Below, one piece after another: positions 1 through 64,000 of a stretch of 64,000 nucleotides of DNA; within the stretch, counting starts at the first letter, position 1; each line of letters starts with the position of its first letter. The stretch comes from Eutreptiella sp. 'Long Island Sound 2002'. Taxonomy: Eukaryota > Protista > Euglenida. Location: NCBI GenBank assembly GCA_964036045.1, contig OZ038379.1, positions 19,344,001-19,408,000 of the forward strand. Reading direction: 5' to 3'. The notes beneath the pieces were generated by a model. It was given only the letters and a program-made list of their open reading frames with translations, searched no databases and had not been told where the DNA came from. The position numbers and the translations under genes were made by a program.

Positions 1-4
1 GCTC

Positions 5-226
5 TTACACGTGCTCGGTAAAAAGGTTGAGCAGGGCACGGCAGTGGCCCCAGCTAGAAATAAGGCAAAAAATCATCTTCCACCGGGCGGAATGTGTGTG
101 GAATGCGCTGTCATGGTGCGCAATGTGTGCAGCATGAGTTATCATGCTGCGGAATAGGTCCCCGCTACTTGGGTCATTACTTGGGACTCTCATCCAAAAC
201 AAAACCTTTATACAGCCTGCATACAT
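5..226 (-). mobile_element. Ty3/Gypsy-like integrase zinc-binding (HHCC) region remnant
   Basis: Translation LFRSMITHAAHIAHHDSAFHTHSARWKM..LISSW resembles the LR..I...AHDS...GH.G..KT...I...W pattern of LTR-retrotransposon integrase N-termini. It is degenerate and cut by the window edge. Confidence 0.4.
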
Positions 227-823
227 GTTTCCTCTTGTATCCCTCGTTTTTTGTAGACTAAAGTGTTTTTGTTAGTCATGGACTCCCTAAAGGCTGTGCT
301 ATCATGGCTACAAGGGCAAGGTGAGCTCCCCACACGACGTGATTTAGAACGGGATATTCACTTGTATGGAAGGCGGTTCACCCAAGAGCACATCGAGAAC
401 GCAACGTGGAAGGTGGATTAGGCCAAGATTTGGTGGCTGCGCGATTGGTTGCAGGTCATGCCTCAGGGTTTCTTGTTAGAATTGCCCCCTCTTTCACCTC
501 CTCCGACTCCTCTGCTACGTGCGTAGTAGTAGTAGTAGTAGCGTTGGCACATGGTTGGTAGAGGATTGGAAGAGGGTTGGCAGAAGTTTGGCAGAGTGGC
601 AGAGGGTTGATAAATATGATGTCATCCATGCTCCGAATTGTGGTTTGCTATGGCTTTGTGAATTCGGGCTACTTATTTGGTAGCTGCTACGCAACTCCGG
701 CATAATTCTTCCTCTTTAACAGCTAGGGCTTGACCAGTTCAAATGTCCTCGCACAACACAAAATGTGGCAGTGGTCCCACTTGTGCAGCCTAGTAGCCAT
801 ATGGGCCAGTACTAAGTCTTGAT

Positions 824-1230
824 GCCAAAAGCTGGGTCATTCTACATGATGCCGACATGCGGAAAAATCAAAAAGGTATACATCTCGTACCCTGTCAAGA
901 TGCCCTATCGAGGAGAAATCCAGGGGGCGAAAAAGAATCAAGGAATAAAACCAGTTGAATAACCTCTAATCTCCCAACATCCAAACAACGAGGAAGCATA
1001 CCTCGTGTCATTTCAGCGTACCCACATCCGGGAGTACTCAAACTAGCTACATTACCCCTACCTAATAGGGTTTGGGTACAAAAAGCAACTAAATCGCCAA
1101 TGTCAAATGCAATCCCAGTGCCAACACAACATATCCACTCTCCACGCTGGCAAATTTGGGAGAAACTGAAATGCCAATTCACTCGTGCCATGACGGGATC
1201 CTACATTCTGGAGAAATCAAAGTGGCCATA
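824..1230 (+). mobile_element. Ty3/Gypsy pol remnant (RNase H C-terminus, integrase Zn-binding region and start of core)
   Basis: One frame with a single internal TGA reads KSWVILHDADM..KG..VPCQDALSRR (cf. RW.L.L..FD...KG..N..ADALSR), then SAYPHPGVLKL...NRVW (cf. H.HPG..K....R..WWP), then GSYILEKSKWP (cf. G..YL..VD..SKWP). Confidence 0.6.
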
Positions 1231-1536
1231 TGACCCTTGCTTGACACTTCTAGGTGTGGCGGGTAAAGGCGGAGGAGATAGACGGGGAGGAAAAGGATTT
1301 CGAAGCCCTTTTGGAGGACGTCAAATGAAGCCCTGGTTGCAAGCCTACAGAGGAATGTAAGGGGCATTTGCAAAAAGTGCATGGTTTGAAGGATGGAGAG
1401 CAATCAAAGTGGCGACATCTCGTGTGGCTTTTGCGGCTCACCACAAGGCACAAGATGAAAGGTGTAGAGATAAATGTTGCCTTCTTGTTTACCCATACGG
1501 AGGACAAATTAAGGTTTCCATCTAAACACTACCTTC

Positions 1537-1900
1537 TTAGCATCGCCAAATCGGTGAGGACTCCCATTGCCTAAAACAGCCATGGCCTCTCATGCTCCCC
1601 ACATTAGGCAATAGCCTATGGTGTGTGGTACGGTGCATGTTGTTCAACATATGACTCACGGTGAAGAGAAATGCGCATTGGGAGTCGTAGACGCTTTGTT
1701 GTACGGTTGGCCATCCCGTCATCTCCACTGTTCTGCCTATAATTTGTGGCAAGCTTCCGAAAGCCGTTAGCATATGGATGATGCGAAGTCGGAGAGTGTT
1801 GTCTATTACAAGTGGGCTTTGTGAACAACTCAACCACAAAGTTCATACCTACATGGACAACACTTGGGGAAAACAGAAATGTGGCAACACCAATCATGGA
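1537..1900 (-). mobile_element. LTR-retrotransposon integrase core remnant, frameshifted
   Basis: NFVVELFTKPTC..HSPTSHHPYANG (cf. F.S.F.......H..TS.YHPQ.NG). A second frame then gives AFLFTVSHMLNNMHRTTHH..P (cf. A.FA.N...H.TT...P). Confidence 0.55.
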
Positions 1901-4270
1901 GGGCAACATGATGCCACACAAGTATGTCATCATTAAAGGGGGGGGGGGGGGTTCACAGAATGTTGGTAGGAAACCCTACAGTGTACACGCGTCGGGTGTG
2001 TGATTTTGATGTGATGGCCTTGGCGACTACATTCAAGCACTACGGTCCACCTCGTCATGGTATTGCATGATACCTTGGTAACGCCTTTTGCACTGTCGCA
2101 TATGCCACGCCTAATCCAAAATTAAAGGTAAACAAAAATCAAAATTGACCATAACGTGTTTGAATAATATTGGTGGTTAACAATGTCTTCATTAAGAAAC
2201 ATTGTATTATAAAAATGGCAAATGTCAAGTTCCACTAATGCAAAATTCTAGAGATCGCTGTTGCATGTGTCCATTATGTGATGTGTTTCAGACTACATTG
2301 AAGCACATCTCAACTACGGCATAGTTTGTCATGGCATTTCACGATGCCTTGTTGTTCCCTTTTTTCAACTCTATCGTTGAATGCCGCCACCTGAACCAAA
2401 CACGAAATTGAAAATGGACCGCAACCAAACTTAATTAAGCCGATAATTGGGCACGTTTGTTGAGCCAAACAATAAACTTTGCAATCATTGAGAAACATAA
2501 GGTAAAAGGCTGTCCATGCAGGTAGATTGTTGTTGACATAACCAAATGAGTTGCACCGCACAACGCAACGCCAACTATCATCATGGGCTACAGGCATTCT
2601 TTGCGATGCCCTTTGGCTACAGCTACGACACCATATCCAACATGATGAACAACTTGAGCGAGTATCAGCTACGAACACACCGGGGGTAGAGCTGACCCAG
2701 ATGATCCAAGAAAGGTTCGAAGCCACTTTGTGGCGAAGTCAAAGCATCATTGGCAACTGATGTGGTTTGCTCCGCGCTTGCAGCAAGGCAAAACATGGCA
2801 AAGAAAAAGTGTGTCCAGCATGAGGGTCAGGATCATGCTCTATCATTCAAAACATGACGTCATGGCCCCAAGCCCCCCCCCCAAGCGCCCCCCCCAAAAA
2901 TCGGCCCTCTGGAGCCCTCACTCCCAATCCCCTCCTGGAACCCCCGCCCTTCAACCCCCCCCGCCCCAGGTGTCCTCCGGCCGGTAGTTAGTTTGGGGGG
3001 GAGGGGGGTTGCCCAAACCCGAGGCCCCCTCGTTCGTCGCAGGGTGCTATATCACCCCTCTTTAGGGTCAATGGTGCAAACTGTCCCTTTTTTTCCACCG
3101 GCCAGATTTGAAATTTGCAACTACCCAAACTACCCCTTTTTTAGAGTGAGCTGAAAAATTTTGTTAACACCCCCATGTAGAGAAGTCGAAAGTCGCCCCT
3201 CCCCCCCTCTGTAATCATCCCCCTCCTCCCAACTACTTCTTCCCCCGGTTGGAATCCGGAAGAGAGAGACAAGGAGCGGCAGGGCGGTGACACCCGCGAA
3301 GCCAAAATCTCAATGGCACAAGCACGGGCAGAGAAACAAAGCCGACACAGACGGGGCAGAACACATGCTAGACAAGAGTTCGGTCATCATAAGCAAGACT
3401 TGGATCGTCATAGGCAAGATTCGGGTCATGATGGGGCAAAAGAAGTCTCACAGGTTGCACAAGGTGAATTGGGGAACTTTTTTGGATAGCACCCCACGAC
3501 TCGGCGCATGACCCTTTCAATCCCATTCAGCAATTTTCATTTTGTCGGAATATCGAAATGCTTTCTAAGCATGTGTCCGCTTCGTTCATTGAGCTAGGCT
3601 CCTTCGACCAGCTGCAAAGTGTTGGAAAGTGCAAAGGCGCCTCGAGCCCAGTCATGCAATGGCTTTGCCTAGGCCTGGGGCGTTTTGATTGTAACCGTGT
3701 GAGAGCCTTATCCTCGCGTGATTTCATGAGGAGCAGTTTCTGTCCATCTTGTGGACCCAAGGTGAAGGCGTTGATGCCAAATACCACTAGCAGCCTGAGG
3801 GATGTGATGCACGTCTTCGATTGGCAAACCTACAACACCGTGGAACGGTGTCGCGTGGACATCAACGGCGTGATTTTTGAGGCACTGATGACTAGTCTGG
3901 TGAGCGCCGTACTTCGCTTTGCAGAGGAGAGTCAGCTCCACACAAGTGTGCGCGTGTTGCATGTCACACAACAGAACGTGCTGGGGTATTGAACTTGCCT
4001 GTGCCGTTTCAAGACTTTTCACCACCGTCCTAAACTTGTTAATGCCTTTTCCGAAGTTGGCAGTGCATCTATAGGACTTGACGCGAACGTTTAGCCAAGT
4101 GCATTTTCTGAACTTGCCAGTGCCTTGTGACATGTGGTTACGACATGTGTCCTGCCCGAAGGGATGTGTCATGCCCGAAGGGAAATGGTTGTGACATGTG
4201 TCATGCCCCTCGGGAAATGGTTATTTATAAATTGGCCTTTGTCCCTTTGCCCCCCTTCAGGATTAGGCAT

Positions 4271-4480
4271 GAGGGCTTTCAATCTAGTCTAGAGGGCTCT
4301 GAACCTAGTTTGGAGGGCTTACAATGTACCCTGAAGCGCTTTCAAACTAGTCTACTCGGCTTCCAATGTTCCTTGGAGTGCTTTCATCCTAGTCTAGAGG
4401 GCTTCTAACCTAGTCTAGTCGGCTCCCAACTTGGTATAAATGAAAGTGCTCTGAACCTAGCCTAAAGGGCTTTGAACCTT
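4271..4480 (-). repeat. Degenerate 21-bp minisatellite, a decayed coiled-coil heptad-coding tract
   Basis: About 9 units like GAGGGCTTTCAATCTAGTCTA. The minus strand reads *TRLEAL*TRMKALQGTLEAE*TSLKALQGTL*ALQTRFRAL*TRLKAL. Confidence 0.75.
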
Positions 4481-4594
4481 CTCCCCCGACCCCTCTACAT
4501 CATTAAGGGGGATAATGTGAATTTTGCATGTGCTTAGCAACAGAGCAATCAAAACATCGTAATAACAATGCCACACGCGTTGCAATTGAGACAA

Positions 4595-6070
4595 CTAGAG
4601 CCATGCACTAGTCGCCGGGTTTGCTTTGAAATTCATTGTGCGCACAATTGTGCGTCTTTGTTTCAACCTATCGCACTCACCTGCACAACACATGCCATGC
4701 TCAGATGTATCCAATTCTTGATACCCATCGAAACACTTTGAGGCATCATGAAACCGGTGATAGAGATTGACCGCTGCGCGAATCCATTTTGTGAGTTTTG
4801 TGTGCTTGTGTTTACAACTACATTCAAGCAAGTCTCCACTCCCGCATGCCTTTTCATAGCATTCCACAATGTGTTGCCGATTCCTTTTTTCGGCGAACTT
4901 GCGGCTCTTGATCATCAACCTCCACGGCCTGAGGTAAGGTGAATCGATGATGTGTCTTGTTTCCGTGAAGCTGTTTAACATCCGTGCCCTTTGTGTTTTC
5001 ATTGACCCCATTGAAATACTAGTGCGCACCATACAAAGGAAATTTTTGAGCCCCACGGGACGAAACGGGTGTCCTTGGGTTTTTGATGTTCCGAGCAATG
5101 GACAACTTTTCAAAAAATGCGAAGAAAAACGTGGACGGACAATGAGATAGTCCAAAAAGGACTTTGCCGTGTGACATTTTCTAGCTAGTTCTAGTATAGG
5201 GGGCGCCGCATGACGAGAAAGATACAAAACAACATCGGGGTGATCATGGTTCTCGCGCCCCCGTGCCCCCCCCCCCCCCCCCCCCTGGCCGCAAATGATG
5301 ATTATACACTGCTCTTCATACCACCATGCTCCTCGGACATCAGCCACGATTGGGCATGGGGTCTGTTGACTCAAGCCTCGTTGTCTCCGGTACCACGCAT
5401 GCGGCACGTGCGGCAACTCTTGGCGCTCATTCGAAGAAATCCCACTCTGAGACGAGGACATGTGGGATGCGGCCGTGTGGGACAAGGACGTTTCGGACGA
5501 AGGCATCTAGGAAAGAGACGTTTCGTAGGCCACACTCAAAAAAGCAAACGCCCACCATGTGAAGCTGGAAGCAGGTCAAAAGTGGTGGTCACTAAAAAGA
5601 AAACCTTGCATACCTTTGCCCTCACAAGGTCGCCGACGCGTCTTAAAATGACAGCGTGTGATGATCGGAATGTCAAGGGATATATCCTTTGGGAGGGGGG
5701 GACGGAAAATACATGGTTGTGTGCAAAAAGTGTGGCCATTGTTTGCCGTCATCTTATTTTGTTGAATGAGTAATCCCGCTATTTCAAATCCACCACTGCC
5801 GCAGAACCCCGTTCCGCGAGGGGTTGTAACTGCCAAACGTTTTGGGTAGCCAGCACTTCCATTCGGCCACCTCGGCCCTGTGGAAACGAATCTGCTGCTA
5901 CGCATTCCGACAACAGACGTACAAGCAGCTTGGACTGCAAACTTCACGCCCCATGGCAAGATATGTGCCACGTAGTACACGCATTGAACAATGTGTGACA
6001 TTGTGGGCCATGGTGCTTGGGTATGTACTAGATTTGCACCTTGGCCCGCCTTGAGCATACCTTGCCCCAT
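4595..6070 (-). pseudogene. KDZ (Kyakuja/Dileera/Zisupton)-like transposase, decayed
   Basis: ORFs 5576-6070 and 4595-5506 are in the same frame, separated by two stops. The C-terminal part reads GLKNFLCM...MGSMKTQRA..., ECYEKAC (cf. YDxAC), AVNLYHRFHDASKCFDGY (cf. VD.FH..H...C...Y), then RLKQ....RTMNF. Motif spacing was matched by eye only. Confidence 0.45.
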
Positions 6071-6846
6071 TCTTGTGGTCTGATGTCATCAACCCTCTAC
6101 GGAATCCGCCATGTTGCTAAAGATGATGTTGTGGCCTCGTGCGCGAGGCTACTTGTGCTGTTGCACAACTATTTCGGCTAATCGGAGCGGTGGATGCTTG
6201 TTGTCACTCCTCTGCCTTGAATTTTTGCGATGTTGTTCAGCCACATGTAGAATTTTAAGTGTTGCTTCGGTGTCCTCTTCCTATTTCGATGGTGGTCCAC
6301 GTTTGGTCCCTCAATTTATTTTCTTGGATTGTTGATTCACCTAGGGCTTCCAGATCTACGTTTTTGGTTGCTTCTACACGCCATGGTACAGTGTCGCTGA
6401 GTTGCTCCTCCGCTGCTTGTTGGATCTTCCTTTGGGGTCGGGGGGGGGGGGGGTGTACATCCCCACACCAGTTTTGGTCCATATGGAGGCAGCACTCATT
6501 CGCGGATGCTTTCGTAATGCATGGACCCGTATAAGCGAGAGGGGTGGCACTTTAGGTGCGGTAAATGGGTGATGAGATCCTTCCGAGGTTTTGACACACC
6601 CACGGGGGCTCGGTATTGGTATTTGCCTAGAATTCCAGTGATGAATTTCTTGTCCTCAGGTGGAATGGGGTGCAAAAAGGATCGAGGGGCCATATATCCG
6701 TATCCCCAACTCAAGGGGCAAGACCGAAGTGTCGGAGTCCGCATCGGCCTCCAATGTGGAGGAGAGAACCGTGAACCTGTTATCGTCAATGGCACCAGAA
6801 GGTTAACAAATTGGCCCAGTTTCCTCAATGGCACCGGAAAATTGAA

Positions 6847-6884
6847 GGCCCACAATTGGGCTGATTGGCTACATCACCCCTGCC
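6847..6884 (-). repeat. Dispersed single relative of the 85-bp satellite monomer
   Basis: GGCCCACAATTGGGCTGATTGGCTACATCACCCCTGCC matches the reverse complement of the satellite core GGCAGGGGTGAGGTAGCCAATTTGCCCACTTGTGGGCC. Confidence 0.75.
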
Positions 6885-8469
6885 TTCCCCATGGTCGGGA
6901 GTGATCAACGTGAATCAACGTAAAAAAAAAGAGTGCATGTGGTGAAAATGAGCAATAATGGACCGTGGGGGGAGTGGCTACATCACCCGGCATTCCACTT
7001 CAGCCCAAGCCCAAGCTTCCGGCCAACACACACGGGTAAATGAGGGGGGTGGGGGGCTAAAAAAAGAAAAAAGAGTCCCTAAGGGGCGTATTGCCCAGTG
7101 TAGAGGGGTGGAGTATGGAAAAGTAGGAAATACATTAACGTCGAATTGTTTCCTTTGCTTGCTGTCGGAATGATCCCTAACGCGCGCCGCGGCCGCGCCG
7201 CAGGGGTGTAGCCCCCTATGGCCACGGGCTCGTGCAAGAAAAAGGCCATGTACACCACTCAATGGATGTAAGGCTGCATGAGCCCATTTATAGGTGCTCT
7301 TGGATAGCCACCACCACCATTGGTTTTTACCGGCCCACGGGGTGCCTTGATGCGGGGGTCCCATTGGGAACTATGCTTCCTCCACTGTGGGATATGCACG
7401 CAAAGTTGAGGTGCGTGTTTTAGATATGGGCTAAGAACATTGTCTAAGTGGTCCAAGATCCCCGTGAGAAGGCAGACGTCATCGCCTTGGACGGGAGTGA
7501 GGCCAAAGAGGACCACTCACCCTCTAGACCCCAACCCACCTACCCAGCTTGTGGAGTACGCGCCGTCAGAGCAGCCCACAAACAACCTGCCCACCCTGCC
7601 CCCATCTAGCTCCCGGAACAAGACAACAAGGTGCCCTTGCCAAATGCATGTGGCAGTCAAGCCGCGGTGCCGGATTCATGGTGCCGTGCACCCACACTCA
7701 AAACTTCTACGGGGTCACATCACTACCGAAGTACCCGAGCTTTTGTAGCCCAGCGTTCACGCGCCCCTACATGTGCGCACCCGCCCGAAGAAGTGCCTGT
7801 CTTGCGGGGTAGATTGGGCTGACATTCTTTCGGCGGCGGCCCATCGACATGCCATGCTTTGGCGGGTGTCCTACCCATCCATCACGCCCCTCTATTCTCT
7901 CTTGTGGTTTGAGACCACGAATTGGGTGTGCAATGCTTGACACCAAGTATTTGGCTAATGATTCTGGTTGTGATTCTAATTCTACTCCTAATCTTGGCAG
8001 TCCTTCCCCAAGTGTAGCAACATCTGGTGGGTCACCAGATGAGGATGGTGCGCCAATTTCAAGGTGCAGTGTCACCTTGGACACCAAGACTACTTCAGAT
8101 TTGATGTTTCTCACATCAGTTGATAGTGACCTCTTTACACACCCTGCCTTCCTGGTTTCCCTTCCATGGCTTATTTCCACGTTTGGTGAAGGGTTTTGTG
8201 GTCTACACCCTGAAGAATCAGTCCACAATTTTTGGGGAATGGCCCATTGCCGATCAGGAATTACCACAAGACTTGTGCGCAGCAAGGGGTAAAAAAACAA
8301 CAAAAAGAAAACATTTTGATCCTAGAAGCATTTATCAGTTGCCCCAAGGGTGATCACCGCAGAAACTCTTTGTGTTCACGAATATCATCACCCTTAAGCA
8401 TCACCAATGGCGAAATTTGTTTGTTCAACGGATGCGTGCATTGCTATTTTTCTGAGGGGCAGGGGGCTT

Positions 8470-9155
8470 AGCGCAGTGTGCGCGCACTGCAACTATTTGG
8501 GTGTCTGGTCGTACTAGAAACACATACTTCTTGATTCTAGGGGCATCATTGTTGTTTGACAACAGGTTTTTGATGCTTCCTCCGCACTGGGCATATGGCA
8601 TATCTGCGCTTTCACCCAGTTTCACCAATTTTCACCCATTTTCACCCCTTTTCACAATCTTTGCTCATTTCCCCGCATTTTCTCCTTTCTAGGTTGTTTT
8701 TTGGTTGTGAAGGGAAAGGTAGAGCCTGACGGCCGGGAGGTTTGGTCCCTCTTGCAATGTTGGACTGACAGGGTTCCATTGTTAGGTGAGGATGCCCAGG
8801 TTTATGCTGCCATTGTAGCCATGCGCATACCGGTTGCCAAAATGTACAGCACCATGCACCATGTACCAACCAGAGGCACTACAAAGCACCTGTGGTTGCT
8901 AGGGCCTTTCGCCAGCATGTGTGACACCGTAAAAAGTCTCCCTACCTAAACTGGCTTGAGCACGATGCTCTCGCCACTCTAACCCACATCAAGCACTTTG
9001 GGTTGGGTATGTCTTATGGGAAAGGAAGGTAGCTTGCCAGCGTCTCGAGCTAGGGTTGCCGGGGTGGCCTAATTTTGAAGGTGTTTGGAAAGGGTGTGTC
9101 TGGGGCTCTCCAGGGGAGGGGGGACTTGGTCTAAAAGTAGCGTGCAGTGCAAGGA
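8470..9155. mobile_element. ~700-bp dispersed non-coding element, copy 1 (possible MITE)
   Basis: Shares ordered blocks (GCA[C/G]TGCAACTATTT, GGGCATCATTG, TTCACCC repeats, GGAAGGTAGCTTG, CCTAATT..GGTGTTT, GTCTAAAAGTAG.G.GCAGTGCAAGG) with 54676-55390 and 60260-60900. The left end GCACTGCAACTATTT is an imperfect inverted match to the right end AAAGTAGCGTGCAGTGC. Confidence 0.6.
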
Positions 9156-9529
9156 TTCTCCTTGGGCATTGGTACCGTTCCTTTATGGGGCTTGCTAGTA
9201 GCTCCCCTGTGCGTACCTTTTGGAAGTCCTACTGCTGGGGTTCATTTCTGTTTGGTAGTGTGCTGGCCAGTGCCGATTCGATTCGAGATTGTGTGTCTTG
9301 TGTGGTGTTAATGTTTGCTGCCAACATTTGCTTCCGGAAGGAATGCCGTTGTTTGGACCCTCAGGTTCAATCCAAACCAACTGCTACAACGCGGCTGCAG
9401 AGGAAGTGCAATATGTTCTCATTTTCTCATGGCTCATCTACCTCCGGTAGCTCATTCCTCGGCGGGCACAATGCCCAGCCCAATACTTCAATGTTTCACT
9501 GGGGGGTTGGATGCACTGCACCGTCAAAG

Positions 9530-9800
9530 ATTGCGTTTCATGACGTCATCAACCCCCATCACCCCATCACAAAGTGGTGGGAGCCCGAGCTGCACCCCAT
9601 GGCCGATGCTCGGAGCACCTTCCGGTACGCCGCCCAATCAGTGCCCCTGGACTCCGAAGAAGGCCAACATGTTCAGGGGAAGCTGTTCTCCACGGATCCT
9701 TCTACGAACCTCCACGCCGTGTGGCGGCTGCAGAACCGGAGGGTGCTGAACAAGTGGAACGCGTACTACACGGAGCTGCAGGAGGACCTGAGGGAGGATT
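9530..9800 (+). CDS. Exon or fragment encoding the N-terminal part of a PARP-type ADP-ribosyltransferase catalytic domain
   Basis: GC3-rich island after an AG at 9528-9529, reading WWEPELHPM...SVPLDSEEGQHVQGKLFST...LHAVWRLQNRRVLNKWNAYYTEL (cf. V.L..S.EY..V...F..T...I..I.RIQN..LW..Y). The downstream LFHG motif is not present nearby. Confidence 0.55.
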
Positions 9801-12689
9801 GTATTCTATTCCTTGTCAGTGATCGGAATCTTACACACTTGCTCTGTTGCGTGAAGAATGGCCCACCAACCCTCTGTAGAGAGCACCTTCAACACACAAG
9901 CCGCCAAAAAAAGACGTCGCACCAAGACAACAAGGAGGCAGAGGTTGTGGGAGTGGGGCACAGACTATGGAGCTCTATGGAGCAGCAACATGCATGGTTG
10001 TGAAGCATTAACCTACCATCAGACAACGCGGACAATGTAGAGGAGGACAACGAAGAAGAACATGTCCATGGGTATTCTTACTACTCATGCGACGCTCGGT
10101 CTTGCGTCCCTTGCAACAATAAGTGCCGCATGCGACATATATGGGTACCAAGTTACCACGCGCTTTCCATTGAACATGCAAGAGGGGGCACATGACACCA
10201 CCATACACGCCATGTTGCAATGCTCAACCAACAAGCATTGCATGTTGGGGAGAAAATTGCGAAGCACATTAACCCGTCTTTGCGCTTTTGAGGGGTGGAG
10301 TACCTTGCCAGTTGTGGTAGCCTGGTTTGTTTTTCAACTTGTGGACAAAAAGCATGCATCTCCAGCATTGCACCATGATGGCTTTTGTTTCATTGGCAAT
10401 TTTGTAGATGATAGTGACCAATGTGTATGCCCCGTGACCTCCATGCACCCAATATGACCTCGGAATCTTATTCACCACAAGATGTTGCATGCCGTGAATT
10501 AAAGAAAAAACAATCTTTAGTCACTGACTTCCTTGGCCCTAGAACGCCCACCGCGAAGGCTGTCATGCAGCTGCTTCAAGCTAATGGAGTTTGAAAGGCA
10601 GACTCCAGGTGATTGGTGGATGAGACGCGAAAAAGTGATGGACAAGACTCGGGATCAACAGCACAAACAGCCGCATGCACAACAATTAATGCTTGGAGCA
10701 AGCAATAATCAAAAGATGTCTCTCACCTAATCGTTGTGTTTGTATCACAAGGGCTGTTGTAGTACCTGGCGATGTAGAGTGGACCGGTAGATTGGACCAC
10801 ATCATAAGTGCCAATGAGACGGCCGCCGGAAAACAAATAGAGAGGAATGTACGACGGCATCTTCTTGAGATACACAACCACGGTAGACCACCGAATACAA
10901 TGGGAGGTTAAGCAACATAGCAGGCAACAAGTTTTTATGGTACTGGCACACGCATTACAACTTCAGTGCTGAGTTGAGCAGTTCTCACTAGCTCCCCCTT
11001 GTGGCTCATATGAGAAAGCGACAAAAACATGCCTGTTCAAGCTCTGGGGGCATACTCACCATGAGCACGTAAGTAGGGGAGGAAGCCAACAGGAACAAAC
11101 GCAACAAGGGGTGCATTGGGGCTAGCCAAGGAGGTTTCAAGGATGCTAAAACGGTGCTAGCTTGAGTCCATGATGTTTCCACACATGTGCACCCCTTGTT
11201 GTGTTTAACTTTTGTGCATCGTCCCAATCAAGACCTAAAAATTTTAGCTCCATTCGAAGCCCATCAAAGAATGTAGGAAACGATGGAAAACAACAAGTTT
11301 GAGATCATGGAAATATCCTCACCTCACCAACGATGAGCAACTTGCTGCATGCACAATCCATGTTTGTGCTAAACGACCAATTACTCTGAGTCTACGGAAG
11401 CATTCTTTCTGTCACGCAATTCCCGTACACTCTTTGCTTTTCACTCCGTCGTCAAATCATGCACTTGTCGAATGTAGGCAAAAAAATACATTTCGTGGTG
11501 GTGCTTGCATGCCTTATTGCACTCAATCTCATTAAACTTCCTAGTGTCCTTCTGTGGAAACACTGCAATCAAAAAACCCCACTCTTGGCCCTTTATGTTG
11601 GGAAGAGCACTCCATTGATATCCTCTCTCCAGGAATTGACCACGGATAATAGCCTCCAGAGAGACACGGCTGGCCACAATGTTTCTTGTAGAGCATCCAC
11701 CACTGTCTACAAATAGAGAAACCACTTTTTGCTGTCAAGCCCCTTATTCCTCTTGTGGGAATGAGTGTCCATATCGGATAGGGGTTGGTGTCTGTGGCCT
11801 AGTTTCCTTGGTGCTTGGTGCCCACTGCCAAAAATTGTCTTTTGCACCATGAAAAGGAAAACCTCGCCTAGAAATTACTTTGCTTTCCAATTCATGACGA
11901 GACACACGCATAAGCAAACAAAAGCAACAAGCGCATATTGCATGGAGATGACCCAAAGCTTGCACATCTGCCTTGCTGTATTCAACAAAAGGTCTTATGG
12001 TTTTTGCTTCGATCAACTTTAAACCTTTGGGATTCCCGGGGCCAAGGACTCATGCAAAATTACCCGACAAGGACCTTGCTTGCTTTCACCCTTTTAATTT
12101 GTTGCTTGACACTACTTGTCATGTGCTCTGCGATGTAACCCCTGTGTTCTCGCGGATCCCGAAAAATGGGAACAACATCACAAGTGGGCACATAACCCCC
12201 GCATTCTCATAGGCCCAAAGTTGGGCGGAATCGCTCTGTAACCCCTACTTTCTAAGGAGTCCGCACAAAAAGGGGAAAAAAGCCTATAGCAGGCCTCCCT
12301 TGTAGGGTGCCTAGAAATGGTCGGAACTGCTACACATCGCCTAGGTTCTTTGGTGTGCCCAAAAAAGAGAACTAATTTACAACTAGCTACAAAGGCCGTC
12401 CGTTCTCGGGAGGCGGAGTTGGGCGGGATGGTTGGGCAACCCCGGCTTTCCACAGGTCCCCAAAAAACCGAGGAGAAAATTAGAAGGGGGTATATCATCC
12501 ATGCCTTCTAGAGGGCCCACAAAGCAGGCGGGATGGCAACATGACGCGTGCCGTCTCAAGCTCCTCGAAAAAGGGAACAAAAATGTCCCGCATCAAGTGG
12601 GTGGAAAAAAGCCCCTTGGGGTGTTGGATAAGGGTGGTCCTTACAAAAAAAAAAGTGGGTCATTGAGGACCACCCTAAACCCGACCGCT

Positions 12690-12855
12690 AAACCAAGGTA
12701 TTCCGCCCACTCTTGGGCCCTCGAGAAGGTAAGGGTGGTGTAGCCATTTTTGCTTTGGTACCCTTTGTTGGGTCCCCCAAGGATGGAGCATTTACGTAGC
12801 AGGTCCGCCCACTTCTCCGCCCCCGAGAAGGCAGGGGTGATGTTGCCACTTTCTC
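12690..12855 (+). repeat. Dispersed degenerate relatives of the 85-bp satellite family
   Basis: GGGTGGTGTAGCCATTTTTG and GGCAGGGGTGATGTTGCCACTTT match the satellite core in the same orientation as the array. Confidence 0.6.
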
Positions 12856-13067
12856 ATGTTGTCCCTTTTTCCGGGAACCCCGAACAACGCAAGGCTTATG
12901 TTCATGCTGTGCCGCAGCATGCACACGGTGCAGGCTTTTGTACCTCAACACATGCTCGCATCTTAGTTTTGGCCCCTCTCCACAAGTGTATTGTTCCATG
13001 GCAAGTTTTTTTCATCTTCCTCCAGCATTTTAGCAATCACTTTCCCTTCCCAAAACCCGATAGTTGG

Positions 13068-13600
13068 TCACACCAACGGGGAGTTTTGATTGCCCATGTG
13101 GAGCCTTTGTAGCCTTGGCACCTTTTGTTTGAGGAGTGATTGACTAGTTTCTAGTTCTAGCTGGATGAATTGTGGCCCCTCAACATTGAATACGCATTTT
13201 GGCGGTGGGCAAGGGGCCTTGCAAGCCTCTTGTTTGAGTACAGGGCCCATAGGCTACGGGTTGTGCATCAAGCCAAAAGCGGTCCAAGAAGCCAACGATA
13301 ACCACAAGATAGTTTGCCATCTTTTAACAATTGCAAAGTGTAGTGCAACAGAATTAGCCATCTTGCAACAAATACCGCCATGCAGCTGTGCATAGCGGTG
13401 ACCATTGACACACAACGGACCACGGAACCCCAGCAACTTGCCTTGCGGGGAAAGGTGTAGATGCCATGCTGTTTGAAAGCAATTTAGATGTGCCTCTATA
13501 GAGGGTGTGGATGTCACCATTTTGCTGCTCAACTCGCACCCAAGCATCGTAGGGTGAGATTTGATCAGACACGCGGACACCACGCTGATTGGAAACATAC
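13068..13600 (-). mobile_element. Ty3/Gypsy-like integrase remnant
   Basis: One frame across a single stop: LIKSHPTMLG...SPQGKLLGFRGPLCVNGHRY (cf. P.G.L.P...DF.GPL..NG..Y), then TAFGLMHNP*PMGPVLKQEAC (cf. RFG.P..I.SDNGP.F....F..C). Confidence 0.5.
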
Positions 13601-13664
13601 ACACCGCAATGTGACATGCTCGCTTCGTTACCATTGAACAAGGACACACCTTTATATGCTATAT

Positions 13665-13925
<261 letters not shown>

Positions 13926-15207
13926 ATATGCATGCTATATAAGAACAAGAAGGTAACCTCTCTTATGAAAAAAATATTGGTTCTTTTGATCAATGGTTTA
14001 TGCTCTGATTATGTGAAACGCAGGTGTTGGTGGCACTTGGTTGGGAAAACTATACAATATCGGTCAGATAGAATAAATCTAAGTGGCCAAGTTGCTTGGC
14101 AACCGTGATGTAGTCCAGGAAGCACTAAGGGACAAGAGGATAGTCCAAGGCCTTCCGGGGAGTTTAGCAATTCAACTGCACCACCCGACACTTGCAGGGG
14201 CAAAACTAGCTGCAGAAAACCAATAAATTGGCTTGGTGAGACCGAGTCTTTCGTGCAACACACAAAACGGCGAACATGCCTCTATTTACAAGAATGTATC
14301 TAATTGTACTTGGAGACGCTTGGTGCCTGGACATGAAGCTTGAGCCAATTTGCTTTGGAGTGGTCTACGAGCTGCTTATCCTCGATGTGGTACGCAACCA
14401 ACTATGCATATGGATTGCACACAGTGAGACCTTCACGTCCTCCGTTTGCGTTGAGGAGACAAGGACTCCGCTCTACATAGGCGACACAAATAAGAAGGTC
14501 ATTTGAGTTACCCCCCCGAAAGCATTGGTTGTTTGTTATGGATGTGCCAATGTCCAATTTCACAAAGTGGGAACGCTGGTGAAAAAGATCATTGCGATTG
14601 CACACCACATTGTAGCGTGTACAGCCCCTCTTGCTTGCATGGCAAGTCCCCCATCACTTTCTTGTGTCAACCATTCCTTACGTGGCCGCCGTGTGAGGAC
14701 GTTCGGAAAGAAGTGAAGAGGTATTTTGCCACCTGCCGGTGGTTGGAGTAACAATCTAATATGAGTGAAGAATACCAGGTCGAAATGGCCATGTTGATAT
14801 GGAAGGCGGATCTAGTCAACATGACCATTGGGAAAAGGCAAGGCAATGCAACAACTTGAAACAATTACCGCCATGTAGCAGCGTCAGTAGATGTCACTGA
14901 ATCGCCTAGCGTTCAATGACCAAATTGCTCCATAGCGTAGCAAGAATATTACCTCCTAATGTCTGAAATGCATGCTTGTGTTCCACAACTGCAATTTGCA
15001 TTTATGTATGACTAATGAAGCAAAGAAAGTAACCACATTTTGTAATTGAACAATAGCAATTGGCAACATTCTGCTGTAGTACGCAATTGAAATACAGATC
15101 CAGAAAGTGGTGGCGTGTTTTTTTTTAAAAGTACACACAACAACGCAAGTTCTGGCAAGCAGCTGAAACAGTTCGCTCTAGCGTAAAAAATTTCAATTTT
15201 TTGTTCC

Positions 15208-15534
15208 GAGACGGACGATGGATGGGAGCAGTGGGACTGGGGGGGCGTCCTTGAGCGACTGCGCGGCGTGCCCCCCCCCCCCCCCCTCTCCCACTCGGTG
15301 CAGAAGGCCATCATTCACGTGACGCAGTGGATGGCCTCCAACGAGACCCACAAGGATCTCGCCCGGCAGTACGTCTTCCGCGGGGAGCTCCACGCCATCG
15401 TGTGCGACTGGGAGGCCTCCACGGGGGACTACGAATAGGCCCTCGCCACAATGAAGCCGACGCTGCTGCAAAAGTCCGAGGCCCTACTCCGGCGCCCCAT
15501 CTCCGAGAGCGCCAACAAGCGGCAGAAGCGATGA
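15208..15534 (+). pseudogene. GC-rich coding fragment with in-frame TAG, product unknown
   Basis: Strong GC3 bias. Reads ETDDGWEQWDWGGVLERLRG...QKAIIHVTQWMASNETHKDLARQYVFRGELHAIVCDWEASTGDYE*ALATMKPTLLQKSEALLRRPISESANKRQKR*, with TAG at 15436-15438. A pyrimidine tract plus AG precedes it at 15191-15210. Confidence 0.55.
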
Positions 15535-16921
15535 GCGGCCCCCTCCCGGGGCCCACGGCGCTCCCCCACCGTTCGGGCAGATTCAAAGCAGGCGTCCCGC
15601 CCTCTTCTTCCTTCCAGAAGCACCGCTGCTTTCGGTTTGTGTGACGTTGCCAATTGTTTTGGTTTGTTCTTTGCACAAAAAGAAAATAGCAAGGGCGACA
15701 GATGCTGCCACACACGTCAAATGCCGCATGGTGCAATCTTAGGCCAAACTTGCACCTATCCGCTTTTTTGTGTCTAAAATTGCAGCCTTCCGCATTTTTT
15801 GCTACAAAATTGCACAGCTTGCGTTGAGGTCATGCATAAAGAAAAAGGTCCTAAAAGGGTACCTACACGGTTATAATGTCGTCTTTGAGTGGTGATGATT
15901 TGTGTGGTAGGCTGGTTGCGGGGGTCGCGTACGCATCTTGAGCGTGGCTCATGTGACACCGAGTGACACATACGTCCAGAAAAGAGACCAATGGGAAACA
16001 TCTAATTTGTAGAAACCTTAACTCGTCGTAGATGAAGGGATGTTCGCATATACCTTTCTAGGGTCCCATGTGCACCATTTTGCGATGTCTCAACTCTGCT
16101 AAACTATCCACACACTATCGACACGGGATCAAACGATAACTGTACGAGCGTTTCGAGAGTCGCTCTTGTCAGCAGTGGAATCAAAAATTCCGCAAGTACA
16201 ATGACGCATACCTTGCAGGACTTGGAAGAACAACCCCACAATCCTAAGCATTGGAGACATGACCTTGTTGTCAAGTTTACCACCATTCTTGGTCCATGCA
16301 GGCCCATGCAGGCAACAACGATGTGGAACAGGGATTGAGCTTGGCTAGGTTGATCCGGAGAGTGGCGGCACTGGAGTGAAGCTATGATGATGCGTGATTG
16401 GCCTTAATCGGAACTGACATATGCAATATCGCTTGTATGGGACACAATTGCCACCCCAATGCTTGACAAAACTCAAAATCCTCGCAGCTAGACAGCCTTG
16501 ACCATTGCATACAAGTACCCTAATCATGCCAAGAAAACTGCCCCAAAAGCCAAAAAGAATAGATAGGAGGCAAGGGGTACAGACCCAGACATGGGGCAGC
16601 ATCACCAACGGGCTAAGACTAAAATCGGTGAGAATCCTTTTGGTTTCCCTGAAGCCAAGGAGACCAACATGTCATTTTCAAAGTCGTTTGGTCTAAGCTT
16701 TTGGCAATGCTTTTCTATATACTTTCCATCATTTGTGGAAATACCAACAACGTAATTTGTGTGTGTCCTTGTCCTTGGGATACAGTGTCGTTCCAAAATA
16801 CCGGATCCAAGTGGCCATGTCGGGCAGTAAGAACCGCCTCTATTGATGAATGTTCTTCATGGTGCTTCACAATGCTTGGTGCTTGGATGTCAATATTTTG
16901 TTGCTCAAATGGCACCCAAGC

Positions 16922-19748
16922 ATGGGGATCCCCGATACGGCGGGGGTGAGGTAGCCAATTTGCCCACTTGTGGGCCACTTCTGATTTTGCCCCCCGCTCT
17001 TCAGCGGTGGGGTTCCCCCATACGGCAGGGGTGAGGTAGCCAATTTGCCCACTTGTGGGCCACTTCAGATTTTGCCCCCCGCTCTGCAGCGGTGGGGCTC
17101 CCCGATACGGCAGGGGTGAGGTAGCCAATTTGCCCACTTGTGGGCCACTTCTGATTTTGCCCCCGGCTCTGCAGCGGTGGGGCTCCCTGATACGGCAGGG
17201 GTGAGGTAGCCACTTTGCCCACTTGTGGGCCACTTCTGATTTTGCCCCCCGCTCTGCAGCGGTGGGGCTCCCCGATACGGCAGGGGTGAGGTAGCCAATT
17301 TGCCCACTTGTGGGCCACTTCCTATTTTGCCCCCCGCTCTGCAGCGGTGGGGCTCCCCGATACGGCAGGGGTGAGGTAGCCAATTTGCCCACTTGTGGTC
17401 CACTTCTGATTTTGCCCCCCGCTCTGCAGCGGTGGGGCTCCCCGATACGGCAGGGGTGAGGTAGCCACTTTGCCCACTTGTGGGCCACTTCTGTTTTTGC
17501 CCCCCGCTCTGCAGCGGTGGGGCTCCCCGATACGGCACGGGTGAAGTAGCCAATTTGCCCACTTGTGGGCCACTTCTGATTTCCCCCCCCGCTCTGCAGC
17601 GGTGGGGCTCCCCGATACGGCAGGGGTGAGGTAGCCAGTTTGCCCACTGGTGGGCCACTTCTGATTTTGCCCCCCGCTCTGCAGCGGTGGGGCTCCCCGA
17701 TGCGGCAGGGGTGAGGTAGCCACTTTGCCCACTGGTGGGCCACTTCTGATTTTGCCCCCCGCTCTGAAGCGGTGGGGCTCCCCGATACGGCAGGGGTGAG
17801 GTAGCCACTTTGCCCACTTGTGGGCCACTTCTGATTTTGCCCCCCGCTCTGCAGCGGTGGGGCTCCCCGATACGGCAGGGGTGAGGTAGCCAATTTGCCC
17901 ACTTGTGGGCCACTTCTGATTTTCCCCCCCGCTTTGCAGCGGTGGGGCTCCCCGATACGGCAGGGGTGGGGTAGCCAATTTGCCCACTTGTGGGCCACTT
18001 CTGATTTTGCCCCCGGCTCTGCAGCGGTGGGGCTCCCTGATACGGCAGGGGTGAGGTAGCCAATTTGCCCACTTGTGGGCCACTTCTGATTTTGCCCCCC
18101 GCTCTGCAGCGGTGGGGCTCCCCGATACGGCAGGGGTGAGGTAGCCACTTTGCCCACTTGTGGGCCACTTCTGATTTTGCCCCCCGCTCTGCAGCGGTGG
18201 GGCTCCCCGATACGGCAGGGGTGAGGTAGCCAATTTGCCCACTTGTGGGCCACTTCTGATTTTCCCCCCCGCTCTGCAGCGGTGGGGCTCCCCGATACGG
18301 CAGGGGTGAGGTAGCCAATTTGCCCACTTGTGGGCCACTTCTGATTTTGCCCCCCGCTCTGCAGCGGTGGGGCTCCCCGATACGGCAGGGGTGAGGTAGC
18401 CACTTTGCCCACTTGTGGGCCACTTCTGATTTTGCCCCCGGCTCTGCAGCGGTGGGGCTCCCCGATACGGCAGGGGTGAGGTAGCCAATTTGCCCACTTG
18501 TGGGCCACTTCTGATTTTGCCCCCCGCTCTGCAGCGGTGGGGCTCCCCGATACGGCAGGGGTGAGGTAGCCAATTTGCCCACTTGTGGGCCACTTCTAAT
18601 TTTGCCCCCCGCTCTGCAGCGGTGGGGCTCCCCGATACGGCAGGGGTGGGGTAGCCACTTTGCCCACTTGTGGGCCACTTCTGATTTTCCCCCCCGCTCT
18701 GCAGCGGTGGGGCTCCCCGATACGGCAGGGGTGAGGTAGCCAATTTGCCCACTTGTGGGCCACTTCTGATTTTGCCCCCCGCTCTGAAGCGGTGGGGATC
18801 CCCGATACGGCAGGGGTGAGGTAGCCACTTTGCCCACTTGTGGGCCACTTCTGATTTTGCCCCCCGCTCTGCAGCGGTGGGGCTCCCCGATACGGCAGGG
18901 GTGAGGTAGCCAATTTGCCCACTTGTGGGCCACTTCTGATTTTGCCCCCCGCTCTGCAGCGGTGGGGCTCCCCGATACGGCAGGGGTGGGGTAGCCAATT
19001 TGCCCACTTGTGGGCCACTTCTGATTTTGCCCCCCGCTCTGAAGCGGTGGGGCTCCCCGATACGGCAGGGGTGAGGTAGCCAATTTGCCCACTTGTGGGC
19101 CACTTCTGATTTTGCCCCCCGCTCTGCAGCGGTGGGGCTCCCCGATACGGCAGGGGTGATGTAGCCAATTTGCCCACTTGTGGGCCACTTCTGATTTTCC
19201 CCCCCGCTCCGCAGCGGTGGGGCTCCCCGATACGGCAGGGGTGGGGTAGCCAATTTGCCCACTTGTGGGCCACTTCTGATTTTGCCCCCCGCTCTGAAGC
19301 GGTGGGGATCCCCGATACGGCAGGGGTGAGGTAGCCAATTTGCCCACTTGTGGGCCACTTCTGATTTTGCCCCCCGCTCTGCAGCGGTGGGGCTCCTCGA
19401 TACGGCAGGGGTGAGGTAGCCACTTTGCCCACTTGTGGGCCACTTCTGATTTTGCCCCCCGCTCTGAAGCGGTGGGGATCCCCGATACGGCAGGGGTGAG
19501 GTAGCCACTTTGCCCACTTGTGGGCCACTTCTGATTTTGCCCCCCACTCTGAAGCGGTGGGGATCCCCGATACGGCAGGGGTGAGGTAGCCAATTTGCCC
19601 ACTTGTGGGCCACTTCTGATTTTGCCCCCTGCTCTGCAGCGGTGGGGATCCCCGATGCGGCAGGGGTGAGGTAGCCACTTTGCCCACTTGTGGGCCACTT
19701 CTGATTTTGCCCCCCGCTCTGAAGCGGGAGGGATCCCCGATACCGCAG
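16922..19748. repeat. 85-bp tandem satellite, ~33 copies
   Basis: Monomer CACTTCTGATTTTGCCCCCCGCTCTGCAGCGGTGGGGCTCCCCGATACGGCAGGGGTGAGGTAGCCAATTTGCCCACTTGTGGGC recurs at 17061, 17146, 17231 and onward with only scattered substitutions. Confidence 0.98.
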
Positions 19749-20053
19749 TTTGTAGTGTAACCCCCCCCCCCCCCCCCCTGCAAGTGAGAATCCTGGATGG
19801 ATAGCGGGGCTGTTGCATGTTCGATGAGGGGAAAGCGTTCACAAGGGACTGTGGCACGCTGAATCCCCTCTTTGCCGAATGTGGTGGGCTTTATCCAGAA
19901 CCTTTTCTTGTTTTGTTGTGCCAACGAGGTTCAGGTGCATTGGCATTGGAGGGGGGCGAAGTAGAAAGTGCAAGTTACGAAGCACAACAGGAGTCAGAAA
20001 CCGAAATGGAGCACTGCTACGTAAGAGTCCCCATGCCACCGGATGCCCTCAGT

Positions 20054-21160
20054 CCCCACTCCCTTCACTTTCCAGGGCACTAAATTTTCCCTTGTCTTTA
20101 TTCACCCACAACATACCATGTTTGCATATGGCCCTTTTTCAGGCCTTGCTACTCCAGTTAGTAGCCCAAAGCTCGTGCCAACAGCCCCACCAGGTGTCTG
20201 AATTCACACCTGCATCTCGGTCCTCCCTCCCTCACACGGCACGCTGCTCAGAAGTTTGATGTCAAGAGGCATTCTGTACAGCAAGGAGAGCGTGGATGGC
20301 GGGAAGGACTCAAGAGGGGAGCGATGGGGAGTTTTATGAGGCTCCATGAGGTACCAGAAGGACACCGCAGTTTGCATACGGGTCTGGCAAAGCATGTCCA
20401 GACACGGATTGGCGGACCTGCATTGGGATTGGCAGTAGGCCGGGACATGCATGGACATGCACTGGCATGCACGATTTTTACTCTTGACATGCCTGGAAAA
20501 AATGGATTTGTGAGCACATGGTTGTCACTCTTGGATAGCTTGATGCTGACCCATAATTGTTCACTTGCGTGTGCCTTAGGGTGATCTAGCAGTGGCATTG
20601 TGTCTAGTAAGTCAGTTCTAAGCATGTCTCCCAAGTAGGGTGCTGGGGAAACTCCCTGCTTGAACAGAGCCCTATTGAGCACTTTGAAAGCTCTTGTCAT
20701 GATGTGCTCAGATGCAAGTCAAGGATGCTTAGATGCAAAGCATGCAAGTGAAAATCGATGGGTTGGAAAAGCAGATTACCGAGTTGAAGCGAAAATCAGC
20801 AGCATCATCAGATTCCGAGGTATGTACTGGAGGGACAAATCTTTGGGTTGCTGGAATGTGGAATGTTGTGGTAGGAGTGTGCACTGCATGGTGTGTGTAG
20901 CAGGGATGGATTTGGCAGCTACTGTTCTTATGGGTGGGCCTCGTGTTCATCAGGGGGCGAGAGGGTAATAGAAATGGACCGCGAATAGATTTGGGAAGCA
21001 TTGTGAATTCTTGCAAGGGCCGATGGCTGGAGTATTGGGGCAGACTAATGGCCGTGGTAGGAGCAGCCGGGGCCAACAAGGACTGTATGCAAGCATGGCA
21101 TGAAATGTGTGAATAAACACATGTGCAAGTACAACCACGTGGGAAGTGAAGGGAGTGGGG
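20054..21160. mobile_element. 1.1-kb TIR-bounded insert (copy 1); equivalents at 29421-30527, 38794-40466 and 48730-49836
   Basis: 21-bp inverted repeats CCCCACTCCCTTCACTTTCCA / TGGGAAGTGAAGGGAGTGGGG (1 mismatch, 2 bp longer in copy 4). Flanks GCCCTCAGT / GCCCCAGT look like a degenerate 8-9-bp target duplication. Confidence 0.55.
20733..20819 (+). CDS. Putative internal exon, coiled-coil peptide MQSMQVKIDGLEKQITELKRKSAASSDSE (present in every unit)
   Basis: Bounded by TTAG| and |GTATGT, 87 nt, stop-free, heptad-like hydrophobic spacing. Confidence 0.45.
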
Positions 21161-22226
21161 GCCCCAGTTGGTATGAGGACACAGCACGCGGCCCGGCACA
21201 GGTGTTGTGTTGAGAGGCATCCAGCATGCAAAGTGGGTGTGGACAACGGTAAGGAAAAGGAGGAAGAGCAACAGAGAAGTTTACACAGCTCCATGAGGTA
21301 CCAGAACGACACCAGAGTGTGTATGGGGGGCGGTGTCTGCCTGGGCCTTTGGATAATGAAATGACGATTATGAAATTCCTTTTTGTCTCTTTTGAGGAGG
21401 GGCGAATTCGAGGGCCACATGCGAGCGCCAAAGGGGTAGAAATTGGCCAAAAATGCAGTCAATTCTTTCCTCAAAAGCCTCCGTTGCTTTCTTTCCCACT
21501 CCCTCTCCCCGCCCCCTGCCGCTGGTCCACTCTCTCTTTGCCGTGCTAGATGCCTCTCGACTTTGAAATGCGTTAGGACCAACAAAATTTTTGACCCCAA
21601 CCATATACATCTCCTTGTTTGTTGTATTCTGGTGCTTGATTTGGTGGGTCTCTTGGCGGGGGGTAGTTTGTACGGAATGGGCTATGCAGAGTCCTGTGAA
21701 AGCGCTTGTGGGAAAGACGCCCTGCCAATGCATGCTAGGGTGCCATATCGTACCAGGGTCCATGAAATAAGGATACGCAGCGCAAAGGGTATCATTAGGG
21801 CATCGTGCAAATCCAAGGGTGAGGGCTAGGCGGGCCTTGAGCCCCCGTTTGGACCTCCTCCTCCCCCCCCCCTTTCTCAGGGAGCCCCAAAACCCCAGGC
21901 CCCCCCCATCCCCTTTTGGCAATTGGATTTGCCAGTGCCTCAGCCCTCAGAAGACGGCAATGTCTTATGTTGAGGGCATCCATTGGACCATTTTGGTTGT
22001 TATGAAATCAAATCAAATCAAAAAATCTTGCATCTCATCTTTCGAAATGTTGACACTTCTTGACAGGCTTTAAAATCAGGTTACCTCAAATTATTGCACT
22101 TCCTCAGCTCCTTGCACGGTTTCCGGATGGGATTGAGTTGTCATCCGGGAACGAGGACTCTTTGCCATGATATCCCTTGCAACCTAATTTGCCAACCTAA
22201 TTTGCACTCCGTGTTTTCTGTCTCAG

Positions 22227-22856
22227 GTTCCTTCGGAACGGCAAAAAGCTCGTAAGACACCGGAGGGTTTCAGATGGACGTGTGTGTTGGTGCCTGAGGA
22301 TTTTGACAACGCTGAAGGCAATAATGGAGGAAATAGCAGCGAGGGTTGTAGCGGTGGCACTAGTGCTGGCAGTGGCAGTGGCAGTGCTGGTGGCTGTGGC
22401 GGTGGCAGTGGCGGTGGGGGTGCAGACAATAGTGCTAGTTGTGGCACTGGCGTCAGTGATAGTGCCCGTGCAAACAACAGTAGCAATACTAGGGGTAATC
22501 GCCAAGACAACAACAGTGGCTGTGATATTGGCAACAATGGTAGTTATATTGGTCGCAATATTGGCAATGCGGATCGTCACAATGTTCCCCACGCCCATGG
22601 GGTATCGGCACCGAGTATTGATATTAACATTATGTATTCTCTCCCCGTGGCATCTAGTGAACCCGAGGTTGGTAAAACGATGCCAAGGAGTTACACGGCA
22701 CCAAGAACGGAGCCATTTTCCCGTCATCAGCCGGCATTTTTCAATGAGTCAACACCGGTTTACATGGACACAGATAGGTGGGATCCAAATGCATCTTCGT
22801 GCAAGCAGCCGGCATTTTTCTTCAGCAGTGTAGGTAGCTACCAACCGCGCATGTAG
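22227..22856 (+). CDS. Terminal exon of unknown Gly/Ser/Asn-rich protein 'A' (intact frame, copy 1)
   Basis: CTAAT branch-like motifs, a pyrimidine tract and CAG| precede VPSERQKARKTPEGFRWTCV...[G/S-rich]...APSIDINIMYSLP...QPAFFNESTPVYMDTDRWDPNA...*. Paralogous to exon B. Confidence 0.55.
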   Translation, partial: VPSERQKARKTPEGFRWTCVLVPEDFDNAEGNNGGNSSEGCSGGTSAGSGSGSAGGCGGGSGGGGADNSASCGTGVSDSARANNSSNTRGNRQDNNSGCDIGNNGSYIGRNIGNADRHNVPHAHGVSAPSIDINIMYSLPVASSEPEVGKTMPRSYTAPRTEPFSRHQPAFFNESTPVYMDTDRWDPNASSCKQPAFFFSSVGSYQPRM

Positions 22857-24534
22857 TGGTTGTGCTAGTCCTAATCCAACAGAGCAGGTGTTTGAGTTTC
22901 CAAGATTTGACGATAGACTGAGCTCAATAGTTGCATATTTGATGAAGGTTGCTGGAGATAAGCTCAACAGTTGTAGCTGTGTTTCATTAGGGAGAATTCC
23001 AGGGTGATTTTTTTGTGAAGGGGCAAGGTAGGAGTTACATTGGCAGGCATGCTGTGGAATTCTGATGCAGGCATTCCCAAGGTGGAAAGATGGAAGTCCA
23101 AAAAGGGCGGGGAGAGGGGGGCATAAGGGAGATGGTTGTTTTGGATATTGCAATGTATCAGCTGCTGTGAAGTTTTTGGCTTTATGGATCTCAAATGCGA
23201 TGCTTTGGGGTCCCCCGCATCCGCCTCCCCCGGTGGAATCCTCCACCTCCCTATGCCCTCTCCCCTGACCTAATTTCCGTTTGTCTTTCTATCAATCATT
23301 CAATCTGTCAATCTGATGAAGTCTCACCCCCTCCCCTGACCCCGAGGGCTCAGTTTGGACCCCCTTGGCAAACCACCTACGTTGTTAGCGTCAAGCATTT
23401 CAACGGCTCCGTCCCCCTCCGCCCCCTGCATTTTTCACTCCACATGTGGACATCTAAGTTTCTGTTTCTTCTCAGTCTCATCGTTCTTATGAATTTCACG
23501 GTTTTCTGGGCATTGCATTGCGAGCTTGGATCCTCCTCTTTCTTTTCTATTCTCAGTTCAGTCGGCATTTACATTTTGGGTTTGACTATTGGTGGTGTTG
23601 TATTTGATCCTCAGTGTGCAATCATATTGATGACAACAGAGACATTGCAGCATTGAAAGTTCGACGACCATTTATTATCTATGTTTCAGAGAATTTAGTG
23701 CATGTGCGCAAACTATATTGTGCACCGCTCGAGTGCGGTGGACAGCCGCTGCTGAGGACCCCCCCAATGGGCGACACGAGCAACAAACACGCCAGGCTAC
23801 CCCGCAAAGGGTCTGTGGACCGTGGCCAGCACTAGTGGAGTCCTCGGCAAACCCCACTTCAGTAAGCTCAAGTGCGGCAAAACCGCCCGCCCAAGCAAGA
23901 GATCCTCGCTCATTGCAAGGGGGCCAAAGCACACTTTCTTTAAGTGTGTACTTATCCCGTCTCGCAATAGAAAGATGCCTTTGGAACATGTACCATTGGC
24001 AGTCTTTCTTCTGCAAACGCTTGCTGCCGTCGCTCCTTTAAGTGCGTTAGTCGCTGTGCAGCAATCCCACGGGAGCTTTTTGGGCAAGCTTGAGGTTTGT
24101 GATGGTTGATTTTCCACAGAAGAATTTTCTCCTTGCAAAGAAGTACCATGTTGGGGACCATGGCGTGCAGATACACTGTAAAGTGTGGTGTACCGCTTGA
24201 TGGAAATCACACACCTAGATTTTGTACCAGAGAAACAGCTACATTGGTGCAACCCCTGCGAAGAAAAAGGCGCCGATTGGTCTGCTCCGGTGGTGTTGTG
24301 GTGCCTCCAGGAAGCATCCAAATCCTGCGAATTCATATTAGGAAACGGTGTGAAATGTTCTTATCTTAGACAGCAAGATGTGGGCTATAGGACAAGTGCA
24401 AATCCACCAAGACTTTTCAAATGGCGATTAGACCAAAGTGTGTTGCCTTGCCGGGGGGGGGGGGGGGGAAGGTGCCCAGTAATCATTCCTTCTTGCACGC
24501 CTAGCTTTACTGACATTTATTTCTTGTGTCACAG

Positions 24535-25220
24535 GCTCCTTCACAAGGCCTCAAAGCCCGCAAGACAAGGGAGGGCTACATCTGGGTGGAGGTACCCATG
24601 CAAGACGTCATTGCTGCACTGCCTGATGCCACGAGGAACACCAGTAACAGTGGCAGCGACGATGTTGGTGGTGGTTGCAGCACCGGCGATGTAGCCGGCA
24701 GTGCGGGTGGGGGTTGCAGTGTGAGCGAAACCGGTGGGGTTATGGCTGGTACGGCAGATGGTACTGCAGGTGGTACAGGAGGTGAGAGTGGCAGTGTGAT
24801 GGGTAGCAATGGTAGTGCAAGTGGCAATGGCAGTGTAAGCGGCAGCAGTGGCGATGTGGCTGGTATTGTAAGGGGCAATGGCAGTGCACGGGGCAGCACT
24901 GGCGACTGGCTGGTAGCACGAGTGGGAGCGGTTACGGTACCAGTAAAGGCAGTGTGAGCAGCATGAGCACCGATATGAAGGATATCATCACGACAGGCAG
25001 AAGTGGCGGTATTGTCCGCCCAAGTGTTGACATAAACAATATATATGCTATCCCGACAGTGATCAGCGTTCCGTATTGTGGCAAGTCTCCTGCCCGGTGG
25101 TATTCTGTAAGAAGGCCAAATGATCCCTACCATCCGTCTCGGCCGGCCTTTTACAATGACTGGTCAACACCAACCCTCATGGACGTGGATCAGTGTGACC
25201 CGAATGCTATGGCACTCTAG
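24535..25220 (+). pseudogene. Terminal exon of paralog 'B' (Gly/Ser-rich, frameshifted near 24905); equivalents 33898-34583 and 43839-44524, deleted in copy 4
   Basis: CTGAC...CACAG| then APSQGLKARKTREGYIWVEV...[G/S-rich]. The second frame continues RPSVDINNIYAIP...RPAFYNDWSTPTLMDVDQCDPNA, collinear with exon A. Confidence 0.55.
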
Positions 25221-26895
25221 GGCATTGGTCAAGCATGTGGCCAAGAAGGTATTGCAAACGCAACATTGAAGTGAAGGGTGCGTGGGGGGTAACGTGATTG
25301 GGGAGCAGTTCGTCCACCATTTGGCCATGTGAGCTTTGTGATGATCCATGCCATCCTACATCCCACCGACAGAGCAACACACATCCATGCCATCAGCCAT
25401 CCGTTGGGTTGGCTGTTCAATAGGGGCACCAACGCACCATTTCAAAATTGTGTGGGCATTGTCTCATTTGTGGACCGCGAGGTCAAAGGCCCTGCAGGAC
25501 GATAGAAAATCCAAAATTTTCACTACGCGAGGCCTGCCCCAGATTCTGGAAGTGGTCACCAGCCACCAAGATACCAGGGATTGAGTCGAAATGCAATGCA
25601 GGTGCGGGCAAAATACCATTGAAACGGCTGTTATGGACAGCCACTGGCTGGTTTATGGGGAGCCCGGTTCGAATCTGCGGATCGAACGCGCCCCCATTCG
25701 ATTTTCCAGTTTTGGGCGCAGGTATTTTTTACTGTGGAGTGCAAACACAACGGAGATGGTCTACTGGATCTGAAGTAAATTGCGGCAGCACAGTGTGGTG
25801 TCTCTCGTCTAAACTAGTGATCATGTGCTGCCAGGCCTGTTTCAGTCTGGTGATCTACAACAGAAATTCAGAATCAAAGAACACAGGCAAAAACTGATGG
25901 CAAACTTTGACGAAGAGCAGAAGTGAGATGCCCAGCTGGCAGATGGCGCGCGTGTCAATCAGTGCAGCACAAAACTTAGTGAGGACATTGCATTTGCATG
26001 GGAATGCACCAAATTGAATGAGGCTAATTGGTGATTCTTTCAAGAAAACTGGTCATTTCGTTTTGTTGCAGCTGAGGGTATCCTTTCACGCATGCTTTGT
26101 TGGCTCAGTGATCTGCCACGTGAGCCACCCTTGTGCACCCCCACAAGCGCCTGTTCTGGGTTTAACTCATCCCTGATGACTTTCCTAAGGCCTTGGGGTT
26201 GCATATTGCAATGCAGTTTGCACGGGCAACAAGATAATGTGAAGGCGGTGTCCAATTTTCAAACCAGGTCTATGTTTTGGCAAATGAGGCTGGGATTGCT
26301 CCACCTTGACAGTCACAGTCACACGAGCCGGCACAGCACACTACACAAGAGCTAGAGGGGCTCAGAGATGTCAGAGGCAGACGGAGACACACAAGGAGAG
26401 GCTGCCGAATGGCGTACACTAGTGGCAGATTGTACCCGGAGAAAAGAACTGCTCTGTGAATGCATGTCGTGGAGGCGGCTCATGATAGAAGGCTATCTAG
26501 AATCGACGATGCGCTGTTGTATCCAGTTTTCGTTGCGAATACTCTTCCCAGTAGAAAAGGGCTTGGGGTCATAGAACACTGGACAATGCGCATCGTGAAG
26601 CATCTGCGGGCTTGCTACATGGAATAGTCGGAGGGAACGTTGGTTGCAAAGGGTTTTTGGGATGGATGGGGCATGGGGTTGATTTTCGGGAAGGTTGCGA
26701 AAAGCTGTGCTGGCTACGCCCATGCCGTGGAGGCTGTGTGGGGATCACTGGATCACTCGCTGTTCGCTAGTGCCATTGGACGTGACCTCACTTGTCTCAA
26801 TATCCTCGGGACCGGGCCATCCCTACCTCCGAAACAGAAACGCGTACGCAGAGTCCTCGTCCAAGCGGGCCTCCCCCCGACCAGATTTTTCAAAC

Positions 26896-27480
26896 CACGG
26901 GGGGGCGGCCGGGCCCGGTCCTTGTATGCAACCCCCCCCCCCCCCCCCCCCCGTCCCCCTCCCCCAGGTTTTGAAAAATAGTGGTGCCGGCTCAGCCACC
27001 AACAAGTGTCTCTAGAGAAAACTGTCCGGCGCCGAAGGCGCCAAAGTTTTTTTTCTTACTACATGTTTATACTCAAAATACTCAAAATTTTTTAGAGAAT
27101 TCATATTTGTGTTAAAACAACAAGAAGGAGGGCTACGGGAGGGCTACAGGCCCTAACAGCAACCAGAACCCTAGCCCCAACCCTAGCCCTAGCCCTAACC
27201 CTAACACTAACCCTAGGGCTAACCCTAACCCTAACCCTAACCCGAGCCCTAACCCCAACCCCTCCCCCCTCACCCCTGGCTGGATGCCCCCATGACCCCC
27301 GGCTAGACCCCCCCCGACCCCCTGCCAGACCCCCCCCCCCCCCCCGGACCCCCGGCCAGACCCCCCCCACCCCCGGGAGGAACCCCCCTCGCCCCCAACT
27401 GCCCCTCCCCCCCCCAGGTTTTGAAAGATAGTTGGGGGGTGGGTCGCATCAGGTGCGGTTGTAGTCGCCACCCCCCCGTG
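26896..27480. mobile_element. Non-autonomous TIR element (MITE-like, 585 bp), copy 1
   Basis: Ends CACGGGGGGG / CCCCCCCGTG are perfect inverted repeats. TTTCAAAC flanks both sides (26888-26895, 27481-27488). A single TTTCAAAC sits at the homologous position of copy 4. Confidence 0.8.
27151..27262 (+). repeat. Interstitial telomere-like (CCCTAA/CCCTAG)n tract inside the TIR element; also 36513-36630 and 46450-46567
   Basis: About 18-19 hexamers mixing CCCTAA, CCCTAG, CCCCAA and CACTAA. Copies 2 and 3 have one more hexamer than copy 1. Confidence 0.9.
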
Positions 27481-30400
27481 TTTCAAACATCCTCCATTTC
27501 CGGCAATTGGGTTACTGTTTTTGGTGGTCAACGAAGAGGAAAAATGGGAGGAATCCGCACTGTGTGTTGCATTCGCTACCACAATGTCCTATCGGACAAT
27601 CATAGCAGTGGACAGCTTGAAGTTTGATTCCCAGAGTTGCGTATAGGGGTCCACAGAGCGGGAAGGAGGCAATTTGGCGACATAACCCCTACCATATCCG
27701 GGACGAGCAGAGGTTATGAGACCATTTCCTTGTTCTACCTTTTGACTCTCCCAGGCATGCCCCAACTTGTACCCGAGCATCGGGGGGTGCATCAGTTCCC
27801 TTGCGTTGGAATATTGAAGTATCATCTCTGTCCCGGCGACAGGTGCAACAAGCACCCAGAATGCAAGAAATCCAATCACACGTGTTTTGCAAACTTTTGT
27901 GCAGCGGCGACCACTGCCCTAGCCTCATGCCTTTTGTGCAGTTGGAACCACAGCCCCAACCAAACCCCTTTTGTACAGCGACAACTGCGTTCCTCAGCAC
28001 CTCCTTTTGTGCAACTACAGCCGTAGCAGGGTTTGATGATGGCCCGGTTGGTGTGGATGCAGTGATATGGCCATAGAATGCACTGCCATATATTTCTGAA
28101 TGCAACCGTGTGTTCGCATGGGGTTTTGCGTGGGGGCCCTCAAATCCGGCATAATTCATTGCCATGGAATCAGGTCTTTTTCCCCTGCTCTCTTAATATG
28201 GCAGACACTAGTGCTCCTCACGTGGTTGTTGATAATGTTGTTGCTGATGGACTTGACACCATGCATCTTCTAGCCATGAATGCGGGTACCAGGCTCAAGT
28301 ATGATCATTTTGCTTGGTTTGCATGCCCCTTGCCCACTTTTGGGCACATTCTGGCTTTCAGCTTCCAGCTCTACATTCAGCCCAAGTTTGAATTCTACCC
28401 CAGATCTAATTGTGAGCCCTAGAATTCTGATTTTAGCCCTCAACATACCAACACTTTGAAATCCTAAACAACCCTAAACAGCCGTGACTAGCCCTCCTCA
28501 AACCCGATGGACGTCCAAATACTGCTCCACAAGCCTCAACAATACTAAATAAGCCTCCACAACCCTCAGCGATTAGACCAGCACTGGTCTTCTGCCCAGA
28601 TTCCACCTTCGTTCGCTGAGATACAACCAAGATGGATCCAACCAAGGTGATAAGGATCCGCGGGCCCAACGTGAGCAATATTTCAAGTCCAAGTCTCGTG
28701 GATCAACCAACAAGTGGGCGAGGCCCGCTCCCGTTCCCAAGCCCAATCTCAGTCCCATTGCCAGTCCAAGTCTCGTCGAGGCCTAACAAACAAAAGCATT
28801 TGGGGCATGCTTACGGCGGCAAAAGTGCTTCCCATAACCTTGAGAGGTGAACGTACGCTCAAGGTCCACACAACGCAGGCAGCCGCCGATGCCAAGAGAC
28901 AGGTTGGCAACCAAGCGCCGCTCGACCAGATGTGTAATGAACAGGTTTGGGGGCTGTTGCCGTTCTTGTCATGCTGGAGCTATCTCTTTTGCACAGGTTT
29001 GCTCCCTTTGCCAGGCCAAGGCATGGTGTTTGTGAATATTGATTTTGCATGTGTGAGGGATCATGTAGGGCAAAAATTTGTGATATTGATTTTGACGGGA
29101 GAAAACTACATGACACAATTTGTAGTGTAACCACCCCCCCCCCTCTGCAAGTGAGAATCCTGAATGGATAGCGGGGCTGTTGCATGTTTGATGAGGGGAA
29201 AACGTTCACAAGGGACTGTGGCACACTGAATCCCCTCTTTGCCAAATGTGGTTGGCTTTATCCAGAACCTTTTCTTGTTTTGTTGTGCCAACGAGGTTCA
29301 GGTGCATTGGCATTGGAGGGGGGCGAAGTAGAAAGTGCAAGTTACGAAGCACAACAGGAGTCAGAAACCGAAATGGAGCACTGCTACGTAAGAGTCCCCA
29401 TGCCACCGGATGCCCTCAGTCCCCACTCCCTTCACTTTCCAGGGCACTAAATTTTCCCTTGTCTTTATTCACCCACAACATACCATGTTTGCATATGGCC
29501 CTTTTTCAGGCCTTGCTACTCCAGTTAGTAGCCCAAAGCTCGTGCCAACAGCCCCACCAGGTGTCTGAATTCATACCTGCATCTCGGTCCTCCCTCCCTC
29601 ACACGGCACGCTGCTCAGAAGTTTGATGTCAAGAGGCATTCTGTACAGCAAGGAGAGCGTGGATGGCGGGAAGGACTCAAGAGGGGAGCGATGGGGAGTT
29701 TTATGAGGCTCCATGAGGTACCAGAAGGACACCGCAGTGTGCATACGGGTCTGGCAAAGCATGTCCAGACACGGATTGGCGGACCTGCATTGGGATTGGC
29801 AGTAGGCCGGGACATGCATGGACATGCACTGGCATGCACGATTTTTACTCTTGACATGCCTGGAAAAAATGGATTTGTGAGCACATGGTTGTCACTCTTG
29901 GATAGCTTGATGCTGACCCATAATTGTTCACTTGCGTGTGCCTTAGGGTGATCTAGCAGTGGCATTGTGTCTAGTAAGTCAGTTCTAAGCATGTCTCCCA
30001 AGTAGGGTGCTGGGGAAACTCCCTGCTTGAACAGAGCCCTATTGAGCACTTTGAAAGCTCTTGTCATGATGTGCTCGGATGCAAGTCAAGGATGCTTAGA
30101 TGCAAAGCATGCAAGTGAAGATCGATGGGTTGGAAAAGCAGATTACCGAGTTGAAGCGAAAATCAGCAGCATCATCAGATTCCGAGGTATGTACTGGAAG
30201 GACAAATCTTTGGGTTGCTGGAATGTGGAATGTTGTGGTAGGAGTGTGCACTGCATGGTGTGTGTAGCAGGGATGGATTTGGCAGCTACTGTTCTTATGG
30301 GTGGGCCTCGTGTTCATCAGGGGGCGAGAGGGTAATAGAAATGGACCGCGAATAGATTTGGGAAGCATTGTGAATTCTTGCAAGGGCCGATGGCTGGAGT

Positions 30401-31593
30401 ATTGGGGCAGACTAATGGCCGTGGTAGGAGCAGCCGGGGCCAACAAGGACTGTATGCAAGCATGGCATGAAATGTGTGAATAAACACATGTGCAAGTACA
30501 ACCACGTGGGAAGTGAAGGGAGTGGGGGCCCCAGTTGGTATGAGGACACAGCACGCGGCCCGGCACAGGTGTTGTGTTGAGAGGCATCCAGCATGCAAAG
30601 TGGGTGTGGACAACGGTAAGGAAAATGAGGAAGAGCAACAGAGAAGTTTACACAGCTCCATGAGGTACCAGAACGACACCAGAGTGTGTATGGGGGGCGG
30701 TGTCTGCCTGGGCCTTTGGATAATGAAATGACGATTATGAAATTCCTTTTTGTCTCTTTTGAGGAGGGGCGAATTCGAGGGCCACATGCGAGCGCCAAAG
30801 GGGTAGAAATTGGCCAAAAATGCAGTCAATTCTTTCCTCAAAAGCCTCCGTTGCTTTCTTTCCCACTCCCTCTCCCCGCCCCCTGCCGCTGGTCCACTCT
30901 CTCTTTGCCGTGCTAGATGCCTCTCGACTTTGAAATGCGTTAGGACCAACAAAATTTTTGACCCCAACCATATACATCTCCTTGTTTGTTGTATTCTGGT
31001 GCTTGATTTGGTGGGTCTCTTGGCGGGGGGTAGTTTGTACGGAATGGGCTATGCAGAGTCCTGTGAAAGCGCTTGTGGGAAAGACGCCCTGTCAATGCAT
31101 GCTAGGGTGCCATATCGTACCAGGGTCCATGAAATAAGGATACGCAGCGCAAAGGGTATCATTAGGGCATCGTGCAAATCCAAGGGTGAGGGCTAGGCGG
31201 GCCTTGAGCCCCCGTTTGGACCTCCTCCTCCCCCCCCCCTTTCTCAGGGAGCCCCAAAACCCCAGGCCCCCCCCATCCCCTTTTGGCAATTGGATTTGCC
31301 AGTGCCTCAGCCCTCAGAAGACGGCAATGTCTTATGTTGAGGGCATCCATTGGACCATTTTGGTTGTTATGAAATCAAATCAAATCAAAAAATCTTGCAT
31401 CTCATCTTTCGAAATGTTGACACTTCTTGACAGGCTTTAAAATCAGGTTACCTCAAATTATTGCACTTCCTCAGCTCCTTGCACGGTTTCCGGATGGGAT
31501 TGAGTTGTCATCCGGGAACGAGGACTCTTTGCCATGATATCCCTTGCAACCTAATTTGCCAACCTAATTTGCACTCCGTGTTTTCTGTCTCAG

Positions 31594-32223
31594 GTTCCTT
31601 CGGAACGGCAAAAAGCTCGTAAGACACCGGAGGGTTTCAGATGGACGTGTGTGTTGGTGCCTGAGGATTTTGACAACGCTGAAGGCAATAATGGAGGAAA
31701 TAGCAGCGAGGGTTGTAGCGGTGGCACTAGTGCTGGCAGTGGCAGTGGCAGTGCTGGTGGCTGTGGCGGTGGCAGTGGCGGTGGGGGTGCAGACAATAGT
31801 GCTAGTTGTGGCACTGGCGTCAGTGATAGTGCCCGTGCAAACAACAGTAGCAATACTAGGGGTAATCGCCAAGACAACAACAGTGGCTGTGATATTGGCA
31901 ACAATGGTAGTTATATTGGTCGCAATATTGGCAATGCGGATCGTCACAATGTTCCCCACGCCCATGGGGTATCGGCACCGAGTATTGATATTAACATTAT
32001 GTATTCTCTCCCCGTGGCATCTAGTGAACCCGAGGTTGGTAAAACGATGCCAAGGAGTTACACGGCACCAAGAACGGAGCCATTTTCCCGTCATCAGCCG
32101 GCATTTTTCAATGAGTCAACACCGGTTTACATGGACACAGATAGGTGGGATCCAAATGCATCTTCGTGCAAGCAGCCGGCATTTTTCTTCAGCAGTGTAG
32201 GTAGCTACCAACCGCGCATGTAG
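31594..32223 (+). CDS. Exon A, copy 2 (intact frame)
   Basis: Translation identical to copy 1. Confidence 0.55.
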   Translation, partial: VPSERQKARKTPEGFRWTCVLVPEDFDNAEGNNGGNSSEGCSGGTSAGSGSGSAGGCGGGSGGGGADNSASCGTGVSDSARANNSSNTRGNRQDNNSGCDIGNNGSYIGRNIGNADRHNVPHAHGVSAPSIDINIMYSLPVASSEPEVGKTMPRSYTAPRTEPFSRHQPAFFNESTPVYMDTDRWDPNASSCKQPAFFFSSVGSYQPRM

Positions 32224-35200
32224 TGGTTGTGCTAGTCCTAATCCAACAGAGCAGGTGTTTGAGTTTCCAAGATTTGACGATAGACTGAGCTCAATAGTTG
32301 CATATTTGATGAAGGTTGCTGGAGATAAGCTCAACAGTTGTAGCTGTGTTTCATTAGGGAGAATTCCAGGGTGATTTTTTTGTGAAGGGGCAAGGTAGGA
32401 GTTACATTGGCAGGCATGCTGTGGAATTCTGATGCAGGCATTCCCAAGGTGGAAAGATGGAAGTCCAAAAAGGGCGGGGAGAGGGGGGCATAAGGGAGAT
32501 GGTTGTTTTGGATATTGCAATGTATCAGCTGCTGTGAAGTTTTTGGCTTTATGGATCTCAAATGCGATGCTTTGGGGTCCCCCGCATCCGCCTCCCCCGG
32601 TGGACTCCTCCACCTCCCTATGCCCTCTCCCCTGACCTAATTTCCGTTTGTCTTTCTATCAATCATTCAATCTGTCAATCTGATGAAGTCTCACCCCCTC
32701 CCCTGACCCCGAGGGCTCAGTTTGGACCCCCTTGGCAAACCACCTACGTTGTTAGCGTCAAGCATTTCAACGGCTCCGTCCCCCTCCGCCCCCTGCATTT
32801 TTCACTCCACATGTGGACATCTAAGTTTCTGTTTCTTCTCAGTCTCATCGTTCTTATGAATTTCACGGTTTTCTGGGCATTGCATTGCGAGCTTGGATCC
32901 TCCTCTTTCTTTTCTATTCTCATTTCAGTCGGCATTTACATTTTGGGTTTGACTATTGGTGGTGTTGTATTTGATCCTCAGTGTGCAATCATATTGATGA
33001 CAACAGAGACATTGCAGCATTGAAAGTTCGACGACCATTTATTATCTATGTTTCAGAGAATTTAGTGCATGTGCGCAAACTATATTGTGCACCGCTCGAG
33101 TGCGGTGGACAGCCGCTGCTGAGGACCCCCCCAATGGGCGACACGAGCAACAAACACGCCAGGCTACCTCGCAAAGGGTCTGTGGACCGTGGCCAGCACT
33201 AGTGGAGTCCTCGGCAAACCCCACTTCAGTAAGCTCAAGTGCGGCAAAACCGCCCGCCCAAGCAAGAGATCCTCGCTCATTGCAAGGGGGCCAAAGCACA
33301 CTTTCTTTAAGTGTGTACTTATCCCGTCTCGCAATAGAAAGATGCCTTTGGAACATGTACCATTGGCAGTCTTTCTTCTGCAAACGCTTGCTGCCGTCGC
33401 TCCTTTAAATGCGTTAGTCGCTGTGCAGCAATCCCACGGGAGCTTTTTGGGCAAGCTTGAGGTTTGTGATGGTTGATTTTCCACAGAAGAATTTTCTCCT
33501 TGCAAAGAAGTACCATGTTGGGGACCATGGCGTGCAGATACACTGTAAAGTGTGGTGTACCGCTTGATGGAAATCACACACCTAGATTTTGTACCAGAGA
33601 AACAGCTACATTGGTGCAACCCCTGCGAAGAAAAAGGCGCCGATTGGTCTGCTCCGGTGGTGTTGTGGTGCCTCCAGGAAGCATCCAAATCCTGCGAATT
33701 CATATTAGGAAACGGTGTGAAATGTTCTTATCTTAGACAGCAAGATGTGGGCTATAGGACAAGTGCAAATCCACCAAGACTTTTCAAATGGCGATTAGAC
33801 CAAAGTGTGTTGCCTTGCCGGGGGGGGGGGGGAGGTGCCCAGTAATCATTCCTTCTTGCACGCCTAGCTTTACTGACATTTATTTCTTGTGTCACAGGCT
33901 CCTTCACAAGGCCTCAAAGCCCGCAAGACAAGGGAGGGCTACATCTGGGTGGAGGTACCCATGCAAGACGTCATTGCTGCACTGCCTGATGCCACGAGGA
34001 ACACCAGTAACAGTGGCAGCGACGATGTTGGTGGTGGTTGCAGCACCGGCGATGTAGCCGGCAGTGCGGGTGGGGGTTGCAGTGTGAGCGAAACCGGTGG
34101 GGTTATGGCTGGTACGGCAGATGGTACTGCAGGTGGTACAGGAGGTGAGAGTGGCAGTGTGATGGGTAGCAATGGTAGTGCAAGTGGCAATGGCAGTGTA
34201 AGCGGCAGCAGTGGCGATGTGGCTGGTATTGTAAGGGGCAATGGCAGTGCACGGGGCAGCACTGGCGACTGGCTGGTAGCACGAGTGGGAGCGGTTACGG
34301 TAGCAGTAAAGGCAGTGTGAGCAGCATGAGCACCGATATGAAGGATATCATCACGACAGGCAGAAGTGGCGGTATTGTCCGCCCAAGTGTTGACATAAAC
34401 AATATATATGCTATCCCGACAGTGATCAGCGTTCCGTATTGTGGCAAGTCTCCTGCCCGGTGGTATTCTGTAAGAAGGCCAAATGATCCCTACCATCCGT
34501 CTCGGCCGGCCTTTTACAATGACTGGTCAACACCAACCCTCATGGACGTGGATCAGTGTGACCCGAATGCTATGGCACTCTAGGGCATTGGTCAAGCATG
34601 TGGCCAAGAAGGTATTGCAAACGCAACATTGAAGTGAAGGGTGCGTGGGGGGTAACGTGATTGGGGAGCAGTTCGTCCACCATTTGGCCATGTGAGCTTT
34701 GTGATGATCCATGCCATCCTACATCCCACCGACAGAGCAACACACATCCATGCCATCAGCCATCCGTTGGGTTGGCTGTTCAATAGGGGCACCAACGCAC
34801 CATTTCAAAATTGTGTGGGCATTGTCTCATTTGTGGACCGCGAGGTCAAAGGCCCTGCAGAACGATAGAAAATCCAAAATTTTCACTACGCGAGGCCTGC
34901 CCCAGATTCTGGAAGTGGTCACCAGCCACCAAGATACCAGGGATTGAGTCGAAATGCAATGCAGGTGCGGGCAAAATACCATTGAAACGGCTGTTATGGA
35001 CAGCCACTGGCTGGTTTATGGGGAGCCCGGTTCGAATCTGCGGATCGAACGCGCCCCCATCCGATTTTCCATTTTTGGGCGCAGGTATTTTTTACTGTGG
35101 AGTGCAAACACAACGGAGATGGTCTACTGGATCTGAAGTAAATTGCGGCAGCACAGTGTGGTGTCTCTCGTCTAAACTAGTGATCATGTGCTGCCAGGCC

Positions 35201-36258
35201 TGTTTCAGTCTGGTGATCTACAACAGAAATTCAGAATCAAAGAACACAGGCAAAAACTGATGGCAAACTTTGACGAAGAGCAGAAGTGAGATGCCCAGCT
35301 GGCAGATGGCGCGCGTGTCAATCAGTGCAGCACAAAACTTAGTGAGGACATTGCATTTGCATGGGAATGCACCAAATTGAATGAGGCTAATTGGTGATTC
35401 TTTCAAGAAAACTGGTCATTTCGTTTTGTTGCAGCTGAGGGTATCCTTTCACGCATGCTTTGTTGGCTCGGTGATCTGCCACGTGAGCCACCCTTGTGCA
35501 CCCCCACAAGCGCCTGTTCTGGGTTTAACTCATCCCTGATGACTTTCCTAAGGCCTTGGGGTTGCATATTGCAATGCAGTTTGCACGGGCAACAAGATAA
35601 TGCGAAGGCGGTGTCCAATTTTCAAACCAGGTCTATGTTTTGGCAAATGAGGCTGGGATTGCTCCACCTTGACAGTCACAGTCACACGAGCCGGCACAGC
35701 ACACTACACAAGAGCTAGAGGGGCTCAGAGATGTCAGAGGCAGACGGAGACACACAAGGAGAGGCTGCCGAATGGCGTACACTAGTGGCAGATTGTACCC
35801 GGAGAAAAGAACTGCTCTGTGAATGCATGTCGTGGAGGCGGCTCATGATAGAAGGCTATCTAGAATCGACGATGCGCTGTTGTATCCAGTTTTCGTTGCG
35901 AATACTCTTCCCAGTAGAAAAGGGCTTGAGGTCATAGAACACTGGACAATGCGCATCGTGAAGCATCTGCGGGCTTGCTACATGGAATAGTCGGAGGGAA
36001 CGTTGGTTGCAAAGGGTTTTTGGGATGGATGGGGCATGGGGTTGATTTTTGGGAAGGTTGCGAAAAGCTGTGCTGGCTACGCCCATGCCGTGGAGGCTGT
36101 GTGGGGATCACTGGATCACTCGCTGTTCGCTAGTGCCATTGGACGTGACCTCACTTGTCTCAATATCCTCGGGACCGGGCCATCCCTACCTCCGAAACAG
36201 AAACGCGTACGCAGAGTCCTCGTCCAAGCGGGCCTCCCCCCGACCAGATTTTTCAAAC

Positions 36259-36853
36259 CACGGGGGGGCGGCCGGGCCCGGTCCTTGTATGCAACCCCCC
36301 CCCCCCCCCCCCCCGTCCCCCTCCCCCAGGTTTTGAAAAATAGTGGTGCCGGCTCAGCCACCAACAAGTGTCTCTAGAGAAAACTGTCCGGCGCCGAAGG
36401 CGCCAAAGTTTTTTTTCTTACTACATGTTTATACTCAAAATACTCAAAATTTTTTAGAGAATTCATATTTGTGTTAAAACAACAAGAAGGAGGGCTACGG
36501 GAGGGCTACAGGCCCTAACAGCAACCAGAACCCTAGCCCCAACCCTAGCCCTAGCCCTAACCCTAACACTAACCCTAACCCTAGGGCTAACCCTAACCCT
36601 AACCCTAACCCGAGCCCTAACCCCAACCCCTCCCCCCTCACCCCTGGCTGGATGCCCCCATGACCCCCGGCTAGACCCCCCCCCGACCCCCTGCCAGACC
36701 CCCCCCCCCCCCCCCGGACCCCCGGCCAGAGCCCCCCCCACCCCCGGGAGGAACCCCCCTCGCCCCCAACTGCCCCTCCCCCCCCCCAGGTTTTGAAAGA
36801 TAGTTGGGGGGTGGGTCGCATCAGGTGCGGTTGTAGTCGCCCCCCCCCCCGTG
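36259..36853. mobile_element. TIR element, copy 2 (595 bp)
   Basis: Same TIRs; TTTCAAAC at 36251-36258 and 36854-36861. Confidence 0.8.
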
Positions 36854-39800
36854 TTTCAAACATCCTCCATTTCCGGCAATTGGGTTACTGTTTTTGGTGG
36901 TCACCGAAGAGGAAAAATGGGAGGAATCCGCACTGTGTGTTGCATTCGCTACCACAATGTCCTATCGGACAATCATAGCAGTGGACAGCTTGAAGTTTGA
37001 TTCCCAGAGTTGCGTATAGGGGTCCACAGAGCGGGAAGGAGGCAATTTGGCGACATAACCCCTACCATATCCGGGACGAGCAGAGGTTATGAGACCATTT
37101 CCTTGTTCTACCTTTTGACTCTCCCAGGCATGCCCCAACTTGTACCCGAGCATCGGGGGGTGCATCAGTTCCCTTGCGTTGGAATATTGAAGTATCATCT
37201 CTGTCCCGGCGACAGGTGCAACAAGCACCCAGAATGCAAGAAATCCAATCACACGTGTTTTGCAAACTTTTGTGCAGCGGCGACCACTGCCCTAGCCTCA
37301 TGCCTTTTGTGCAGTTGGAACCACAGCCCCAACCAAACCCCTTTTGTACAGCGACAACTGCGTTCCTCAGCACCTCCTTTTGTGCAACTACAGCCGTAGC
37401 AGGGTTTGATGATGGCCCGGTTGGTGTGGATGCAGTGATATGGCCATAGAATGCACTGCCATATATTTCTGAATGCAACCGTGTGTTCGCATGGGGTTTT
37501 GCGTGGGGGCCCTCAAATCCGGCATAATTCATTGCCATGGAATCAGGTCTTTTTCCCCTGCTCTCTTAATATGGCAGACACTAGTGCTCCTCACGTGGTT
37601 GTTGATAATGTTGTTGCTGATGGACTTGACACCATGCATCTTCTAGCCATGAATGCGGGTACCAGGCTCAAGTATGATCATTTTGCTTGGTTTGCATGCC
37701 CCTTGCCCACTTTTGGGCACATTCTGGCTTTCAGCTTCCAGCTCTACATTCAGCCCAAGTTTGAATTCTACCCCAAATCTAATTGTGAGCCCTAGAATTC
37801 TGATTTTAGCCCTCAACATACCAACACTTTGAAATCCTAAACAACCCTAAACAGCCGTGACTAGCCCTCCTCAAACCCGATGGACGTCCAAATACTGCTC
37901 CACAAGCCTCAACAATACTAAATAAGCCTCCACAACCCTCAGCGATTAGACCAGCACTGGTCTTCTGCCCAGATTCCACCTTCGTTCGCTGAGATACAAC
38001 CAAGATGGATCCAACCAAGGTGATAAGGATCCGCGGGCCCAACGTGAGCAATATTTCAAGTCCAAGTCTCGTGGATCAACCAACAAGTGGGCGAGGCCCG
38101 CTCCCGTTCCCAAGCCCAATCTCAGTCCCATTGCCAGTCCAAGTCTCGTCGAGGCCTAACAAACAAAAGCATTTGGGGCATGCTTACGGCGGCAAAAGTG
38201 CTTCCCATAACCTTGAGAGGTGAACGTACGCTCAAGGTCCACACAACGCAGGCAGCCGCCGATGCCAAGAGACAGGTTGGCAACCAAGCGCCGCTCGACC
38301 AGATGTGTAATGAACAGGTTTGGGGGCTGTTGCCGTTCTTGTCATGCTGGAGCTATCTCTTTTGCACAGGTTTGCTCCCTTTGCCAGGCCAAGGCATGGT
38401 GTTTGTGAATATTGATTTTGCATGTGTGAGGGATCATGTAGGGCAAAAATTTGTGATATTGATTTTGACGGGAGAAAACTACATGACACAATTTGTAGTG
38501 TAACCGGCCCCCCCCCTCTGCAAGTGAGAATCCTGAATGGATAGCGGGGCTGTTGCATGTTTGATGAGGGGAAAACGTTAACAAGGGACTGTGGCACGCT
38601 GAATCCCCTCTTTGCCAAATGTGGTTGGCTTTATCCAGAACCTTTTCTTGTTTTGTTGTGCCAACGAGGTTCAGGTGCATTGGCATTGGAGGGGGGCGAA
38701 GTAGAAAGTGCAAGTTACGAAGCACAACAGGAGTCAGAAACCGAAATGGAGCACTGCTACGTAAGAGTCCCCATGCCACCGGATGCCCTCAGTCCCCACT
38801 CCCTTCACTTTCCAGGGCACTAAATTTTCCCTTGTCTTTATTCACCCACAACATACCATGTTTGCATATGGCCCTTTTTCAGGCCTTGCTACTCCAGTTA
38901 GTAGCCCAAAGCTCGTGCCAACAGCCCCACCAGGTGTCTGAATTCACACCTGCATCTCGGTCCTCCCTCCCTCACACGGCACGCTGCTCAGAAGTTTGAT
39001 GTCAAGAGGCATTCTGTACAGCAAGGAGAGCGTGGATGGCGGGAAGAACTCAAGAGGGGAGCGATGGGGAGTTTTATGAGGCTCCATGAGGTACCAGAAG
39101 GACACCGCAGTGTGCATACGGGTCTGGCAAAGCATGTCCAGACACGGATTGGCGGACCTGCATTGGGATTGGCAGTAGGCCGGGACATGCATGGACATGC
39201 ACTGGCATGCACGATTTTTACTCTTGACATGCCTGGAAAAAATGGATTTGTGAGCACATGGTTGTCACTCTTGGATAGCTTGATGCTGACCCATAATTGT
39301 TCACTTGCGTGTGCCTTAGGGTGATCTAGCAGTGGCATTGTGTCTAGTAAGTCAGTTCTAAGCATGTCTCCCAAGTAGGGTGCTGGGGAAACTCCCTGCT
39401 TGAACAGAGCCCTATTGAGCACTTTGAAAGCTCTTGTCATGATGTGCTCAGATGCAAATCAAGGATGCTTAGATGCAAAGCATGCAACAGCCCCACCAGG
39501 TGTCTGAATTCACACCTGCATCTCGGTCCTCCCTCCCTCACACGGCACGCTGCTCAGAAGTTTGATGTCAAGAGGCATTCTGTACAGCAAGGAGAGCGTG
39601 GATGGCGGGAAGGACTCAAGAGGGGAGCGATGGGGAGTTTTATGAGGCTCCATGAGGTACCAGAAGGACACCGCAGTGTGCATACGGGTCTGGCAAAGCA
39701 TGTCCAGACACGGATTGGCGGACCTGCATTGGGATTGGCAGTAGGCCGGGACATGCATGGACATGCACTGGCATGCACGATTTTTACTCTTGACATGCCT

Positions 39801-41533
39801 GGAAAAAATGGATTTGTGAGCACATGGTTGTCACTCTTGGATAGCTTGATGCTGACCCATAATTGTTCACTTGCGTGTGCCTTAGGGTGATCTAGCAGTG
39901 GCATTGTGTCTAGTAAGTCAGTTCTAAGCATGTCTCCCAAGTAGGGTGCTGGGGAAACTCCCTGCTTGAACAGAGCCCTATTGAGCACTTTGAAAGCTCT
40001 TGTCATGATGTGCTCGGATGCAAGTCAAGGATGCTTAGATGCAAAGCATGCAAGTGAAGATCGATGGGTTGGAAAAGCAGATTACCGAGTTGAAGCGAAA
40101 ATCAGCAGCATCATCAGATTCCGAGGTATGTACTGGAAGGACAAATCTTTGGGTTGCTGGAATGTGGAATGTTGTGGTAGGAGTGTGCACTGCATGGTGT
40201 GTGTAGCAGGGATGGATTTGGCAGCTACTGTTCTTATGGGTGGGCCTCGTGTTCATCAGGGGGCGAGAGGGTAATAGAAATGGACCGCGAATAGATTTGG
40301 GAAGCATTGTGAATTCTTGCAAGGGCCGATGGCTGGAGTATTGGGGCAGACTAATGGCCGTGGTAGGAGCAGCCGGGGCCAACAAGGACTGTATGCAAGC
40401 ATGGCATGAAATGTGTGAATAAACACATGTGCAAGTACAACCACGTGGGAAGTGAAGGGAGTGGGGGCCCCAGTTGGTATGAGGACACAGCACGCGGCCC
40501 GGCACAGGTGTTGTGTTGAGAGGCATCCAGCATGCAAAGTGGGTGTGGACAACGGTAAGGAAAAGGAGGAAGAGCAACAGAGAAGTTTACACAGCTCCAT
40601 GAGGTACCAGAACGACACCAGAGTGTGTATGGGGGGCGGTGTCTGCCTGGGCTTTTGGATAATGAAATGACGATTATGAAATTCCTTTTTGTGTCTTTTG
40701 AGGAGGGGCGAATTCGAGGGCCACATGCGAGCGCCAAAGGGGTACAAAATGGCCAAAAATGCAGTCAATTCTTTCCTCAAAAGCCTCCGTTGCTTTCTTT
40801 CCCACTCCCTCTCCCCGCCCCCTGCCGCTGGTCCACTCTCTCTTTGCCGTGCTAGATGCCTCTCGACTTTGAAATGCGTTAGGACCAACAAAACTTTTGA
40901 CCCCAACCATATACATCTCCTTGTTTGTTGTATTCTGGTGCTTGATTTGGTGGGTCTCTTGGCGGGGGGTAGTTTGTACGGAATGGGCTATGCAGAGTCC
41001 TGTGAAAGCGCTTGTGGGAAAGACGCCCTGTCAATGCATGCTAGGGTGCCATATCGTACCAGGGTCCATGAAATAAGGATACGCAGCGCAAAGGGTATCA
41101 TTAGGGCATCGTGCAAATCCAAGGGTGAGGGCTAGGCGGGCCTTGAGCCCCCGTTTGGACCTCCTCCTCCCCCACCCCCTTTCTCAGGGAGCCCCAAAAC
41201 CCCAGGCCCCCCCCATCCCCTTTTGGCAATTGGATTTGCCAGTGCCTCAGCCCTCAGAAGACGGCAATGTCTTATGTTGAGGGCATCCATTGGACCATTT
41301 TGGTTGTTATGAAATCAAATCAAATCAAAAAATCTTGCATCTCATCTTTCGAAATGTTGACACTTCTTGACAGGCTTTAAAATCAGGTTACCTCAAATTA
41401 TTGCACTTCCTCAGCTCCTTGCACGGTTTCCGGATGGGATTGAGTTGTCATCCGGGAACGAGGACTCTTTGCCATGATATCCCTTGCAACCTAATTTGCC
41501 AACCTAATTTGCACTCCGTGTTTTCTGTCTCAG

Positions 41534-42162
41534 GTTCCTTCGCAACGGCAAAAAGCTCGTAAGACACCGGAGGGTTTCAAATGGACGTGTGTGTTGGTGC
41601 CTGAGGATTTTGACAACGCTGAAGGCAATAATGGAGGAAATAGCAGCGAGGGTTGTAGCGGTGGCACTAGTGCTGGCAGTGGCAGTGGCAGTGCTGGTGG
41701 CTGTGGCGGTGGCAGTGGCGGTGGGGGTGCAGACAATAGTGCTAGTTGTGGCACTGGCGTCAGTGATAGTGCCCGTGCAAACAACAGTAGCAATACTAGG
41801 GGTAATCGCCAAGACAACAACAGTGGCTGTGATATTGGCAACAATGGTAGTTATATTGGTCGCAATATTGGCAATGCGGATCGCACAATGTTCCCCACGC
41901 CCATGGGGTATCGGCACCGAGTATTGATATTAACATTATGTATTCTCTCCCCGTGGCATCTAGTGAACCCGAGGTTGGTAAAACGATGCCAAGGAGTTAC
42001 ACGGCACCAAGAACGGAGCCATTTTCCCGTCATCAGCCGGCATTTTTCAATGAGTCAACACCGGTTTACATGGACACAGATAGGTGGGATCCAAATGCAT
42101 CTTCGTGCAAGCAGCCGGCATTTTTCTTCAGCAGTGTAGGTAGCTACCAACCGCGCATGTAG
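41534..42162 (+). pseudogene. Exon A, copy 3 (1-bp deletion frameshift)
   Basis: GATCGCACAATG versus GATCGTCACAATG in copies 1 and 2. Confidence 0.6.
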
Positions 42163-45100
42163 TGGTTGTGCTAGTCCTAATCCAGCAGAGCAGGTGTTTG
42201 AGTTTCCAAGATTTGACGATAGACTGAGCTCAATAGTTGCATATTTGATGAAGGTTGCTGGAGATAAGCTCAACAGTTGTAGCTGTGTTTCATTAGGGAG
42301 AATTCCAGGGTGATTTTTTTGTGAAGGGGCAAGGTAGGAGTTACATTGGCAGGCATGCTGTGGAATTCTGATGCAGGCATTCCCAAGGTGGAAAGATGGA
42401 AGTCCAAAAAGGGCGGGGAGAGGGGGGCATAAGGGAGATGGTTGTTTTGGATATTGCAATGTATCAGCTGCTGTGAAGTTTTTGGCTTTATGGATCTCAA
42501 ATGCGATGCTTTGGGGTCCCCCGCATCCGCCTCCCCCGGTGGACTCCTCCACCTCCCTATGCCCTCTCCCCTGACCTAATTTCCGTTTGTCTTTCTATCA
42601 ATCATTCAATCTGTCAATCTGATGAAGTCTCACCCCCTCCCCTGACCCCGAGGGCTCAGTTTGGACCCCCTTGGCAAACCACCTACGTTGTTAGCGTCAA
42701 GCATTTCAACGGCTCCGTCCCCCTCCGCCCCCTGCATTTTTCACTCCACATGTGGACATCTAAGTTTCTGTTTCTTCTCAGTCTCATCGTTCTTATGAAT
42801 TTCACGGTTTTCTGGGCATTGCATTGCGAGCTTGGATCCTCCTCTTTCTTTTCTATTCTCAGTTCAGTCGGCATTTACATTTTGGGTTTGACTATTGGTG
42901 GTGTTGTATTTGATCCTCAGTGTGCAATCATATTGATGACAACAGAGACATTGCAGCATTGAAAGTTCGACGACCATTTATTATCTATGTTTCAGAGAAT
43001 TTAGTGCATGTGCGCAAACTATATTGTGCACCGCTCGAGTGCGGTGGACAGCCGCTGCTGAGGACCCCCCCAATGGGCGACACGAGCAACAAACACGCCA
43101 GGCTACCCCGCAAAGGGTCTGTGGACCGTGGCCAGCACTAGTGGAGTCCTCGGCAAACCCCACTTCAGTAAGCTCAAGTGCGGCAAAACCGCCCGCCCAA
43201 GCAAGAGATCCTCGCTCATTGCAAGGGGGCCAAAGCACACTTTCTTTAAGTGTGTACTTATCCCGTCTCGCAATAGAAAGATGCCTTTGGAACATGTACC
43301 ATTGGCAGTCTTTCTTCTGCAAACGCTTGCTGCCGTCGCTCCTTTGAGTGCGTTAGTCGCTGTGCAGCAATCCCACGGGAGCTTTTTGGGCAAGCTTGAG
43401 GTTTGTGATGGTTGATTTTCCACAGAAGAATTTTCTCCTTGCAAAGAAGTACCATGTTGGGGACCATGGCGTGCAGATACACTGTAAAGTGTGGTGTACC
43501 GCTTGATGGAAATCACACACCTAGATTTTGTACCAGAGAAACAGCTACATTGGTGCAACCCCTGCGAAGAAAAAGGCGCCGATTGGTCTGCTCCGGTGGT
43601 GTTGTGGTGCCTCCAGGAAGCATCCAAATCCTGCGAATTCATATTAGGAAACGGTGTGAAATGTTCTTATCTTAGACAGCAAGATGTGGGCTATAGGACA
43701 AGTGCAAATCCACCAAGACTTTTCAAATGGCGATTAGACCAAAGTGTGTTGCCTTGCCGGGGGGGGGGGGGGAAGGTGCCCAGTAATCATTCCTTCTTGC
43801 ACGCCTAGCTTTACTGACATTTATTTCTTGTGTCACAGGCTCCTTCACAAGGCCTCAAAGCCCGCAAGACAAGGGAGGGCTACATCTGGGTGGAGGTACC
43901 CATGCAAGACGTCATTGCTGCACTGCCTGATGCCACGAGGAACACCAGTAACAGTGGCAGCGACGATGTTGGTGGTGGTTGCAGCACCGGCGATGTAGCC
44001 GGCAGTGCGGGTGGGGGTTGCAGTGTGAGCGAGACCGGTGGGGTTATGGCTGGTACGGCAGATGGTGCTGCAGGTGGTACAGGAGGTGAGAGTGGCAGTG
44101 TGATGGGTAGCAATGGTAGTGCAAGTGGCAATGGCAGTGTAAGCGGCAGCAGTGGCGATGTGGCTGGTATTGTAAGGGGCAATGGCAGTGCACGGGGCAG
44201 CACTGGCGACTGGCTGGTAGCACGAGTGGGAGCGGTTACGGTAGCAGTAAAGGCAGTGTGAGCAGCATGAGCACCGATATGAAGGATATCATCACGACAG
44301 GCAGAAGTGGCGGTATTGTCCGCCCAAGTGTTGACATAAACAATATATATGCTATCCCGACAGTGATCAGCGTTCCGTATTGTGGCAAGTCTCCTGCCCG
44401 GTGGTATTCTGTAAGAAGGCCAAATGATCCCTACAATCCGTCTCGGCCGGCCTTTTACAATGACTGGTCAACACCAACCCTCATGGACATGGATCAGTGT
44501 GACCCGAATGCTATGGCACTCTAGGGCATTGGTCAAGCATGTGGCCAAGAAGGTATTGCAAACGCAACATTGAAGTGAAGGGTGCGTGGGGGGTAACGTG
44601 ATTGGGGAGCAGTTCGTCCACCATTTGGCCATGTGAGCTTTGTGATGATCCATGCCATCCTACATCCCACCGACAGAGCAACACACATCCATGCCATCAG
44701 CCATCCGTTGGGTTGGCTGTTCAATAGGGGCACCAACGCACCATTTCAAAATTGTGTGGGCATTGTCTCATTTGTGGACCGCGAGGTCAAAGGCCCTGCA
44801 GGACGATAGAAAATCCAAAATTTTCACTACGCGAGGCCTGCCCCAGATTCTGGAAGTGGTCACCAGCCACCAAGATACCAGGGATTGAGTCGAAATGCAA
44901 TGCACGTGCGGGCAAAATACCATTGAAACGGCTGTTATGGACAGCCACTGGCTAGTTTATGGGGAGCCCGGTTCGAATCTGCGGATCGAACGCGCCCCCA
45001 TCCGATTTTCCATTTTTGGGCGCAGGTATTTTTTACTGTGGAGTGCAAACACAACGGAGATGGTCTACTGGATCTGAAGTAAATTGCGGCAGCACAGTGT

Positions 45101-46199
45101 GGTGTCTCTCGTCTAAACTAGTGATCATGTGCTGCCAGGCCTGTTTCAGTCTGGTGATCTACAACAGAAATTCAGAATCAAAGAACACAGGCAAAAACTG
45201 ATGGCAAACTTTGACGAAGAGCAGAAGTGAGATGCCCAGCTGGCAGATGGCGCGCGTGTCAATCAGTGCAGCACAAAAATTAGTGAGGACATTGCATTTG
45301 CATGGCAATGCACCAAATTGAATGAGGCTAATTGGTGATTCTTTCAAGAAAACTGGTCATTTCGTTTTGTTGCAGCTGAGGGTATCCTTTCACGCATGCT
45401 TTGTTGGCTCAGTGATCTGCCACGTGAGCCACCCTTGTGCACCCCCACAAGCGCCTGTTCTGGGTTTAACTCATCCCTGATGACTTTCCTAAGGCCTTGG
45501 GGTTGCATATTGCAATGCAGTTTGCACGGGAAACAAGATAATGCGAAGGCGGTGTCCAATTTTCAAACCAGGTCTATGTTTTGGCAAATGAGGCTGGGAT
45601 TGCTCCACCTTGACAGTCACAGTCACACGAGCCGGCACAGCACACTACACAAGAGCTAGAGGGGCTCAGAGATGTCAGAGGCAGACGGAGACACACAAGG
45701 AGAGGCTGCCGAATGGCGTACACTAGTGGCAGATTGTACCCGGAGAAAAGAACTGCTCTGTGAATGCATGTCGTGGAGGCGGCTCATGATAGAAGGCTAT
45801 CTAGAATCGACGATGCGCTGTTGTATCCAGTTTTCGTTGCGAATACTCTTCCCAGTAGAAAAGGGCTTGAGGTCATAGAACACTGGACAATGCGCATCGT
45901 GAAGCATCTGCGGGCTTGCTACATGGAATAGTCGGAGGGAACGTTGGTTGCAAAGGGTTTTTGGGATGGATGGGGCATGGGGTTGATTTTAGGGAAGGTT
46001 GCGAAAAGCTGTGCTGGCTACGCCCATGCCGTGGAGGCTGTGTGGGGATCACTGGATCACTCGCTGTTCGCTAGTGCCATTGGACGTGACCTCACTTGTC
46101 TCAATATCCTCGGGACCGGGCCATCCCTACCTCCGAAACAGAAACGCGTACGCAGAGTCCTCGTCCAAGCGGGCCTCCCCCCGACCAGATTTTTCAAAC

Positions 46200-46789
46200 C
46201 ACGGGGGGGGCGGCCAGGCCCGGTCCTTGTATGCAACCCCCCCCCCCCCCCGTCCCCCTCCCCCAGGTTTTGAAAAATAGTGGTGCCGGCTCAGCCACCA
46301 ACAAGTGTCTCTAGAGAAAACTGTCCGGCGCCGAAGGCGCCAAAGTTTTTTTTCTTACTACATGTTTATACTCAAAATACTCAAAATTTTTTAGAGAATT
46401 CATATTTGTGTTAAAACAACAAGAAGGAGGGCTACGGGAGGGCTACAGGCCCTAACAGCAACCAGAACCCTAGCCCCAACCCTAGCCCTAGCCCTAACCC
46501 TAACACTAACCCTAACCCTAGGGCTAACCCTAACCCTAACCCTAACCCGAGCCCTAACCCCAACCCCTCCCCCCTCACCCCTGGCTGGATGCCCCCATGA
46601 CCCCCGGCTAGACCCCCCCCGACCCCCTGCCAGACCCCCCCCCCCCCCCCGGACCCCCGGCCAGACCCCCCCCACCCCCGGGAGGAACCCCCCTCGCCCC
46701 CAACTGCCCCTCCCCCCCCCCCCAGGTTTTGAAAGATAGTTGGGGGGTGGGTCGCATCAGGTGCGGTTGTAGTCGCCCCCCCCCCCGTG
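46200..46789. mobile_element. TIR element, copy 3 (590 bp)
   Basis: Same TIRs; TTTCAAAC at 46192-46199 and 46790-46797. Confidence 0.8.
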
Positions 46790-48427
46790 TTTCAAACATC
46801 CTCCATTTCCGGCAATTGGGTTACTGTTTTTGGTGGTCAACGAAGAGGAAAAATGGGAGGAATCCGCACTGTGTGTTGCATTCGCTACCACAATGTCCTA
46901 TCGGACAATCATAGCAGTGGACAGCTTGAAGTTTGATTCCCAGAGTTGCGTATAGGGGTCCACAGAGCGGGAAGGAGGCAATTTGGCGACATAACCCCTA
47001 CCATATCCGGGACGAGCAGAGGTTATGAGACCATTTCCTTGTTCTACCTTTTGACTCTCCCAGGCATGCCCCAACTTGTACCCGAGCATCGGGGGGTGCA
47101 TCAGTTCCCTTGCGTTGGAATATTGAAGTATCATCTCTGTCCCGGCGACAGGTGCAACAAGCACCCAGAATGCAAGAAATCCAATCACACGTGTTTTGCA
47201 AACTTTTGTGCAGCGGCGACCACTGCCCTAGCCTCATGCCTTTTGTGCAGTTGGAACCACAGCCCCAACCAAACCCCTTTTGTACAGCGACAACTGCGTT
47301 CCTCAGCACCTCCTTTTGTGCAACTACAGCCGTAGCAGGGTTTGATGATGGCCCGGTTGGTGTGGATGCAGTGATATGGCCATAGAATGCACTGCCATAT
47401 ATTTCTGAATGCAACCGTGTGTTCGCATGGGGTTTTGCGTGGGGGCCCTCAAATCCGGCATAATTCATTGCCATGGAATCAGGTCTTTTTCCCCTGCTCT
47501 CTTAATATGGCAGACACTAGTGCTCCTCACGTGGTTGTTGATAATGTTGTTGCTGATGGACTTGACACCATGCATCTTCTAGCCATGAATGCGGGTACCA
47601 GGCTCAAGTGTGATCATTTTGCTTGGTTTGCATGCCCCTTGCCCACTTTTGGGCACATTCTGGCTTTCAGCTTCCAGCTCTACATTCAGCCCAAGTTTGA
47701 ATTCTACCCCAAATCTAATTGTGAGCCCTAGAATTCTGATTTTAGCCCTCAACATACCAACACTTTGAAATCCTAAACAACCCTAAACAGCCGTGACTAG
47801 CCCTCCTCAAACCCGATGGACGTCCAAATACTGCTCCACAAGCCTCAACAATACTAAATAAGCCTCCACAACCCTCAGCGATTAGACCAGCACTGATCTT
47901 CTGCCCAGATTCCACCTTCGTTCGCTGAGATACAACCAAGATGGATCCAACCAAGGTGATAAGGATCCGCGGGCCCAACGTGAGCAATATTTCAAGTCCA
48001 AGTCTCGTGGATCAACCAACAAGTGGGCGAGGCCCGCTCCCGTTCCCAAGCCCAATCCCAGTCCCATTGCCAGTCCAAGTCTCGTCGAGGCCTAACAAAC
48101 AAAAGCATTTGGGGCATGCTTACGGCGGCAAAAGTGCTTCCCATAACCTTGAGAGGTGAACGTACGCTCAAGGTCCACACAACGCAAGCAGCCGCCGATG
48201 CCAAGAGACAGGTTGGCAACCAAGCGCCGCTCGACCAGATGTGTAATGAACAGGTTTGGGGGCTGTTGCCGTTCTTGTCATGCTGGAGCTATCTCTTTTG
48301 CACAGGTTTGCTCCCTTTGCCAGGCCAAGGCATGGTGTTTGTGAATATTGATTTTGCATGTGTGAGGGGTCATGTAGGGCAAAAATTTGTGATATTGATT
48401 TTGACGGGAGAAAACTACATGACACAA

Positions 48428-51400
48428 TTTGTAGTGTAACCACCCCCCCCCCTCTGCAAGTGAGAATCCTGAATGGATAGCGGGGCTGTTGCATGTTTGA
48501 TGAGGGGAAAACGTTCACAAGGGACTGTGGCACGCTGAATCCCCTCTTTGCCAAATGTGGTTGGCTTTATCCAGAACCTTTTCTTGTTTTGTTGTGCCAA
48601 CGAGGTTCAGGTGCATTGGCATTGGAGGGGGGCGAAGTAGAAAGTGCAAGTTACGAAGCACAACAGGAGTCAGAAACCGAAATGGAGCACTGCTACGTAA
48701 GAGTCCCCATGCCACCGGATGCCCTCAGTCCCCACTCCCTTCACTTTCCAGGGCACTAAATTTTCCCTTGTCTTTATTCACCCACAACATACCATGTTTG
48801 CATATGGCCCTTTTTCAGGCCTTGCTACTCCAGTTAGTAGCCCAAAGCTCGTGCCAACAGCCCCACCAGGTGTCTGAATTCACACCTGCATCTCGGTCCT
48901 CCCTCCCTCACACGGCACGCTGCTCAGAAGTTTGATGTCAAGAGGCATTCTGTACAGCAAGGAGAGCGTGGATGGCGGGAAGGACTCAAGAGGGGAGCGA
49001 TGGGGAGTTTTATGAGGCTCCATGAGGTACCAGAAGGACACCGCAGTGTGCATACGGGTCTGGCAAAGCATGTCCAGACACGGATTGGCGGACCTGCATT
49101 GGGATTGGCAGTAGGCCGGGACATGCATGGACATGCACTGGCATGCACGATTTTTACTCTTGACATGCCTGGAAAAAATGGATTTGTGAGCACATGGTTG
49201 TCACTCTTGGATAGCTTGATGCTGACCCATAATTGTTCACTTGCGTGTGCCTTAGGGTGATCTAGCAGTGGCATTGTGTCTAGTAAGTCAGTTCTAAGCA
49301 TGTCTCCCAAGTAGGGTGCTGGGGAAACTCCCTGCTTGAACAGAGCCCTATTGAGCACTTTGAAAGCTCTTGTCATGATGTGCTCGGATGCAAGTCAAGG
49401 ATGCTTAGATGCAAAGCATGCAAGTGAAGATCGATGGGTTGGAAAAGCAGATTACCGAGTTGAAGCGAAAATCAGCAGCATCATCAGATTCCGAGGTATG
49501 TACTGGAAGGACAAATCTTTGGGTTGCTGGAATGTGGAATGTTGTGGTAGGAGTGTGCACTGCATGGTGTGTGTAGCAGGGATGGATTTGGCAGCTACTG
49601 TTCTTATGGGCGGGCCTCGTGTTCATCAGGGGGCGAGAGGGTAATAGAAATGGACCGCGAATAGATTTGGGAAGCATTGCGAATTCTTGCAAGGGCCGAT
49701 GGCTGGAGTATTGGGGCAAACTAATGGCCGTGGTAGGAGCAGCCGGGGCCAACAAGGACTGTATGCAAGCATGGCATGAAATGTGTGAATAAACACATGT
49801 GCAAGTACAACCACCTGGGAAGTGAAGGGAGTGGGGGCCCCAGTTGGTATGAGGACACAGCACGCGGCCCGGCACAGGTGTTGTGTTGAGAGGCATCCAG
49901 CATGCAAAGTGGGTGTGGACAACGGTAAGGAAAAGGAGGAAGAGCAACAGAGAAGTTTGCACAGCTCCATGAGGTACCAGAACGACACCAAAGTGTGTAT
50001 GGGGGGCGGTGTCTGCCTGGGCCTTTGGATAATGAAATGACGTTTATGAAATTCCTTTTTGTCTCTTTTGAGGAGGGGCGAATTCGAGGGCCACATGCGA
50101 GCGCCAAAGGGGTACAAAATGGCCAAAAATGCAGTCAATTCTTTCCTCAAAAGCCTCCGTTGCTTTCTTTCCCACTCCCTCTCCCCGCCCCCTGCCGCTG
50201 GTCCACTCTCTCTTTGCCGTGCTAGATGCCTCTCGACTTTGAAATGCGTTAGGACCAACAAAATTTTTGACCCCAACCATATACATCTCCTTGTTTGTTG
50301 TATTCTGGTGCTTGATTTGGTGGGTCTCTTGGCGGGGGGTAGTTTGTACGGAATGGGCTATGCAGAGTCCTGTGAAAGCGCTTGTGGGAAAGACGCCCTG
50401 TCAATGCATGCTAGGGTGCCATATCGTACCAGGGTCCATGAAATAAGGATACGGAGCGCAAAGGGTACCATTAGGGCATCGTGCAAATCCAAGGGTGAGG
50501 GCTAGGCGGGCCTTGAGCCCCCGTTTGGACCTCCTCCCCCCCCCCTTTCTCAGGGAGCCCCAAAGCCCCAGGCCCCCCCCATCCCCTTTTGGCAATTGGA
50601 TTTGCCAGTGCCTCAGCCCTCAGAAGACGGCAATGTCTTATGTTGAGGGCATCCATTGGACCATTTGGGTTGTTATGAAATCAAATCAAATCAAAAAATC
50701 TTGCATCTCATCTTTCGAAATGTTGACACTTCTTGACAGGCTTTAAAATCAGGTTACCTCAAATTATTGCACTTCCTCAGCTCCTTGCACGGTTTCCGGA
50801 TGGGATTGAGTTGTCATCCGGGAACGAGGACTCTTTGCCATGATATCCCTTGCAACGTAATTTGCCAACCTAATTTGCACACTGTGTTTTCTGTCTCAGG
50901 TTCCTTCGCAACGGCAAAAAGCTCGTAAGACACCGGAGGGTTTCAAATGGACGTGTGTGTTGGTGCCTGAGGATTTTGACAACGCTGAAGGCAATAATGG
51001 AGAAAATAGCAGCGAGGGTTGTAGCGGTGGCACTAGTGCTGGCAGTGGCAGTGGCAGTGCTGGTGGCTGTGGCGGTGGTAGTGGCGGTGGGGGTGCAGAC
51101 AATAGTGCTAGTTGTGGCACTGGCGTCAGTGATAGTGGCCGTGCAAACAACAGTAGCAATACTAGGGGTAATCGCCAAGACAACAACAGTGGCTGTGATA
51201 TTGGCAACAATGGTAGTTATATTGGTCGCAATATTGGCAATGCGGATCGCACAATGTTCCCCACGCCCATGGGGTATCGGCACCGAGTATTGATATTAAC
51301 ATTATGTATTCTCTCCCCGTGGCATCTAGTGAACCCGAGGTTGGTAAAACGATGCCAAGGAGTTACACGGCACCAAGAATGGAGCCATTTTCCCGTCATC

Positions 51401-54400
51401 AGCCGGCATTTTTCAATGAGTCAACACCGGTTTACATGGACACAGATAGGTGGGATCCAAATGCATCTTCGTGCAAGCAGCCGGCATTTTTCTTCAGCGG
51501 TGTAGGTAGCTACCAACCGCGCATGTAGTGGTTGTGCTAGTCCTAATCCAGCAGAGCAGGTGTTTGAGTTTCCAAGATTTGACGATAGACTGAGCTCAAT
51601 AGTTGCATATTTGATGAAGGTTGCGGGAGATAAGCTCAACAGTTGTAGCTGTGTTTCATTAGGGAGAATTCCAGGGTGATTTTTTTGTGAAGGGGCAGGG
51701 TAGGAGTTACATTGGCAGGCATGCTGTGGAATTCTGATGCAGGCATTCCCAAGGTGGAAAGATGGAAGTCCAAAAAGGGCGGGGAGAGGGGGGCATAAGG
51801 GAGATGGTTGTTTTGGATATTGCAATGTATCAGCTGCTGTGAGTTTTTTGGCTTTATGGATCTCAAATGCGATGCTTTGGGGTCCCCCGCATCCGCCCCC
51901 CCCGGTGGACTCCTCCGCCTACCTATGCCCTCTCCCCTGACCTAATTTCCGTTTGTCTTTCTATAAATCATTCAATCTGTCAATCTCATGAAGTCTCACC
52001 CCCTCCCCTCACCCCGAGGGCTCAGTTTGGACCCCCTTGGCAAACCACCTACGTTGTTAGCGTCAAGCATTTCAACGGCTCCGTCCCCCTCCGCCCCCTG
52101 CATTTTTCACTCCACATGTGGACATCTAAGTTTCTGTTTCTTCTCAGTCTCATCGTTCTTATGAATTTCACGGTTTTCTGGGCATTGCATTGCGAGCTTG
52201 GATCCTCCTCTTTCTTTTTTATTCTCAGTTCAGTCGGCATTTACATTTTGGGTTTGACTATTGGTGGTGTTGTATTTGATCCTCAGTGTGCAATCATATT
52301 GATGACAACAGAGACATTGCAGGATTGAAAGTTCGACGACCATTTATTATCTATGTTTCAGAGAATTTAGTGCATGTGCGCAAACTATATTGTGCACCGC
52401 TCGAGTGCGGTGGACAGCCGCTGCTGAGGACCCCCCCAACGGGCGACACGAGCAACAAACACGCCAGGCTACCCCGCAAAGGGTCTGTGGACCGTGGCCA
52501 GCACTAGTGGAGTCCTCGGCAAACCCCACTTCAGTAAGCTCAAGTGCGGCAAAACCGCCCGCCCAAGCAAGAGATCCTCGCTCATTGCAAGGGGGCCAAA
52601 GCACACTTTCTTTAAGTGTGTACTTATCCCGTCTCGCAATAGAAAGATGCCTTTGGAACATGTACCATTGGCAGTCTTTCTTCTGCAAACGCTTGCTGCC
52701 GTCGCTCCTTTGAGTGCGTTAGTCGCTGTGCAGCAATCCCACGGGAGCTTTTTGGGCAAGCTTGAGGTTTGTGATGGTTGATTTTCCACAGAAGAATTTT
52801 CTCCTTGCAAAGAAGTACCATGTTGGGGACCATGGCGTGCAGATACACTGTAAAGTGTGGTGTACCGCTTGATGGAAATCACACACCTAGATTTTGTACC
52901 AGAGAAACAGCTACATTGGTGCAACCCCTGCGAAGAAAAAGGCGCCGATTGGTCTGCTTCTGTGGTCCGGTGGTGCCTCCAGGAAGCATCCAAATCCTGC
53001 GAATTCATATTCGGAAACGGTGTGAAATGTTCTTATCTTAGACAGCAAGATGTGGGCTATAGGGCAAGTGCAAATCCACCAAGACTTTTCAAATGGCGAT
53101 TAGACTGTGGAGTGCAAACACAACGGACATGGTCTACTGGATCTGAAGTAAATTGCGGCAGCACAGTGTGGTGTCTTTCGTCTAAACTAGTGATCATGTG
53201 CTGCCAGGCCTGTTTCAGTCTGGTGATCTACAACAGAAATTCAGAATCAAAGAACACAGGCAAAAACTGATGGCAAACTTTGACGAAGAGCAGAAGTGAG
53301 ATGCCCAGCTGGCAGATGGCGCGCGTGTCAATCAGTGCAGCACAAAACTCAGTGAGGACATTGCATTTGCATGGGAATGCACCAAATTGAATGAGGCTAA
53401 TTGGTGATTCTTTCAAGAAAACTGGTCATTTCGTTTTGTTGTAGCTGAGGGTATCCTTTCACGCATGCTTTGTTGGCTCAGTGATCTGCCACGTGAGCCA
53501 CCCTTGTGCACCCCCACAAGCGCCTGTTCTGGGTTTAACTCATCCCTGATAACTTTCCTAAGGCCTTGGGGTTGCATATTGCAATGCAGTTTGCACGGGC
53601 AACAAGATAATGCGAAGGCGGTGTCCAATTTTCAAACTAGGTCTATGTTTTGGCAAATGAGGCTGTGATTGCTCCACCTTGACAGTCACAGTCACACGAG
53701 CCGGCACAGCACACTACACAAGAGCTGGAGGGGCTCAGAGATGTCAGAGGCAGACGGAGACACACAAGGGGAGGCTGCCGAATGGCATACACTAGTGGCA
53801 GATTGTACCCGGAGAAAAGAACTGCTCTGTGAATGCATGTCGTGAAGGCGGCTCATGATAGAAGGCTATCTAGAATCGACGATGCGCTGTTGTATCCAGT
53901 TTTCGTTGCGAATACTCTTCCCAGTAGAAAAGGGCTTGAGGTCATAGAACACTGGACAATGCGCATCCTGAAGCATCTGCGGGCTTGCTACATGGAATAG
54001 TCGGAGGGAACGTTGGTTGCAAAGGGTTTTTGGGATGGATGGGGCATGGGGTTGATTTCCGGGAAGGTTGCGAAAAGCTGTGCTGGCTACGCCCATGCCG
54101 TGGAGGCTGTGTGGGGATCACTGGATCACTCGCTGTTCGCTAGTGCCATTGGACGTGACCTCACTTGTCTCAATATCCTCGGGACCGGGCCATCCCTACC
54201 TCCGAAACAGAAACGCGTACGCAGAGTCCTCGTCCAAGCAGGCCTTCCCCCGACCAGATTTTTCAAACATCCCCCATTTCGAGCAATTGGGTTACTTTTT
54301 TTGGTGGTCAACGAAGAGGAAAAATGGGAGGAATCCGCACTGTGTGTTGCATTCGCTACCACCGTGTCCTATCGGACAATCGTAGCAGTGGACAGCTTGA

Positions 54401-54493
54401 AGTTTGATTCCCAGAGTTGCGTATAGGGGTCCACAGAGCGGGAAGGAGGCAATTTGGCGACATAACCCCTACCATATCTGGGACGAGCAGAGG
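48428..54493. repeat. Macro-repeat copy 4, truncated and more diverged
   Basis: Homology ends at GACGAGCAGAGG (54493). It lacks ~1.3 kb at 53105/53106 and lacks the ~590-bp TIR element at 54261-54268. Confidence 0.95.
50900..51528 (+). pseudogene. Exon A, copy 4 (same 1-bp deletion)
   Basis: GATCGCACAATG at ~51245-51256. Confidence 0.6.
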
Positions 54494-54675
54494 CTGTTTA
54501 TGTTGAGGATGGCCTTCTTGCTGTAGCTGTTGCTGTTGTTCTTGTTGTTGCTATACCCCCCCCCCCCCCCTCGTGCCCAAGAACTGCCGTGCACAAGAAC
54601 CATCCCCTGTTCCACGGCGCTTCTCATGACACGACATTTTTTTTTGCACAGAATGGGGTTAAAGGGGGCGCCCTC

Positions 54676-55390
54676 AGCGCTGTGCGCGCACAGTGTGGGC
54701 GCAGTGCAACTATTTGGGCGTGTAGCTGTACAAAAGACCCATACTTTGTGATACTAGGGGCATCATTGTTGCCCCTAGCATAGGTTTTTATGCTTCTGGA
54801 TATGGCATTTTTGGATTTTCTCCCATTTTCACCCGATTCCACCCCTTTTCACACTTTCTTTTCACTCATCTTCACAATGGAATCCCACACTTTGGTGTGG
54901 GCCCTTGAGTTGGGGTGATGGACTCCACGCTTTGGCGTGGCCCCTTGAGTGGACATGACGGACTCCCCGGTTTTGCCTGCCCACATTCGAATCCCCTATC
55001 CCTGCTAATGAGGATGGGTGGTTGTACTGGAAGTCGAAATTGGAGGTTGAACTGGATTCCCTCGTGCAAGCCACTTTGCCCCCCGTTCCGGTTGAGGATG
55101 AGGTGGCCACATACGCTGCTTTGGGACTAGCTGGTAGGGTGAGTGAGCTTTCAATTGAACAAAAAAGAGGATATGTGTGTGGCTTTCCGCATTTTGCATG
55201 ATGTCTTATATAAAGGGAAGGTAGCTTGCATTTGTCTTGAGCTAGGGTAGTTTCGGTGACCTAAATCCAGGGCCGTTTGGGTAGTTGGGGTGGCCTAATT
55301 TTGAGGGTGTTTGGAAGGAGTCGGTATGGGGGTTCTTCATAGGGGAATCTAGTCTAAAAGTAGTGCGCAGTGCGTGCGCAGTGCAAGGAT
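54676..55390. mobile_element. ~700-bp dispersed element, copy 2
   Basis: Collinear with 8470-9155 (same blocks, same orientation). Confidence 0.6.
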
Positions 55391-57544
55391 GCCCCCATAG
55401 TGGCTCTGGTGGGTGTGGGGCAACAATTCACGCATGACTTTCATGTGTGTTACATGACTATGCATGCATGTGTGTATTTCGGTATTCATTTGTCCATGTA
55501 TGTCACTGTGAGCAAGGAAAGGGCACACATCCCCCAGTGCAACGCGCCGGAAAATTATTTTTCTGTGGTAGGGGCTGCTCATGGTCGCGTGCAAGAACCA
55601 ACCCCTGGTTCCACGTCACTTTTTGGCTTGTCCAAGACACCATGTTCATGACCCCCTCGGTACACTGGTTCTGACACAACTATCACTCAAATTGCTTTGA
55701 TGACTCGCAACCGTTCATAAATTGTCCAATCACCATTCCCTTCCCCACATGTCCGCTCTCCTTCGTCCTTTTCTCCGCAACAAGATTATGGAGCCACTCT
55801 AATGCCTACATTTGGCATGGCAATGTGAATGAATACCATCGGTTAGTGCCCAAGTTATTGATCTGTGCACAATTTTGCATTCGGAGGCAGGTCTGTTGCC
55901 CCCCCTTGGAGTGTGCTCTAGACGGTGGTATGGGGTGTCAGCCCGTTTTCTATGTTTTCTCCAACCGTTGGCAGGTTGGCCCACCTGTGGCTTTCTCCCC
56001 ATTTTCAGCACCCCTACCACAAGTGCAGACGCCACCCCTATCGTGCCATATTCCCCTCTACTATCCTCACTTGGGGACCACCACAGTTTGTGTGTTGGCC
56101 CCTGCCACTAGTCTACCACTGGCCCGGTTGTATGAGTTTTTCGATTATGCACTTGGGGCTCATGATTCTTCCGAGGGGTTTTCCGCATATCATTTGTCCC
56201 CTACATTACGGTGTTGCTCTTCTTCCTCATTCCACAGCAGGTTGCAGTCTTGGAGAACCGGGGGGAGGGGGGGGTTGGGGGGGGAAGAAGGGGAAAGTGC
56301 TTTTAGTCGACGCGGCGGAGGATGTCAACTGTTGCTGGGTGGGGGTGGTGGGGGGCACTGGTTCTCCAGGAGCTTGGTGTGCCCAAAATGGATGTCGTTG
56401 CTGCAACATACGGAGGTTTTGCCATATATGTGGCCGCAAAAATTGCGGCATATAAACAGTGAGGGAGGTCACGGTTGGTGCAGAAAGCAACATTGTCGCT
56501 GTAGCCACTGGCAAATCAAGAAACTGAAGGCAGCATTCATGGGGATGCGCAGCCGTGCATCCTTCAGTGCTCTTTCTGACTCCAAACATGGAGCAGTTTA
56601 AAAATCAGCTTCTTTAAGGTCTGCTCTGCCAACAACCCAGCGGACCCTTTAAGCAGGGTGAGAAGCTTCCCAACACGCTGGCTGGCCCAGCAAGAAGCAA
56701 AAAAGCGGATGGTGCAATGGGGACAAGCTGCTGACTAGCCGACGTTGCGGCAGGCAGACAGGGCGGGGACAGGCATGGGGCCATGGAGAATAAACCAATG
56801 AAGGCTTCGACTCCTTACATGTCCAAGTGATGGTCAGGGGTCTAGAAAACATGGTGGTGGGGATGAGGAAATAATTGTCCTTAATGTATTGGCCCACACA
56901 CCTCTCGGGATAAATTTGTTTCGGAAGCACAAAATATCACATTGGTTGTGCAATTTGAAGTAGCAGGGATGGTTTTGGAGTTGATTTGGTTGGAAGGGTG
57001 GCAATGTTCTGGTGTGCGTTGGGGAGGGGGGCTTGGGCCTTGAGGCTAAGGAGTAGGACAGTCGCCCAACAGTGGCGCTCCGGGCAAACCCTTCCCCCTA
57101 GCTACAGCCGGGGATGAAAGCAGTGCCTTTCTGTAATGTAAACAGGGCAGCACTGCTCCACTCCTTGCAAACGAGACATTAGGGGGGAGCGTCACTGCAG
57201 CACCATGAATCCACCGATTTTTCAGCTAGTTCCAATTTTTTCTGTAAAGACCATGTGGTCTAGCAGAGTACTGCGTCTGTTTTCCTCTGGCTGACCTGCT
57301 TACCTCCATGTGGCTGCCATTCGCTTTCCTTTGAGCTGCGGCCTCCTCCCTGGCTCCCTCTTAGCGCAACATCGAGCATTGTTGCCACACGCAGATGCAA
57401 TGTGTCTAAGATACCATGGCACACAGGATGTATCAGGCCGGGTGCTGGCGATGCCTGGGGCAGGAGAGGAGGAAGGGAGGGAGGGTGAGTTGGGGGCGCA
57501 ACCAAGTTGGCACCCAGACACTTTTGTTGCGTGACTGAAACTTG

Positions 57545-57571
57545 ACCCCACCGCATGCCTCCGCTCTGCAG
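57545..57571 (+). promoter_or_regulatory. Possible splice or trans-splice acceptor upstream of the thioesterase ATG
   Basis: C/T-rich tract ending CTCTGCAG, 26 nt upstream of the ATG. Function is inferred only. Confidence 0.3.
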
Positions 57572-57597
57572 TTTCTCTGTCGCTTGGCCTTTTCACA

Positions 57598-58686
57598 ATG
57601 TACGGTCCAGACGGCAGCCCTCGGTCCGGATCTGCTGTGCCTCCATCCCCGCAGCCGCTGTGGGTTCCTGGGTCCAGCACCCTACCTCCAGAATGCCACC
57701 GTGGGCACTTCCTGCCGGTCTCCAGCCGCCTGATTGTTGCAGTCACGTTCGCAATAGCGTTTGTCGTGCTGAGCACACTCGTCAGGCATTCCCACACAGG
57801 GGCCGCCGCACGCACGGACCTCACTCTGACAAGCCTTTTCGCTGGCCTCGCACACGCCCCGCACCAGCCCCCCGGCATGCCCCTGCGGACAAAGACCATG
57901 ATGACCGCGCGACGGGCGCTAGACCCGCTCCGCGTGCCACGCGCAACCCGACCCTGGGCCCCCGGTGCCCGCCACCTCTCCCGGTTGGCCGCCGGCAAGC
58001 AGTCGGTCCCGCAGGGGGTGATCCCGGACATTGTCCTGGCCCCCTTCGCGCCCCACACCGCCACAGTCATCTTCCTGCATGGGCTGGGCGACACGGGCTC
58101 GGGCTGGATGGACGCCTTCGAGGCTATCCAGCCGCTGCTGCCCCACGTCAAGTTCCTCCTCCCGTCCGCCGAGCAGCAGCCTGCGTCGCTGAACGGCGGG
58201 ATGCCGATGCCGTCGTGGTTCGACATTCAGAGCCTCACAGAGATGGACCAGGACCCCCACATGGGCCTGGACGAGACTGTGCGTCGCGTGCACATGCTCG
58301 TGGACCAGGAGACCCGGGAGCACGGGATCCCGCCGTCCCGGGTCATGGTCGGGGGCTTCGCGCAGGGCGGAGCTGTGTCGCTGTACGGGGAATAATCGTA
58401 CGACGCTGGCCTGGCGGGTATTCTGGCCCTCTCCACGTGGCTCCCCCGCGCCGGGCAGTTCGTGGACGAGGCCACAGAGGAGGCATTCGGCACCCCGTTC
58501 CTGATGTGCCACGGGCAGAGCGACGAGGTGGTGCAGTTCGCGTATGGCGAGCGCAGCTTCGCCGCGTTGCAGAGCAGCGGCCGGAACGGGCAGTTCCGTT
58601 CGTTTGAGGGCCTGGGGCACTCCCTCAACATGGACGAGCTGCGGGCGGTCCCGGACTGGCTGGTCCTGCGACTGCCTGCACAGTAG
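57598..58686 (+). pseudogene. Acyl-protein thioesterase / lysophospholipase (phospholipase-carboxylesterase family) homolog, intronless, with GFAQG and an in-frame TAA
   Basis: TATVIFLHGLGDTG, NGGMPMPSWFDI, SRVMVGGFAQGGAVSLY, LAGILALSTWLP, MCHGQSDEVV, FEGLGHS. TAA at 58393-58395 interrupts one continuous frame ending at TAG 58684-58686. The nucleophile position is GCG (Ala) at 58360-58362. Confidence 0.88.
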
Positions 58687-58899
58687 AGTCGTGCTCCATG
58701 CCCCTCTCCCCTTAAATCTTGCTGACAAGCAACAGCAACGCGCAAGCACGTCACCACTCCGTTTTGGCCATTCCTCCTTCCCAACACTTCGGGCTCTACT
58801 CTACTCTGGCAATCCTAGAGCCTTGGTGTTGGCCCTACCAAATCCAAATTTTGGGCCAAAAACTCACCAAGGGCGCCCTGGGGGAGCTTCAGCCGGCGA

Positions 58900-60127
58900 C
58901 ATGCATGGAGTGTCTGCACGGTGCGTGCTGCCGGTCCGAGGGAAGGCAGAGACTCAGTTGACACAAAACGCTGAGCACTGGCCGTGATATGATCCATCCG
59001 TCCGAAGTCACCCTCACAAAACAATGCGTGATGGTGTGGAACGGAGCGGCGGCTGCGCACTTTTGGTTCCTTAAGGCATGGGCCCACACTGCTTCGATGG
59101 GGGAAGTAGTCTGTGGCCAGCGCGCTGCACAAGCAGCCGGTTGGCGGTGGTACCGTCTCCGCCCTACACATCCCCTCATACAATGACATAGATCAACAAA
59201 ACAGACAACAGACAACAGAGATGGTATTGAACACTGGGCGTACTGTAAGATACCCCATCAGCCACACGTAGTGACAAAGGAGGGAAAATGCCAGGCGCCC
59301 ACCCCCATAGCCATGATGCCAGCCGGTGGGGCAGGTCCTAAATGGGGGCATCGTCACGGTGGCATCATGAGCGGGCTGACCATCTCTCGCGTTTTTGAAC
59401 CCGCCCCCTTCACCTCGAACCCAGCGGGCAGACACCCAATGCCCCCTATCCAAGCACGGAGGATTCCCACCTCAAAAGGCGAACAAGTGCGTACACCCGG
59501 CAGTATCAACCGGCATACTTAGTCAGCCTCTATGGCACCCCCCCCCCCCCCCACTCCACCCCACCACCACCACCTCTTGCCCTAACATAGGTGCTTGTGC
59601 TTGAAAAAGGGGAAGGTGGTTGGAGTGGGCGGGCTGATATCCAAGGGCTCATGTACTAAAGCCCACGGAGTTTGTTGTATATAAATTGACTCTGCCTTTG
59701 AGAAACATTTGGTCAGGCACAGAAAATGGAGGTTCAGCAGTTTCCTGATGCTCAATGATGCGCATCCCCTGGACTGCTTCAGTTTCAACTCCAGTTTTGG
59801 GGATGCTTGGGCTAACCTCACAAAGCCCTTCTATTGGCATGGGGAAAACAGGGTCCCACTGCACATACACTGTACATGTGGCACAGTGGACGGCACCGGC
59901 CTATTGGCAGCTGGTATTGATGCAGCAGAAGCAAGTAGGGGCCGACTTTGAGGGGGCGCGGGTGCACATGGGATGCCTGCATTGTGTGTGCTGCCACTTC
60001 GAGGGACTCGGTTGACACGAAACGCTGAGCACTGGCCTCGATGTGATCCATCCATCTAGAGTCGCCCCTCACGAAACGATGCGTGATGGTGTGGAACGGA
60101 GCGGCGACTGCACACTTTCTGGTTCCC
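58900..60127. repeat. ~170-bp diverged direct repeat pair (58900-59070 and 59965-60127)
   Basis: Shared GTTGACAC.AAACGCTGAGCACTGGCC...TGCGTGATGGTGTGGAACGGAGCGGCG.CTGC.CACTTT. Confidence 0.8.
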
Positions 60128-60259
60128 TGTGGCACTGACGTACAGGTTGTCTGGCTCAGCATGGCGTCAGCCTCTGTGAAAACCACTGCCGAACTGTGCA
60201 TCCTCATTAGTGCCCTGATACCAATGCGCCGCGATCTCGTTGGCAGAAAGGTACCTATG

Positions 60260-60900
60260 GTACTTAGTAGAAACCCATACTTTGTGGTACTTTGGGCATC
60301 ATTGCTGTTTGGTAGTAGGTTCTGATGCATTGGGGGTGTGGCATTTTTGAATGTTCACCCTGTTTCACCCATTTCTACTTTTTTGCACACATTTTTTACC
60401 CATTTCCGCCACATCTACTCTTTTTCTCAGTTGATTGATATGGTGATACACTTTGAGGGTGCCTGCTACACGACATCATATTTCCCTCCTCATTTCTCAG
60501 GCCCATTTTCTCCATGGATCTCAGTCATGGGGATAGGGTGTTCTACACCCGCTCCAATGGCCTGCGACCTCCTGCCACGGTGGTTGGGACTCCTCCACTT
60601 GGAATACTACCAAGATGGGTTGAGAGTGGTGAATCAGTAACGCAAGATGGAGTCCATCTCCTTTGCCATCTCAAGTTCAGACTCGCCACCTGATTGCCCC
60701 CCATCTCCGCTGCCCAACACACAGTCAAGTTCCCCCCCAAAGGCCCCTGGTCCTTCACCATGCCACAAGAACCGGGAAGGTCCCCCTCAAGGTCCCCTCC
60801 AGTCCGGTTTGGGTCGCCTAATTCTCAGGGTGTTTCCAAGGGGCGTGCCCAGGGGCTCTTCGTGGGGAACATAGTCTAAAAGTAGCGCGCAGTGCAAGGA
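60260..60900. mobile_element. ~700-bp dispersed element, copy 3 (left end eroded)
   Basis: AAACCCATACTTTGTG..GGGCATCATTG, TTCACCC and GTCTAAAAGTAGCGCGCAGTGCAAGG shared with the other two copies. Confidence 0.55.
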
Positions 60901-61624
60901 TTCCCCCCTTGTCGTCCAAAAAAATGAACATGGCGTATGGGCACCCCGGATCAACCTAGAATTGTGGCATGGACTGCCGTCGGCATATAGGCCCAAAAAT
61001 GCAGCGACCACCGGTCTTGCCGCGTCATCCCCTACTTCATGAGTCTCCGGAAAAATGGCCCTAAAAATTGATGCCAGGAAAAAGATGGATGAGGAGGTGG
61101 CAGCTTGCGACATCAATGACTGAAACTTCCAAGTCATTGGGCTCGTGACGGACAAAACAACCAGTAGAGGGAAGGGGGCAAAACCAGAGGTTGTAGGGCT
61201 GGAGACGGAGACGCAGGAGGGCAAAGAAGCACACACACCGAAAAGGCCACGGACAATGGCCAAAGGGGGCATGGACCCAATCCCGCCCCACAAAGAAGAC
61301 GGCGAAAGGGGACAACGAACAATCGTGGGAAGGCCAAGGAGGTTGTAGGCAAGGGAAACACAATGATGGAGGACAGAGTGCTGGGTTGAGAAAACGGCAA
61401 ACCAAACGTCTAAAACCACCGGCCGATGGCGGCCGAGGCAAAAAACGGGCGAGGGCCGGGATCACCCAAGGGGCTGAAGCACCACACATAGGCAAATATG
61501 CACACACAGAACACACATGACACAACGGGTGGACGAGAGTGGCGACATGGCAATCATTGCACCCACCCTGCTGGGGCGGTTTGGGCATATAGGCCGAGAG
61601 ACTTTATATGTTGTTGTGTGGGGG

Positions 61625-61900
61625 AAGGGGTAAGCACAACAGTCATTTGGGCTGGCTAGGCGTAGCCCCGGGAATTCGCAATGTTCTACAGCCCTGTCAC
61701 CAATGGAAATGGACAACGGGCTTCTTACATGCTTGCACCAAGTTCCCTTATTCGAAAAGAAACACTGTTGCCTTGCAAGTTGCCACGGAACAGCCCAACC
61801 ACACTTCAGCGTTCCGGTCCACAACGCTAGTGAAGTATGAAGAGTTGGCCCAAACCCTCATGCGGCACCAACGTTGGGATATGGCATTAGGAAGGCGTTT
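61625..61900 (+). mobile_element. Possible C-terminal restriction-like endonuclease remnant of a non-LTR retrotransposon
   Basis: GKHNSHLGWL...KFPY..RNTVALQVAT.....TTLVKYEELAQTL loosely follows RHN..., .PD..., IDV..., K..KY..L. Weak match. Confidence 0.25.
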
Positions 61901-63085
61901 CCTCCAGTCTGTACAATGCACAGAAAACTCCCTTCTGCACCCATTTTATAAAAGAGTGCGACAGTGTTACACAGCCCTGCACACCTCCATTGCTACTTCT
62001 CGTCGCCGCATCATTGTCCGGAGGCGTTAGGGGGCTTTCCTCCTTAGCTACTAAGACACACTGATGGAAACATGTAACACACGAAGAACCAAATTTTGGA
62101 TACAATCCCTACGTGCCTTGAGGCATCAATCAATGCAGGCGCTTCCAAATATTTCCGCACAACTGTTAAGGGAGAGCTGGTCCATTGTGGAGGACCTCTT
62201 CCGGGATACGGCAGCCACAGTACATCACCTCAAAAAGCGTTCACAACCCTGCAACTCCTGGAACTCAAAACTAAAACGAGTTTGCATGCCCCACGCTTCC
62301 CTAAAACCCCCAGAGTGAGACACTTCAGGGCAACGTCATCAAGTCCATGGCAGACAACAACCCTCTGCACCGCAACGTAGACCTCTTTCTTCGATACTGC
62401 TTATTCTGTGCATAGCACACCGCTGTTATTGACTCAGCCTTCCAGTTTGTTTTGTGCTCCATTAGCACACCGGGATGCCTTCGGGCGTGGCAGTTCCCAC
62501 TGCATTTCCTGGTATCAGATACAGCAGGTCCTTACTACGTGTAATGTCCGCTACCAGTGGGGCAATCGTAGCACTGGGCAGCTCTGATCCTTGATTCTGA
62601 GAGATTTCTCAAGTGTCTTCGAATGAGAAAGCTCTGGCAGCTCATCATGGCTTGACCACCCCCCCCCCCGAAAAAAGAAATAGGTGGTGGTGGTGGTGGT
62701 GGGTGCCAATCACTGGGCCCACTTGTTTCCGGCTGTTGCCCCTCGTTGCCTCCGAATGCCTGCTGCATGCCGGGCTAGCATGGCCATGAGCCATGCACAC
62801 CACGTCCTGCCGGCCGGCCAATCGACCACCTGCTACACCCGCGACCGTCTCGCTCCTCAGGGCAGGAAGGGCGCTCATTTGCTGATCCACCTTTGCAGTC
62901 TTCATGGCCGAGGCTCTGTCCGCACCGTAACCCATGGGCTACGCTCCGTGATATAATACCCTTCCATTCATGCGCCCTCGCACCCAAGGCACATGAGGTT
63001 GCCCAGCTCTAAGGCGCTCGGAGGCCGCAGGTTTCTGCTGCGGGCCTACCTCCTCTCGCTCTGTGTGTGCTCCGCGCTCGCATAG

Positions 63086-64000
63086 CAGCAGCAGCACACG
63101 CCCGGGGGCAGCCAGGCCGCACCCTCCCGCATTCAGCGGTCCCCACTTGCCGCGCACGTCACGGGGCCCGGCAGGCGCGCCTCCCAGTGTGCCCCGGCGG
63201 TTCCCGATGGCGACGCTGTCGGGTGTACCGGGGACCGCCCGGGGGCCGCAGGCCCGCAGCATCTCCTAAGCAACGCCGGAGGGTGTGCCGGGGCGGCCGT
63301 GGCCCGCGGCCTCAAACCCTCCCTTGCCAACGGGACCGAAGGCGTGTCCACCTCCCACTCCCCATCTCGGAGGCCTACGCTTCATGTCGTATACCTCGAC
63401 AGGACGGCACGGCCTGACTCGGGCGCTCGTCCCCGGTCCCGTCCCCACACGTCTGAGCCCAGCAGCCCCCTTCCCTCGGACCGCAGCAGCGGCCCCACGG
63501 CCGACGACTCAACCGCGCCGCCCCCGGCCACGCCTTTGCCCAGGGCGCGCCCAATGCCGCGCGCCCCGCCCCAAAGCGCTGCTTCGAAGCCTGCCGCCCC
63601 CGGTACCGCCGGCCCCCGCAGCCCCGGCGACCGGGCCACGGCCTCCAGTGCCCTTGTGCGCGTCCTGACCGCCGCCGGCAGCCCCCCGTCCAGCCCCGGC
63701 GACGGGCACGCCCTGGCCCGCGACCTGCGGGCGCTCGCCGAGCCCCGGCACTTCCAGTACATCCGGCGCCACCGCCTCTCGGAGCTCCGCAAGGCCTTGC
63801 ACCGCATGGCCCCCACACTCGCCGCCCAAGCCCCGAGCCTGGCGGCCCCGCTCGCGCTGGACACCCTTGATGCGCTCGCAGCGCTTGCCGCGTGCTCCCC
63901 TCCCCTGCGCCGTGCGCTCGCGGCCTCTGACGCCCCGCAGGCATTGGTGGCGCGCCTCCAGGCCGACCCGCACCTGCTCCCCCTCTCAAACGCCAGCGCC
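63086..64000 (+). CDS. Partial CDS, unknown protein (Pro/Ser/Ala-rich N-terminal part, then Ala/Leu-rich helical region)
   Basis: The frame is open from 63086 to the window end, so it is absent from the ORF track. First in-frame ATG is at 63554. It reads ...HALARDLRALAEPRHFQYIRRHRLSELRKALHRMAPTL...LDTLDALAALAACSPPLRRALAASDAPQALVARL with high GC3. Confidence 0.7.

Follow-up and report, generated by a model that had tools for sequence, protein, structure and literature searches.

In the window, the stretch of 64,000 nucleotides analysed here, a macro-repeat with units of 9.4–9.9 kb carries in its first three copies an insert of about 590 bp that encloses a run of telomere-type hexamers, and the fourth copy holds a single example of the 8-bp sequence that flanks the insert elsewhere. 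The question raised by this locus is whether the insert is a transposon, what its telomere-type tract is, and how filled and empty units came to stand in one array. The explanation that best accounts for the whole is very probably that a MITE carries an inherited tract, that this tract is the target of a second element, and that amplification of the macro-repeat multiplied the insertion. The coordinates of the features are collected in Table 1.

Table 1. Features of the element, its further copies and the empty site, by position in the window.
Feature	Position	Strand	Remarks
Left TSD TTTCAAAC, element copy 1	26888..26895	.	
Non-autonomous TIR transposon, element copy 1, unloaded carrier	26896..27480	+	585 bp
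5' TIR	26896..26932	+	12-nt core, then imperfect match to 3' end out to ~37 nt
5' subterminal motif, C-run + GGTTTTGAAA.ATAGT	26961..26982	+	kept in all subfamilies
Palindromic motif GGCGCCGAAGGCGCC	27028..27042	.	two GGCGCC, 3-nt spacer; conserved
Telomere-type tract, C-strand orientation	27151..27262	+	18 degenerate hexamers; unoccupied in window
C-rich region	27263..27410	+	64% C, ~53-bp repeats
3' subterminal motif	27411..27432	+	direct orientation relative to 26961-26982 motif
3' TIR	27444..27480	-	
Right TSD TTTCAAAC, element copy 1	27481..27488	.	
Element copy 2	36259..36853	+	595 bp, 97.8% identity to copy 1, TTTCAAAC both sides
Element copy 3	46200..46789	+	590 bp, 96.8% identity to copy 1, TTTCAAAC both sides
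Macro-repeat unit 4, partial terminal unit	48425..54493	+	repeat homology stops 225 bp right of empty site
Empty site, single TTTCAAAC	54261..54268	.	truncated terminal macro-repeat unit, flanks continuous

Element copy 1 begins with CACGGGGGGG and ends with CCCCCCCGTG, which form a 10-bp inverted repeat with no mismatch; the same terminal sequences are found in copies 2 and 3, and position 26896, the boundary of the 5' TIR, is exactly where homology to unrelated loci starts. The 12-nt end occurs six times in the window (0.44 expected). The tract consists of tandem CCCTAA-type hexamers at a non-terminal site; it is ~110 bp long, lies about 255 bp in from the 5' terminus of the element and has seven CCCTAA and four CCCTAG among its 18 in-register units. 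The conserved subterminal motifs are candidate transposase-binding sites, and the GGCGCC palindromic motif occurs twice in a subfamily that has no tract. The 585–595-bp copies have no coding capacity, their open frames being translated homopolymer or hexamer runs only, and an Rfam search of the window gave no match. Every anatomical detail that the earlier note had read from the sequence was thus confirmed by coordinates, from the ~590-bp TIR element with 8-bp flanks in copies 1–3 to its internal CCCTAA/CCCTAG tract, C-runs and subterminal motif repeated at 26961 and 27411.

All three filled copies in the window have identical flanks, as would be expected if no transposon were involved and either copy 4 had arisen by deletion between 8-bp microhomologies or telomerase had added the tract at breaks. 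In vertebrates, telomerase makes short interstitial telomeric sequences during break repair, and these resemble the tract in being short, internal, TTAGGG-type and away from chromosome ends. However, the genome-wide copy count and TSD comparison leave this account a vanishingly small probability. In the 2.28-Gb genome, a 25-mer from the 5' end gave 1,572 matches and a 24-mer from the 3' end 2,931, against none for either reversed control; a tract marker identified 1,049 tract-bearing carriers (control, 0). The 5' ends, 3' ends and tract markers are dispersed over all large contigs. Fifteen independent copies outside the macro-repeat each have their own 8-bp duplication. Seven of these are short or medium copies whose duplications are perfect and all different; the other eight are loaded with a second element, described below, and measure 2.8–13.3 kb, with seven perfect duplications and one matching at 7/8. 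There are in total 16 different 8-bp duplications (15/16 perfect, 1/16 at 7/8), and homology among unrelated loci starts and stops precisely at the inverted ends. In independent copies the position, orientation and variant hexamers of the tract are alike, which argues against addition by telomerase: unlike break-repair sequences, the tract is inherited with a mobile element and is not made de novo at each site. Microhomology deletion as the source of the empty site in copy 4 is likewise ruled out by the independent duplications.

Because many copies lie outside the array, each with a different 8-bp duplication, the insert is a DNA transposon of cut-and-paste type, miniature and without coding capacity, from a family of ~1,500–3,000 ends. 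It has the traits of a MITE, being shorter than ~800 bp and non-coding, with a 10–12-nt inverted core, TSDs of fixed length that differ between copies, and a high, dispersed copy number. This bears out the proposal of the earlier note that a MITE family spreads interstitial telomere-type sequence; of the two outcomes that it had set against that proposal, invariably the same flanks and no copies outside the array, neither was found. Metagenome contigs scanned for exact matches to the end sequence contained none.

The tract is present in 16 of 20 position-ordered genomic copies, on the C-strand every time. Since alignment shows that independent copies carry the same variant hexamers, it was inherited, at fixed position and orientation, from the founder of a main subfamily of at least 1,000 copies. 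Long perfect TTAGGG-type arrays are present in the genome, and the label "telomere-type" rests on the hexamer sequence. The tract is dispensable for mobility, since a sister subfamily lacks it yet shares the ends, shows 8-bp duplications of its own and has 100%-identical copies on different chromosomes. Constancy of the tract, which the earlier note had proposed to test, therefore holds for the main subfamily and fails for its tract-less sister.

Retention of the tract in at least 1,000 copies could reflect a function of the tract and the C-rich region, through telomere-repeat-binding proteins or G-quadruplexes, as the earlier note had proposed, or through the seeding of heterochromatin. The strand opposite to the C-rich region holds most of the seven canonical G-quadruplex motifs of the 585-bp element, a density of ~12 per kb compared with 0.88 per kb for the window. 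Selection of this kind is nonetheless unlikely, as the alignment varies most in length within the tract and the C-rich region, and mobility needs no tract, given the tract-less subfamily and the existence of deletion derivatives of 123–405 bp. From the standpoint of the carrier, the tract would rather be a passenger. Its consequence would be to spread telomere-like, G-quadruplex-prone DNA together with portable landing pads for a telomere-homing element.

The clearest role of the tract that can be demonstrated is as the insertion target of the second element. This is a non-coding element of ~1.15 kb with 9,866 copies in the genome. Its 5' junctions directly follow a hexamer in 21 of 21 cases, and its 3' junctions continue with ACCC or a variant in 10 of 10; one copy, L100, was aberrant. 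The element always has one orientation and a fixed point within the hexamer, makes no target duplication, and its insertion can be read as falling between two T on the G-strand. A 13–14-nt sequence of one end recurs inverted 18 nt inside the other, forming an asymmetric TIR. In insertion point, orientation, lack of a TSD and asymmetry of the ends, it has the properties of a telomere-repeat-homing rolling-circle-type element.

The second element is absent from all three copies in the window, and paralogous array copies of the carrier have it at different hexamers. In a sample of 16–20 copies, 12 of 16 carriers were loaded; their 8-bp duplications remain intact, and in some the load is a tandem array of as much as ~13 kb. 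Identical carrier-plus-passenger composites sit at unrelated loci, and loaded carriers have therefore moved again as units. Carrier and passenger might thus form a two-enzyme partnership, a tentative reading, in which the MITE supplies landing pads, the homing element colonises chromosome arms through them and forms arrays, and the transposase of the carrier moves these again, seeding thousands of telomere-like, G-quadruplex-prone tracts genome-wide as a side effect. If so, the seeded tracts could bind telomere proteins or act as substrates for chromosome healing.

The transposase of the carrier would be supplied in trans and would make cuts staggered by 8 bp. An autonomous partner with the same TIRs, which the earlier note had suggested seeking, was looked for by Pfam models, by the ends of hAT families and among long copies, and none was found. 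An enzyme of hAT type is the likeliest candidate and is assigned tentatively. The 8-bp TSD is that of the hAT superfamily. The ends begin CACGG, with C and not a purine as third base, and so depart from the hAT consensus YARNG; the weak hAT target consensus nTnnnnAn does not stand out clearly among the duplications, which have T at position 2 in 4/16 and A at position 7 in 7/16. Eight hAT families were examined over the 2 kb that follow the dimerisation domain, and none showed an end of C-run plus GTG there. No Pfam-recognisable frame was found inside L051 or L052, which represent the tract-less subfamily, or in L109, a copy of more than 6.5 kb.

Two candidate partners were rejected. At C1:7161097-7165936, family-like CATGGGG ends surround an 846-aa frame with hAT and chromodomain features. 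Other copies of this hAT end in TAAGGTT inverted repeats of their own, and at this locus it has its own 8-bp duplication; it is thus merely nested in a diverged ~400-bp relative of the MITE. RAG1-like transposons were ruled out by their TG..CA ends and 2-bp duplications.

The misfit of the CAC ends with the usual hAT end raises the alternative that a transposase of the P superfamily, or some other enzyme producing 8-bp duplications, moves the family. Elements of the P superfamily make 8-bp duplications and have ends starting with CA, and both traits are present in the carrier. A P-like enzyme is possible, though rather unlikely: hAT dimerisation domains are very abundant in the genome (1,760 candidates), whereas a six-frame genome search with P/THAP9-type models (PF12017, PF21787, PF21789, PF21788 and PF12596) gave no match, as was also the case in the control genomes.

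A census of the macro-repeat counted 50 filled and six empty sites, the filled ones in arrays distributed over five chromosomes; a Pfam search of its longest frames gave no match. The earlier note had placed the insertion before the amplification of copies 1–3, and the filled sites on five chromosomes extend this, the insertion predating the spread of the macro-repeat there. A single insertion at TTTCAAAC in one unit was then copied along as the macro-repeat multiplied. That copy 4 has exactly one 8-bp site, between continuous flanks, was also confirmed, and the evidence supports a true empty site. The three empty terminal units at array edges, namely window copy 4 and two paralogues, are the same truncated unit with the same unique downstream flank in three arrays. 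The other three empties belong to an older partial-unit lineage with 94–96% identity to the right flank.

Alternatively, the element was once present in all six empty units, copy 4 included, and was precisely removed through excision or through recombination of one 8-bp duplication with the other. The flank tree requires at least two changes between filled and empty states, and the empty terminal unit L056 (C8) pairs with its filled neighbour L029 (support 98/95), so that the element may have been lost precisely once, or the flanks may have undergone gene conversion. As a general account of the empty sites, precise loss is improbable. All six show a single clean TTTCAAAC, whereas excision of hAT type usually leaves footprints; the sharing of one truncated unit and its downstream flank by three empties, and the place of the other three in the older lineage, also speak against it, and flank exchange between neighbouring tandem units can mimic the grouping of L056 with L029. 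Under the preferred reading of a true empty site, the edge units may have stayed empty by escaping homogenisation through unequal crossing-over.

The carrier resembles hAT-derived MITEs such as Mar of Drosophila (PMC3517528) and BniHAT of Brassica nigra (PMC7385995) in being small and non-coding, with short TIRs, 8-bp TSDs and many copies. Like them, it is probably mobilised in trans and comprises subfamilies of deletion derivatives with nothing but the ends in common. It differs in its fixed internal telomere-type tract, its CAC and G-run ends, the lack of a matching autonomous hAT among those found, and in hosting arrays of a second element. The latter behaves like the telomere-repeat-targeting Helitrons of Paramecium aurelia (PMC13085455, 2026). 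Those Helitrons target the true chromosome end, however, whereas here the target tract lies inside a cut-and-paste MITE and is scattered along chromosome arms; the element in the window is the carrier and not, as in Paramecium, the homing element. As outlined in PMC13085455 (its refs 119-121), TBE of the ciliate Oxytricha and Tel-1 of Tetrahymena are, like the carrier, DNA transposons physically bearing telomere-type repeats, but have them at their termini; the tract of the carrier is internal and its termini are unrelated G-runs. The helentron-derived HINE/DINE-1 elements (Thomas et al. 2014, cited in the same paper as its ref 113) share with the second element a non-coding nature, an asymmetric TIR, the absence of a target duplication, a T/T-readable insertion and tandem arrays; the strict telomere-hexamer specificity of the second element sets it apart. 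No account of a telomere-tract MITE, nor of these elements in Euglena, was found in the literature.

These results mean that many interstitial telomere-type tracts in this genome are inherited cargo of a transposon and not relics of chromosome fusion or telomerase repair. Carrier and second element together spread telomere-like DNA through a large protist genome, and one mobile element is the movable target site of another, a relation that changes the interpretation of where site-specific elements are found. For the spread of the 9–10-kb macro-repeat, the filled and empty units of paralogous arrays provide a dated marker. If telomere-binding proteins recognise the tracts, more than 1,000 dispersed sites would be relevant to chromatin organisation and genome stability.

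The element lies in units 1–3 of a macro-repeat whose period is 9,363–9,941 bp by self-comparison of the window, while the partial terminal unit 4 carries an empty site. The anatomical details described in the earlier note were all borne out on re-reading the window sequence. The element had no evident coding capacity, its open frames being only translated homopolymer and hexamer runs. The strand opposite the telomere-type tract and C-rich block holds seven canonical G4 motifs in 585 bp, or ~12 per kb versus 0.88 per kb window-wide. A putative function beyond mobility would involve telomere proteins or G4 structures. The target together with the 5′ end (26885–26908) shows 79% complementarity with the region of the subterminal motif in the element itself (26956–26979), either by chance or, perhaps, as a sign of target preference.

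Features of the element and of its insertion sites (window positions unless a contig is given; G000 is the same genome)
Feature	Position	Description
Element copy 1	26896–27480	585 bp; begins CACGGGGGGG, terminates CCCCCCCGTG
Flanks of copy 1	26888–26895 and 27481–27488	8 bp, TTTCAAAC
Element copy 2	36259–36853	97.8% identity to copy 1 (self-comparison); 8-bp flanks as copy 1
Element copy 3	46200–46789	96.8% identity to copy 1 (self-comparison); 8-bp flanks as copy 1
Empty site, macro-repeat unit 4	54261–54268	single TTTCAAAC, flanks uninterrupted
Hexamer tract, copy 1	27151–27262	18 in-register units: 7 CCCTAA, 4 CCCTAG
Double-GGCGCC palindrome, copy 1	27028–27042
C-rich block inside element		64% C; repeats of ~53 bp
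22-nt motif	26961 and 27411	two occurrences, direct orientation
Partial macro-repeat units L053, L055, L057	G000 C2:13141792, C2:122332411, C8:16533105

In the 2.28-Gb assembly, the 5′ 25-mer of the element occurred 1,572 times and the 3′ 24-mer 2,931 times, versus none for either reversed control. The majority of the best full-length matches were in paralogous macro-repeat copies, with flanks as in the window. The sampled copies outside the macro-repeat had unrelated flanks and each its own duplication: TGCTGCCC, CCCTTGAC, ACACCACA, GGTGTTCC, GCTCCGCC, CCGTTGTG and CAGCCGTC for seven short or medium copies, and matching ACGTGTAC, TTCTTCAT, GAGGTCGC, CCGCCTAG, CCCGTAAA, CTCGCAAG and TCTACGGG for copies of 2.8–13.3 kb, with one further copy of this size having TTTGAGGG on one side and TTTGGGGG on the other. 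The inverted ends were the exact limits of homology between copies. Thus, neither the invariably identical flanks nor the confinement to the array that would speak against the transposon reading of the earlier note was found, and the element is a cut-and-paste transposon generating 8-bp duplications.

The 8-bp duplication points to the hAT or P superfamily. hAT dimerisation domains were abundant in the genome, and five Pfam models of P-type transposases gave no match in it, nor in the control genomes of that search. The CAC start of the ends departs from the usual hAT consensus, and the 16 duplications show no clear fit to the hAT target consensus. hAT is the most likely candidate superfamily. 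Among the eight hAT families checked and the other loci sampled, none proved to be an autonomous element with such ends; an apparent hit turned out to be another hAT, itself bounded by TAAGGTT ends and nested inside a diverged relative of the MITE, and not a partner. This nested family (L078:2516–4963 plus L070; G000 C1:7162515–7165052) has an 846-aa frame with a chromodomain (PF00385) and a hAT dimerisation domain, TAAGGTT-type ends, 8-bp duplications and at least 40 copies at 94–98% identity. Also in L078, positions 1362–2354 hold a ~1-kb insert with ~200-bp inverted arms, a member of a very young repeat whose copies, 98–99% identical, are spread over dozens of sites and many chromosomes.

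The genome contained 50 filled junctions of the macro-repeat, located in the arrays of C2, C4, C8, C14 and C20, and six empty ones. Three of the empty loci (window unit 4, L054 and L056) are one and the same truncated terminal unit, in which repeat homology stops 225 bp right of the site, and have a common unique downstream flank (97–98% over 2,365 bp). In L053, L055 and L057, which make up an older lineage, the repeat match starts 23 bp left of the site and extends rightwards at 94–96% identity. The insertion site therefore falls in the short overlap that marks array edges. In the flank tree, unit 4 grouped with L054 (100/99), apart from units 1–3, and one empty unit grouped with its filled neighbour (98/95); the latter pairing requires at least two changes between filled and empty states, or some flank conversion. 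The most economical reading of these sequences is that the site was ancestrally empty, that a single element inserted there, that the filled unit was then multiplied through unequal crossing-over and segmental duplication, and that units at array edges would have escaped overwriting.

The terminal unit differs in a second structural respect: unit 4 lacks (junction 53105) a 1,297-bp segment that units 1–3 have (24434–25730, 33801–35093 and 43740–45034). Microhomology there is limited to 2 bp, and neither inverted ends nor a duplication is evident. An 85-bp satellite (16923–19748; 33 copies, 96% matches) ends exactly at the start of the first macro-repeat unit (19746).

Constancy of the tract was assessed in 20 genomic 5′ ends taken in position order. 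CCCTAA/CCCTAG repeats were present in 16, always in C-strand orientation and at a distance of ~240–350 bp from the 5′ terminus (~255 bp for the copy in the window), and a carrier-specific 18-mer immediately before the tract occurred 1,049 times. The remaining four belong to a sister subfamily without such a tract, which has in common with the carriers only the first 90–250 bp and last ~100 bp. The tract is thus a regular part of the carriers, but not of the whole family. In L048, a variant of the tract-less subfamily, TTAGGG words occur within an unrelated ~48-bp tandem repeat; a 40-bp tandem repeat just past the array end of the window (54885–54973) resembles these units. In an alignment of the window copies with three copies from arrays and five independent ones, the tract was homologous throughout, with variant hexamers in common (e.g. 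CCCTAGGGCTAA), showing that it came down from the founder and was not added site by site. The tract-less subfamily (CACGGGG ends; L051:560–1473) has its own perfect duplications and 100%-identical 914-bp cores on C27, C10, C15 and C3, and deletion derivatives of 123–405 bp were also found. This shows that mobility does not depend on the tract and that the family's transposase was active very recently.

Long perfect CCCTAA arrays were also present in the genome. One (G000 C1:200826502–200827151) lies ~139 kb short of the end of its 201-Mb contig, in the orientation opposite to that expected of a right-end telomere; it could be a large internal tract or a sign of a scaffolding issue.

Of the 16 tract-bearing carriers, 12 had the tract interrupted by a ~1.15-kb non-coding second element or its 0.7-kb truncated form, and the same held for roughly half the macro-repeat copies found on other chromosomes; the three window copies are unloaded carriers. 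All 21 5′ junctions of the second element came after a hexamer, and all ten 3′ junctions were followed by ACCC or a variant. It was found in a single orientation relative to the tract, without target duplication, and the sequence of one end recurs inverted 18 nt inside the other. There were 9,866 genomic copies, often arrayed with a 1,161-bp period. In paralogous copies of one carrier insertion, the second element occupied several different hexamers, reflecting repeated independent hits. Composites of carrier and passenger at unrelated loci had an identical junction, and even an identical internal deletion, with homology beginning exactly at the carrier end (96.3% identity for L049/L050, 93.9% for L038/L042 and 95.5% for L042/L045), indicating that loaded carriers transposed as units.

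The behaviour of the second element agrees with that of the telomere-targeting Helitrons of Paramecium (2026; PMC13085455). No published description of a telomere-tract carrier or landing-pad arrangement was found in the literature, nor are such elements mentioned in the published papers on the E. gracilis assembly. The original observation is real, and its interpretation is supported and extended by these results. A MITE with 8-bp duplications is an already known kind of element; what makes this variant unusual is its fixed telomere-tract cargo, which offers a telomere-homing element a portable landing pad.
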